From: Mobula hypostoma
Lineage: Eukaryota
Assembly: GCF_963921235.1 (NCBI RefSeq)
Contig: NC_086124.1
Span: forward strand, 24,366,001 to 24,430,000
Length of the DNA: 64,000 nt
Direction: 5' to 3'
Position numbers and translations under genes: made by a program
Shown here: in pieces, positions 1-64,000 of the stretch
How the letters are laid out: every line of letters starts with the position of its first letter
Numbering within the stretch: the first letter of the stretch is position 1
Notes under the pieces: model-generated
What the model saw: only the letters and a program-made list of their open reading frames with translations
Database searches by the model: none
Told to the model about the DNA's origin: nothing

Positions 1-530
1 TCTGTCATAGTTGGCAAATTTATAGATGGTGTTTGAGCTGTGCCTAGCCCCACAATCGTGAGTGTAGAGGGAGTAGCCCTCATTCTTGAGTTGCGCCAGT
101 GTTGATTGTCAGTGAGGAATTTTCAATCTGCACAGACTGTGGTCTCCCAGAGAGGAAGTCAAGGATCCAGCTGGAGAGGGAGATACAGAGGCCCAGGGTT
201 TGGAGCTTGTTGATTTCTACCGAGGGTATGATTGTGTTGAATGCTGAGCTGTAGTCAATAAACAGCAGCCCGAGATAAGTATTACTATTGTCCAGGTGAT
301 CCAAGACCAGATGGAGAGCCAGTGATATTGCAAACACTGTACATTTATTAGGTAAATTGCAGCAGGTCCAGGTTGGTGCTAAGGCAGGAATTGATTCCAG
401 CCATCATTAACCTCGCAAAACACATCAGCACAGTAGATGTAGGTGCCACTGGGCAATAGTTGTTGAGACAAATCACCCTGCTCTTCTTGGGCACTGGTCT
501 TACTGTCACCCCTTTGAAGCAGGTGTGCAC
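1..530 (-). mobile_element. Rex1/Babar-type non-LTR RT fragment
   Basis: ORFs with [15 protein letters not shown]...[13 protein letters not shown] and PVPKK...NNYCPVAPTS, homologous to the ORF at 12688. Confidence 0.75.
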
Positions 531-535
531 CTACT

Positions 536-950
536 GTAGCTAATAAAGTGGCCACTGTTGTAACTTCACGATCTTCTGCTGCGAGAGCACATCCACTATA
601 CGTTTTGACGTGTTGAGCATTCAGAGATGATCTTTTGCACACCACCTTTGTAACACGAGGTTATTTGAGTTACTATTGCCTTCCTGTCAGTTTGAACCAT
701 TCTTTTCTGACCTCTCAGCAGTTTCTGAGATGCTCAACCATCCCATCTGGTACGAACAATCATTCCAAGGTCACAGTCACTTAGATCACTTTTCTTCCCC
801 TACTCTGATATTTGATCTGAACAACAATTGAACCTCTAGACCACGTCGGCATGCTTTTATGCATTGAGATGCTGCCACATGATTGGCTGATTATATATAT
901 GCATTAACAAGCAGGTGAACAGGTCTACCTAATAAAGTGGCCACGGTAGA
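536..950. mobile_element. Tc1/mariner-derived MITE
   Basis: Terminal words ctaataaagtggccac and a body shared with copies at about 30715-31230, 32590-32995, 40868-52975 and 54105-55400. Confidence 0.7.
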
Positions 951-2189
951 TCCGGTTGTGTAAGAAAACTGCCAAATCAGCTAAATTAGTGTTGAGTGTT
1001 TTGGAATCGTTTATTTTGTTCTGCAACTTAAGTCTGAGAAAATAGATCCAATTCTACAACAAAATGACAAGGTAGGCTCAGTCAAGGTTTCCAGAGCAAA
1101 ATGCATACATTGCCACTCTACTATTTAGGGTCTTGTTTTTAACAACTGTGTTATGTATCTCATTTGCTGAGTGTTTTGGAATAATTTATTTTGTTCCGTC
1201 CTGCAATTGGTCAATCAATGAGACTTCTCTTTCTAAAGTTCCTGCCCTCGCGCCGAGAACCTGGGCCATGCACTAAGCTTCTTCATGCTGAAGCCTACGC
1301 AAGGACCCACTCTCACAGTGGCCTCTCCCAAAATGGCCGAACTGCTTGTCCCAAGCTTCACTGAAGACCTAACTTGTCTTCTCCCTTCCTCCTCTTTCAG
1401 AATATTATAGAGTCATACAGTACAACAACAGGTTCTTCTGTCCAACTGGTCTGTGCTGATCCATGTTTCCATCTAAACTAATCCCATTTGTAGTGTTTGC
1501 TCCATCCCCCTGTTAACCTTTCGCGTCCATGTAGCATTTGATGGCTCTAGGCCTGGAGCGCAGAAGAACGATTGGGGTGGGGATTCTCATTGAAACCTAT
1601 CGAATATCAAAAGGCCAGGATAGAGTGGGCGTGGAGAAGGAGTTTCCAACAGCACCACGGTTCACAACCTCAGAATAGGGGGCTTTAAATCAGAGGTGAG
1701 GAGAAATTTCTTTTGCTGGAACATGATGAATCTACGGAGGCATAGTCATTGTGTATATTTAAAGCAGAGACTGACAGATTCTTGATCAGAAAGGGCATCA
1801 AATGTTATGGGAGGAAACAGGAGAATGGGTTGAGAAAATAACAGAGCTAATAATAGATGGTGGAACAGTCTCGATGGACTGAATGGCCTAATTCTGCTCC
1901 CATGTCTTATGCCTATGTAGCTGTCCAGACGTATTTTAAACATTGTTAATATACCTGCCTCAACCATTCCATCCCAAACTCTGGCAGCTGGTTCCAGGTA
2001 TGAACCACCCTTTCTGTGGAAAAGTAGTCCCTCAGGTTCCTATTCCATCTCTCCCCTCTTACCTAAACCTTCGTCCTCTAGTTCTTGATTCCCCTATCCT
2101 GGAATAAAGGGCTATCTGCATTCACCCGATTTATGCCCCTTAGAGATGCCACACACCCCTCCCATTGGGAAGAAGGTAGAAAAGACTGA

Positions 2190-3125
2190 AAGGAGTAACA
2201 TGACAACTGGAGATGAGGTAAGATTAGGGACCAGGTCAGGGTCAGGGCCCGAGGGCTTAGAGTTAGCGGTGGGGGTAGTGTTACAAATTGGGGTATGTGT
2301 CTCTGTCTCTCAGTTGCTCTGTTTCTCGCTCCCTCTCTCTGTCCCCCTCACCCTCCCTCTCTGTCTTCCTCCCGCTCTGCCACCCCCACTCCATTTCCCC
2401 CATCACCCCCACTCTGTATCCTCTCTCTCTCCCCTCCCACTCTGTCTCTATCCTCCTCTCCCTCTGTTGTCCACCCTGTCTTTCCTCCTTCATTTCCCTC
2501 TCTCTCTGTCTCTCCCTTTGTCTGTTTCCCTCTTTTACTGTCCCCCTCTCTGTCGTTCTATCTTTCTGCCCCTCCATTCATTATTAGCTGAGGACAACTT
2601 CTACCTCGTATCAGAGCTTTAGAGAACCATAGAGCAAGTGAGCACACACATACAGGCCTTTCGGCCCAGCCAGTCAGTGCAATCCATGGTACCCACTCAG
2701 CTTCTCCCAATTTTCTGAATTTGGCCAATATCCGTACAATCCTCACCATCCCAATGATGCACACTAATCTAAAGATGCTCTGGATATAAAACTGGCATTC
2801 TTTGCAAGCAAATCTATGCAAATAGCTCTTCAGTGATACTATTGTATCTGCCTCAACCACTTCCTCTGACAGATCATTCCATCTGCTTACCACCCTCTGA
2901 ATAAATAAATAGGTTGAACCACAGGTTCCTTGTATATGATCCTGTCTCACCCGACCATCGACGGTACAGTTCCGTGTTGGTTTGCCTTCCCAGAATGCAT
3001 CATTTTGTGTCATCCAGAACCTCAGTGATCAGGCCTGGTGAATTTATGACCAACCCTGTGGTAGCCCACTAGTCACCAGCCGTCATTCCGAGACAACCTT
3101 CAACCCCCACCCTCTGCTTCCTACC
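2190..3125 (+). repeat. Local duplicate A (paralogous to about 6478-7820)
   Basis: Shared order: aaggagtaacatgac.actggagatgaggtaag, TC-rich tract, SINE-like segment, ccctgtggtagcccactagtcacc. Confidence 0.8.
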
Positions 3126-3199
3126 CCATCGAGTCTGTTCCACCATGGTAACATGGCTGCTCCATTTTTCCTCTCAGCTCCAATCTTGTGCCTTCTTTC

Positions 3200-4620
3200 T
3201 GCATCTCTTCATGCCCTGACTAATCAAGAATCCTATCAATCTCTACCTTAAATATACTTAAAGACTTGCCCTCACAGCCACCTGTAGCAAAAAATTCCAC
3301 AGATTCACCACTCTCTGGCTAAATAAATTCCTCCTCATCTCCATTCAAAAAGAACACCTCTCTATTTTGAGGCTGTGTCCTCTGGTTTTAGATATTGCAC
3401 CACAGGAAGCATCCACTCCATATTCACTTCAAAGAGGCCTTTCAAGATTCAATAAGTTTCAATTTGGTCACCCCTTGTCCTTCTGAATTCCAGTGAGTGC
3501 AGGCCCAGAGCCATCAAATGCTCTTCCTATGACAAGCCTCTCAATTCTGGAATCATTTTAATGAACTGCTCTTGAACCTTTCCAATGTCAACACATCCTT
3601 TGTTGGATAAGGGGCACAAAACTGCTCAATACTGTAAGTGAGGCCTCACCAGTGCTTTATAAAGCCTCAACATTATATCCTTGCTTTTATATTCTAGTCC
3701 TCTTGAAATGAATACTCACGTCACATTTGCCTTCCTCACCACCAACTCAACCTTTAGGGAATCCTGCACAAGGACTCCCAAGTCCCCTTGCACCTCAGAT
3801 TTTTGAATTTTATTTTCTACTTAGAAAATAATCTACCCTTTTTATTTCTTCTACCAAAGTTCATAACCATACACTTCCTGACACTGTATTCATCTGCCAC
3901 TTCTTTGCCTATTCTCTTAATGTCTAATCCTTCTGTATTCTTTCTACTTCCTGAAAACTACATACCCCTTCATCTATTTTAGTATTGTCTGAAAACTTTA
4001 CAACAAAGCCATCAATTCTGTCATCCAAGTCATTGACATATAACGTAAAAAGAAGCCGTCCCAACACAGACCCCTGTGGAACACAACTAGTTACTGGCAG
4101 CCAACCAGAAAAGGCTACCTTAATTTAAATTCTTTGTTTCCTGCCAATTTGCTACTGTTTTCTCCATGCTAGTATCTTTCCTGTAATAACACAGATACTT
4201 ATCTTGTTAAGCAGCCTTATGTGTGGCACCTTGTCAAAGGCCTTCTGAAGATCGAAGTACACAAAACTCACTGACTCTCCTTTGTCTATCGTGCCTGTTA
4301 TTTCCTCAAAGAATTCCAACAGATTTGTCAGGCAAGGTAGCTCCTTAAGGAAACCATGGCCTATTTTATCATGTGCCTCCAAGTACCCACAAAACCTCTT
4401 CCTTGAGAATCGGCTCCAACATTTTCCCAACCACTGAAGTCAGACTAACTGACCTACCATTTTCTTTCTTTTGCTTCTCTCCCTTCTTGAAGAGTGGAGT
4501 GACATTTGCAATTTTCCAGTACTCCAAAACGATTACAGGATCTAGTTATTCTTGAAAGATCATTATGAATGTCTCCACGATCTCTGCAGACACCTCTTTC
4601 AGATCTCTGGAGTGTAGTCC
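3200..4620 (-). mobile_element. CR1-clade LINE fragments
   Basis: HGFLKELPCLTNLLEFFEE...VYFDLQKAFDKVPH RT motifs. Confidence 0.85.
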
Positions 4621-4730
4621 ATCTCATCCTTATTGCCTATCCCACAGAATATTCTCTGTTGCTCTGACATTTTACTCTGAATTTTTTTTTTTTTTGCTTT
4701 ACCTTGTTCTACCTCAATGCACCATGTAAT

Positions 4731-5365
4731 TGTAAGGGGTTTCTTCTTTTCTGTTACTGCGAAGGCTCTTAAAATGGCTTCTTTGTTATGTTAGAACTAA
4801 ACATGGCGTGTCTGTAATAAATACTGCGATGTAAGGATGTTCTCTCTCTCTGCTTGTTTGGGTTATATTATTGATAAGGGAGCGAATGAACCAATGGGTG
4901 TCCATGTTAATCTTTCTGTGGGTGATATTCTGTCTCGTATGGCTGGGAACCGTGTGGTTTGGCGGGCTTTTCGGGAGGAGACCCGGAGAAGAAGGACGTG
5001 CTGGAAGCGCTCTGGTCGACCACCGTGGTTGGTCCCGAGTGGCGAGTCGAGGTGGTCGGAGAGGATCGCATGGTGGAGAGAAGCCCCGTTATTTCAGCTA
5101 CAACTTGTGTGCACGAAGAGGTTGAACTCTGATAAGTCTGGCGCCTTTCTCTTTCCCTTTTATATTGTATCTCTATTTATTTCATAGTTCCAGTAAGATT
5201 TATAAAGAGTAACCTGTAAATTGTACATTGTGTGCTGTCTGATATTTGATGTGTGAGTTTGTACCAGGGTGCATTACACAGCAACAACGCAACTGTGAGA
5301 CACGGTTCGGCGGGTGGACGGGGTTTCTCCTGGATAAACACGAGCCGATAGACCTGAGCGTTACA
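4731..5365 (+). mobile_element. Solo LTR (Ty3/gypsy-like) with 4-bp TSD
   Basis: Starts TGTAA and ends TTACA. TAAT duplicated at 4727-4730 and 5366-5369. Confidence 0.8.
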
Positions 5366-6477
5366 TAATGATTTGATCTGCATGAACGCTATGCAAGATA
5401 CACTTTTTATTGTACTTTGGTGCATGTGACAACAGCAAAACAACTTATGTATGACTTGATACACCTCTGCAAGGTCACCCCACGTTCTCACTGCACCCTT
5501 CTTACAGCACCGCCAGAAGAGACCATAAGACACAGGAGTAGTTTTAGGCCTTTCGACCCATCTATTATGTTCTGCCTTTCCATCATCCCATTTTCCCTCT
5601 CTGCCCCATTCTCTAGCCTTGCCCGGTAACCCTTGACACCCTTACTAACCAAGAATCTATCAACCTCCACTTTAAAGACATCCCTTGTCTCAATCTCCAC
5701 AGCTGACTGTGACAATGAATTTTACAGATTCACCGCTAAAGAAATTCCTCCTCATCTCTGTCCTAAAGCTGTGCCCTCTGTTCCTAGACTCCCCCACGAT
5801 AAGAAACATTCTCTCCTCATGTTCTCTGTCTAGGCCTTTCACTAACTAGTTGATTACAATGAAATTCCCCCTGATTCTTCCAAACTCCAGTGAGTACAGG
5901 CCCAGAAAATCAAAGGCTCCTCATAAGTTAACTCTTTCATTCCAGGAATCATTCTTATTCACATGAACCTCCCTTGGACTCCCTCCAATGCCAGCAAATC
6001 TTTTCTCAGGTAAAGGGCCCAAAACTGCTCACAATACTCTGACCTCTTCCCATCGCACCATTCTGGGACCTGAATGCACCTTACAGGGCAAGAAGTAATT
6101 CACTTACATTTTTTCCAGTCTAGTCCACAGCATTCAATATTCATACTGTGGTTTCTTCTACCAGAGGAACCAAACATAGGCTTAGGTGAGTGGCAGAATT
6201 CAGTCAGTGGGGGTGAGCTGAGACCTCCCATTCCCTACTGGAGGGAAGTCAGTGGCTTGAGTAGAAATGTCAGGAGGTGGGGGAGATGCAGCGAGGGAGA
6301 CTCTCATTTCACGAGGACTGGAATATAAAAGCAACAATGTCTTGCTGAAGCTTTTTAAGGCATTGGCGAGAGTATTGTGGACACTTCTAGGCCCCTTATT
6401 GAAGAAAGGATGTGCTGGAACTAACTCTAAGCCTCTAAACTAAATCCTAAACATTACCAGAAATTTATAATATGTAA

Positions 6478-7820
6478 GGAGTAACATGACGACTGGAGAT
6501 GAGGTAAGAGTTGGGACTAGTTCAGAGACTAGGGGCTTAGGGTTAGTAATGGGGGTTAGGGTTTTAAATTGGGGTATGGCCTTTGTCTCTCAGTCGCTCA
6601 TTTTCTGTCATCCCCCCTGCACCATCTCCCCTATCACCCCCCACTCTGTTTCCCCGAACCTTTCTATCTCTGCTTCCCCCTGTCTTCTCCTACCCTCCAC
6701 CTGCCTCTTCTCCTTCCCTTCTCTCTCCCTCCTTTTCTCTCTCCCTCTCTCTCCCTCCTTTTCTCTCTCCCTCTCTCTCTTCCACCTTTCATCTCCCTCC
6801 CTCTCTGTATCTCTCTTTGCCCGTCTTTCTCTCTGTTACTGTCCACTTCCCTGTCCTTCCATGTTTCTTCCCCATGCCTTTCTGTTACTGTCCAGGACAG
6901 CTTCTAACTCGTATCATAGAGTCTTGAAGAGTCAAAGAGCAGTCCAGCATGGATACAGGCGTTTCGGCCCAGCCAATCCATGTAAACCATGGTGCCCCCT
7001 CAGCTTGTCCCAGTTTCCTGAATTTGGACAATATCTCTCCAATCCTCACCATCACAATGATGCACACTAATCTAAAAACACAGTAAATATAAAACAGCAT
7101 GTCTCTTTGCAACCAAATCTATGCAAATACCTCTTCAATGATACTGTTGTGTCTGCCTCAACCACTTCCTCTTGACAGATCATTCCATCTACTTACAACC
7201 CTCTGTGTAAATAAAAATGTTGATCCTCAGGTCCCATGTAAATGATCCTGTCTCATCCGGCCACTGACAATACAGTTCAACATTTTCATATGATGTAATC
7301 TGGCCTTTCCGAATCTTTTTTCTAAATTTAAATTATATGATGAGAGGAGCAGAGCTAACGACATTATTGAACATGTCCGACATAAGCTGTTGGTCTAGCC
7401 CTGTTTTGTTTTTTTTCTTGGGGGTTTTTTTTCTTTTTTTTCTTTTGGGGTTTTTTTTGTTTACATATTTTTTTTTCTTTTTATTTCTTTTTTAATGTTT
7501 AATTTCATTATGAGTTTGGAAGTCTTTTATATCTATGTTACTTAAAATTCATTTTATATATGTTGATGAACATTTTTCCAATCTCTCCGTACCAACTTTG
7601 TTACCGAGTTTGTAATTTTTAAAAAATAATAAAAAGATTTAAAAAGAAAGAAAGACTATACAGTTCTGTGTTGGTTTGCCTTCCCAGAATGCATCATTTT
7701 GTGTTGTCCACAACCTTAGTGATCAGGCCTGGTGAATTTGTGACCAACCCTGTGGCAGCCCACTAGTCACCAGCTGCCATTCCGAGACACAACCTTCAAC
7801 CCCCACTCTCTGCTTCCTGC
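6478..7820 (+). repeat. Local duplicate B, carrying an extra L1 3' end
   Basis: Colinear with 2190-3125 apart from the insert at 7279-7657. Confidence 0.8.
7279..7657 (+). mobile_element. 5'-truncated L1-clade 3' end
   Basis: TSD ATACAGTTC at 7270-7278 and 7658-7666. Tail aataaaaagatttaaaaagaaagaaag matches the tail at about 19905-19927. The empty site is present in duplicate A (about 2966). Confidence 0.85.
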
Positions 7821-10040
7821 CTCCTATCATAAGACTATAAGATATAGGAGCAGAGTAGGCCATTTGGCCCATCGCATTTTCTCCACCATTTCATCATGGC
7901 TGATCCATTTTCCTTCTCAGCCACAATCTCCAAGCTTGGTATTGTACCTCAATACATGTGAAAATTGTAAAACAACTTAAGTTTGAAGGTGGGGCAAAGT
8001 TAAGATGGCACCAAATGGTGACTCCTTTACTTGCATCTTTGGAAACACCTTTATTTCTATCTTAAATATCTATTTTTTCCCCTTTTCAGGGTGTCCTATT
8101 GACCTGGAGTTACACTCTGACCAGTTCTTTGCGGGAATGGAATCCGCTTTCAGGGCTCATGACCTGCCGGTTTTTGATATCCCAAGGATGTGTCCTGGAA
8201 CACTAGCACGCTTTCAGGGTTTCGGGATTTCGTGTCTCTGAGGAAGTGCTGACTCTAGGCTAGTGCCACTCACTGAAGCGTTGTGGGAGAACACGGAACA
8301 TCAGGAGCCGCAGGTTAGCTGCCGGGGGTTGTGTGTCCGGGGAGCTGCGCCTTTCTGATGCCAAGTCTCTGGGCATACAGCTCGGAAAAAGTGACGCAAC
8401 AGACTTTTAACATCATAAATCAGCAAGTTGTTTGTTATGTCTCCCCTCTCGCTGTGAAACGAGGACATCTCTTTTTCCCTTATGAGGGAGAGAAAGAGCC
8501 TGTGGTATGTCGAATTACTGGGTGAGCAAGTAGCTTTTGGGGAACTGCAAGTCTGTGTCTTTACTGATGCTTTGTTGCACACTTGAGTGCTCAGTGGAGG
8601 GTGCTGACGCTTTTGTGCTGGTTGGGGTGGACGGGTGTCATTGCCTTGCTGCTGCTTATGGGTGGGAGGGGGAGTTGGGGGGCACTTTGGTGTTCAAATG
8701 TTTTAACTGTCATTCATTCTTTGGGGCACTCCTCTGTTTTTGTGGATGTCTGCGAAGAAAAAGAATTTCAGAATGTATTTTGTATACATTTCTCTGACAT
8801 AAAATGCACCTATTGAATGACCTTGTACACCTGTACAAGGTTGCCCCATATTCTGACCACCTCTCCTCTTACAGCACCTCCCCCTGCAACTACCATATGC
8901 CATAAGAGACCATAAGACATAAGAGAAGTGTTAGGTTATTCAGCCTATTGATTCTATTTTGCCGATCAGTCATCAGTCATGACTGATCTATTTTCCTTCT
9001 CTACCCCATTCTCCAGCCTTGTCCCATAACCTTTGACACCCTTTGTAACCATGAACCTATGACAAGAATCTCCCCTTGTAATATTGATCAGTGAGGCACA
9101 CAGTATCTGTAATTACCAACAAGTAACCTTTATTGTCTCATCTGAAAAGCACATGGGTTCACAAACTAACTACCTGTGTGGACCCCACTATAATCCCTGA
9201 TGCCCCCCACCCCCGCCACCGCCGCACGAACAGTAAATGAAAAGAAAAGATATTACCCAGGGAATGGAGGTTACACTGCCGAGGCGTTCTTCGTGTTTCC
9301 GATTTCCACGTGTCCGTGGGATTCTCCTTATCCGTGATGGTTGGTGTCCGGCAGCTGGAGAGTTATTGCCCCGACATATTTAGAGCTCCTGGCTCTTATA
9401 GTGTTCCGCATCAATTGAACTGGTGGATCTCCATCCCATTAGCTCAAGCTCACCTGACCTAGCTGTGTCACCTTCTTATTGGTTCTAGCCCAGGGCTACA
9501 ACCAACATTGTTTCATGGTTCTGCCCACCTCACCCTTGTGTGTATGTGTCTTTCAACTCTGACTGGTCCAAACCAGTTTAATGAGGTGACCCAGAAAGAG
9601 ATTACAGGTTGCTTCTTTGGCAGGTCAGGCATTTTACATTATAAGTAGCTACTCGTCTGAGAATGGTCTCAGGTTTAGCAAGTCATTACCCAAAGCTGCT
9701 TGTGTCCACTTTCAATTGCTTCGATTAGGGTATCCAGGAGCAAGAATCAGTTCAAAGTCTACAAAATTGAGAGAACCAAAGACCGTCTGCTTCCCCTGTC
9801 CTTGATTCATCAAATCCACTAATTGCAGATTATAGTTTCTTCTGGCCAACATCTCCCTCCTCTTGATCCAAAAATATTTGCCAGGATCATTATCCTCCTC
9901 TCATTCAGTTGACTGCCCATAGGACTGCCATGGAACTCCAATAGGTGTGCAATACTTACATTCTATAAATAATATTAGCAGTTACTTACTAAATTCACCC
10001 AGTTTATACTGACAATCATCTTTGATGTTTCATGAAAGCA

Positions 10041-10250
10041 TTATCCTCTATTTTTTCCACTTTGTTCCATTATTTCAGCCTTCCATCTTCTCAGTTGATA
10101 TACATTGAGCAATACAATTGTCAGGGTACATAAAATTAGTATTGCAACGCCATGTGATACTACCCTCACTCACGGATGTACTTAAACATTTGTTCCCCAA
10201 TTGCAAAACTTACAGTAAAAGCCTGGGTCACTCAATATTTCATTTGCCTT
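10041..10250 (-). pseudogene. env-like C-terminal TM and tail remnant
   Basis: Minus strand reads ...ILSDPGFYCKFCNWGTNV*VHP*VRVVSHGVAILILCTLTIVLLNVYQLRRWKAEIMEQSGKNRG* about 180 bp before the PPT. Confidence 0.5.
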
Positions 10251-10859
10251 ACCAGCATGTGTTTTAATTACTTTAGTGAGCTCAGTCCATTGATGGATTA
10301 TCTACCTTGACTTCTCCGCAACACGTGTCCAGTCTGTGGTCAAGTGAGGAATTGGTGGCAGTTCACTAACAACATAAGTCCCACAGATATTCATTTGTAT
10401 CAGAGCTTTGGATCCATAAATTCTCCGTCATTACTGTGTCTCCTGCTGGCTGAGGCAAAGTTCCTTCTCCAATGGCCAGATCTAAAGTCACATTCCCTTT
10501 GGCGGCGTTGTGACTTTCCAAAGGGCATTGTTTCCATCCCTTGGTATAACTTGTAGCCCCTGTTGCTCTATAACATTGTCTGTCCCACCAGTCATATTGT
10601 AAATAGACTGATTATTCACAGGCAAAATAGACAATGAACAATTTTCATAAGTACTGAAACCACTATTTGTAAGCTTCTGCTTTGTAATTTCTTTTGAACA
10701 AGACCGGTGGACCTGATGGCATCTTGATAATCTATTCCTTTCCCAGTACTATCATAATAATAGCATGTGTTAGTGGGTTAGTTAAGGATATCTTCTATTC
10801 TCATGATATTTACCAACATTGTGAAACCTTTTCAAAGGGTAGGTTGAATTATTTCCATG

Positions 10860-11976
10860 TCAGGGAATGTGGAATACTGCTCCGACATAAAACCTTCCTT
10901 TAAGGCTTCTTATATGAGACAATGGCACCCTTTCTCTGACCCATTCTTTTATCTGCTCATCTGAGACCCAATTAGGTACTTGATGTGCATCAAGTTGCAA
11001 TAAATTAGTGCCAATGGGTGCCAATCGTGCAGACAATAGCACCAGCTCCCGCTGGTAGGGTGTTAGTGGGAGTTCCTCAGGAAACGGTGCTTCGTAGTTA
11101 TCGTAGCCGTATCGAGTAGCTTCATCTGCTAAATCATGCCAATCAATATCTCCATATTCAACTTCCTCCCCTTTTTCAGATCCAAAAGCACATATTATTC
11201 CTCGCTGTGCAGAAAGTTGGTCCTGCAGCTTTTGAATCTGCTTTAAACACTTTGCATGATCGCCAGTGTTACTCTTGCTTTCCTGTGCTGATTTCTGAAT
11301 CACATTCATAGCCGTCTTTAAATCACCGCACTGTTTCCTTAATCCCTCCACTTCATCCTTCGCCAGTTCGGCTGCTTCCTGTAGTTTACTTTTTTCTTTG
11401 TAATTGCTCACACTTCAAATGAAACTGGTTCATAAGTAATTAAGCATCAACTCCATACCTCACTGACCCTGTAAATCAGTAACCCTTTCTCTAAAGGTTT
11501 CTATCCCCCTTTGGAGCCTTTTGTGTTCTCCTTCTAACCTAGCTCGCTGGCGTCTGCGTTATGCTGCTATTCTAGAATTTCCTGTCGTAACCTATCTCGC
11601 TGGGCTTCAGTTTTGTTCCGATATGCTAGGATTTCCTGTTGTAATCTTTCCCGCTCGGCTTCTGCCTTATGCCGACATTTGTTTTTCGTGTCTGATCTGT
11701 GCCATTCTGCTTTGGCATTCTGTCATAATTCTATTAAATCTTCAATTAAACAGGCAACTGCTACTTTTTTTTTTGCAATTGTTTAGACTTCCTGCCCGAC
11801 AGCTTCCCTGGAGCGATTTTCCACAGGGCATCCCCAACAGTTTTCCCTTCACAGCCAGGAGGACCGACTAACACCTCATATTGCGGCCACATCCCCAACA
11901 CATATTTCTGGAGGTATCCCCTCCAATCAAAACAACCCAAGATCTTCGGACTTGTAGAATTTCCTGAATTCTTCAT
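10860..11976 (-). pseudogene. gag-like coiled-coil ORF remnants of the ERV
   Basis: ORFs 11976-11761 and 11411-10860 begin about 100 bp after the PBS, with a break at an A-run (about 11765). Sequence is heptad-rich. The gag assignment rests on position, not on motifs. Confidence 0.55.
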
Positions 11977-12660
11977 TTTGGCTTAGTAACCGCTAACTAC
12001 CCAGCCCCAGACCTCTCTACCTCACCCATGTGGTCCGACTCGAGTCTCCCGCTGAATGAAGAGATTTATCCCCGAGCACCCAACAGGGAACGCCAATTCT
12101 GTTGTAAGAATCATCATCCTTTGTAATAATTATCAGTGAGGCATAGAGAATTTGTATTTACCGATAATTAACTTTATTTGTCTCATCTAAAAAGCATGTG
12201 GTTTCACAAACTAACTATGTTTGTGCAACTTACTAGAATCCCTGCCCGCCTTCCCCCCCGCCCAGTTACCCGGGAAAGGAGTCTGTCCTGGCCAGGCGTT
12301 CCTCGTAGTCCTGATCTCCACGTGTCAATAGTGTCCTTCTTATCCGCGACGGTTGGTCTCTGGTTGCTGCAGGGTCTTCGTCCCTGTGTATTTTGAGCTC
12401 CTGACTCAGTGTTCCTCAGAAATTGAACTGGTGGATCTCCATCCCATTGGCTCAAGGTCAACTGACCTACCTAGGTCACCTTCTCACTGATTCTTATACA
12501 GGGCTACAATCAACTTCGTTTCGTGGTTCTGCCCACCTTGTGTATTTGTATCTTTGGTGCAAAGCAGTTAAATGAGGTGACCCAGACAGAGTCTAATGAG
12601 ATTACAGATGGTTTCTTTGGCAGGTCTAGCACCTTACATAAATAGCTACTTGTCTGAAAG

Positions 12661-14036
12661 AGACTTGTTCTGGAGCTGCTCCGGCCTATGGTCAGGCCAC
12701 ACTTAGATCCCCTCCAGTTCGCCTACCAGCCCCGACTAGGAGTTGAGGATGCCATCGTCTACCTGCTGAACCGTGTCTATGCCCACCTGGACAAGCCAAC
12801 GAGCATTGTGAGGGTCATGTTTTTTGACTTCTCCAGTGCGTTCAACACCATCCGCCCTGCTCTGCTGAGGGAGAAGCTGACAGCGATGCAGGTGGATGCT
12901 TCCCTGGTGTCATGGATTCTTGATTACCTGACTGGCAGACCACAGTACGTGTGCTTGCAACACTGTGTGTCCAACAGAGTGATCAGCCGCACTGGGGCTC
13001 TACAGGGGACTGTCTTGTCTCCCTTTCTCTTCACCATTTACACCTCGGACTTCAACTACTGCACAGAGCCTTGTCATCTTCAGAAGTTTTCTGATGACTC
13101 CGCCATAGTTGGATGCATCAGCAAGGGAGATGAGGTTGAATACAGGGCTACGGTAGGAAACTTTGTCACATGGTGTGAGCAGAATTATCTGCAGCTTAAT
13201 GTGAAAAAGACTAAGGAGCTGATGGTAGACCTGAGGAGAGCTAAGGTACCGGTGACCTCTGTTTCTATCCAGGGGGTCAGTGTGGACATGGTGGAGGATT
13301 ACAAATACCTGGGGATACAAATGGACAATAAACTGGACTGGTCAAAGAACACTGAGGCTGTCTACAAGAAGGGTCAGAGCCGTCTCTATTTCCTGAGGAG
13401 ACTGAGGTCCTTTAACATCTGCCGGACAATGCTGAGGATGTTCTACGAGTCTGTGGTGGCCAGTGCTATCATGTTTGCTGTTGTGTGCTGGGGCAGCAGG
13501 CTGACGGTAGCAGACACCAACAGAATCAACAAACTCATTCGTAAGGCCAGTGATGTTGTGGGGATGGAACTGGACTCTCTCACAGTGGTGTCTGAAAAGA
13601 GGATGCTGTCTAAGTTGCTGCCATCTTGGACAATGTCTCCCATTCACTACATAATGTACTGGGTGGGCACAGGAGTACATTCAGCCAGAGACTCATTCCT
13701 CCGAGATGCAGCACAGAGCGTCATAGGAAGTCATTCCTGCCTGTGGCCATCAAACTTTACAACTCCTCCCTTGGAGGGTCAGACACCCCAAGCCAATAGG
13801 CTGGTCCTGGACTTATTTCATAATTTACTGGCATAATTTACATATTACTATTTAACTATTTATTACTATTTTCTATTACCATTCTATTACTATTTATTAT
13901 TTCTATGACTATTACTATTTACTATTTACTAATAGTAATATTACTATTACTATTTCTATTACTATTTATTATTTATGGTGCAACTGTAACGAAAACCAAT
14001 TTCCCCCGGGATCAATAAAGTATGACTATGACTATG
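12661..14036 (+). mobile_element. Young 5'-truncated Rex1/Babar-type retroposon
   Basis: 382-aa ORF 12688-13836 with RT motifs (LDPLQFAY, FDFSSAFNTI, QGTVLSP, FSDD). The frame appears to slip near 13617. (TATGAC)n tail. It interrupts the ERV LTR between tctgaaa and aatggtctc. Confidence 0.9.
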
Positions 14037-14200
14037 AAATGGTCTCAGGTTTAAGATCATTAATTGAAGCTTCTTTGTGTCAACATTCAACTACTCTGAT
14101 TAGATCATCCCAAAGCAATAATCAGTTCAGAGTCCACAAAATGGAGCGGGAGGTGGAAACAGAGACAATTAGTTTGTCTGCTTCCCCGTTTTGATACATC

Positions 14201-17200
14201 TGTTATGTACCCCTAGGGTTCATATTTTCTGAGGACTGTCACTTTAAAATGTCGGGAGAATGAGACTGACTTTTGGACACTGTTTGAGCTGCTTCAGAGA
14301 GAGAGATGGAGTTATTTGATGGACAATCCACGTTATGGTTTCTCTGCAGCTTGTTTTGAATATACAAGGACACACAGATACACACAGTTAGAGTCAAGAT
14401 GGATGAGGTCAATGGAAGACACCAGTGAGTTGGTCGTTGGTTTAAACTTTTAGTAGCCCAAAACGGGTGAGTTGAGATTGATTCTGAGTATTGACAAATG
14501 ACTCTCACAAGTTTTCTGCAACTAAGCCAAGTTTGCAGGAGGAGAAGAGAGGAGAGATAGGTTTGAAACAGAAGAAACCTAGAGACAAAGAGATCACTGT
14601 TTGGACTCTCTCTCTAAGTAGCCCGTGAAGGTGAGTTGGTTTCTATTCAACTACAAAAGTGTGATTGTCACTTAGTTAATCCACAGGAGTGGGTTCTCTG
14701 GTGAGGGGAAAACCTTTGTGAACACCACATGTGTGTTTACCCTTTTGTCTGGGTGTGGTAGTTCACAGAAGAACTACCCTGTGGCAAATCACTGTTGGAG
14801 TTATTTCGTATGTCGTGGAACTGGTAAGTGTCGTTCGATCTAAGGGTTTCATTGATTTTTTGGATCTTAAGTTCCGATTCGTGGAAGATTTCAGTAAACC
14901 AATCCGGGATCAACAGGTTCGTTACAGATCTGTGATGTCGGAACTCTACAAGATGGATTTAAGACCAGCGCTGCTTTACCCAGCACATCTAAGGATTCGT
15001 ACGTTGGATGGAGCCCTCCGTTTTTTTGACTCTCCATCGGATGCCCAGAGTTATCTGGATCAATTTTCACCTTCAACATCTTAATTGTAATTTTTTAACT
15101 ATCTCCGCTGATCGGAGGCTGTGAATTTGTCGGTCTTAATTTTTTTTTTGCCCTATTTGGGCAGAAAAGTTTATTTTTGATTACTTAATATGGTTGCTAA
15201 ACTTTCTTTTTAACTGTGTCATTTCTTTCTTTTTCCCAGGGGATTCTGGGTGGTTACTTCCTTATTGTCATTTTACGTATTTCCTTCGTGGCCTTAAATT
15301 TTGTAGTTTTTTTTAAATCTATTTTGTTTTGTAGGTTTTTATAACTAGTTTATGTTAATAATCTTATTTTTTTTGTTGTTCTGTTTATTCATGGGTCTGG
15401 GGTTTATTGTGGTTTTTTAAATATATTTTCTGGATTTTATTCTGTTATGTGTTTATTTTAATTGAGTTATCTTTTTTTATTCTTTTACTGTTTTATAATC
15501 AGCTGATCTTTTTTATATTTACACTTTTTTTTTTAGGGAGCGTATACCGGAAGTCATGGGGGTAGTTTCAGTGCTTGCTTCTTTCGGGCTGGTCTGCGTT
15601 AGATTTAGCTTTGGGGTCATGGGGTGGAGGGTGGTGGGAGGGGCTTCACATTTTAGTTTCTTTCTTCTTGGGCTATATACATTATTGAAGTATTGGTTGC
15701 GTTCTTCTTCCCGGTATCTCTTGTATGTTCTGTTCCCTCTCCGGGTTCGTGGGTCGAGCCTATCGTCAATCCTCCTTGTTGTGGGTTGACTTTAGGGTTT
15801 ATGGAGTCTATTATTAATTTTGTCTCCTGGAATACTAATGGTCTTAATCATCCTATTAAAAGGAAAAAAGTTTTTAAAGTGTTCCGGAGACTTAAAGCAC
15901 AAATTTTATTCTTACAAGAGACCCATGTGCGGAGGGGGGACAGACTACGTTTTTTTAAATTCTGGAAGGAACAACAGTTTCATTCGAACTCCAATGCTAA
16001 GATTCAAGGCGTCTCTATTTTTATAGACTCATCAGTTACTTTTATACAACATGATATTATTTCTGATCCGAATGGTAGATTTCTATTGGTTAGTGGTTTA
16101 CTATTTAATAAAAAAGTAGTTTTGGTTAATGTTTATGCTCCTAATATGGATTGTCCGGAATTTTATAAATCATTATTTAATCAGTTTCTGAATTTGAATG
16201 AATTTTCATTGATCTGGGGCAGAGATCTTAATACCTGTTTGTCTCCAGCTTTGGACCGTTCGGCTCCTTTACGGACCTTACCTAATAAATCTGCAACTTT
16301 GATTAATTCATTTCTTTCTGATTCTGGGTCAACGGACATTTGGCGCTTTTTGCATCCTCAGGAAAAAGATTTTTCTTTTTTTTCACATGTTCATCATTCC
16401 TATTCAAGAATTGATTATTTCTTTATTGATTCTCCTCTTATTCCCTCAGTGATTAATTGTGATTATGATTCTATAACCATTTCGGATCATGCTCCACTTA
16501 AGCTTTCTATTAAAATTCTGGCCAATATACAAAATAATAGACAATGGCGTTTTAATTCGCTGTTGCTTCAGGACTCGGACTTTGTTAACTTTATGAATGA
16601 ACAGATTGATCTTTTTTTTACAATTACCCATACAGAGGATATTTCTGTTAACACTCTTTGGGATACTTTTAAAGCTTATATTCGTGGTCAGATTATCTCG
16701 TATTCTGCTGCTTTGAGGAAGAAGCAGAAGCAGGAGGAGTTGGTAATTGTGGACAAGATTAAGGAAATTGATAAGAAATATGTTATAGCTCCTTCTGAGG
16801 AGTTATATAAACAAAGAACTGAACTTCAAATGGAACACAGTTTATTACTCTCGTCCTCGATTGTAAACCAATTAAAGAAAACAAGAAGTGAATTTTATGT
16901 ACACAGTGACAAAATTGGTAAACTGTTGGCTAATCAATTGAAGTCTAATTATGCTAAATCTCAAATTAATCAGATTTATAACCAAAATGATCGACTAATA
17001 CTTGATCATGTGGGGATTAATCAAACCTTCTGTGATTTTTACTCTTCCTTATATCAATCAGAGTCTCCTCGAGATTCTAAATATATGAATGATTTTTTAG
17101 ATAATTTAGACTTCCCTCAGATTTCACAGGATATGGCTTCTATGTTAGATACTCCTATTACCATGAATGAGATTAAGAATGTTATTTTCTCTATGAATTT

Positions 17201-20200
17201 GGGGAAAGCTCCTGGCCCTGATGGGTTTACCGTAGAATTTTATAAATGTTTCACACCTTCATTAATCCCTTGGTTCTGTAGGGTTTTTGAGGCTTCATTA
17301 AAACTTGGTAAACTTCCTGAATCTTTTAATAGAGCGTCAATCTCTTTAATATTAAAGAAGGATAAAGATCCTGCTCAATGTGCTTCTTATAGACCAATAT
17401 CTTTATTAAATGTTGATTCTAAAGTTTTTTCTAAGTTATTAGCAAATAGATTAGAAAAAGTACTTCCCTTTATTATTTCGGAAGACCAAACGGGTTTTAT
17501 TAAAGGTCGTTACTCTTTTTATAATATTCGTACATTGTTAAATATCGTTTATACTCCCTCACAAAATGTTCCTGAGTGTGTTATCTCTTTAGATGCCAAG
17601 AAAGCTTTTGGTAGAGTAGAATGGCCTTATTTATTTAAGGTGCTTGAAAGGTTTAATTTCAGCTCGAAATTTATATCCTGGATTAAACTCTTATATTATT
17701 CTCCTGTGGCCTCGGTCCGTGCTAACTCTTTAAGTTCACCTTTTGCCCCTCTTTTTCGAGGTACTCGACAAGGCTGTCCTCTTAGTCCTTTATTATTTGA
17801 TATTGCATTAGAACCTCTTGCAATTGCCATTCGAGAATCTCCAAATATTACTGGGATAACTCGGGGCTTAAAGTCCCATAAATTATCACTCTTTGCTGAT
17901 GATTTACTTTTATATATTTCTAATCCTCAAAAATCCATCCCGGCTGTTTTAGAGTTATTAGCACAATTTGGTCTTTTTTCAGGTTATAAATTAAATCTTA
18001 GTAAGAGTGAACTCTTTCCAATTAATAAACAACTTTCCTTATATTATAAATTTCCATTTAAATTGATTAATAATTATTTTTCATATCTTGGGATTAAAAT
18101 TACTTGTAAATACAAAGATTTATTTAAGACTAACTTTTTACCATTAATAGACCATATTACTCAACTTTCATCTAAATGGCTTCCTTTATATTTAACTTTG
18201 ATTGGTCGTATTAATGCAGTTAAGATTTTTTTTTGCCAAAATTTTTATATATATTTCAGGCATTACCAATCTTTGTTCCAAAATCTTTTTTTGACAAAGT
18301 TGACTCTAAAATTTCTTCATTTATTTGGCAGAATAAAAATCCGGGACTGGGTAAAATACATTTACAGGAAGCTAAGAGAGATGGAGGCTTAGCATTACCT
18401 AACTTTCGATTTTATTATTGGGCAATTAATATTCGACATATGAAATTCTGGTTACTGGACCAGGATATACTATCCATTCCTAAATGGGTAGTATTGAAAT
18501 TACAATCTGTTCAGGGTTTTACACTTGGCTCTATTTTAGGTTCCTCTCTTCCTTTTGATTGGAAACGCCTTAAACAGGTGTCTAACCCGATAGTTAAATA
18601 TACCTTGCGTATTTGGTTTCAATTCAGAAAATTTTTTGATCTTAATCAATTTGGGTTAGCGATTCCTATTTTAGGTAACATATTTTTTCCTCCCTCTTTT
18701 ACGGATCGTGCTTTTCAAACTTGGAAGACTAAGGGTATTTCACGGTTTTTGGATTTATTTTTAGATGGTTCCCTTATGTCTTTTGAATAATTATCTAATA
18801 AATATAACTTATCAAGAATACATTTTTTTAGATATCTACAAGTTAGAAATTTCCTAAGTACTATACTTTCTTCCTTTCCAATGCTTCCTCCTACATACAT
18901 TTTAGATACTATAATCAACCTTAATCCATGTCAGAAAGGTGCATCGGCTATGATTTATAATATTATTATGAAACTTAGGAAAGCTCCATTTGATAAGATT
19001 AGGGTAGATTGGGAACAGGAATTGGGGTTTACCATTTCTGTGGATGACTGGGGGCAGATTTTACAATTAGTCAATACTTCCTCTATCTGTGCTAAACATT
19101 CCCTAATTCAATTTAAAGTTGTTTATAGAGCACATATGTCCAAAGATAAGTTAGCGCGCTTTTATTCTCATATTAATCCTTTTTGTGATAGATGTCCGGG
19201 GCAGATAGCCTCTTTAACTCATATGTTTTGGTCTTGCCCTACTTTGGAAACATTTTGGAGAGACATTTTTAATATTATCTCCAAGGTATTGAATATAGAT
19301 ATCTCTCCTCACCCTATTACTGCTATCTTTGGACTACCTAAAATTTCCAGTAATCTCTCCCCTTCAGCCCGTAGAATGATTGCATTTCTTACTTTAATGG
19401 CGAAAAGATGTATCTTACAACACTGGAAAGAGCTTAATGCTCCAACTACCTTTTTTTGGTTTTCTCAGACGATATTATGCTTGAATCTGGAGAAAATTAG
19501 AAGCAATCTTTATGATTCCTCACTTAAATTTGAACAGACTTGGAGATCTTTTATTCAATATTTTCATTTAATGTAATATATACCCTTCTTGTTTTTTTTA
19601 CTGTTTTTAATGGAGGTCGGGATTGAGGACGTGATTTTAAGTTTAACTCTGTTTGGTTTCAAGTTAGCCCATTGCTTTGCGTTGCTTTTAGTTAGTTGCA
19701 CGGTGGGTTTTTTTGGGGGTTTTTTTTTCCTTTTCTCTATTGATATATATATAAAAATTAGTATACTATTATGTTACCTTGGTACGTTATGTTTAAATTA
19801 CATTGTTTGTAGTATTTTTTTGTATTAATATCTTCTGTAATTTTATTATATTCTAACAATGTATTAGTATTTATATGGCTTACCTTTTTGTATACTTATT
19901 TAATAAAAAGATTTAAAAAGAAAGAAAGGAACTGGTAAGTGGCTATCATGTTGTGTGTTTGGGGTAACCTTGTGGAATCTACCGGTGTGTCCACCCTTTG
20001 CCTGGGTGGTGGTTCCCTTGAAGAGGGTCCCCTTTGTGATAAGCTACTATTGGTGATAATCCATACGTGGATTCTGTTGGAGTATCCTGTGGCCACCACT
20101 TTGAGATGTCCCATAGCTGAATTCGGGTGTGGTACCACTTGTGTTAAAAGGATATTTGTTGGAGATCACTGTCGGTGAAATTTTGTGTGTGGAGTGGAAA

Positions 20201-20584
20201 AACTACAGAGATAAAACCTATTACTATTGTTATTTTGTATTGCTGTCCTGGAATCTGTGGAATATCGATGTAATTGCCTTCTCACAACATTCGCCTTTGG
20301 ATTACAAACATCTCGCGTTAGTTAACCTGTGCATCACGAACTGAATTTACTTTGTTTACATACCATCGTAAGACTGTATCAATTACCACCTAAGCTTGAA
20401 GAAGTTTAGGTTCTGTATTTCCACACCTATATATGCATAAACTCTGATAACCTGTTTGATTTATCTGGTTTTATGCTACTTTATTACGTAGTTACTAATA
20501 AAATAGAATTAGTTAACAGCAAAACCAGACCGCAGGTGTGTTCCATTTCTGCTGGTTCTTTAACCCGTTACGGGGTACATAACA
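14201..20584 (+). mobile_element. Solo LTR (about 1.27 kb net) split by an L1
   Basis: Perfect 13-bp terminal inverted repeat TGTTATGTACCCC/GGGGTACATAACA; 4-bp TSD CATC/CGTC. The empty site is visible in the sister ERV LTR at about 9805-9815. Orientation is inferred. Confidence 0.8.
14831..19927 (+). mobile_element. Near-intact L1-clade LINE (ORF1 3' part plus full ORF2)
   Basis: 14-bp TSD GGAACTGGTAAGTG at 14817-14830 and 19928-19941. ORF1 C-terminus to 15084. ORF2 15801-19576 (APE SWNTNGLN/QETH, RT QGCPLSP/FADD, Cys-rich CDRC...HMFWSC) has one frameshift at about 18230 and one stop at 18788. Confidence 0.95.
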
Positions 20585-23500
20585 CGTCAATCCACTAATT
20601 GCATACCATAGTTTCTTCTGGCCGATAGTATAATTCTCCCAATTTCGTTACCCTACACCCTATAACTCAGGTTCTCAAATCTCATCAATGTATTGTAATC
20701 TTTTTCTGCTCACTTTTAATCTTATTGATATTCTTCCTTAGGTGAGTGATAAAAACTGTACACAATACTCCAAGTTAGGCCTCACCTACGTCTTATACAA
20801 TTTCAATGTAATATCCCAAACTCCTGTACTCAGTCCATTGATTTATGAATGTCAATGCACCAAAAGCTCCCTCCACAACCCTATCTATCTGCGACACCTC
20901 CTTAAAGGAATTACTCACATTTAAACTCATCAGGGCTCACTTTATTCACAGGAATAATTATTTCATTATCATTCATACATTAAAAATAAAATTGCGCAGG
21001 CTGGGGTGTTAAAAGACAACATCCAACAGCCTAGAAAATCAGCCAGTCTGGCACATCATTAGGATTTTGCAGCATTGTAGGGTAGCGGTTAGCAAAATGC
21101 CATTACAGCATCAGCAATCACCAGTCGGTGTTCAATTCCTGCTGCTGTCTGTAAGGAGTTTGTACTTTCTCCCCATGACGGTGTGTGTTTCCTCCAGGAG
21201 CTCCCGTTTCCTCCCACGTACAGTTAGGGTTAGCAAGCTGTGGGCAGGCTATCCTGGTGCCAGAAGCATGGCGACACTTGCAGCCTGCCCTTGGCACAAT
21301 CTTCACTGATTGATCGATGCAAACAACTCATTTCACTGTATGAGTCAAGGTACATGTAACAAATAAAGCCAATCTTCACCTTAATCTTTAAGAAGACAGA
21401 TAGATTTCTGCAAGTAGAAGTCATCGAAGAGTGTGAGGAAAGAACAAAAGCATCTCGTTTTGATGGGATTAGACATTATCGTAATGAATGAGGCAAAATC
21501 CTTGAGGTGTAAGTGAAATAACACAGAAATACTGGAAATCTTAGACAATTCCAATCAAGTATCTGCAGTGTTTTTTTTCCTGAGTTTCACAGACCTTCAA
21601 AGCCAACCACCTGTTCCAGCTTATATGAAGAGGGTTACCTTCAAGATGGGCCGATACGCACTGACCCCCTGAATCTGCCCGGGTCTGTGGATTCACGTGG
21701 GCAGGAGGCATGAGGACAGGTGATCCCTTTGGTGCACGAGTTGGTGAGTCTGGAGTTGAAGGTCCTTTCACTGGCAGGTCCTGGGGTCAATAGCAAATAT
21801 CGAAGCCTGAAGGTCAAACGGAAGTCTGGAGGTTGATATCTGCAAGATCACCGGAGGTTGGATGCTCAAAGGCGGACTGTCCTGGGGTTGCAGGACCATC
21901 TGTATGTGTGTGTGAGTGAATGGGTGGTCGGGAGGAATGAAGTCTGCTTTGTTGTCGTTGATTTATTGCTGTTCTGTTGTTGTTTTGTTGCTCGTATTGT
22001 TCTGATAAACATTATGTTGGCACCAGAATGTGTGGCGACCTTAAGTTGTGTTGGTTGTTAATGCAAACGACATATTCCTCTGTATGCTTGCTTTCAATAT
22101 ACGTGTGACAAATTAATCTTTATTGTTACCTTTAAGAAGAAAGCTAGACTTCTGGATGTAGAAATTATCCAAATGAGTAAGGAAAGAGAAAGAATATGTT
22201 GAGATCAGAGTATCAGTCCCAATCATATTGAATGAAGCAAAAGACCTGAAGTATTGAAATAGGCAAGTGAAAAAAACACGGCATAGATTTAGTGACCATC
22301 CGCTTGATATCGTCTTGTAGACCTCCATGAAGTCATCTCTCGCCTTCCTTCGCTCCAAAGAGAAAAGCCTGAGCTCGCTTAATCTTATCTAAGACATGCT
22401 CACCAATCCAGGCAGAATCCTGGTAAATCACCTCTGCACCCTCTCTAAAGCTTCCACGTCCTTCCTATGAGGTGACCAAAACTGAACACAATACTCCAAA
22501 TGGGGCCAAACCAGAATTTAATTGAGCTGCAACAATACCTCCTCACTCTTGAATTGAATTCCCTGACTAATTGAAGGCAAGTACACCGTACCCTTTCTTA
22601 AAGCATAAGAGTGGAAATGTGAGCAGTTTCCAGTTCTTGGGTGTAAACACCTCTGAAGATCTAATCTAGGTTCAACATATTGATACAATTACAAAGAAGT
22701 CTCAATAGCGGCTGTATTTCATTGGGATTTGGAAGAAAATTGGTATGTCACTAAGGACACATGCAGATTTCTATAGGTGTACCATGGGGTGCATTCAAAC
22801 TGGTTGCATCGCAGTTTGGTATGGCGAGGCTGTGACACAGGATCAGAAAACTCTGTAGAAAGTTGTAAACTCAGCCAGCTGCATCATGGGCACCAGCCTC
22901 CTCAACATCCAGGACATCTTCAAAAGGCGATACCTCAGGCAGGTAGCATCCATCACTGAGGACATGTCTTCTCTTTGCTACCATCAAGGAGGAGGTATGG
23001 GAGCCTGAGGAGGCACATTCAACGTTTCAGGGACAGAATCTTCCCCTCTTCCATCAGATTTCTGAATGGACAATGAACCCATGAACACCACCTCAGAATT
23101 TTTCGCTCTCTTTTTGCATTACGTATTTAATTTTATATGTCCTTCTTATTGTAATTCATAGTTTTATATGTCAACAAGACAACAAATCAACAACTTACAT
23201 GACATAAAAGGCATCCGTTAGTCTTACGAGACCATGGATCTGCACTTGGAAGGTCTTCACTCTCCAGGGCACAGGCCTGGGCAAGGTTGTATGGAAAACC
23301 AGCAGTTGCCCATGCTGCAAGACTCCCCTCTCTACGACACCGATGTTGTCCAAGGGAAGGGCATTAGAACCCATACAGCTTGGCACCAGTGTCATCGCAG
23401 AGCAATGTGTGATTAAGTCCCTTGCTCAAGGACACAACATGCTGCCTCGGCTGCGGCTCGAACTCACGACCTTCAGGTCACTAATCCAATGCCTTAACCA

Positions 23501-23625
23501 CTTGGCCACATGACATATGCCAGTGGTATTAAACCTGATCTGATAACTTGTCCTATCAATCTTTGAGCGATCTATGGATGTGAGCCCCAAGATCCCTTTG
23601 CTTCTCCCCACTATTCATTAGAGGC

Positions 23626-23729
23626 ATGCCTAGTTCTGGTCTACAGTACTACAGCTGGGGTGGCTTCTGCTCCCGTAAACTTTGTTGTATCCAATACTCT
23701 CAGCCATTTCTGATAGTCACACGGTCAAC
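23626..23729 (+). pseudogene. Candidate decayed leader exon of copy 1
   Basis: ATG CCT AGT (MPS, as in the copy 2 leader). Another frame gives hydrophobic WLLLP*TLLYPILSAIS. Consensus donor gtaagt at 23730, 185 nt before the distal exon. Needs indels to restore frame and phase. Confidence 0.3.
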
Positions 23730-23914
23730 GTAAGTGTGGTCTAACAAGTGTGTTGTCTAGCATGGGAGCAAATGGATTGAAATTGTAACTTATAGTCAGA
23801 TGGAACCTGCAACTCAGAAGATATAAATCACCATGTTTCATGCAATTCATTCGCAACACACCCTACCCTTGAGACGACTCTTCAACTATCCTTCTTCTCA
23901 ATTGTGCTCATCAG

Positions 23915-24194
23915 GGAAGACAGTCGACTCCTACACAGCTCTGTGGTTCTCAGAAACGGGCCTGCGATTTGGTTACGATGGCAAAGACAACACCTATTTT
24001 GATTTCTCTGTCAGGAAATCTGTGGCCAGTATTCCACTGTTGGAAGACTTTATCAGTGGTCTGAACCACCTCAAACCCTGTCTTTGAAGTCAACCGTACC
24101 AAGGAAGTTCTGATCCTGAATGCCAAGCTGTCTACATCATAACGTCATGGAAGTTATGTTGAACTTGGAACAGAGCCAACTCGACAAATGCAAG
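23915..24194 (+). pseudogene. Copy 1 membrane-distal (alpha2/beta1-type) exon, decayed
   Basis: Acceptor catcag, phase 1. GKTVDSYTALWFSETGLRFGYDGKDNTYFDFSVRKSVASIPLLEDFISGLN aligns without gaps to copy 2 LQFAYNGEVAVCFDYTTGKFVAINP.VKSFVDDLN. Stop at 24085-24087. The 3' boundary is uncertain (possible decayed donor gcaaat at 24195). Confidence 0.7.
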
Positions 24195-24824
24195 GCAAAT
24201 TGCTGACAACAGCGCCCCCACCAGTTTCTTTACAAAACTACATTTATTATAAATTCAAACCACTGCAGTGCTATGATACACCGCATTACAAACAAAAACC
24301 AGGCAAATCATGTCTAACACAGATTAAGCTAACACATTCCTATCCTCATTGAGGATAACATTTAGCTCCTCCCCCCCACCAAAGGAATCCCCCTGTCCCT
24401 CAAACATTGCCAGGTAATCAGCTCAGTCAGAACCCTCCACTACCCACCTCCAAAACCCACAGGTAATTATCTTACCCAGCTACCAGGAGCAGGTTAACTA
24501 GGACATCCTCCTTTCTCCCTGACCCTCGGTACGAGATAACCAAGGATGAAAAGAGTGTGGCTAACAGTGTCCCCAGCTTCTGTGCATTGACACAATAAGG
24601 TCAGTCAGCATAGGAGCAGGCCCTGTGGCCCATCATGTCTATGCTGTCCATCAGATTCACACAGCTCGGGAACAGGCCTTGTTCCTGTCAGTAACCTTAT
24701 GTACATGTAATGCCCTGGTTCGTATTTTTTTTTTACTGTTATGCTGTTCTGTATCTCATTTTATGCTGTTCTGTGCAAGCTGCTTGTTTTTAGCTTATGT
24801 TTGGGTTATTGTTGAAGATAAGAG

Positions 24825-25532
24825 ATAGGAGAATTGCGTGATATCCAATTATGGGCAATTACGGGTAATGTGAGATCGCTGGGAAATAAAATGGATGAGT
24901 TGACAGCACTATCCAGGAGTCAGAGAACATTTCGGGAGTGCAGTGTTATGTGTTTTACTGAAACGTGGCTGACCAAAACGTTTCCATAAAGGGCTTCCAG
25001 ACCGTTTGGGCTGACTGGAAATGCACTGAGAGCGGTAAGCGTAAAGGAGGGGGGCTTGCTGTGCTGGTTAACGACAGATGGTGCAGTCCGGGTCATATTA
25101 CGATCAAGGAACGTGTTTGTAGCCCGGATATTGAACTTTTTGCTGTTAGACTCAGGCCATATTATTTGCCAAGGGAAATCTCACATTCAATTGTGGTTGC
25201 TGTGTACATCTTCCCTCTGCCAACCCGAAATCGGTGTGTAACATCATTTATACTGTTAGGCACAGGAGTACATTCAGCTAGAGACTCATTCCACTGGGAT
25301 GTAGCACTGTCATGGAAAGTCATTCCTGCCTGTGGCCATCAAACTTTGCAGCTCCTCCCTTGGAGGGTCAGACACCCTGGGTCAATGGGCTGGTCCTGGA
25401 CTTATTTCTGTCTGGCATGGTTTACATATTATTATTTGAATGTTTGTGGTTTTGTATTGCTATGTTTGTACTCTGTCCTTGGTTGGTGCAACTGTAACGA
25501 AACCTAATTTCCCTTGGGATCAATAAAAGATG

Positions 25533-25563
<31 letters not shown>
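24825..25563 (+). mobile_element. Internally deleted Rex1/Babar-type element (endonuclease part joined to 3' end)
   Basis: 24825-25255 encodes APE motifs (CFTETW, GGGLAVLVN). From about 25258 it matches 13666-14020. (TCTA)n tail. Confidence 0.7.
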
Positions 25564-25565
<2 letters not shown>

Positions 25566-28414
25566 TAGGATGGTTGGATTAAGGGAGGTTTCTCTGGTGA
25601 GGGACACTAAGGTTGGGCTTGGGGATCTTGTCAGAGAGAGATGAAGAGAGAAGACGCAGGAGAGAAGAGGTTGTAGGGTTCGACCCAGAGCAAGACCGTG
25701 ATTCGACAAAACCTGGGGTGATCGATGGAGGATCACCGATGGGGAAACCGTGAAATCCAACTTGTGCACATTAGACTTTTTCACAAAAATGGGCCCTTTT
25801 CTTTTTTTTTTGTTCTTTCTTTACTAACCCTTTAGTCAAGTTAGGAATTGTAAAGCTAAATCTTTTAACTGTATGCATTGTATTGTCTGTAATTTCACAG
25901 CACTCATTTGTAACAGGGTAACAAATTACACACAAACAGGGGGTTTCGGGGTGGGCTCGTGACTTAGTCTCACACGTTTGGCGGGGCCGGAGATTGTCTT
26001 CCCTGGACTGACGAAGCCGAGGATAACAGAATCCTGTAGCTACTGTCACTTTGTGTACGTAGAATCAGTCCCTGTGTATAAGCTAATCTTGAGTATATGT
26101 GGCTGCACTCAAACTCTCACTTGTACATTCTGTTTTATAGAATTGCTTTTATATTTACTGGTCTTTTTATTGTATTGTTTTGTGCTGCATTGGACTGGAA
26201 GTAACAATAATTTTCTTTTACTTTACGCTTGTGTACTGAAGAATGATAATAAATAATATTTGGTCTTGAACTGAATTAATCTGAGCGAGTAGCCTAACAA
26301 AGGTACAGTACATGTCATCCATGCAGATCATTTCATTACAACTGTGCATTGAGGTAGTACGAGGATAAAACAATAATAGAATACAGAACAAAGAGATACA
26401 GTTTCAGAGTGTAAGTAGGTAGACAATAAGATGTAAGGCCATGGAGAGGCACACAGTGTGATCCAGAGCCCATCTTGTCATACTAGGGAACGATTCAATG
26501 GTCTTCAAACAGCAGGACAGAAACCTGCATTTGGTCCATGTCCCTCTGAACCAGGGGTTCTCAACATTGTTTTATGCCATTGACCCCTGCCATTAACAGA
26601 GGCATCTCAGAACCCCAGGAAGGGTTCTAAACCTTTCCAATCCATGTGAGAATGCTATGAAGGCTTCAAAAGCATGGCTAGGCCTGCCGTGCAATCCTCA
26701 GTCTGTGATCATCGTTCACACAAAGTGTTGCTCTGGATTTCCAGCATCCGCAGAAGCTCTTGTGTTTGTGATTGGATATGTGTTTCGATGTACATGTGAC
26801 AAGTGAGGCTAATCGTTAGATCATTTAATCTTTAATGGCCCAAAGGCCTTTTAAATGTCATAACTATACCTGCCTCAAATATTCCTCTGCCAGCTCATTC
26901 CCAATAACTACAAGACTTCGTGTGGAACAAGTTTCCCCTCAGGTCCTTTATAAGTCTTTCTTTCTCACTCTCTCACTTCTACCCAACCTGGAGAAAAAGA
27001 TTGTATTCACCTTCTCTATGTCCCCTATGACATCACAGAATATTACAGCACAGACAGACCCTTTGGTGCACAATGTTGTGCAGACCTTTAAACCTACTCC
27101 TAATCAATCTACCTCTACACTCCCACATAGAGCTCCATTTTCCTATCATTCATGTACCTATTTAAGAGTTTCTTAAAAGCCCCTAATGTATCTGCCTCTA
27201 CCACCACCCCGGTAGTGCATTCCACACACCCACCACTCTGTGTAAAAACATATCTCTGACATCTCCCCCCACCCCCATACTTCCCATCAATCACCTTAAA
27301 ATTATGCCCTCTTGTATTAGGCATTTCAGCCTTGGGAAAGAGTTTCTGGCTATCTATTTGATCTGTGCCTCTTATCATTTTACACCTCTATGAAGTCAAC
27401 TTTCATCTTATTTGCTCCAAAGAGAAAATCCCTAGCTTGCTCAAACTGTCCTCATAAGACATGCCCTCTAGAACAGACAACATCCTGTTAAATCTCATCT
27501 GCATCCTCTCTAAAGTGTCGATGTCCTTCTTATAATGAAGCAAACATAGCTGAACACAATATTCCAAGAGTGGTCTTATAAATCTCAAAAGTTTATAAGG
27601 TCACCTTTCGAACTCCTACAATTGAGAAGGTAAAGACCCAGCCTATCCAGCTTCTTATAATCTCTTGTCTTGGTAACATCCTGTTTGCACCTTATTCATT
27701 TAATAAAATTCTTCCTACAGGAAAGTAGCCAGAACTGTACATTGATTCAAGAATCAAGTGCATTTATTATCAAAGAATGTAAAAATTAAACAACATTGAG
27801 ATTTGCTTGCTCACAGGTGGCCACAAAGCAAGGAACCTGAAAGAACCTTATTAAAGAAAAAAACAACAATCAATGTGCAAGAGAAAGCAAAAAGAGGTCA
27901 TGCAGACAACAGCATTCCAAACCAAAAATGATCCTTAGATCCGAACCCTGGAGCAGCCCAAAGCCTGGCTTATCAGTTTGTCATGTTAGCGGGCATGGAG
28001 CACAGAAGCTGGGGCAGTCTTCATAGCCTCAGCACTATGGAGGTGACCTTACCAATATGCTATAACATGATATTCCATCTCCTGTACTGAACATTCTCAG
28101 TAATTCTGAGGCACTGCTTCAGAATGGAAGTGTGTCCCTTTAGAACAGAGATGAGGAGGAATTTCTTCAGCCAGAGGGTGGTGAATTTGTGAAATTCATT
28201 GTCACAAACAGCTGTGGAGGTCAAGTCATTGGGTATATTTAAAGTGGAGGTTGTTAGGTTCTTGATTAGTAATGGCATCAAAGGTTCTGGGAAGAAGACA
28301 GGAGAATGGAGTTGAGAGGGATAATGAATCAGCCATGATGGAAAGGCAGAGCAGACTCGATGGGCCGTATGATCTAATTCTGCTCCTGTGTCTTATGGTT
28401 TCTCTCCACTGCAG

Positions 28415-28689
28415 TGAAACGTTCCATCACCATAACGTTAACACAGCTGAACGTGGGAGTAAAGCCCTCAGTCCTGATGTACAGAGTGGATGGACTTTAC
28501 CTAAGGGACGTCAACACAGCGTGGCTGCGGAATGGCGAAGCCATCAAGCAGGAGATGTTCAGGAGCAGCCTTTTGCCAAACTGACACATTCCAACTCAGA
28601 CTTCATGTTCAGCGTTGACCCCAGCAGGGGGGCACCTACACTTCTCAACTGGAGCACAGGGGTGTCCTGGAGAGACTGTGCAGTTTGGG
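28415..28689 (+). pseudogene. Copy 1 Ig C1 exon, decayed
   Basis: ctgcag| VKRSITITLTQLNVGVKPSVLMYRVDGLYLRDVNTAWLRNGEAIKQEMFRSSLLPN ... TFQLRLHV ... GTYTSQLEH ... AVW G|gtgagg. 21 of the first 56 residues are identical to the copy 2 Ig exon without gaps. Both Cys are lost (TAC, TCT). Length 275 nt versus 282. Confidence 0.88.
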
Positions 28690-28774
28690 GTGAGGTCCAG
28701 AGTCTGCACCGATCACAACTACTGTATGTGCTGCTCTGGTGTTCATGGAACTACAAATAATTTTCATCCTGCAG

Positions 28775-28872
28775 CTCAAAACTCTTTCCAACACCGTGGC
28801 GATGATCTTCAGAAATAGGCCAGTTGGGACGAGCACTCGTGGCTATCTGCATTGTCCGGTGTCAGATCCCAG
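28775..28872 (+). pseudogene. Copy 1 connecting-peptide/transmembrane exon, decayed
   Basis: Follows an 85-nt intron with acceptor ttttcatcctgcag. With two 1-nt insertions removed it reads QNSSNTVAMIF(R)IG(Q)LG(R)ALVAICIVRCQIP; the bracketed polar residues are each one base from G or L. Donor decayed to gc. Confidence 0.5.
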
Positions 28873-29519
28873 GCAGAACAGTTGCCGAACCAAGTCATAA
28901 TACATCCACGTAACATGGTGCATCGATAAAACTTGGTGAGGGTACAAAGGGGGCAGACTAATTTCTTTATCTTCCAGACCACATAGAAGAGATGGTGCGC
29001 CTTCTTAGCTGCGGCGTGGAGCAGAACTTATTGATAATGTTCACTACTAAAAATTTTCAGCTCTCCACCCCGTCACCACTGCTGTAAATAGGAGTGCGTG
29101 CACCGCTCCCTTCCAGAAGTCAAGGACCAGCTCTTTTGTTCTCCCGACAGTCGGGGAGAGGTTGTTAGCGCGAATCCATGCCACTGGGCTCTCTCTTTCT
29201 TTCCTCTACTTCCTCTCATTGGTATCTGAGATCCAGCCCACTACAGTGGTCTCATCTGCAAACTTGTTGGTGGGGTTCGACCAGAATCTGGCCAGGAGGT
29301 CATGACCGTACAGGGAGAAGCGGATTAACAATGCACCTTGTGGAATTCCAGTGAAGACACCTACCTCATCTCTGGTCTCTTACACCACCTAGTGTTCAGT
29401 GACAGCACCTCTTAAAATTATCACCCATAATACAGTATCTGTGTCCCTCTGGTCCTTTATGATGCTAGTTACCTATTTGTTCACGTATTCAACTATTACC
29501 CTGAGGTTTCCGTAATACA

Positions 29520-30290
29520 CAGAATTAGGCCATTCAGTCTATCGAATCCGCGCCACCATTTCATCAAGGTTAATTTATTTTTCCAACCAACCCCATTCTC
29601 CTGCCTTCTCCCCATACCTTTGATGCCCTTACTAAACAAGAACCTATCAACCTCTCTTTAATTATACCCAATGATTTGGCCTTCACGGCCGTCTGTGGCA
29701 ATGAATTCCATCTCTGGATCAAGAAATTTCTCCTCATTTCTGTCTAAAGGCTGGACCCTTTGGACCTAGATCTCTCACTATTGGTAGCATCCTCTCTACA
29801 TTCACTGTATTTTAGGTTTCAATGAGATCTCCACTCGTTCTTCTAAACTCCAGCAAGTACAGACTCAGAGCCATTTGTTAACCCTTTCATTCCCGGGATC
29901 ATTCTCGTGAACCTCCTCTGGAGCCTGTCTAATACCATCACATCCTTTCTGAGATAAGGGTCCGAAAACTGCTCACAATACTCCAAATGTGGTCTGGCCA
30001 GTGCCTTATAAATCCTCAGCATTTCATCCTTGCTTTTACAGTCAAGCCCTCCTGAAATGAATGCCAATATTGTATTTGCCTTCCTTAGTAATGACTCAAC
30101 CTGCAAGTTAACCTTTGGGGAATCCTGCAAGAGGACTACCAAGTCCTTTTGCACCTCTGCTTCCTGAATTTTCTCCCCATTTATAAAACAGCCAACACCT
30201 TTATTCCTTCTACCAAAGTGCAAGAGCATACACATCCCTACATTGTATTCCACCTGCCACTTCTTTGCCTATTCTTCTAATCTGTCCAAG
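29520..30290 (-). mobile_element. CR1 3' fragment
   Basis: ARPHLEYCEQF...RFTRMIPGMKGL motifs and the typical 3' end. Confidence 0.8.
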
Positions 30291-30610
30291 GCACCGTTCC
30301 ATCTAAGCCGCACGGGTGCACAGCCGTGGTGTAACTGAAATGTTCCCACACACATAGCCTTTGTTGCCACGCAGCTGGAAGAAAGACAGACAAGAAAAGG
30401 TTTATGAAGCATGAAAGATTTTCTTTTTTGTACTCTATTTCATTGTACACTTCAGTTTATAAATAAAATCAAAAGTATGTGATCTTTCAATTTTCATCCT
30501 AGATATTCAATAGTATTCATACTAAAGAAAAAGATAACATTCAAAGTACCACACAGTTTTCAGGCCATGTAAAAAATTCCTGCTCAGAACAACTGTTGGT
30601 CTATGCAGCT
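30290..30610. mobile_element. hAT-type MITE end
   Basis: Reverse complement of 57400-57730, and similar to 61735-61825. Confidence 0.6.
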
Positions 30611-33600
30611 TTAAAAAAAGATAAAGGGAACATTGGTCCAAGGCCTTTTGCAGCTCCAGAAGTTGAAACAGTATGTTTCAATATCACATTTTCTTTAATA
30701 ATAAATAATTTCTTTGGTACACCTGTACACCTGCTCATTATTGCAAATATCTAATCAGCCATTCACCAGGCAGTAACTCGATGCATAAAAGCACGTAGAG
30801 ATGGTCAAGAGATTCAGTTGTTGTTTAGACCAAACATCAGAATGGGGAAGAAATGTGATCCAGGTGACTTTGAAAATGAAGTGATTGTTGGTGCCACATT
30901 TGGGTGTTTTGAGTATCTCAGAAACTGCTGACTTCCTGTAATTTTAACACACAATCATCTCTAGAGTTGACAGAGACTAGTGAAAAAATTTTTTTAAAAT
31001 CATCCAGTGAGGATCAATTCTGTGGGTGAAAAAGCTCTGTTAATGAGAGAGTTCAGAGGAGAACAGCCAGACTGGCCCACGCTGACAGTAACTTAAATAA
31101 CCATGCGTTACAACAGTGGTTGCAGAAGAGCATCCCTGAATGCACAATACATCGAACCTTGACATGGACAGGGTACAGCAGCAAGGTGACCATGAACGTA
31201 AACTCAGTGGCTACTTTATTAGGTACCAACTGTATGCTTTAATCACAGTGTACTTCCCCTTGTTCTGACTGAAACAAGTTGCAGAGATTGTTTATAGTTT
31301 ATAGATACTGTTTACAGATGGTGTTCTATAGATTTGCTAAGTATGCCCACGGATAAAGAATCTCAGGGTTGTATACGGTGACGTGTGTACTCTGATAGTG
31401 AGCTTTACTTTGAACTCTGAACTTTGAAATACCCAGTCCAAACCACATGAAACACTGGGGCAGAAAGGCTCTTCCAAATGAAGTTCAGTAGATGTTCCTC
31501 CTACTTTATTTAAATCTGTTGCATTTACCCTTCCTGTTATTCATAAGATTCACACATGAGTCATCTCATAATCTTTTCTCTGCTTAGTGTTTTACCCAGG
31601 ACCTCAGACCAGAGTCACACTGAATCCTTAGCCTGGCCAGAGGAAAATCCAGTATTTTCCACTTTTGTGTAACACACACAAAATGCCAGAAGAACTCAGC
31701 AGCTACAGGAGTTGATCCTTTGGGTCAAGACCCTTCCTAGGTCTCCCATTTTTCCAGTTTTGTAAACTTTTGGGGGTTAACCTCCCAAATGAACGATAAG
31801 TATGTGATGCTACTTTTCTACAGTTAAATTTTGTACTCATGGGTTCTCAAAGAAGAATCCGGAACATTGGTGACACATTGGATTTACAAGGAAATGAATC
31901 TCAGAGTTCTATATGGTGACATATATGTACTTTAATAATACATTTACTTTGAACCTTGAACAAGGGACATATGATAGAAAAGAAAACAGATCTTATTGAG
32001 TTAACTGCCGCTCTCCGCTCAAAAAATTATTGTTATGTGGATAATCCAGACTAGTTGGTTGTAAGGATATTTAAATGAGACTACTTCCTGGTTGAACAAA
32101 GGAACACTATCTTGAGAAATCCCCCAGGTCAGGTTCAGTGCATTTCAGTGTGCTGCAGAATATAATTTTGTGTCTTGGGCACAGAGCCAACACGAGACCT
32201 CCCATGTGAAACTTCCCCAAAGCTGAGTTAAGTTCCTCATCTCCCCAAAGAATGCACAGAATTTAAAATATGCAAATTTATGGAGGATGGAACTGGAAAT
32301 TTATGTAATATATAGTGTGGCTTGCCATCTTTCTTCCACTTCGAAATTGGTAAATTGGTTGATTATTGTTAAGTGTAGGTTTATTGTTTATTTAGTGATA
32401 AATATTTAAGAGTACACCCTTTTTCTCCTTTGAGCTGCGCCATCCAGAAACCCCATTTTAATGCTAGCCTAATCACAGGACAATTTACAAAGACCAGTTA
32501 ACCTACCAACCAGTATGTCTGGGGACTGTGGGAGGAAACCAGAGCACCCAGAGGAAACCCACATGGTCACAGGGAGAACGTACAAACTTCAAGGTGCACA
32601 TGCTGTGCATTCAAGATGCTCTTTTGCACACTGCTGTTTTAATATGTGGTGATTTGACTCACTGTTGTCTTCCTGTCAGTATGAACCAGTCTGGCCGTTC
32701 TCCTCTGACCTCTCTCATTAACAAATTGTTTACACCCACAGAACTGCCACTTTTCTTCCTCATACCATTTTTTGTAAACTCTAGAGACTTGTATGTGAAA
32801 ATCCCAGGAGATCAGCAGTTTCTGAGATACTCAAACCACCCCATCTGGCACCAACAGTCAAAGTCACTTAGATCACATTTCTTCCCCCATTCTGATGTTT
32901 AGTCTGAACAAAAACACATGCATTGAGCTGCTGTCAAATGATGGGCTGATTAGATATTTGCATTAAAGTACCTAATAAAGTGGCCCCTGAGTGAATATCA
33001 AGCATTCACTGGAAATGTGTGCAATATGTTGTGTGGCTTGTCCATGTTTCTCCCACACTGAAATTGTCATGTGACCCCAAGCACAGAATCAGGTTTATTA
33101 TCACTGACATGTGTCGTGAAAGCGATTGTTTTGCAACAGCAGAACATTGCAATGCATAAAAAATGCTATAGATTACAATACATAAATTACAATATATTAA
33201 AAATAAATAAGTAGCGAGAAAAGGGAGCAAAATAGTACTCATGAGGTTAGGGACCATTTGGAAATGTGGTGGAGGGGGAGAAGAAGCTGTTCCTAAAATG
33301 TTGAGCGTGTGCCTTCAGATCCGTGTACCTCCTCTCCGATGGTAGCAATGAGAAGAGGGTACATCCTGGGTGATGGGGTCCTTCATGACGGATGCCACCC
33401 TTTTCAGGCATTGCCTTTTGAAGATGGCCTCAAACATCTTGAAAGCAGTGGGAAATTTTGGTTTTTGCATGTCACACCGGCAAATCATTTATCACATCAG
33501 CACACTGAGATGGACAAGGGGAAAGCAATTATACAATGAAGAGTAGGGTCTTCCAGTAACAGAGAAGCACAGTGCAGGCAACAACCAGAGAGATTATGAG

Positions 33601-33647
33601 GTCCAGATTCCACCTCATCTGACTAGAGGGCCATTCAATGGCCTTAT

Positions 33648-35040
33648 TGTCTCAATGGCAGGCCATTGGGAGCAAGGGTGGACCCAAATGCAAGACACAT
33701 CTTGTGAGGTTACTTAGATTTAGTTTATTGTTTGATACCAGGAGAGCAAGGCAGGAGCAGGAGTAGCAAACTGGACAAGGACTCGGCACTACGACTAGGC
33801 TGGGACCGGGGGTCTGGGCTTGGACTCGGAATCGGCTCCCAGAACTAGAGGAGACATGAAGAGGCTAGGGTATGGACTCCGAGCCAGAGACTGGGCAAGG
33901 ACCCAGTACCTGGGTCTTGCCTTGGGCTTGGACCCCAGAACCAGGCATGGACATGACATGGGCTAGGGAGAGGAGGAACATGGAAAACAGAGCCTCGGTC
34001 TCAGGAGAGCAGGTACATGGAACCATAGACACATACACAGAACACAGAGCCGGAACCCCTCCTTGGGTACAGGACATAGGGCCGAGACTCACACACAGAA
34101 CAGAGAGCCGGGACCCCGCCTTGGGTACAGGACATAGGGCCGGGACTCATGAAACCCCGCGGGGCAACGGCAAGACGGCCTGACTTATCCCGCGGAGGCG
34201 AGGACCAGACACGACAAGACATGACCCCCCGCGGGGCAACGGCAGGACGGTCAGACTTAACCCCACGGAGGCGAGGACCAGATAAGACAAGACATGATCC
34301 CCCGCAGGGCAACAGCAAGACGGCCTAACTCACCCCACGGAGGCAAGGACAGGACAAGACCAACACGAATGAACACCAGACAGTACCTATCTAGCTCCGG
34401 TGATGGAACTAGACCGAAGTGCAGGCAGGGGCTGCAGACGAGGGCTAGAGGTGACAGGGTCAGAGCACGGATTCAGACAAGGGGGTAGGACAGGAATCAC
34501 AGACCGCCAGGGCCAGGACTTGACTCAGAACTGTGAAGCCGCCAGGGCCAGGACTCAACCTGGTGCTTGAATGCCGCCAGGGCCAGGACTCGACCTGGTG
34601 CTTGAATGCCGCCAGGGCCCGGACTCGACTTGGAGCCTCCGGGTAGTGGCGAGCTCTCTACTCGGCCCGGGAACAATAGACAGCAGTTCCTGATTCTCTC
34701 CGGCGGGTTAACTGACGGACCCACCTCGGTGAGGAAACTTTGCAGGCTCGCTTTGGCGAGGTAATTGGACAGGGTTGCTCCAGTGAGGAGAGGCAAATTA
34801 CCGGCTTATGCTTTGGCAGAGACTAGGCTTGCTCCGGCCAGATGTCATCGGCACGCCATGACTTTGCAGATGCTCCCGCACCGAACGGCTGAAAGCCGGA
34901 GACTATAAACTACTGGTTCAGCCAAGTGTTAATTGCCTCTAATCATCAAAGTCGAGGGGCACGGGACAACAGGGAATCAACGGTCCGGATCGTAAAATAA
35001 ACAAGCTAAATTTAAAGGGACCCCGATCCGGACCATGACA
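33648..35040 (-). mobile_element. LTR-like element with internal tandem repeats and 5-bp TSD
   Basis: TGTC...GACA ends; CTTAT duplicated at 33643-33647 and 35041-35045. Internal arrays at about 33990-34150, 34140-34340 and 34500-34625. Confidence 0.8.
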
Positions 35041-37494
35041 CTTATAACCAGGATGGAATCTGGCCTTGAGCCCGGTTGTGCATGCTTTCACACTTTCAGA
35101 CTTTTGCCCAATGGAGAGGGGAGAAGAGAGAATGTCTGGGCTGGGTGGGGTCCTTGGTTATGCTGGCTGTTTTGCTGAAACAGCGAGCAGTGTATGCAGG
35201 AGAAGCCGGTTTCCGCGATGTGCTGAGTTGTGGCCCGCGGTTCCACAGTTTCGTGCAGTCACGTGCAGAGCCGTTGCCCCATCAAGCCATGATGGCATTC
35301 TCTGGTGCCGCTGCATATGAGGGTGGAACGGTCACTCGAGTCGAGTATAACACTCTCCAAAGGGGTTATTCCCTTAATGGAGCACAGCTATGTGTGGCAT
35401 TGTTCGATGTGGAGATGCTGATGCACGGTCATTGACAGATTCAGTGGCTGGAGTGCAAGGCGACTGGAGACCCGTCACTGCTACAGCCGTCCCCGGCCCT
35501 CACTGTCATTGTGATGTGTCATTATCTTCCGCCAGCCCTACAACTGAGGACTTAGTTGCATCGCTCTTTGTCTGGAACTTCTCCGTTAACCTTACCACCG
35601 TGGGTGACCCTACCAGGGCCTAAGCTCCAGGCGGCATCACTCTCAGGAACTCACGAGCCTCCCCACCATGATAAGGTGACGACCTTCGAAGAGGGTCAAA
35701 AGGGACATGCTAGATTTCTTTAGCCTCCTGAGGAAACAGAGGCATTGGTGAGTGCTCTTGGCCTTGGTGTTTAGGTGGTTGGACAAGGATAGAACATTAG
35801 TGATGTTCACACCTAGGAACAGGAAGCTGTTAACCCTCTGAGCCTCAGTACCAAAGATGGAAACAAGAACATGTGCCTCTTTCCTAATGTTACTGACAAA
35901 GCCTTTTGTTCTGCTGACAGTCAGGGAGAGGCTGTCGTCACGACTCCATGCCACTAAGCTCTCTTGTATCTTCCTCTCCTCCCCCCATTGCTTTTTCAGG
36001 TTCAGCCCACTACAATGGTGTCTTCCTCAAACCTGTAGATGGAGTTAGCACAGACTGTGGCCGCACAGTTGTGAGTGTACAAGAAACAGAGAAGGAGGCT
36101 GAGGCCACAGCCTAGTGAGATTCCAGAGAAGGTAGTCACCTCATCCCTGGTTTCTTACACCACCCAGTCCATTGTCGGCAGCTCTTAAGAATTATCACCC
36201 GTAATATCTGTGCCTCTCTGCTCCTCTAAGTAGCTTAGTTACCTCTTCCTTCAAACATCTGTTGACCTTTGCAACTTTTGCCATTGGCATCTCAACGTCA
36301 CATTTCAAAGGTGCATTGAATGTCAGAGGAATGTATACAATATATACCCTGAAACTCCCTTTCTTCACAAACGTCCATGAAAACAGAGGAGTGACCCAAA
36401 GAATAAATGATGGTTAAATATTAGAACCCCAAAGCCCACCCCCAGCTCACCCCTCCCACGCATAAGCAGCAGCAAGGCAACAACCCCCCTCTCCCCCACC
36501 AGTAAAAAAGCATCAGCACCCCCCACGAAGAACTCAAGTGTGCAGCAAAGCATCAATAAAGACAGAGACTTGCAGTACCCCAAAGACTACTCGTTCACCT
36601 GGTATTCAACATACCACGGGCTCTTTCTCTCTCTCTCTCTCCCTCCCTAATAAGGGAAAAAGAGATGTCCCCATTTCACAGTGAGAGGGGAGGTATAATA
36701 AACAACAGACTTAAAATTCTGCTACGTTGCTTTTTCCGAGCTCTGTGTCCTTTCGTCTCCCACAACACACCAGGCACCGGCACTGACCTCGAGTCCACCT
36801 ACCTCCAGAGCCACCGGAATCCGGCACACCAAAGGTGCGCGAGTCTTCCAGGCCGCGTCCATGGCATATCAAAAAGCAGCCAGTCCTGAGACCCCAAGAG
36901 CGGGTCCCAATCCCGCAAAGAACCGAAGTCAGCGTGTCACTCCAGGTCAGGATCTTCAAAAGAACCCCGAAAAGGGAAAAAGAAAGAAATAGAGCTATTT
37001 CCAAAGATGCAAGCAAAGGAGTCGCCATTAGGTGCCATTGGTCTCCTGAGCGTTTGATGACACATTTAATTGACATGGAATGTCTTCAAAGATGCTACAT
37101 AAATGTAAGACACACAAACTGCCGGAGGAACCCATCAGGTCAGGCAATGTCTAGAGAGGGAAATGGACAATCAATGTCTCACACCGAGAACCTTCATCAG
37201 GACTGGAAAGGAAGGTGGGGGTTGGGGGGTGGGGGAAGCCAGAATAAGAAGGTGGGAGGAGGGGAAGGTGAACATGCTTGCAGGTGATAGGTGAGGCCAG
37301 GAGAGGGGGAAGGTGGGTGGGATAGGTTGAGGTTTTGGGATAAGAAGCTGGAAGGTGATTGGTGGAAGAGGTTAAAGCTGAAGAAGAAGGAATCTGATAG
37401 GAATGGAAAATGAAGCAACCTCACACCTTCCCCTTCATCTGGCATATCCCCATCCACCACCCACCTGTCCACCATCCAAACACCTGCTATCCCC

Positions 37495-37830
37495 TCTTAC
37501 CTGGTAGCCCCCTACCATACACACACACACAAACACCGTCCCTCTCACCTGGTATACTCCCTCCCCCTATCACCCACCTTATTGCTCAACTGGTATCCCA
37601 TCCACTCACCTTCCCCCTCACCTGCTTTCCCCTCATTCCACCTCCCCCTCGCCTGGTATTACACCCACCCACCCCCCTTCTCACCTGGCATCCCACCCAC
37701 CCTCCTCCCCTCAGCTGGTATCCCACCCACACACCTACCTCCCCCCTCACCTGGTGTCCCACCCACACACCTACCACCCCGTCACCTGTTATTACCCGAC
37801 CCCATCCACACTCCTCTCAGCTGGTATCCC
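37495..37830. repeat. Degenerate minisatellite, about 10 units of 30-40 bp (tcacctggtatcccacccac core)
   Basis: The core recurs at about 37497, 37545, 37586, 37618, 37650, 37681, 37711, 37747, 37782 and 37817. Confidence 0.75.
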
Positions 37831-37864
37831 AATCACCTTTCGTCTAGTGTTGTTGAGTCTCATT

Positions 37865-38053
37865 GAGAATAAAGCGCCAAGTGGAAACAGAAGGCGTTCC
37901 CTCCCGCCTCGCCCCGCCTGTCTGTGGCAGCGGCCGCCCATTCAGCCGGGGAAACTTCTACATCGATCGCCTCCCGTTACGGGACCTGCCGGCTGGCGAT
38001 CGGTTTGGCGCGTAGAGGCTGTGTGACCAGGTCCTCAGCCTTCGGCGAAAGGG
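37865..38053. promoter_or_regulatory. CpG-rich putative promoter of copy 2
   Basis: Dense CpG in an otherwise CpG-poor genome, a GC box (ccccgcc, about 37912), and weak ISRE-like (ggaaacagaag) and kB-like (ggggaaacttc) words directly upstream of the leader ATG. Confidence 0.5.
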
Positions 38054-38204
38054 ATGTGGGGAATGATGCCGTCTCCGCGAACCGTGAGCCAGCTGCTCCT
38101 CCCGCTGTCTCAGGAGCCGCCGGCCGGCGTGAGGCGACGCCGCTCTCCCTCTCTGCTCGCCGCCTTCCTCCTCCTCCTCCTCCTCAACGGCTCCACTGCC
38201 CTGG
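38054..38204 (+). CDS. Exon 1, signal peptide of MHC-like copy 2
   Basis: MWGMMPSPRTVSQLLLPLSQEPPAGVRRRRSPSLLAAFLLLLLLNGSTAL-G. Basic n-region and a poly-Leu core encoded by (CTC)n. Phase-1 donor G|gtgagg at 38205. Lies in a CpG-rich patch. The true start could be ATG 38054, 38063 or 38066. Confidence 0.75.
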
Positions 38205-39180
38205 GTGAGGAGCGCAGCGCCCCAGGGATGGGAGGCGCCGGGGGAGGGGGCACCGATGGAGCGTAGGGAGGTAGAGGGGGGTGGGGACACTGAGGGAGGG
38301 TGGGCAAGAGAGGGAAGAGGGCAACTAGGGAGGGAGGGGAAGGTAAAGGTCAGGAGGGAAAGGGAGACCTCGCTGAAGGAAGGTGGAGAGAGTAGCACCA
38401 AGGGAGGGTGGGGAGATGAACTGAGGGAGGGTTAAGAGGGGAGGGGAGGGAAATGGGCACCGATGGAGGGTGGGGAGAAGAGGGGAGTGATATTGAGGCA
38501 GGGTGGGGAGTGAGCACCAAAGGAGGGTGGAGAGCTGAGGGGAAGGGTGCCAATGGAGGGTGGGGAGGGGGTGAAAAGGGAAGGTGGGGAGGAGTGGGCG
38601 CCAATGGAGGGTAGTGGAGTGGGCACCATGGGAGGGGAAGGGGATCCAAAGGAGAGGAGAGAGGGCATCGAATGGGCATGGGAAGGGAAGGATGCACTGA
38701 GAGAGAGCAGAGAGGGAGGGAGTGGAGGTGGATTGAGTATCGTTGAGGGGTTGGTGGAAGGGGAGGAGTCATTGGGGATGGTTGTGTGGGAGAGGAAATA
38801 GGGTGCCAAAGGTGTGTGGGGAGGGAGAGGGGTGCTAAGGGTGGGACGGAGGGCTGAGGAGTGGAGTTGTGGGGGTGCAGAGAGTGGGGAGGATAGAGGG
38901 CACTGAGATTGGGAGGAGAGGGGGCTATGGGTGAGTGGGTGGGGAGGGACTGCCAAAGATGTTTGGGGAGGGAAGTAGTCACTGAGGGTGGGTAGGGACA
39001 GAGGGAGTGAGTGGAGAGTTGGGTGTGGACAGTGAGGAGAGATGTCTGTGGGGAGAGGTGTTGAGGGAAGGACACTTCAATGGTGAGGAGGGGTTTGGGC
39101 GAAGAGGTGGGTGGGGACGTGGGCATCGAACTGAGGAAGAGGTGGGTGCCGAGAGTGAGGGTGAAGGGTCAGCAGCACCA
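38205..39180 (+). repeat. G/A-rich low-complexity tract filling most of intron 1 of copy 2
   Basis: Continuous GGGA/GGGG-rich sequence with very strong G skew. Confidence 0.8.
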
Positions 39181-39383
39181 CCACCAAATCCCAGCTATTG
39201 GAGTTTTACGGTGGGAGGGAGAGGTGGCTCTGGAGGAGTGGCACCTGTTGCCGTCAGAATGGTGAGGTATCCACAGAAGGGAGAGACAAATTTGTTCTTT
39301 CAGTTTGATTAATTTTAAGGTTTTAAAATAAGCCATTTCACTCTTACAAATGGTTAATGGATCGATTATTATCTGCTTGCCAG

Positions 39384-39633
39384 GAATGCACATCGGTCAA
39401 GTGACTTTCTCTGGTAAAGGTTCAGAGTTCTCAATGGCTACCCTGCAGTTTGCTTACAATGGAGAAGTGGCTGTTTGCTTTGATTATACAACAGGAAAGT
39501 TTGTGGCCATCAATCCATTGTAAAGTCTTTCGTGGACGATCTGAACTGCAATTGAAAGGTTATCAGAAATGTTGCCCGCTATGTTAATGACATGCCATGG
39601 AGATCGTTCACCTGGTTGTTCAAGCTCTGACGG
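39384..39633 (+). pseudogene. Exon 2, MHC membrane-distal domain (class I alpha2/class II beta1 type), frameshifted
   Basis: Acceptor ttgccag, donor G|gtaagt at 39634. Reconstructed GMHIGQVTFSGKGSEFSMATLQFAYNGEVAVCFDYTTGKFVAINP/VKSFVDDLNCN*KVIRNVARYVNDM/AMEIVHLVVQALT. Length is 250 nt (252 minus 2). Frameshifts near 39518 and 39593; TGA at 39553-39555. Confidence 0.8.
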
Positions 39634-41437
39634 GTAAGTTTATTTTCACAAAAAAAATTTGCAGATGCTGGAAATCCGAGCAGCACACACAAAGTGCTGG
39701 AGGAGCTCAGCAGGCCAGGCAGTATCTATGGAAAAGAGTACAGACGACGTTTCGGACTGAGACCATTCATCAGGACTGGAGAAACAAGTTGAGGAGTCAG
39801 AGTTAGGAGGTGGAGAGGGGTGAAGTAAGGAGCTGGGAAGTTGATTGGGAAAAGAGGTGCAGGACTGGAGGAGGAGGAATCTGATAGGAAAGGACGGAAG
39901 GGCATGGAAGAAAGAAAGGGGGGAAGCACCAGAGGGAGGTGATGTGCAGGTAAGGTGAGAGAGGGAAAAGGGAATGGGGAATGATGAAGTGGGGGGGGGT
40001 GTTATTACTGGAAGTTCGAGAAATCGATGTTCATGCAATCAGGTTGGAGGCTACCCAGGTGGAATATGAGATGTTACTCCTCCAACCTGAGTGTGGCCTC
40101 ATCCTGACAGAAGAGGAGGCCATGGCATGGGAGTGGGAAGTGGAATTAAAGTTTTGTTTTCAAAGCGATGTTCAAGCAGGCTGTGTGGCATAGGCTGACA
40201 GAGAGGGCAAAACAAGGGAACACACGCACCAGTCCTCAAAGAGGAATCAGAAGCGGAGGGAGTGAGCAATTTCAAGTTATTAGGCGACAATATCTCTGAG
40301 GATCTATCCTGGGCCCTACATGTCGAGGCAGTTATAAAAAGGCACAACAGCGGCTATATTTCATTACGAGTTTGAGGAGATTTCGTATGTCAAATTTCTA
40401 CAGATATACCATGGAGAGGTACAACTGGCTGCCCATGTGGGGAGGGGGTGTAGATACTGCAAAGGGTTGAAAGAAGCTGCAGAAAGTTGTGAACTCAGTC
40501 AGTTCCATCATGCGTACGATCCTCCTTAGCATTTAGGAAACTTCAAGGAGTGATGCCTCAAAAAGGCAACATCCATCATTGAGGACCCTCACCACCCAGG
40601 ACATGCCCTCTTCTCAGTGCTCCCTTCAGGGAGGAGGTACAGGAGCCTGAAGGCACACACTAAAGGATTCAGGAAAAGCTTCTTCCCTTCTGCCATCAGA
40701 TTTATGAACAGTCCATGAAAAACCCATGAACATAACCTCACTATTTTTGCTCTCTATCTGAACTATTTATTTCATTTAAATATGTTTATAATTGTAATTT
40801 ATTCCTTTAATGTATTACACCATATTGCTGGCAGAAGACAGCAAACTTGTCAGGAAGAAGACCTGATACTCAGTGACCACTTTATTAGGTTTTTCCTGTG
40901 GCTAATAAAGTGGCCACTGAGTGTATGTTCGTGGTCTTCTGTTGCTGTAGCCCACTGTTTCCCAACTTCTTTTAGCCCCATGCCTCCCTAAAGCACTTTC
41001 ATACTAGCCAATACTCCTCTTAGGCACAATGTACTTTCTGACACCCCCATGGTGTAAAAGCATGTCTACCATATGCTAACATGAGAAAACTGATTCTGAT
41101 TTAAATTTTTATTTGTCTTTAAACCTAGCTTACACAGTACCTACACACTGTACAGCAGCTTCGATATGAAGGTGATCCTTGAGCTTGAAGGTTTTTTTTT
41201 AGCAAGAATTGAAATATCTGGTTCAAGTTGTGACAGCAAAAGCCTTAAGTCAAGGCTTTTGAATCACACGTGACAATATCCAAGCGGTTTCTGTTTTTTT
41301 GTGAGTTTGTGGTTCATTGCACTTTCAATAAGGTAGGAGGATAGAAATGCAACGAAGAACAGTTTGGCTCTTCTTCAAAGACCAGGAAACTTCATATGAC
41401 CCTCTAGCCACATACCACAGAAGTCGACATCTTTTAA

Positions 41438-44400
41438 TTTTTTTATTTTTTATTTTTATTGAAGGAAGGACACAATACAGAATACATAATGGATTACATT
41501 TTCCTCCATTTTGCTTTTATATCTTACCCCTAAATAAACCTCCCCTCGCCTGCCCTCCCTGAACATACCATGGCAGCTGTATTTATAATATTATTTATTG
41601 TATTTACAATACAACAATTCACAAATACAAGTACAGACATTTCACAGCCATACCCCCACACTACTTAAAGACGAAGGCCCACATACATCCACAACATGTC
41701 AGATGATCCAAAATACACTCATATTACAACTCAACAACCACCCATAAACCATATGCGTGTTAAAAGGGAGACAACTTCCCAAGTACAATCAAATGCCCTC
41801 AGCTCGTAGGTAATTCCTTAAGACCTCCAAAATATGACAAGAAAGGTCCCCATTTTGAATAGAATTTTTTCACAAACCCTCTCAAAGTGAATTTAATCTT
41901 TTCTAATTTTAGAAAAAACATTACGTCCTCTAACCAAGCAGCAGCAGATGGGGGACTGGCAGATTTCCAGACCAGCAAGATTCTCCTACAGGCCAATAGC
42001 GATGTAAATGCAATGATATCCGACTGGCTTGCATTTAAACCCAAAACATCATCTGCCACACCAAATACAGCTATAAGCAGGCAAGGTCTCAGTGTCACCC
42101 CCAAAACCTCACTGATAATTTTAAAAACCAGTGCTCGATAGCCATCAAGCCGAGAACAAGACCAAAATGTATGCACTAAACCAGCCGGAGAGAACACTTG
42201 TCACAGCCAGCGTCTGTCCCGGGATATATGTCAGCAAGGCTGGCTTTACATAAATGTACCCTGTGTAAAACTTTAAATTGTATGAGCCCCAGTCTAGCAC
42301 ATGATGATGAGAAATGAACCCTATTCAATGCTTTTGCCCAATATTCTTCAACCAGATCCATACCAAGGTCATTCTCCCACCTAGTTTTAGTTTTGTTTAG
42401 ATCTTGAACTCCCAAAGACATCAGCTGAGAGTATAGTACAGAGATCAGCCCTTTATTATTAAAGCTAAGAGTGAGTTTTTCCCACAATATAGCAGGTGGT
42501 AGATCAGGAAAAAAGGGAAATTTTTCCTTGACAAAGTGGCGAATCTGCAGGTATTTAAAAAAATGATTATGCGGAAGGCCATACTTACCGTGCAGGTTAT
42601 CAAAACTATCAAATATGTTATCAGTATACAAATCCTTAATGCACATAAGACCGTTCAAACCCCATTGTCTGAAAGCTGAATCGAATGTGGAGGGAAGAAG
42701 TAGATGGTTTCTATGAATGGGACCCAAAACTGAAGCTGATGTGAACTTACAGTGGAGCGAAATTGATTAAAAATTTTGAGGGTGGAGAGCACGACCGAGT
42801 TAAATGTGAATTGAGAGGATTTCAATGGTAAGGAAGAATACACTAAAGCTGGGAGAGACAAGGAGTGGCAAGACCGTGACTCAAGCAGGCACCAGATTAT
42901 ATCTGGCTGGTGGAGCCAAAATAATACTTTTTGAATGTTTGATGCCCAGTAATAATGAATAAAGCTAGGAAGGCCCATTCCACCTACGACACGACCTCTT
43001 TGGAGAGTGCGCTCATTAACCCTTGAGACCTTATTTTCCCAAATAAAGGAAGTTATAGCTTGGTCGACTGATTTGAAAAATAACTTCGATAAGAAAACTG
43101 GCAAGCACTGGAACAAATAAAGAAATCTGGGAAGTTTAGACATTTTCACTGATCGAATTCTCCCGGCTATAGTAAGAGGTAAACTGCACCATCTCTCAAA
43201 ATCAGCCTTTAATTGGCTAACCTGAGGCCTGTAGTTAGCTTCAGAGGTGTAAAAGAGTGAGTAACATGTATTCCTAGGTATACAAAACCATCCTGAGATA
43301 CAGGAAAAGGCAAAGATTCCTGTCGGATCTGTAGGGCCAAGTTATTAATGGGAAATCATTTGCTTTTTTGAAGGCTCAGTTTATAGCCAGAGAAGGCTCC
43401 AAATTGACCTAATAATGATACAATAGCAGGACTGCTACCTGCAGGGTCGCTAACATAAAGTAAGAGGTCATCAGCATATAGGGATACACGGTGTTCCATG
43501 TTCCCTCTCCTAACACCTTGAAATCATGTAGTTGACAAGTGCAATAGAAAGAGGCTCAATTGCAATTGCAAAAAAGAAGAGGGGACAATGGGCAGCCTTG
43601 GTGAGTGCCACGTCTTAATGGGAAATAGTCAGATCGAAAATAATTTGTCTGTATACACACTAAAGGCAAGTGATATAATAGCTTAACCCAGGCTACAAAT
43701 ATACTGCCAAATCCAAATTTCTCCAAAACTCTAAACAAGTATACCCACTCCACTCTATCAAACGTCTTCTCCGCATCCAAGGAGATAACAACCTCCGGAC
43801 TCGGAGAATCACTGGGTGAATAAACCACATCAGCCAGTCGACGGATATTAAAAAAAGAATGACAATATTTAATAAAACCTGTTTGATCATCTGAAATTAT
43901 CTTGGGAAGGGGACGTTCTAAACGGCACGCAAGCACTTTAGCCAAAATTTTCACATCCACATTCAAAAGTGAGATGGGGCGATATGATCCACATTGAGTC
44001 AGGTCCTTGTCCTTTTTAAGAAGAAGTGAAATAGATGCCTATGAAAGAGTAGGGGGTAAGGGACCATTCTCCAAAGATTCCTGAAACACTTCTAGAAGGA
44101 CCGGTATGAGCTTATCCTTAAATTTCTTATAAAATTCTATCAGATCATCATCAGGACCTGGGGACTTACCACTCTGCATAGCCATAATGGCATTATTAAT
44201 CTCTTCCTGCCCCAAGAGCCCGATCTAAATTCTCCACCTCCTCTGGTTCAAGAGTTAGTATTTCCAAATTATCTAAAAAACGTTCCATATTTGTTATATC
44301 TGATGGAAACTCTGAGGTATACAGAGAGGAATACAAAGTTGCAAAGATGTTATTAATCTCTTTTGGATTGCTTGTCAACCTTTGATGCGCGTCTCTTATC

Positions 44401-47400
44401 TGGGGAATAAGTCGTGATGCAGCTTGACGCTTCAACTGATGAGCCATAAGCCGGCTCGCCTTGTCACCATATTCATAATAGAGGCCACGTGTCCTAAGAA
44501 TTAATTGTTCTGATAGGTTTGTAGAGAGAAGATTAAACTTTGCTTGCAAATCAGCCCAGCTTTTATATAATTCCGCAGTGGGTGCCTCAGAATATTGCCT
44601 ATCCAGGTCCAAAATAGATTGCGATAACACTTGCATTTCCTTCCTATGCTCTTTATTGGCATGTGAAGTATGAGATATTATTTGACCCCTCAAGTAAGCT
44701 TTTAAAGTTCCCCAAAGTAAAGAGTACGATACAGACTCAGTTTTGTTGGTCTCGAAGAATGTGTCAATGTTAGCCGATATACAACTACAAAATTTCTCAT
44801 TGGAAAGCAAAAGGGGGTTAAGTCTCCACAGAGGCCATTCTCTAATGTTTAAAGGAAAACATGGGTTCTGTTTCACGGGCGAGTGATCAGATATAACTAT
44901 AGCAGTGTACTCAATTTGTCTAATCATTAGTATCAAGGAGCTATCTATAAAGAAATAGTCTAGCCTGGAATAGGAGTGGTGAACATGAGAAAAGAAAGAG
45001 AATTGCCTAACTGATGGATTCAAAAATCTTCAAGGTTCCATATAACCATTTTCATAGAAAATAGGTGCAGGAGTAGGCCATTCAGCCCTTCGAGCCTGCA
45101 CCGCCATTCAGTATGATCATGGCTGATCATCCAACTCAGAACCCTGTACCTGCCTTCTCTCCATACCTCCTGATCCCTTTAGCCACAAGGGCCATATCTA
45201 ACTCCCTCTTAAATGTAGCCAATGAACTGGCCTCAACTGTTTCCTGTGGCAGAGAATTCCACAAATTCACCACTCTCTGTGTGAAGAAGTTTTTCCACAT
45301 CTAGGTCCTAAAAGGCTTCCCCTTTATCCTCAAACTGTGATCCCTCGTTCTGGACTTCCCCAACATTGGGAACAATCTTCCTGCATCTAGCCTGTCCAAT
45401 CCCTTTAGAATTTTATACATTTCAAATAAGATCCCTCCTGAATCTTCCAAATTCCAGAGACTATAAGCCGAGTCGATCCAGTCTTCCATCATATGAAAGT
45501 CCTGCCATCCCAAGAATCAATCTGGTGAACCTTCTTTGTACTCCCTCTATGGCAAGAATGTCTTTCCTCAGATTAGGGGACCAAAACTGCACACAATGCT
45601 CCAGGTGTGGTCTCACCAAGGCCTTGTACAACTGCAGTAGTACCTCCCTGCTCCTGTACTCGAATCCTCTTGCTATGAACGCCAGCATACCATTTGCCTT
45701 TTTCACCGCCTGCTGTACCTGCATGCCCACTTTCAATGACTGGTTTACAATGACACCCAGGTCTCGTTGCACCTCCCCTTTTCCTAATCGGCCACCATTC
45801 AGATAATAATCTGTTTTCCTGTTCTTGCCACCAAAGTGGATAACCTCACATTTATCTCCATTAAATTGCACTTGCCATGAATTTGCCCACTCACCTAACC
45901 CATCCAAGTCACCCCGCATCCTCTTAGCATCCTCCTCACAGCTGACACTGCCGCCCAGCTTCGTGTCATCCGCAAACTTGGAGACGCTGCATTTAATTCC
46001 CTCGTCTAAGTCATTAATATATATTGTAAACAACTGGGGTCTCAGCACTACGCCTTCTGGTACCCCACTAGTCACTGCCTACCATTCTGAAAAGGTCCCA
46101 TTTATTCCCACTCTTTGCTTCCTGTCTGTCAACCAATTCTCCATCCACATCAATACCTTACCCCCAATACTGTGTGCTTTAAGCTTGCACACTAATCTCC
46201 TGTGTGGGACCTTGTCAAAAGCCTTTTGAAAATCCAAATATACCACATCCACTGGTTCTCCCCTATCCACTCTACTAGTTACATCCTCAAAAAATTCTAT
46301 GAGATTCGTCAGACATGATTTTCCTTTCACAAATCCATGCTGACTTTGTCCGATGATTTAACTGCTTTCCATCAATGTTCTGTTATCACATCTTTGATAA
46401 CTGACTCTAGCATTTTCCCCACCACCGATGTCAGGCTTACCGGTCTATAATTCCCCGGTTTCTCTCTCCCTCCTTTTTTAAAAAGCGTGGTTACATTAGC
46501 CACCCTCTAATTCTCAGGAACTAATCCAGAATCTAAAGAGTTTTGAAAAATTATCACTAATGCATCCAATATTTCTTGGGCTACTTCCTTAAGCACCCTG
46601 GGATGCAGACCATCTGACCCTGGGGATTTATCTGCTTTTAATCTCTTCAATTTACCAAACACCACTTCCCTACCGACATGTATTTCCCTCAGTTCCTCCA
46701 TCTCACTAGACCTTCGGTCCCCTACTATTTCCAAAAGATTACTTATGTCCTCCTTGGTGAAGACAGAACCAAAGTAGTTATTCAATTGGTCTGCCATGCC
46801 CTTGTTCCTCATGATCAATTCATCTGTTTCTGCCTGTAAGGGACCTACATTTGTCTTAACCAATCTTTTTCTTTTCACATATCTATAAAAGCTTTTACAT
46901 TCAGTTTTTATGTTCTCTGCCAGCTTTCTCTCATAATCTTTTTTCCCTTTCCTAATTAAGCCCTGTGTCCTCCTCTGCCGGACTCTGAATTTCTCCCAGT
47001 CCTCAGGTGTGACGCTTTTTCTGACTAACTTGTAGGTTTCTTCTTTAGAATTGATACTATCCCTAATTTCCCTTGTCAGCCACGGGTGCACTACCTTCCC
47101 TGGTTTATTCTTTTGTCAATCTGGGATGAACAATTGTTGGAGTTCATCCATGCGATCTTTAAATGCTTGCCATTGCATATCCACCGTCAACCCTTTCAGT
47201 ATCACTTGCCAGTCTATCTTAGCTAATTCACGTCACATACCTTCAAATTTACCCTTTTTAAGTTCAGAACCTTTGTTTCTGAATTAACTATATCACTCTC
47301 CATCTTAATGAAGAATTCCACCGTATTATGGTCACTCTTACCCCAGGGGCCTCACACGACAAGATTGCTAACTAACCCTTCCTCATTGCTCACTACCCAG

Positions 47401-50195
47401 TCTAGAATGGTCTACTCTCTAGTTGGATCCTTGACATGTGGATTCAGAAAACTATCCCGCATACATTCCAAGAAATCCTCTTCCTCAGCACCCTTACCAA
47501 TTTGGTTCATCCAATCTATATGTAGATTGAAGTCAGCCAGGATAACTGCTGTTCCTTTATTGCACACATTTCTAATTTCCTGTTTAATGCCATCCCCAAA
47601 CTTACTACTACTGATAGGTGGCCTGTACACAACTCCCACCAGCGTCTTCTGTCCCTTAGTGTTATGCAGCTCTACGCATATCGATTCCACATCCTCCCAG
47701 TTAATGTCTTTCCTTTCTATTGCGTTAATCTCCTCTCTAACCAGCAATGTCACTCCACCTTCTTTCCTTTCATGTCTATCCCTCCTGAATATTGAATATC
47801 CCTGAATGTTGAGCTCCCATCCTTGGTCACCCTGGAGCCATGTCTCTGTGATCCCAACTATATTATATTTATTAATAACTATCTGCACATTCAATTCATC
47901 CACCTTGTTATGAATGCTCCTTGCACTGATACACAAAGCCTTCAAGCTTGCTTTTACAACACTCTTAGCCTTTATACAATTATGTTGAAAAGTGGTCCTT
48001 TTTGATTTTTGCCCTGGATTTTGTTGCATAAACATCGAGAAGGCCTTTGCCATACCAGAAAATGTTCCCCTAGAGCTAGACCTATCAAGCAGTGGGTCAA
48101 TAGCACAGTTCAAATCTCCTGAAAAGATTAGATGGTGTGTATTCAGGTTAGGTATTAATGACAAAACCTTATTTGCAAAGTGGACGTCGTCCCAATTAGG
48201 GGCATAAACATTTACCAAAAGGACAGGTATCTGAAAAAGAGATCCAGAGACTATAATAAAACGACCATTAGGGTCACTGATTACATCAGATGGTGTAAAC
48301 TGCATTCTATTGGTGATTAATATTGCCACCCCCTTGGACCTACTATTAAATCTGGAATGAAAAACCTGACTAATCCATGCTTTACGAAGTCTATTATGGT
48401 CTGCCACTATTAAATGTGTCTCTTGTTGAAATAGTATATCTGCTTTTAATTGTTTCAGATGAGAGAAAACTTCAGCTCTTTTAACAGGACCATTGAGCCC
48501 CTTTACATTCCAAGAAATAAACCTCACAGGGTGGCCTCCACCAGCAGCACTCATGTCAACCATATCAAAAAACAAACAGGGCCCACAATCCAAAACAGTG
48601 CAAGGGCACAAGCTGCACACAATAACGCACAATGAAAAGGAAGTCTGGCCAATCCGTAACACACAAAACAATAAGCTGCCATGGTGCCATGCAAAACACT
48701 CCCCCCACCCCTTTACACAAACAACAAAAAAACCCAATTAACCCCCGAAAACTAGATCTACCTCCCCAACTGAGGATGATCACAGGCAGTACCCAACAAA
48801 ACACTTCCAAAGCGTTCCCCATACAACCAAACTTTCAATCTAATCCAGGGTGGCTCCCCTCCTTAAAATTTATACCATCACTTTAATATATTTAGGCTAA
48901 AGATAACACAGGTCAAGCAAAACATTAAAAAAAAACTAGGAAACTAAACGCCAGAGATACAAATCCCAAATATTTACATTTTGCTGGTTGAAAGTTTTTG
49001 TTAATCAGATTCCGCAGCACAGCAATTCGACCTGATTGTGTTCCTCAAATTAAACTGGAAAAAATGGACAAAGAAGTGGATTGTGAAAATTAACAGTTTG
49101 CCTCGGCTAGAGGCCCCTTCAATGCTGCATGAATAACCTAAAAAAAAAGTCATTGCTCTTCTCGTTCTTCTTCTCCCCAGTGCGAATGGGAAAACTCTTT
49201 GGCCGCCTCTGGTGAATCAAAATAATGCTTTTTACCTTCATGCATGATCCGGAGCCAGGCAGGATACAAGAGGCCAAACCTGACCCCTTTCCTGTAAAGC
49301 AGGGATTTCACCTTGAAAGCTGCTCGTTTTTTCCCCAGCTCCGCACTAAAATCTTCATGAAAAAACACACGATGTCCGTGGAAATACAGCTTCTGCTTCC
49401 ATCTATTGATACATTGCTTATCTTAAAGAAGTGAAAGAGAACCAGGAACGTTCTTGGTTTTGTTTGCTTAGCTTCAGAGACACCGGATGGTTTAGGCCCA
49501 ACTTGGTGAGCACGAGAAAGCACGAGAGGCCTTGGGAAGAAATTTGTCCCCAGCACTTCGTCAAAAAACTCGGTCATAAGTTTAACAGAGTCCGAACCTT
49601 CCAAATTTTCAGGAATGCCGACCACTCTCAAATTGGATCTCCACGACCGATTTTTGAGGTCATCAAGCTTTCTCTTCAGAAACGCGTTTTCGCTCTGCAA
49701 CGCTGCAATGGCGGCTTCGGCGCTCACCGGTCAGTCACTGTAATCATTCAGGCCGTCTTCAACCCCACGAATGCGTTCATCGTGTGACTCGTAATAAGAC
49801 ATAATTTGTTCCATGGTAGCATTCACTGGTGACAAAGCATCTTCAAGTTCTCTTTTTAGGGTAGAATGCATCACTTGCATCATGTCAGTAAGAAGTACTA
49901 AACGAAGCCTCTCCAAGTCATCGGGCAGTGCAGGTCCAGGTCCAGCAACGTGCAACAGCACCATTACTGTAACATCAGCTTTCTTGCTCGAGGCTTCACT
50001 ATCTGTTTCCCCAGTTTTACTTCGAAGGTACATTTTATTTGCCATTTCAGTGTCCAGCAACGTCCCGGGTTGTTCACAATGTTAAATATTCAGTTATCTC
50101 AAGCATACGGCAAAGATAAACAGGTAGATTTTCAATAAAAATTGGGAGCCACACTCACACGCACCCAGTCACTCCATGCTCAATCTGGAAGTCCC
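41438..50195 (-). mobile_element. Full-length, decayed L1-clade LINE
   Basis: TSD AAGTCGACAT(C)TTTTAA at 41421-41437 and 50198-50213. Poly-A at the left end. ORF1 fragments 50060-49150. ORF2 starts near 48560 (FISWNVKGLNGP, QETH), with many frameshifts. Confidence 0.9.
45053..48017 (-). mobile_element. CR1 LINE inserted into L1 ORF2
   Basis: APE (GITETW) and RT (LDFQKAFDKVPH, KFADDTK) motifs. ATTTT flanks both sides (45048-45052 and 48018-48022). Excision restores L1 MQQNGY...RFLNP. Confidence 0.9.
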
Positions 50196-53100
50196 AAAAG
50201 TCGACATTTTTAAGTAAGCATTTTTTCTTCTCCCTTATTCTGAATTTTGATAATTTCTTCTTGCAAGCTCTCTTTCTGTTCTTCCACCTTGAAAAGGAAT
50301 GGGCTAATTACCCAGTCCGAAATTTCTGGATCATTCAAATCCTTGAATCAATTCCGAAAATCATTCTTCGGTGACTACAGGTGTAAGGAGCACTCTTGCA
50401 AATCACCATCTGTGAAAGAGAGTGTCATACTTTCCATGCAGGGAAACTGAGAACATTCTTCTCCCAATGTTTTGCTTACGTATTTTCAATTTTCTGATAA
50501 AAGTGGACACTGCACTTTTCGTCTGGTTTAAATTGAAGTTTTCACCCTGCAGTCTCATATTTAGAATATTCAGTTTGTCATACAGATTGGCTTCATTTGC
50601 CACATCTCCATATAGAAGTTCAATCTTGTTGACTTCCACCAGTGTCAAAAAGATCAAAGAAACGTTTTAAGCATCAGCTTTTTGACAGTCAACACACTTC
50701 AGTGTGAAGAAGCAAGCGTTCAATCTCTGCATTGTTATCTTGGCATAAATGGTGAAATATTCTGCTAGTTAATGGATGAGCTTTAATTTTGTTGATAGCA
50801 GATATTACAAGAGTCATGCTTGAAAAAACTCACGAGCTGAAGTTTTTGGCTGTGAGGTGTTGACGATGAATTACACAATGGATGTAAACAAACTTGGAAT
50901 TTCCTTTTTCATTAATGCCACTAAACCGGCATGGCAACCTGTCATTTATGGTGCTCCACCTCTTGTACCAGAAATCATGTTCCTAATTGAAATACTTTCA
51001 TCCTCAGTATATATTTTACAAATGAGAGTCTCTTCATAAACTTTTCCCTTTTTGAAAAACCGTACATATGACTTTAGCAATGCTGCGTTGCCTTACACTG
51101 TTTTCTCATCCAGTTGTATCCCAAATTCTGTTTTTTGTGGCTCTGTGCACAGTTGATATTCCACATCTTTACTCATTGCATCAATACGATGAGCTATTGC
51201 TCAGAGGAATTGATTTTAAAATACTGGTTTCCATTTTGAGAACAGTGGTGAAGCATTTCTGATCCAGTCGGCATTATTAATCTTTCATCAATTCTATGAG
51301 ATTTTCCACACCTTGTTATCATTTTGGAAATGATATAAGAAGCAATAAGGCCACAAGGCAAATGACTCGAGTGTGCAATGGTTTTCCAATGCTTCTTTCA
51401 TCTTCTTGAACCAAGTAATACCATAAGTAGCCTTTTCAGGGTGTCTTTTACAGAAGTGTTCCTGCAATCTTGATGGTTTCATGTATTCATTAGACAGTAC
51501 AGTATTACAAATAGGAAACATGGGGCGCTGCTGATCTAACAGGATGGAATAAAACCATACTCCAGCTATGTAACTTTGTATTGACACACTTTGTGTAGTT
51601 TCTGTTTCTTAGTAGGATTAGAATTCAAGGCTTCACTGCCTTCAAACTTGTAGAGATCGCACCGTACGTACTTACCCACTGTTTACGGGACTAAATTAAA
51701 ATAATAAATTAACACCACTGGGAATGCCTATCGGATGTTGACGGCAGTGAGTTGACACGGATGGAAAGATGGCAGCAGCACGCAAAGGAACAGCGAGGCA
51801 AAGGTGAAGACGATCACAACTATAAAAATTACATTGACAAGGATTCAGATTGGAATCAAATGTTAGTCATGACAGAGCTTGTGTTTGGGAAGCTATCTTC
51901 TTACTATTTCCAGTTAGCACAATTGACCAATCAAGTAAGGTCTCGTAATCCCCAAAGATGGTTCTTGACCGCACATATAAAGCCGAGGTCACTTTGAACA
52001 CCTCAAGAGGATTCCTCAGAGTTGACAGGTTCACTGATTGACTCTATTTCACCCTTTGGTTCCAACCAGCGCTGTATCATTGCGCGACCTGTTTTCCCTA
52101 GGTCTGTTGCGAAGGTTGAGAGGGTGTACTTGACTTATCAACTGTTAAATTGCATGAACTCGTTCTGTGCTGCAAGTCAAGGGTAATTGTTGGACACCCT
52201 GGTTGCTAATTTATGCATCCCCAATAATGTCTGTTTGGTTGGTAAAGTTGGATGAGATTGTTAAATTTCAGACTTGATGTGACGACAAGTGCTCACCGCC
52301 CGCTGAGCTGTGGTTCTTCCTGTGTGTTCCAGTGCCTCATCCTTTTTGTCGGAAGTGCCTACTCTACTAACGGTTGGCCAGGTCTCGAGCCTCAAGTAAG
52401 GGTGCCACTCTCCCCCCGATGACATCTATTTCCCCTAACACCTCCTTAGAACCTCAAACTGCCTCCTTGGGGAGCGATACCGCATCCCCCACCTTGGAAA
52501 TCACTGCTGCAGCTCATTCACTTTGAGGTTTCACATGTTGTACATTCAGAGATGCTCTTCTGCACACCACTGCTGTAACACATGGTGATTTGAGTTATTG
52601 TCCTCGTCCTGTCAGATTGAACCAGTCTGGCCATCCTCCTCTGACCTCTCTCATTAACAAGGTGCTTTCACCCACAAAACTGCCGCTCACTGGATGTTTT
52701 TTCTTTGTCACAACGTTCTCTGTGAACTCCAGAGACTGTTGTGTATGAAAATCCCAGGAGATCAGCAGTTTCTGAGATACTCAGACCACCCCATCTGGTC
52801 CATGGTCAAAGTTAATTAGATTGCATTTCTTCCCCATTCTGATGTTTGGTCTGAACAACAACTGAACCTCTTGACCATGTCTACATGCTTTTATGCATTG
52901 AGTTGCTGGCACATGATTGGCTGATTAGAGGTTTATATTAACGAGCAGGCGTACCTAATAAAGTGGACACTGAGTCTATGTCATTGATATCAGACCTGAT
53001 TCCGATATGCACTAACCTGTAACTAATTAACCTCACTATGCAAATTTTTATTCCTAGGTATTTCCACCTTACGGAAACTTTGGGTTACCGACAGTTCTTG

Positions 53101-53226
53101 GAACTTTCATTTGACTTGGGAGTGACTGAAAGAACCATACCCCTGGTAAGAGGCAGATGACCGGGGACAATTTCTAAACACAAAAGATTCTGCAGATGGT
53201 GGCAATCCAAAGCAGTTCCAGATTGC

Positions 53227-53253
53227 CACACACACACACACACACACACACAC
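53227..53253. repeat. (CA)n microsatellite
   Basis: cacacacaca run inside a SINE-like segment. Confidence 0.85.
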
Positions 53254-53742
53254 AAGAATTCAGCAGGCCAGGCAGCATCTAGGGAGGTGAATAAACATAG
53301 GAACAGAATTAGGCCATTCAACCTATTGTGTCTGTTCCACCATTCTATCATGGTGGAATCTCAAGGTTGTATACGTTATACTTTATTGTCACCAAACAAT
53401 TGATACTAGAACATACAATCATCACGATGATATTTGATTCTGCACTTCCCGCTCCCTGGATTACAAATCGATAGTAAATATTAAAAATTTAAATTGTAAA
53501 TCATAAATAGAAAATAGAAAAATGGAAAGTAAAGTAGTGCAAAAAAACCGAGAGGCAGGTCCGGATATTTGGAGGGTATGGCCCAGATCCGGGTCAGGAT
53601 CCGTTCAGGAGTCTTATCACATAATGTATAATGTACACATGCTTTAATAATAAACATACTTTGAACTTTGAAATTCTGTTGCTCTTTACTTTTTCTGATC
53701 CTGTAACCAAGTTCAACTTCAATATGTTTCTGTCCACGGCAG

Positions 53743-54024
53743 CGAAGCTGATGATCACAATAACCTCAAGACACCTGAAGAACAGAGAGAATACCTTGGT
53801 CCTAACATGCCAAGTGCATGGATTTTATCCCAAGAAAATCCACGCAACGTGGCTGCGGAATGGTGCGGTGATCGATCGGGAAGTGCTAATGACGAAAATT
53901 TTACCCAACCGGGATGGGACGTTCCAAGTCCGGCTACAGGTCGAAATTGACCCCAGGAAGGGTGACACTTACACTTGTGAAATCGAGCATCTGAGCGTCC
54001 CTGACAAGCTACATACAGTTTTGG
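53743..54024 (+). CDS. Exon 3, Ig C1-set domain with MHC class I alpha3-type motifs (open frame)
   Basis: 282 nt, phase 1-1 (cag| ... G|gtaagg). AKLMITITSRHLKNRENTLVLTCQVHGFYPKKIHATWLRNG...ILPNRDGTFQVRLQVEIDPRKGDTYTCEIEHLSVPDKLHTVL. Both Cys and the core Trp are present, with C-x5-YP and YxCxxxH motifs. Confidence 0.92.
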
Positions 54025-55436
54025 GTAAGGCTCAGAGTCTGAATAATTTGGGGTCCAGTGTACTGGTGACGATCTGGTTCACACTCTGTCAAACACTATA
54101 TTATACACTCAGTGGCCACTTTATTAGGCACCTCCTCTACATAATAAAGTGACCATTGAGTGTAAGGTCATGGTCTTATGCTGCTGTAGCCCATCCACTT
54201 CAAGGTTCGAATGTTTGCATTCAGTGATGCTCTTCTGCACACTACCATTGTAACAGGCGGTTCTTTCAGTTACTGTCGTGTTCCTGTTAGCTGGAACCAG
54301 TCTGGCCATTCTCCTCTGAAATCTCACTAACAAGGCACTTTTGCCCACAACTGCCACTCAGTAGATTTTTTTTTCACACTGTTCACTTTAAACTCCAGAG
54401 ACTTGTGCCTGAAAATCCCGGGAACTCAACAATTTCTGAGATACTCAAACCACCCCGTCATGCATTAGCAATCATTCAATAAAAGGTTCATTTATTATCA
54501 AACTATGTACTCAGTATTCAACTCTGAGATTCATCTTCTCCAGATAGCCAGGAAAAAAAGAAATCCATGGAAGTCATTCAAAGATAAACATCAAACCCCC
54601 CCCACCTCCACTGCACAAAAAAAATCAAAACTTAACAAGAACATCAACCCCCCAAAACCCCACTCCCTCACATAAAAAACTAACAAAAACATTCAGACCT
54701 ATACCCCCTCCCCTGCACAAAAAACTAACAAAACATGCTATGCAACAATAAGGTTAAAGAACAGGGGAAAACACAGAATATAAAAATCATAAGACTGAAA
54801 AAGTCCATAGTCCAATCCATAAATTCAGAACCTTGGTAATATCCTCTGACCAACAGCGAGAGAGAGAGAGAGACCACTCAAACACAGAGGCCTACCCTCC
54901 AACAACAGTGAGTGAAAGGCACCACACAAACTCCTCTGACAGCAGAGAAATCCATCCCTGCAATCAAAAGGCAAGCAGTTGCCTCAGATTCAATCTTCCT
55001 CGACACTTTAATTGGCAAAAGGGAGTCGATCATTGGCCCCTACCTTATCTTTAATCTGCTTTGCCTTGAGGCTGTTTGAGCTTCCTGGAATCTTCCCGGA
55101 GACAGCAAAGCACTAGATCACTCAATTGATCTCCAAACTGTAAATCACAGCCTCTTAACAGTTTCAGAAACACATTTAAGATGAAAAGCAGACGTAAAAG
55201 AAGTGAAATAAACAGTTTCATGGACTATCTGGTAGATGTCGACCAGGGGGACGTTGCACACAGGCATCATCTTGACTAGATTCCATATGGTGAAAGTCAC
55301 TCAGATCACATTTCTTCCCCAATCTGAAGTTTGGTCTGAACAACAACTGGACCTTTTGGCCTTGTCTGCATGCTTTGATGCATTGAGTTGCTGCCACATG
55401 ATTGGGTGATTTGGTTCACATTTTCAACCCATTCAG

Positions 55437-55477
55437 GTTACGATTGTTTTGCAGAAAGAGAATCCTGCTGTAACCTG
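55437..55477 (+). other. Possible remnant downstream exon of copy 2
   Basis: Acceptor ttttcaacccattcag resembles the copy 1 TM-exon acceptor ttttcatcctgcag. A second acceptor ends at 55454, and there is a strong donor gtgagt at 55478. It encodes no TM helix and sits right after a truncated MITE. Confidence 0.25.
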
Positions 55478-55639
55478 GTGAGTACCAGTATCTCCCCTTT
55501 CTACATCAGTCATGGAGTAATACAGATATGGGCCCTTCAGCCCAACTGGACCATGCTGATCACCATAAAATCATAAATTATAGGAGCAGAATTAGTCCAT
55601 TTGGCCTATTGAATCTGCTTTGGCATTTCATGGCTAATT

Positions 55640-56945
55640 TATTATTCTCTCAACCCCATATTTCTGCCTTCTCCCTGTAACCTTTGACACCCTTAATAAT
55701 CAAGAACCTATCAACTTCATCTTTAAATATACCCAGTGACGTAGCCTCCAGAGCAGTCTGTGGCAATGAATTCAGGGACTTACCTAACGGAATTCCTTCT
55801 CATCTCTGTTCTAAAGGGATGTCCTTCTATTCTGAGACTGTGTCCTCTGGTCCTAGACTCCCCCATGAGAGGAAACATCCTCTCCACGTCCACTCTGTCT
55901 AGGCTTTTCAGTATTTGATAGGATTCAATGAGATTTACACCCCCACCCCCCAACCCCATCATTCTTCTAAACTCCACCAAGTACAGGCCCAGAGCCATCA
56001 AATGCTCATCATATGTTAACCCTTGCATTGTCAGGATCATTCTCTTTATCCTCATTTGGACCCTGTCCAATACTCAAACTGTGTAAGACCAATCTCTTAT
56101 GAAGCCTCAGCATAAAAGAATGGTAACACTGCACTTGCCTTCCTTACTCCCGACTCAACCTGCAAATTAGCCTTTAGGGAATCCTGTTCGAGGACCTCCA
56201 ATTCCCTTTGCACCTCGGATTTGTGTTTTCTCTCGGTTAATACTTTCCTTCCTGGGATCATTCTCATAAACCTCCTCTGGGCCCTCTCTAATTCCAGTAC
56301 ATCCTTTCTTAGATAAGAGGCCCAAAACTGCTCATAATACTTCAAGTGAGGTCTCACCAGTACCTTATAAAGCCTCAGTATCACGTCCTTGCTTTTATGT
56401 TCTAGTCCTCTCAAAACAAATGCTCACGTTGCATTTGCCTTCCTCAGCACCGACTCAAGCTGCAAATTAACCTTCAGGGAACTCTGCATAAGTACTCCCA
56501 AGTGCCTTCGCACTTCTGAGTTCTGAATTTCCTTCCATTCAGAAAAATAATCTACGCCTTTATTCCTTCTGCCAAAATACACTTCCCGACACTGTTCCAT
56601 CTGCTGCTTCTTTGCCAATTCTCCCAATCTAAGTCCTTCTACTGACAAAAACAACAGGAATTCTGCAGATGCTGGAAATTCAAGCAACATACATCAAAGT
56701 TGCTGGTGAACGCAGCAGGCCAAGCAGCATCTATAGGAAGAGGCGCAGTCGACGTTTCAGGCCGAGACCCTTCTACTGACACCCTGCTTCCTTGACACTA
56801 CTTGCCCTCCACCTGTGAAATGCTCTCCGCATGTTAACCCTTTCGTTCCCAGGATCATTTCCTGTGAACCTCCTCTGAACCCTCGCCAACACAAGCACAT
56901 CTATTCTCAGATAAAACTGCTCACAATACTACAAGTGCGGATTTG
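55640..56945 (-). mobile_element. CR1 3' fragments with an embedded SINE-like piece (about 56645-56775)
   Basis: LVRPHLKYYEQFW...RFMRMIPG motifs. The SINE-like core acatcaaagttgctggtgaacgcagc also occurs at 58900-59000. Confidence 0.75.
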
Positions 56946-59900
56946 ACAAATGCCTAATGAGGCCCGGCGAGTGATGGGCAGTTCTAGGGCAGTGGTCCCC
57001 AGCCTCCGGGCCGTGAAGCATGCAGGTGTGCAGCGGTAGCCGGAGCGCACCCAGCACATCTTTAAGAAAAAAGCCATAATAAACAAGCTAATTGATTAGG
57101 TGCCATCCGACATGTAAATGTTGGCCCAGATCAGAGGCACTTGGCTTCATCCCTCCCCCTCCTGTCCTTTCCTATCATTCCGGGTCTCCCCCTCCCCCTC
57201 CCACTTTCAAATCTCTTACTATGTATTTTTTCCGTTAGTCCTGACGAAGGGTCTCGACCCGAAATGTCGTCTGTACTTCTTCTTATAGATGCTGCCTGGA
57301 CTGCTGCGTTCCACCAGCATTTTGTGTGTGTTAATTGAATTTCCAGCATCTGCAGATTTTCTCGTGTTTGCGTTTTTAGAATCACATACTTATTACTTAA
57401 TTATTTACTTATTAATTGAAGGGCATAATTAAATACAGCACAACAAAGAAAATCTTGCTAGTTTCGTAAACTTTTTCTTGTCTGTCTTTATTACGAATCC
57501 ATTGCCTGTAAACACCATCCAGTTGAAAGATACTTTTTAGCCCTGATCAGATCATCTAAATGTTCCACTTGTAGTCTGTCCCAGACTTACATATGATTTA
57601 ATTCATAAAACTGAATCCACGTTCACAGTGAGCACTAAAGAAAATTCCAACTGCGCAGCTACAAAGGCTGTGAGTGCGGGAACATTTCACTAACTGCGCA
57701 GCCACACATCTGGACGGCTTAGACCGAACAGGGATAGGGTGTCGAGCAGATGGATTCAGAAGGGTGGCTACAGAGAATGGGAGTGATGTGTGGGTGCGCA
57801 GGGAGGGGGAGAGGGCGTGGACTGACAAGAGCGGGTGCATTAGGTGTTGAGTAGGTAGATGCAGAGGGTGGGGTGAAGAATGGTGCAGAGGGTGGAAAGA
57901 TGGGACAGTTGCAGAGCATGGGATTCAGGTGTGGGTGCATTGAGTGTGTGTGTTACTGGGTGGTGCAGGGTTGGAAGGTGATTACAGATGGGGGGACTGA
58001 TGGGTTGGAGGACTGGTTGAAGCTAAGCAGGTCTGTGCAAAGTGTGAGCAGGTAAATGTGGAGTGAGTGATGAGGGGGGGTGCTGAGTTTAAGGGGGTGG
58101 TTTCAGAGATTTGTGCTGAAGGGGTGTGTGTGAGGAGGCAGTGCAGACTAATCCTCGGGGGTGAAGAAATGGGTTCAATAGGTGGGGGGGCAGCATCGAC
58201 TCAGACCATGAGAGGCCTGCGTCCGGCATTTTTCATGTCTTACAAGGCACAGATTGGAAGTCTGTGTGGGGCGCCACTCCTCACACAGACTAGAGCAATG
58301 TGTGATTAAGTGCCTTGCTCAAGGGCACAAACACGCTGCCACAGCTGAGGCTCGAACTAGCAACCTTGAGGTAACTAGACGAACGCCTTAATCACTTGGC
58401 CACATGCCCATCATGCAATAGGTGAGAGGGAATAAATGGAAGGAGGAATTGGTTTATGATGGGGGTTGGTTATCAAGGTGCCTGGGGGATTAGAGGGAAA
58501 TGTGTGTGGGAGGGACAAATGGGAGGGGATGGCGTTGGGTGTCACTTAAATGGAGGGAATTATGGAGATGGCTTTTGCCTCCTCCTCCACCTCCTTCCTA
58601 ACCTTGCTCACTTTGATCCCCCTCATTTCCACCTTGCCAAATCCTGAACAGCATACTTAGGGTGAATGTGCAGTCTTTTACCCAGCGATGGGGAATCAAC
58701 AACTAGAGAGCGTAGGTTTAAAATGAGAGGAGAGAGATTCACTATGAGCCTGAGGTGCAACTTTTTCACCCAGAGGGTGGTCAGTATCGGAATCAGTTTA
58801 AATCATAAGTTTCATATAGGACATAATGAGAGAGTGAGCGATTTCAAGTCCTGGGTGTCAAGATCTCTGAGGACCTAACCTGGTCCCAACATATTGAGCA
58901 ACACACATCAAAGTTGCTGGTGAACGCAGCAGGCCAGGCAGCATCTCTAGGAAGAGGTACAGTCGACGTTTCGGGCCGAGACACTTCGTCAGTCCTGAAA
59001 ACATGAACACTACCTCACTTCTTTTAAATATATATTTTTAATCGATTCAATATACACATATACTTACTGTAATTGATTTACTTGGTTATTTAAATTTCTT
59101 TCTCTAAAATCATTTATTGCCGCTGCTAATACACGCCGGTGAAAATAAACCTGATTCTGATCATTTGTAGTTTTACAGCGGCAGTACGGTGCATAGATCA
59201 TAAATTAGTGCAAAAAAAGAGAACAGTGTTCATGGATTCATGAACTGTTCCGAAATCTGATGGCAGAAGCTGGTTCTTCAGCCTCCTGAACCTCATCCCG
59301 ATGATTGTACTGAGAAGAGGCTTGTCCCAGTTGGAGAACTATGTGTGTATATATCCGTATAGAACATAGAACATAGAATAGTACAGCACAGTACAGGCCC
59401 TTCAGTCCACAATGTAGTGCCGACCCTCAATCCTTGCCTCCCATATAAGCCCCCACCTTAAATTCCTCCATATACCTGTCTAGTAGTCTCTTAAATTTCA
59501 CTATTATATGTACTACTACTAGTGAACTAGTGTACTAGTACTAGTACGAGTATATCATATACTAGTATAGTATATGATCTGTATATGGTCACTCCTCTGA
59601 CGAATCTGCTCTTTCAATACATGTTCGAAATCCTCATTTTTCACTTTAAGCAGTGTTTTCTATTTTTCATTAACTTCTGATCATCACATATGTGAGGTTA
59701 CTTCTCAGAGCTGTCCGTGGTGTGCAGAGACCTGTGCATTGTCTGGGAACCTTCCCTGCGCCTCGTGGAATTTTCCATCCGTGACATCATGTCAGCGCTA
59801 AAAAAAAATATGGATTTCAGAGGTTTCAGATACTGGAATTTCAAATAAGAGGTCCTCGACCTTTATTATGGGTAACATGAGAGGGCACAATTTTAAGGTG

Positions 59901-62829
59901 CTTGGAATTAGATACAGAGGAGATGTCAGGGGTAAATTTTTTTACAAAGAGTGGTGAGTGTGTGGAATGGGCTGCTGGTGACGGTGGAGGAGGCAGATAC
60001 AATAGGGTCTTTTAAGAGGTTCCTGGGGGTACACGGAGCTTAGAAAAATCAAGGGCTATGGGTAACCCTAGGTAATATCTAAAGTAAGTACATGTTAGGC
60101 ACAGCATTGTGGGTCGAAGGGCCTGTATTGTGCTGTAGGTTTTCGATGTTTCTATAATTATTTGTTTTTTTTGTATGTATTTGCACAGTCTGTCTTCTTT
60201 TGCAGATTGTTTGTCTGTCAGTCTTTGTGTGTAGTTTTTCATTGATTCTAATGTATTTCTCTGTTCTGCTGTGAATGCCCACAAGAAAATGAATCTCAGG
60301 GAAGTATATGGTGACATATATGTACTTTGATAATAAATTAACTTTGAACTTTGAACTTTGATATATGAGGAATGGTTGGATCTGCACTCAAAGGGACATC
60401 AAATTCCAGTTTACTGTCATCTGCACAAGTACACATGCACACTCAGGAAATGAAAGATAATGAAGAAATAACATCATATAAGCAGTGCTTACCAGAAAAA
60501 CGTAAGTCGCACACTATTTTTACAAGAAAGAACAGAATAACAAAACAAAGACTATTTTAGCGCAAAATGGTGAGAGTTTGTTCAACTCTCAAGATTGGGA
60601 TTTTGTCAGCAGGTTTGAAAACACGTGTTTGAAGTGAAGGTGCTGTTTCTGAACCAGGTGACATGGGACTTCAAACTTCTACACCCTCCCACCCCCTTCT
60701 ATCAGTTGGAGGCTCGTACGAGTCCAGGGTTCAAGGCCTGGAGTTTGGGGTCCCGTGAAGGTGAATACCGCAGAATGGCAACCCATAGGTCAAAGACCGA
60801 AGTCATCGAGTTCCAAAGTCTCGTTCTGATGTTTGACGCCCTGGGTTGGCAGGTCTGGAAGTCAAAGGCCTGATGTTAGCGAATGCACCAGAGGCGTCCT
60901 GTCCTGGGATTGGAGGCCTGTCTGTGTGGGTGGGTGGAAGAGAGGATAGGGCTTTGTGTCGCTGTCATCGTCATTGCTTGTGTTGTTCTGCTGAACAACG
61001 AGACCACGCGATGTTAGTGCCAGGATGTGTGGCAACATTTGCAGGCTGCCCCCCAGGCACGTCTTTAGGTTGTGTTGTTTGTTAATGCAAATGGCGAGCT
61101 TCACTGTATGTTGCTATAACAAGAGAGCAATGAACGGTGGTGAACACAGGTGCAGAGCGCTGTCTAGAATACACTTAGAATCAGACTTAGACACAGACTC
61201 GAAATAACCAAGACGACACAAACAAACTCCAAAGGCGAAATCACAGAAATGGAACTCCTATGGTTGAGCACAGAGTGCTCAGCACGAGGCCGTACAGAAA
61301 TGTGGCAGGCAATAATTGGCAGTCTGAGTCAGGGACAGCGGCAGCCAACTATACTCCTTGGTCTCTCTGTTCTACAACCGACCTTCCCTCTAATTCTTTA
61401 TACCACTGTGTGGATTAACCACTGCTCTGAAAACTGCCTGGCACTTTAAATGTTTTTTTTTAATATGAATATTACAGCATCAACATTCAGCAGGCGGGCA
61501 GTTTATTAACAATGTGCTACCGACTTCCAATCTGTGTTTATTGTTACAGGGTTGTAACTTGTTACATTGACAATGTAAATGCATTGAAGGTCTAAAATGT
61601 TTCAAAGTAAAGTTTGTGGTATGTTTATTATTTAGAAAATTAATAAACTCTTTTCATTAACATAATTAAATACAGGGTATTTCTCAATTATATTAACATA
61701 GATTCCAAAATTATATTAACATGATATAAAAGAGAATTTCAGCTGCGCAGTAGCAACGGCTATGTGCGCGGGAGCATTTCAGTTACTGCATGGTCGCACA
61801 CCCATACAGGTGAGAGGGAACAGTGTCTACAACACTCACCATGACTTGCCTGTTCACTGTGTATGCCCTGTCCTGGTTTGATCCATGAAAATATAACACA
61901 TTGCATTTATCTGAATTGAACTTCATCTGCCATTCCTTACAGATGTCTGGAGTAAGCATTGCCCTATAGCGCCCTCTGCTGTTCACTCTCTCTTGTTCAA
62001 GTTTATTATCATGGGAACAGATGCACAGCTTATAAACACCAGTTCCTTAAGGTTGTTAAAGCCTGGGAAGGTAGTGGGAATGAGCTCCCAATGGTGTACA
62101 GCTCAAATAGCCTCTGACATCCAAGTCCAGCTCCTGGAACTTCACATGTGGCTTAGCCACTAAGCCCAGCAGAACCATTTCTACTAACGGGAAAGGGCAA
62201 AGGTGGGCTATTGGTCCCTTAAAACCAACCGCTTCAGGCAGATGGGGCTCATCAGCTGTGGTTGGCATCCCATTGAAAAGAAGGAAAAGTCTGATCTGAA
62301 ACCTCCGCTGCCTTCCATGGGGAAGGCTTTGGGAGTAAGACCCGAGAGAAAAATCCAGAGCCGGATAAGGCAGTCGAACGTTGAGTTCAACACTGACCAA
62401 CAACTACTGCGATGCCGCTGGTGCCAAACTGTATCGGTCTCTGTCATTCCTTTGGCTTCATCAGCAGCATGGAGAGGGGGGAGCCTGTTGTGTCGGCAAC
62501 GGCTTGCTCACCGTATCGTCCTGCTCTGAGTTGTGTACCATCTTGCGTATCATGTAGACAGCAAGGACATCGTGGTCAACCCAGATCAACAGAGGGCCTC
62601 AATCAGTACAAACACCATCAAAATCAATTTTTTCATCAGCAGCAGAAGTGTATATTACAAACAAAGGTTAATCTAAACTGTCTAATTAACATAATCAGGG
62701 ACTACACAATATCGTAGCAGATAGCACAATTGCTCTATAGTGCCAGTGATTATTGATCGGGGTTCGATTTCCACTGATGTCTGTATGTTTGATGTCTCAC
62801 TTCCAATGTTCTCCCCGTGACCATCAGAC

Positions 62830-63425
62830 CATAAGATATAGGAACAGAAGTAGGCCATTCAGCCCATCGAGTCTGCTCCACTATTCTATCATGGGCTGAT
62901 GCAATTCTACCAGTCATCCCCACTTCCCTGCCTTCTCCCCATACCCTTTTGTTGTCCTGGCTAATCAGGAACCTATCTATCTCTGCCCTAAATGTACCCA
63001 GTGACTTGGCCTCCACAGCTGCTCGTGGCAACAAATTCCACAGAGTTACCACCCTCTGACTAAAGTAATTTCTCCGCATCTCAGTTCTAAATGGACGTCC
63101 TTCAATCCTGAAGTCATCCCCTCTTGTCCTAGAATCCCCTACCATGGGAAATAACTTTGCCATATCTAATCTGTTCAGGCCTTTTAACATTTAAAATGTT
63201 TCTATGGGATCCCCCCCACCCCCTCATTCTGCTGAACTCCAGGGAATACAGCCCAAGAGCTGCCAGACGTTCCTCAAACAGTAACCCTTTCATTCCTGGA
63301 ATCATTCTCGTGAATCTTCTCTGAACCCTCTACAATGTCAGTATATCCTTTCTATAATAAGGACCCCAAAACTGCCCACAATACTCCAAGTGTGGTCTCA
63401 TGAGTGCCTTATAGAGCCTCAATAT
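62830..63425 (-). mobile_element. CR1 3' end
   Basis: RTEMRRNYFSQRVVTLWNLLP motif and the typical 3' UTR. Confidence 0.8.
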
Positions 63426-64000
63426 CACCTCTGGGTGATGTTTCCTCCGGGTGCTCCAGATTCCTCCCACATTCCAATGACGTACAGGTTAGGGTTAGTG
63501 AGTCATGCTCACGTTACGTTGGTACCGGAAGTGTGGTGACGCTTATGGGCAGCGCCCAGCCCACTTGTTGATGATTTGATTTGACACAGTTTTCACTGTT
63601 GTCAGTCATGCAAATCCTTAGGGATACTGTCACACTCAGATGTGGAAGGATTCGTCGTTGCTGTTTGCATAACAATTTTGTTTGCTAGTCAGGTTTATTG
63701 TCCTGGGCTAAACCCCCTGAACCTGGAGGACTGGTGAACCACTCTTAATCTGGCCTCTACCCTTTGACCTGTATGGCACGGCTGACCCTACCAAGAGCCA
63801 AAGCGTAAAGCCCGGACTGCAGCCAACATACTTCTCCAGCTCTAAACCGTACGACAAGATTGTGGTCCTCTTCGACGTGTATTCAGCTTTGGTCACCTCA
63901 TTATAGGAAGGATGTGGAAGGAGAGGGTGCAGGGGAGATTCAGCAGGATACTACCTTGACTAGGAGACATGTGTAATGAGGATAAGTCAAGCGAGCTGGG

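What the first reader, a model, noticed from the sequence alone, without database searches (positions are those of the whole stretch)
38054..54024. MHC gene with class II layout and class I residues: a W-category beta-like chain or a new two-domain lineage
Seen: a leader exon (phase 1), then one distal exon, then an Ig-C1 exon. The 1.2-kb first intron is mostly G/A low-complexity and shows no alpha1 exon. The distal exon has class I alpha2 hallmarks: GxHxxQ (Gln in the position of HLA Q96, which contacts beta2m) and QFAYNG. The Ig exon has GFYP and LPNRDGTFQ, i.e. the P235/G239/Q242 pattern of class I alpha3, rather than the NGDWTFQ of class II beta2. Its length of 282 nt matches class II Ig exons (class I alpha3 exons are typically 276 nt). 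Established: W-category MHC (Okamura, Dijkstra, Hashimoto and colleagues, 2021) has class II chain organisation with class I-type interfaces. Inference: this is a WB-type gene in a cartilaginous fish, possibly an undescribed lineage.
Basis: partly seen in the sequence, partly recalled or inferred. Interest (0 to 1): 0.85.

Follow-up and report, generated by a model that had tools for sequence, protein, structure and literature searches.

The report
Broken W-category MHC beta-chain gene copy
This is a damaged copy of a W-category MHC beta-chain gene (the WB_DS1-like lineage, described in sharks and skates in 2021) in a manta/devil-ray-like genome, so it adds one more member to a known, unusual MHC family and is not a new kind of MHC molecule.

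Summary
The exons are real. The leader is 38054-38204 (phase 1), the distal (beta1) exon is 39384-39633, and the Ig-C1 (beta2) exon is 53743-54024 (282 nt). No alpha1 exon exists: RNA contigs join the leader directly to beta1.

The gene belongs to the published W-category WB_DS1-like lineage (Okamura et al. 2021). Its closest intact relatives are auto-named "class II beta chain-like" proteins of Mobula, Hemitrygon, Hypanus, Pristis, skates and sharks. The great white shark and skate members match the paper's "WB DS1L" rows. So the "WB-type" reading is right, and the "undescribed lineage" reading is not supported.

The window copy is a pseudogene. Its beta1 exon has a 1-nt deletion, a TGA stop (CAA in an intact paralogue) and a 7-nt deletion. 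A contig from a run of another study carries all three lesions unchanged, so they are not assembly errors. The same species expresses an intact paralogue.

No TM exon and no WA partner gene lie in the window. An older, decayed copy sits 10-14 kb upstream. In the zebra shark, the orthologous WB gene sits head-to-head with a WA_DS10-like gene, and a complex model supports their pairing through the class I-type contacts.

The scan's own notes list other W-like loci on the same chromosome piece.

Verdict: new member of a known kind, modest interest.

The parts
38054..38204 (+). Leader exon (151 nt, phase 1). It encodes a 50-aa leader with an RRRR stretch before the hydrophobic core.
   Evidence: 86-96% identical to the leaders of Mobula P0002/P0004/P0005/P0006. 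The donor is CTGG|GTGAGG. RNA contigs run from the 5' region through the leader into exon 2.
38205..39383 (+). Intron 1, 1179 nt of G/A-rich low-complexity sequence, with no coding exon.
   Evidence: 73% purine. tblastn finds nothing there. Contigs of runs X3 and X12 skip it entirely.
39384..39633 (+). Beta1 (membrane-distal) exon, 250 nt instead of 258, and disrupted.
   Evidence: 80-87% identical to Mobula P0002 over the first reading frame. Weak Pfam MHC_II_beta match, E=0.003. Frames read.
39517..39518 (+). Lesion 1: a 1-nt deletion in the Leu codon of INPL|VKS. It brings TAA at 39521-39523 into frame.
   Evidence: The intact paralogue contig of run X12 has an extra C behind 39517. Compare the P0002 protein.
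39553..39555 (+). Lesion 2: a TGA stop in the frame of the relatives. The intact paralogue has CAA (Gln) here and another variant has CGA.
   Evidence: X12 shows T>C at 39553 and G>A at 39554; the X3 variant shows T>C only. P0002 has Q at this position.
39592..39593 (+). Lesion 3: a 7-nt deletion (TGCCTTT in the intact paralogue) inside DMPFAMEIV.
   Evidence: X12 has TGCCTTT put in behind 39592. The X3 contig identical to the window over 39488-39619 spans all three lesions.
39634..53742 (+). Intron 2, 14109 nt, inflated by LINE fragments on the minus strand (about 42176-48737).
   Evidence: Pfam RVT_1 and Exo_endo_phos matches on minus-strand ORFs. No MHC-like exon by tblastn with 165 proteins.
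53743..54024 (+). Beta2 Ig-like C1-set exon, 282 nt, intact, with the class I/W-type P57 and G61 (LPNRDGTFQ).
   Evidence: C1-set E=9e-18. 89% identical to Mobula hypostoma P0001/P0002. Run X3 holds 80% of its sampled 31-mers.
23947..28738 (+). Older decayed WB-like copy in tandem: a beta1 remnant at about 23947-24069 and an Ig remnant at about 28414-28738.
   Evidence: tblastn gives 35-48% identity. Translation shows a stop, a frameshift and loss of both Ig cysteines.

Best explanation
The stretch is the 5' three exons (leader, beta1, beta2) of a pseudogenised W-category MHC beta-chain gene of the WB_DS1-like lineage. It lies in the genome of a mobulid-like myliobatiform ray.

Intact members of the family are type I membrane proteins with leader, beta1, Ig-like beta2 and TM/cytoplasmic parts. 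They are thought to pair, like class II, with a W-category alpha chain (WA_DS10-like) that is encoded head-to-head in sharks. The interfaces are of class I type:
- The Trp61 of the WA Ig domain inserts under the beta1 sheet against Q6/A32/G35(/D37).
- P57 of beta2 contacts Tyr8 of WA.

The window copy is a recent Mobula-lineage duplicate. It has lost its beta1 reading frame through a 1-nt deletion, a nonsense codon and a 7-nt deletion. Its second intron has been inflated to 14 kb by LINE insertions, and it has no WA partner or TM exon within the window.

It seems still to be transcribed and spliced, but it cannot make a full-length chain.

Shown: the exon anatomy, the lesions, the family placement, the absence of alpha1 and the existence of an intact expressed paralogue.

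Inferred: the heterodimer mechanism (from the paper's salamander experiment, shark gene linkage and a structure model) and loss of function.
For: - **Family.** The Ig exon is 73-89% identical to Mobula, Hemitrygon and Hypanus "class II beta-like" proteins, with nearly the same leader.
- **Family is sharply bounded.** A profile of the family gives all elasmobranch members at least 203 bits. The next best hits score at most 120 bits (a bat DRB-like protein) and about 100-112 bits (reptile MR1/class I-like).
- **Identity with the published lineage.** P0063/P0158 (Cetorhinus/Carcharodon) match the row "great white shark WB DS1L" closely. P0170 (Amblyraja) matches the shown part of "little skate WB DS1 like 01" exactly. 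P0123 (Stegostoma) closely resembles "whale shark WB DS1 like". All rows are in Dataset S1/S2 of PMC8713811.
- **Tree of leader to beta2.** The window copy sits with M. hypostoma P0001/P0002 (95/92), inside a myliobatiform clade (100/100), and is 92% identical to P0002.
- **W/class I hallmark residues.** Q6, A32, G35, P57 and G61 are present, and there is no W61.
- **No alpha1 exon.** A 685-nt contig of X3 and a 746-nt contig of X12 run from the 5' region/leader straight into 39383/4. The X12 contig continues from 39633 into an Ig exon.
- **Lesions are real.** A 132-nt X3 contig is identical to the window over 39488-39619. The intact paralogue differs by exactly +C, +TGCCTTT and TGA to CAA.
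- **Partner and mechanism.** In Stegostoma locus L001, a WA_DS10-like gene lies head-to-head with the WB_DS1-like gene.
- **Complex model.** The model of their ectodomains scores 0.81 against 0.48 for the best of 3 controls. That mark was reached by 51 of 78 solved complexes and 2 of 108 mismatched pairs. The runs agree in at least 74% of contacts and the partner's pLDDT is at least 82.
- **Model contacts.** WA W168 touches WB Q22/A39/G42/D44, and WB P155 touches WA Y117.
Against: - No CP/TM/CY exon was found up to 64000, so the 3' end of the gene is unseen. It may lie beyond the window or be lost.
- No WA gene is in the window, unlike the head-to-head pairs of sharks.
- D37 of the W/class I beta1 motif is Val here.
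- RNA contigs cannot be assigned with certainty to this copy rather than to a near-identical allele or paralogue:
  - The leader-containing contig has a Leu run 9 nt shorter and one mismatch.
  - The Ig sequence spliced to 39633 in X3 differs by one base in 30.
  - X3 holds 80%, not 100%, of the Ig exon's words.
- The runs are only guessed to be RNA; spliced contigs are the sole support.
- The complex pass may reflect memory of solved MHC structures, and it concerns a shark orthologue pair, not this gene.
- The Ig-only tree had a single class II beta sequence and biased class I sampling.
Confidence: 0.85

Rival explanations
1. A live WB gene whose beta1 frameshifts and stop are assembly or sequencing errors.
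For: The Ig exon and leader are intact, splice sites are canonical, and transcripts of near-identical sequence exist.
Against: A contig of run X3 (a different study from the best DNA holder) is identical to the window across all three lesions, at a depth like that of the other variant. Three separate lesions within 80 nt, one of them a 7-nt deletion, are unlike typical consensus errors.
Confidence: 0.04
2. The copy still makes a product by skipping or truncating the broken beta1 exon. The leader spliced to the Ig exon is in frame (phase 1 to phase 1), giving a beta1-less Ig-only chain.
For: Mobula gene models of this kind exist. P0005 joins the leader directly to the Ig domain plus TM. P0001 uses a cryptic donor after ...DDLNLQSK and has a non-TM tail. 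A contig matching the P0001-type variant is present in X3.
Against: No leader-to-Ig joint was seen, but it could not be looked for because the stretch limit prevented laying both exons together. No TM exon is in the window. Such models may simply be annotation work-arounds for damaged exons.
Confidence: 0.08
3. A class I gene that lost its alpha1 exon in this copy only.
For: The Ig exon has P57/G61/Q like class I alpha3. In PDB searches it scores about as well against MR1/class I alpha3 (about 63-65 bits) as against DR beta2 (69.5 bits).
Against: All intact relatives from at least 12 elasmobranch genera are two-domain chains of 260-290 aa without alpha1. Transcripts join the leader to beta1 directly. 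A class I alpha1-alpha2 query does not hit the family, whereas a class II beta1 query does. The TM region of relatives is of the class II beta/WB glycine-rich type.
Confidence: 0.01
4. A new two-domain MHC lineage distinct from the published W-category lineages.
For: The ray sequences are only about 44% identical to great white shark WB_DS1L over the whole protein. They have a ray-specific long leader and lack D37.
Against: The alignment with shark WB_DS1-like is collinear end to end. The skate member shows the published little skate WB_DS1-like Ig sequence. The family forms one sharply bounded group in the profile search. I could not include WB_DS3 or WB_Nds5L in a tree.
Confidence: 0.02

Closest known systems
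W-category MHC beta chain, WB_DS1-like lineage (Okamura, Dijkstra, Hashimoto et al., PNAS 2021, PMC8713811): banded houndshark WB_DS1, great white shark WB_DS1L, little skate WB_DS1-like
   Same: - The exon layout is the same (leader, beta1, 282-nt beta2, all phase 1).
- The beta1 domain is about 85-86 aa and lacks the beta1 disulfide pair.
- GxHxxQ and FAY(D/N)G are present in beta1.
- AKPxITIT...GFYP...WLRNG...LPNxDGTFQ...YTCxxxH is present in beta2.
- Relatives share the WB-type glycine-rich TM.
- The skate and shark family members match the paper's rows.
   Different: - This copy is a pseudogene with no TM exons and no WA partner in view.
- The myliobatiform sequences have a 50-aa leader with RRRR, and Val/Thr/Glu instead of Asp at beta1 position 37.
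- The family is expanded in Mobula: five differently named gene models on one M. hypostoma chromosome, some with damaged or skipped beta1.
- Rays of this order are not covered in the paper.
Conventional MHC class II beta chains (e.g. HLA-DRB, chicken BLB2)
   Same: - Two-domain beta-chain architecture, 282-nt Ig exon, and the same phases.
- The beta1 profile gives its best PDB hit to chicken BLB2 (E=1.4e-5), and a weak Pfam MHC_II_beta hit.
   Different: - The Ig domain has G61 and P57 instead of the invariant W61 of class II beta2 (NGDWTFQ).
- There is no beta1 Cys15-Cys79 pair.
- The beta1 domain is shorter.
MHC class I heavy chains (alpha2-alpha3), including MR1
   Same: - The interface residues Q6 (HLA Q96), A32, G35, P57 (P235), G61 (G239) and Q match.
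- The family's beta1 profile aligns its positions 2-49 to class I/MR1 alpha2 residues 91-140.
- The Ig exon scores about 63-65 bits against MR1/class I alpha3.
   Different: - There is no alpha1 exon or domain.
- There is no alpha2 disulfide.
- The partner is a membrane-bound WA chain, not beta2-microglobulin.

Membership tests
W-category WB (beta chain) | Class II beta-type gene architecture: leader, one distal-domain exon, one Ig-C1 exon, then CP/TM/CY exons, with no alpha1 exon | tested here: inconclusive
   The first three exons are present with the right phases, and transcripts join the leader directly to beta1. CP/TM/CY exons were not found within the window. Intact relatives have them.
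W-category WB (beta chain) | Beta2 Ig domain with P57, and G61 in place of the W61 that is invariant in conventional class II beta2 | tested here: met
   The window reads ILPNRDGTFQ. The criteria come from PMC8713811.
W-category WB (beta chain) | Beta1 residues shared with class I alpha2 at the interface with the WA/beta2m Trp61: Q6, A32, G35, D37 | tested here: inconclusive
   Q6 (MHIGQ), A32 and G35 (FAYNG) are present. Position 37 is Val, not Asp. Shark relatives keep D37.
W-category WB (beta chain) | Sequence clustering with published WB sequences | tested here: met
   Family members match the Dataset S1/S2 rows for great white shark WB DS1L, and match the shown part of little skate WB DS1-like 01 exactly. 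The tree is and the profile score gap. WB_DS3 and WB_Nds5L sequences could not be fetched for the tree.
W-category WB (beta chain) | Paired head-to-head with a WA gene | tested here: not met
   No WA exon was found anywhere in the 64-kb window using the Stegostoma WA exons or a regex scan. The feature is met at the Stegostoma orthologous locus L001. Only a shark WA was available as probe, so a decayed ray WA could be missed. The scan's notes place WA/WB loci 260 kb upstream and 3.4 Mb downstream (not tested).
W-category WB (beta chain) | Forms a heterodimer with WA | not testable with these tools
   The window copy cannot encode a full chain. For the Stegostoma WB/WA pair, a model supports binding: 0.81 against 0.48 for the best of 3 controls. 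The mark was reached by 51 of 78 solved complexes and 2 of 108 mismatched pairs, contact agreement is at least 74%, and partner pLDDT is at least 82. Experimental pairing is shown only for tiger salamander (PMC8713811).
Conventional MHC class II beta | Invariant W61 in beta2 (NGDWTFQ), and the beta1 disulfide | tested here: not met
   The window has G at position 61 (RDGTFQ). No Cys pair is present in beta1 of the window copy or of P0002.
MHC class I heavy chain | Alpha1 exon/domain preceding alpha2, in a three-domain heavy chain | tested here: not met
   No alpha1 is present in the window, in the transcripts or in any intact relative. A class I alpha1-alpha2 query does not hit the family.

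The most novel reading that the evidence does not exclude
Mobulid rays may carry an actively turning-over, expanded WB_DS1-like family. In this reading, orphan copies without a WA partner, and copies with broken beta1 exons, are still transcribed and yield beta1-less or truncated Ig-only chains (as in models P0005 and P0001). The window copy would be one such source, or a donor for gene conversion, and would not be simply dead DNA.
Probability: 0.1. Interest if true: 0.45.

Novelty: new member of a known kind. Interest (0 to 1): 0.3.

Why it matters
W-category MHC is the proposed intermediate between class II and class I, so every well-placed member helps to map its history.

This case shows three things:
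- The WB_DS1-like lineage persists in myliobatiform rays.
- It has multiplied there. Databases label the copies "class II beta chain-like", which hides them.
- The family evolves by birth and death, leaving tandem pseudogenes that lack the alpha-chain partner.

It does not change the picture drawn in 2021. Its practical value is for annotation: these loci should be named WB, and this copy flagged as a pseudogene.

Tried and rejected
- **TM/cytoplasmic exons.** I searched downstream of 54024 and after the older copy, using the C-terminal parts of six relatives at very permissive settings. Nothing was found. The "Gly-containing TM exon" of scan note s1-143922 could not be reproduced this way.
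- **WA partner in the window.** Stegostoma WA exons, a C1-set regex and tblastn with all 165 fetched proteins gave nothing except the WB exons.
- **Ray genomic loci.** No DNA is served for Mobula or Hemitrygon, and four isoform proteins are not on record.
- **Batoid WA protein.** A search with the Stegostoma alpha2 frame returned only three orectolobiform WA proteins.
- **Representative search with the Ig exon.** It was dominated by multi-domain fusion models. Only the single-stretch hits were useful.
- **Ig-only tree.** The class I alpha3 clade attaches as a long branch inside the WB grade, only one class II beta was available, and long-branch warnings were raised. I do not use it to place WB relative to class I or class II.
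- **PDB search with half of the window's beta1.** It gave only chance-level hits.
- **Literature.** No paper on W-category genes in Mobula or stingrays is in the held library.
- **Promoter motifs upstream of 38054.** I inspected them by eye only. Contigs extend at least 300 nt beyond 37950, so the start site lies elsewhere, and no claim is made.
Full report
**Observation**

- The ATG at 38054 opens a leader exon that ends at 38204 (CTGG|GTGAGG), 151 nt, phase 1.
- Intron 1 is 1179 nt, 73% purine and 48% G.
- The distal exon runs from 39384 (ttgccag|GA) to 39633 (ACGG|GTAAGT), 250 nt.
- The Ig exon runs from 53743 to 54024, 282 nt, phase 1 at both ends.
- The motifs G-MHIGQ, LQFAYNG, GFYP and LPNRDGTFQ are all there.
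- The Ig exon is a C1-set domain (Pfam E=9e-18).
- The window has no N runs.

The distal exon is not an open frame. It reads MHIGQ...AINPL, then TAA, and it continues in two other frames with a further TGA.

**What it is**

A search with the Ig exon found ten proteins of Mobula hypostoma, M. birostris and Hemitrygon akajei that are 73-89% identical. They are automatically named "class II histocompatibility antigen beta chain-like".

The full-length ones (269-293 aa) have nearly the same 50-aa leader as the window. After it come an 85-86-aa distal domain (77 aa in one sublineage), the Ig domain and a glycine-rich TM. None has a second distal domain.

A profile of the ray and shark members retrieves a sharply bounded family from Mobula, Hemitrygon, Hypanus, Pristis, Rhinoraja, Amblyraja, Heptranchias, Hemiscyllium, Chiloscyllium, Stegostoma, Cetorhinus and Carcharodon, all at 203 bits or more. 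The next best proteins score at most 120 bits (a bat DRB-like protein) and about 100-112 bits (reptile MR1/class I-like).

**Identity with the published W-category lineage**

Okamura et al. 2021 (PMC8713811) define W-category as follows:
- WA and WB chains have class II architecture.
- The interdomain residues are of class I type: in WB, P57 and G61 of beta2 and Q6/A32/G35/D37 of beta1; in WA, W61, Y8 and no W37.

Their Datasets S1-S3 hold the sequences.
- The row "great white shark WB DS1L" (GAHMLQAQ FSIEK SH ... SLRFAYDGTEVIQFNYT TN; beta2 TKPSVNITAHRLHSG KDPLHLIC.VNGFYPRGINATWL) corresponds to P0063/P0158 of Cetorhinus/Carcharodon.
- The shown part of "little skate WB DS1 like 01" (AKPAITITSRRPNAQ GHPLVLTCRVDGFYPMDINTTWL RNGKDI) is identical to Amblyraja P0170.
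- "Whale shark WB DS1 like" corresponds to Stegostoma P0123.

The ray proteins align collinearly with these from end to end.

In a maximum-likelihood tree of leader to beta2, the window's conceptual reading (X at each break) groups with M. hypostoma P0001/P0002 (95/92). That group lies inside a Mobula group (95/93) and a myliobatiform clade (100/100). The window reading is 92% identical to P0002.

The gene is therefore a WB_DS1-like gene of a mobulid-like ray. The paper reports W genes in "sharks and skates" only. I found no paper on W genes in stingrays or mantas.

**Class I versus class II character**

The Ig exon has P57 and G61 (LPNRDGTFQ) instead of the class II NGDWTFQ. In PDB searches it scores about equally against DR beta2 (69.5 bits) and MR1/class I alpha3 (about 63-65 bits).

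The distal domain has Q6, A32 and G35, but Val at position 37.

By overall similarity the distal domain is not especially class I-like:
- Pfam gives a weak MHC_II_beta hit.
- P0002's beta1 alone finds only chicken class II beta weakly.
- The family profile finds chicken BLB2 best (E=1.4e-5), then chicken class I alpha2 and MR1, with profile positions 2-49 aligned to alpha2 residues 91-140.
- A bat class II beta1 query hits the family, whereas a reptile class I alpha1-alpha2 query does not.

This mixed picture is what the W-category paper describes.

**Pseudogene status**

Intact relatives need a 258-nt beta1 exon, and the window has 250 nt. Comparison with P0002 predicted three lesions: a 1-nt loss after INPL, a stop at the Gln of NRDQK, and a 7-nt loss in DMPFAMEIV.

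Public runs of what appears to be the same species confirm this exactly.
- A 746-nt contig of run X12 is an intact paralogue.
  - It has +C behind 39517 and +TGCCTTT behind 39592.
  - At 39553/4 it reads CAA instead of TGA.
  - It runs from the 5' region through the leader into beta1, and from 39633 into an Ig exon (AKPTITIT...).
- A 132-nt contig of run X3 is identical to the window from 39488 to 39619, across all three lesions. X3 comes from a different study than the best DNA holder.
- A second X3 variant carries CGA at this codon but lies in another reading frame (+A behind 39516, +C behind 39545). This makes a CGA to TGA change plausible as the last step, by inference.

The lesions are therefore real and not assembly errors.

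A 685-nt X3 contig joins the 5' region and leader to 39383/4 with no mismatch in beta1, so intron 1 is spliced out and no alpha1 exon intervenes.

Assignment of the spliced contigs to this copy, as against an allele or a very close paralogue, is not certain:
- That contig's Leu run is 9 nt shorter than the window's.
- The Ig sequence attached to 39633 in X3 differs by one base in 30 (Pro for Leu).
- X3 holds 80% of the Ig exon's sampled words.

**Context**

- Intron 2 (14.1 kb) holds LINE endonuclease and reverse-transcriptase fragments on the minus strand, and no MHC-like exon.
- No CP/TM/CY exon was found up to 64000.
- No WA exon is detectable anywhere in the window.
- An older WB-like copy lies upstream on the same strand, with a beta1 remnant at about 23947-24069 and an Ig remnant at about 28414-28738.
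  - It has a stop, a frameshift and both Ig cysteines replaced.
  - Its beta1 motif resembles the Pristis P0173 sublineage.
- The rest of the window is LINE-rich.
- The scan's own notes (unchecked) list W-like alpha/beta loci 260 kb upstream and 3.4-3.7 Mb downstream on the same piece. This fits the five differently named gene models on one M. hypostoma chromosome.
- Some of those models (P0001, P0003, P0005) lack all or part of beta1. This suggests further damaged copies and a birth-and-death family.

**Mechanism of the intact family**

In Stegostoma locus L001, the WB_DS1-like gene (10001-18538, +) lies head-to-head with a 268-aa gene (3846-9330, -). The neighbour's exons match the paper's "whale shark WA DS10 like" row. 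It carries L37, W61 (SKGWRFQ) and Y8, as the paper reports for catshark WA_DS10-like/WB_DS1-like pairs.

A complex model of the two ectodomains supports binding:
- The score is 0.81, and the best of 3 controls is 0.48.
- The mark was reached by 51 of 78 solved complexes and 2 of 108 mismatched pairs.
- The runs agree in at least 74% of contacts, and the partner's pLDDT is at least 82.

The most confident contacts are WA W168 with WB Q22, A39, G42 and D44, and WB L154/P155 with WA Y117. These are exactly the class I-type interfaces proposed by Okamura et al.

This is a model of a shark orthologue pair, and it may draw on solved MHC structures. It shows likeness, not binding, and it says nothing about the broken window copy.

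**Verdict**

"WB-type gene" is right, and "new lineage" is not supported. The copy is a pseudogene of a known lineage in an order of rays where the family has not, to my knowledge, been described. Interest is modest.

Noticed in passing
window 23947-24069 and 28414-28738 (+): An older, heavily decayed WB-like copy lies in tandem upstream. It has a beta1 remnant (LRFGYDGKDNTYFDFS...) and an Ig remnant with a stop, a frameshift and both cysteines lost. Its beta1 motif resembles the Pristis P0173 sublineage. I could not find the TM exon claimed in scan note s1-143922.
   Followed up: partly
window 15693-19576 (+), 12688-13836 (+), 42176-48737 (-): LINE-type retrotransposons are present. One is a near-complete ORF2 (endonuclease plus RT, 899-aa ORF). 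Several fragments lie inside intron 2 of the WB pseudogene.
   Followed up: partly
proteins P0001, P0003, P0005 (Mobula gene models): Several annotated Mobula "isoforms" lack all or half of beta1 or the TM. P0001 uses a cryptic donor after DDLNLQSK; the homologous site in the window is AAAG|GT at 39558/9. They look like work-arounds for damaged beta1 exons, which hints at more pseudogenes in the family.
   Followed up: partly
window 38054-38204; proteins P0002-P0010, P0166: Myliobatiform WB genes share a 37-51-aa leader with an RRRR stretch before the hydrophobic core. Shark orthologues have a leader of about 17 aa. This suggests an unusually long signal-peptide n-region or an N-terminal extension.
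   Followed up: no
window 39654-39745: A very high-copy dispersed repeat lies just inside intron 2. Summed contig depths reach 10^5-10^6 in all runs laid.
   Followed up: no
L001 3846-9330 (-) and 10001-18538 (+): In Stegostoma tigrinum, the WA_DS10-like and WB_DS1-like genes lie head-to-head about 0.7 kb apart. Both are auto-annotated as ordinary class II alpha/beta-like.
   Followed up: yes
window upstream of 37950: The X3 contig that contains the leader extends about 300 nt beyond 37950. This implies a long 5' UTR or an upstream non-coding exon, and the start site was not located.
   Followed up: no
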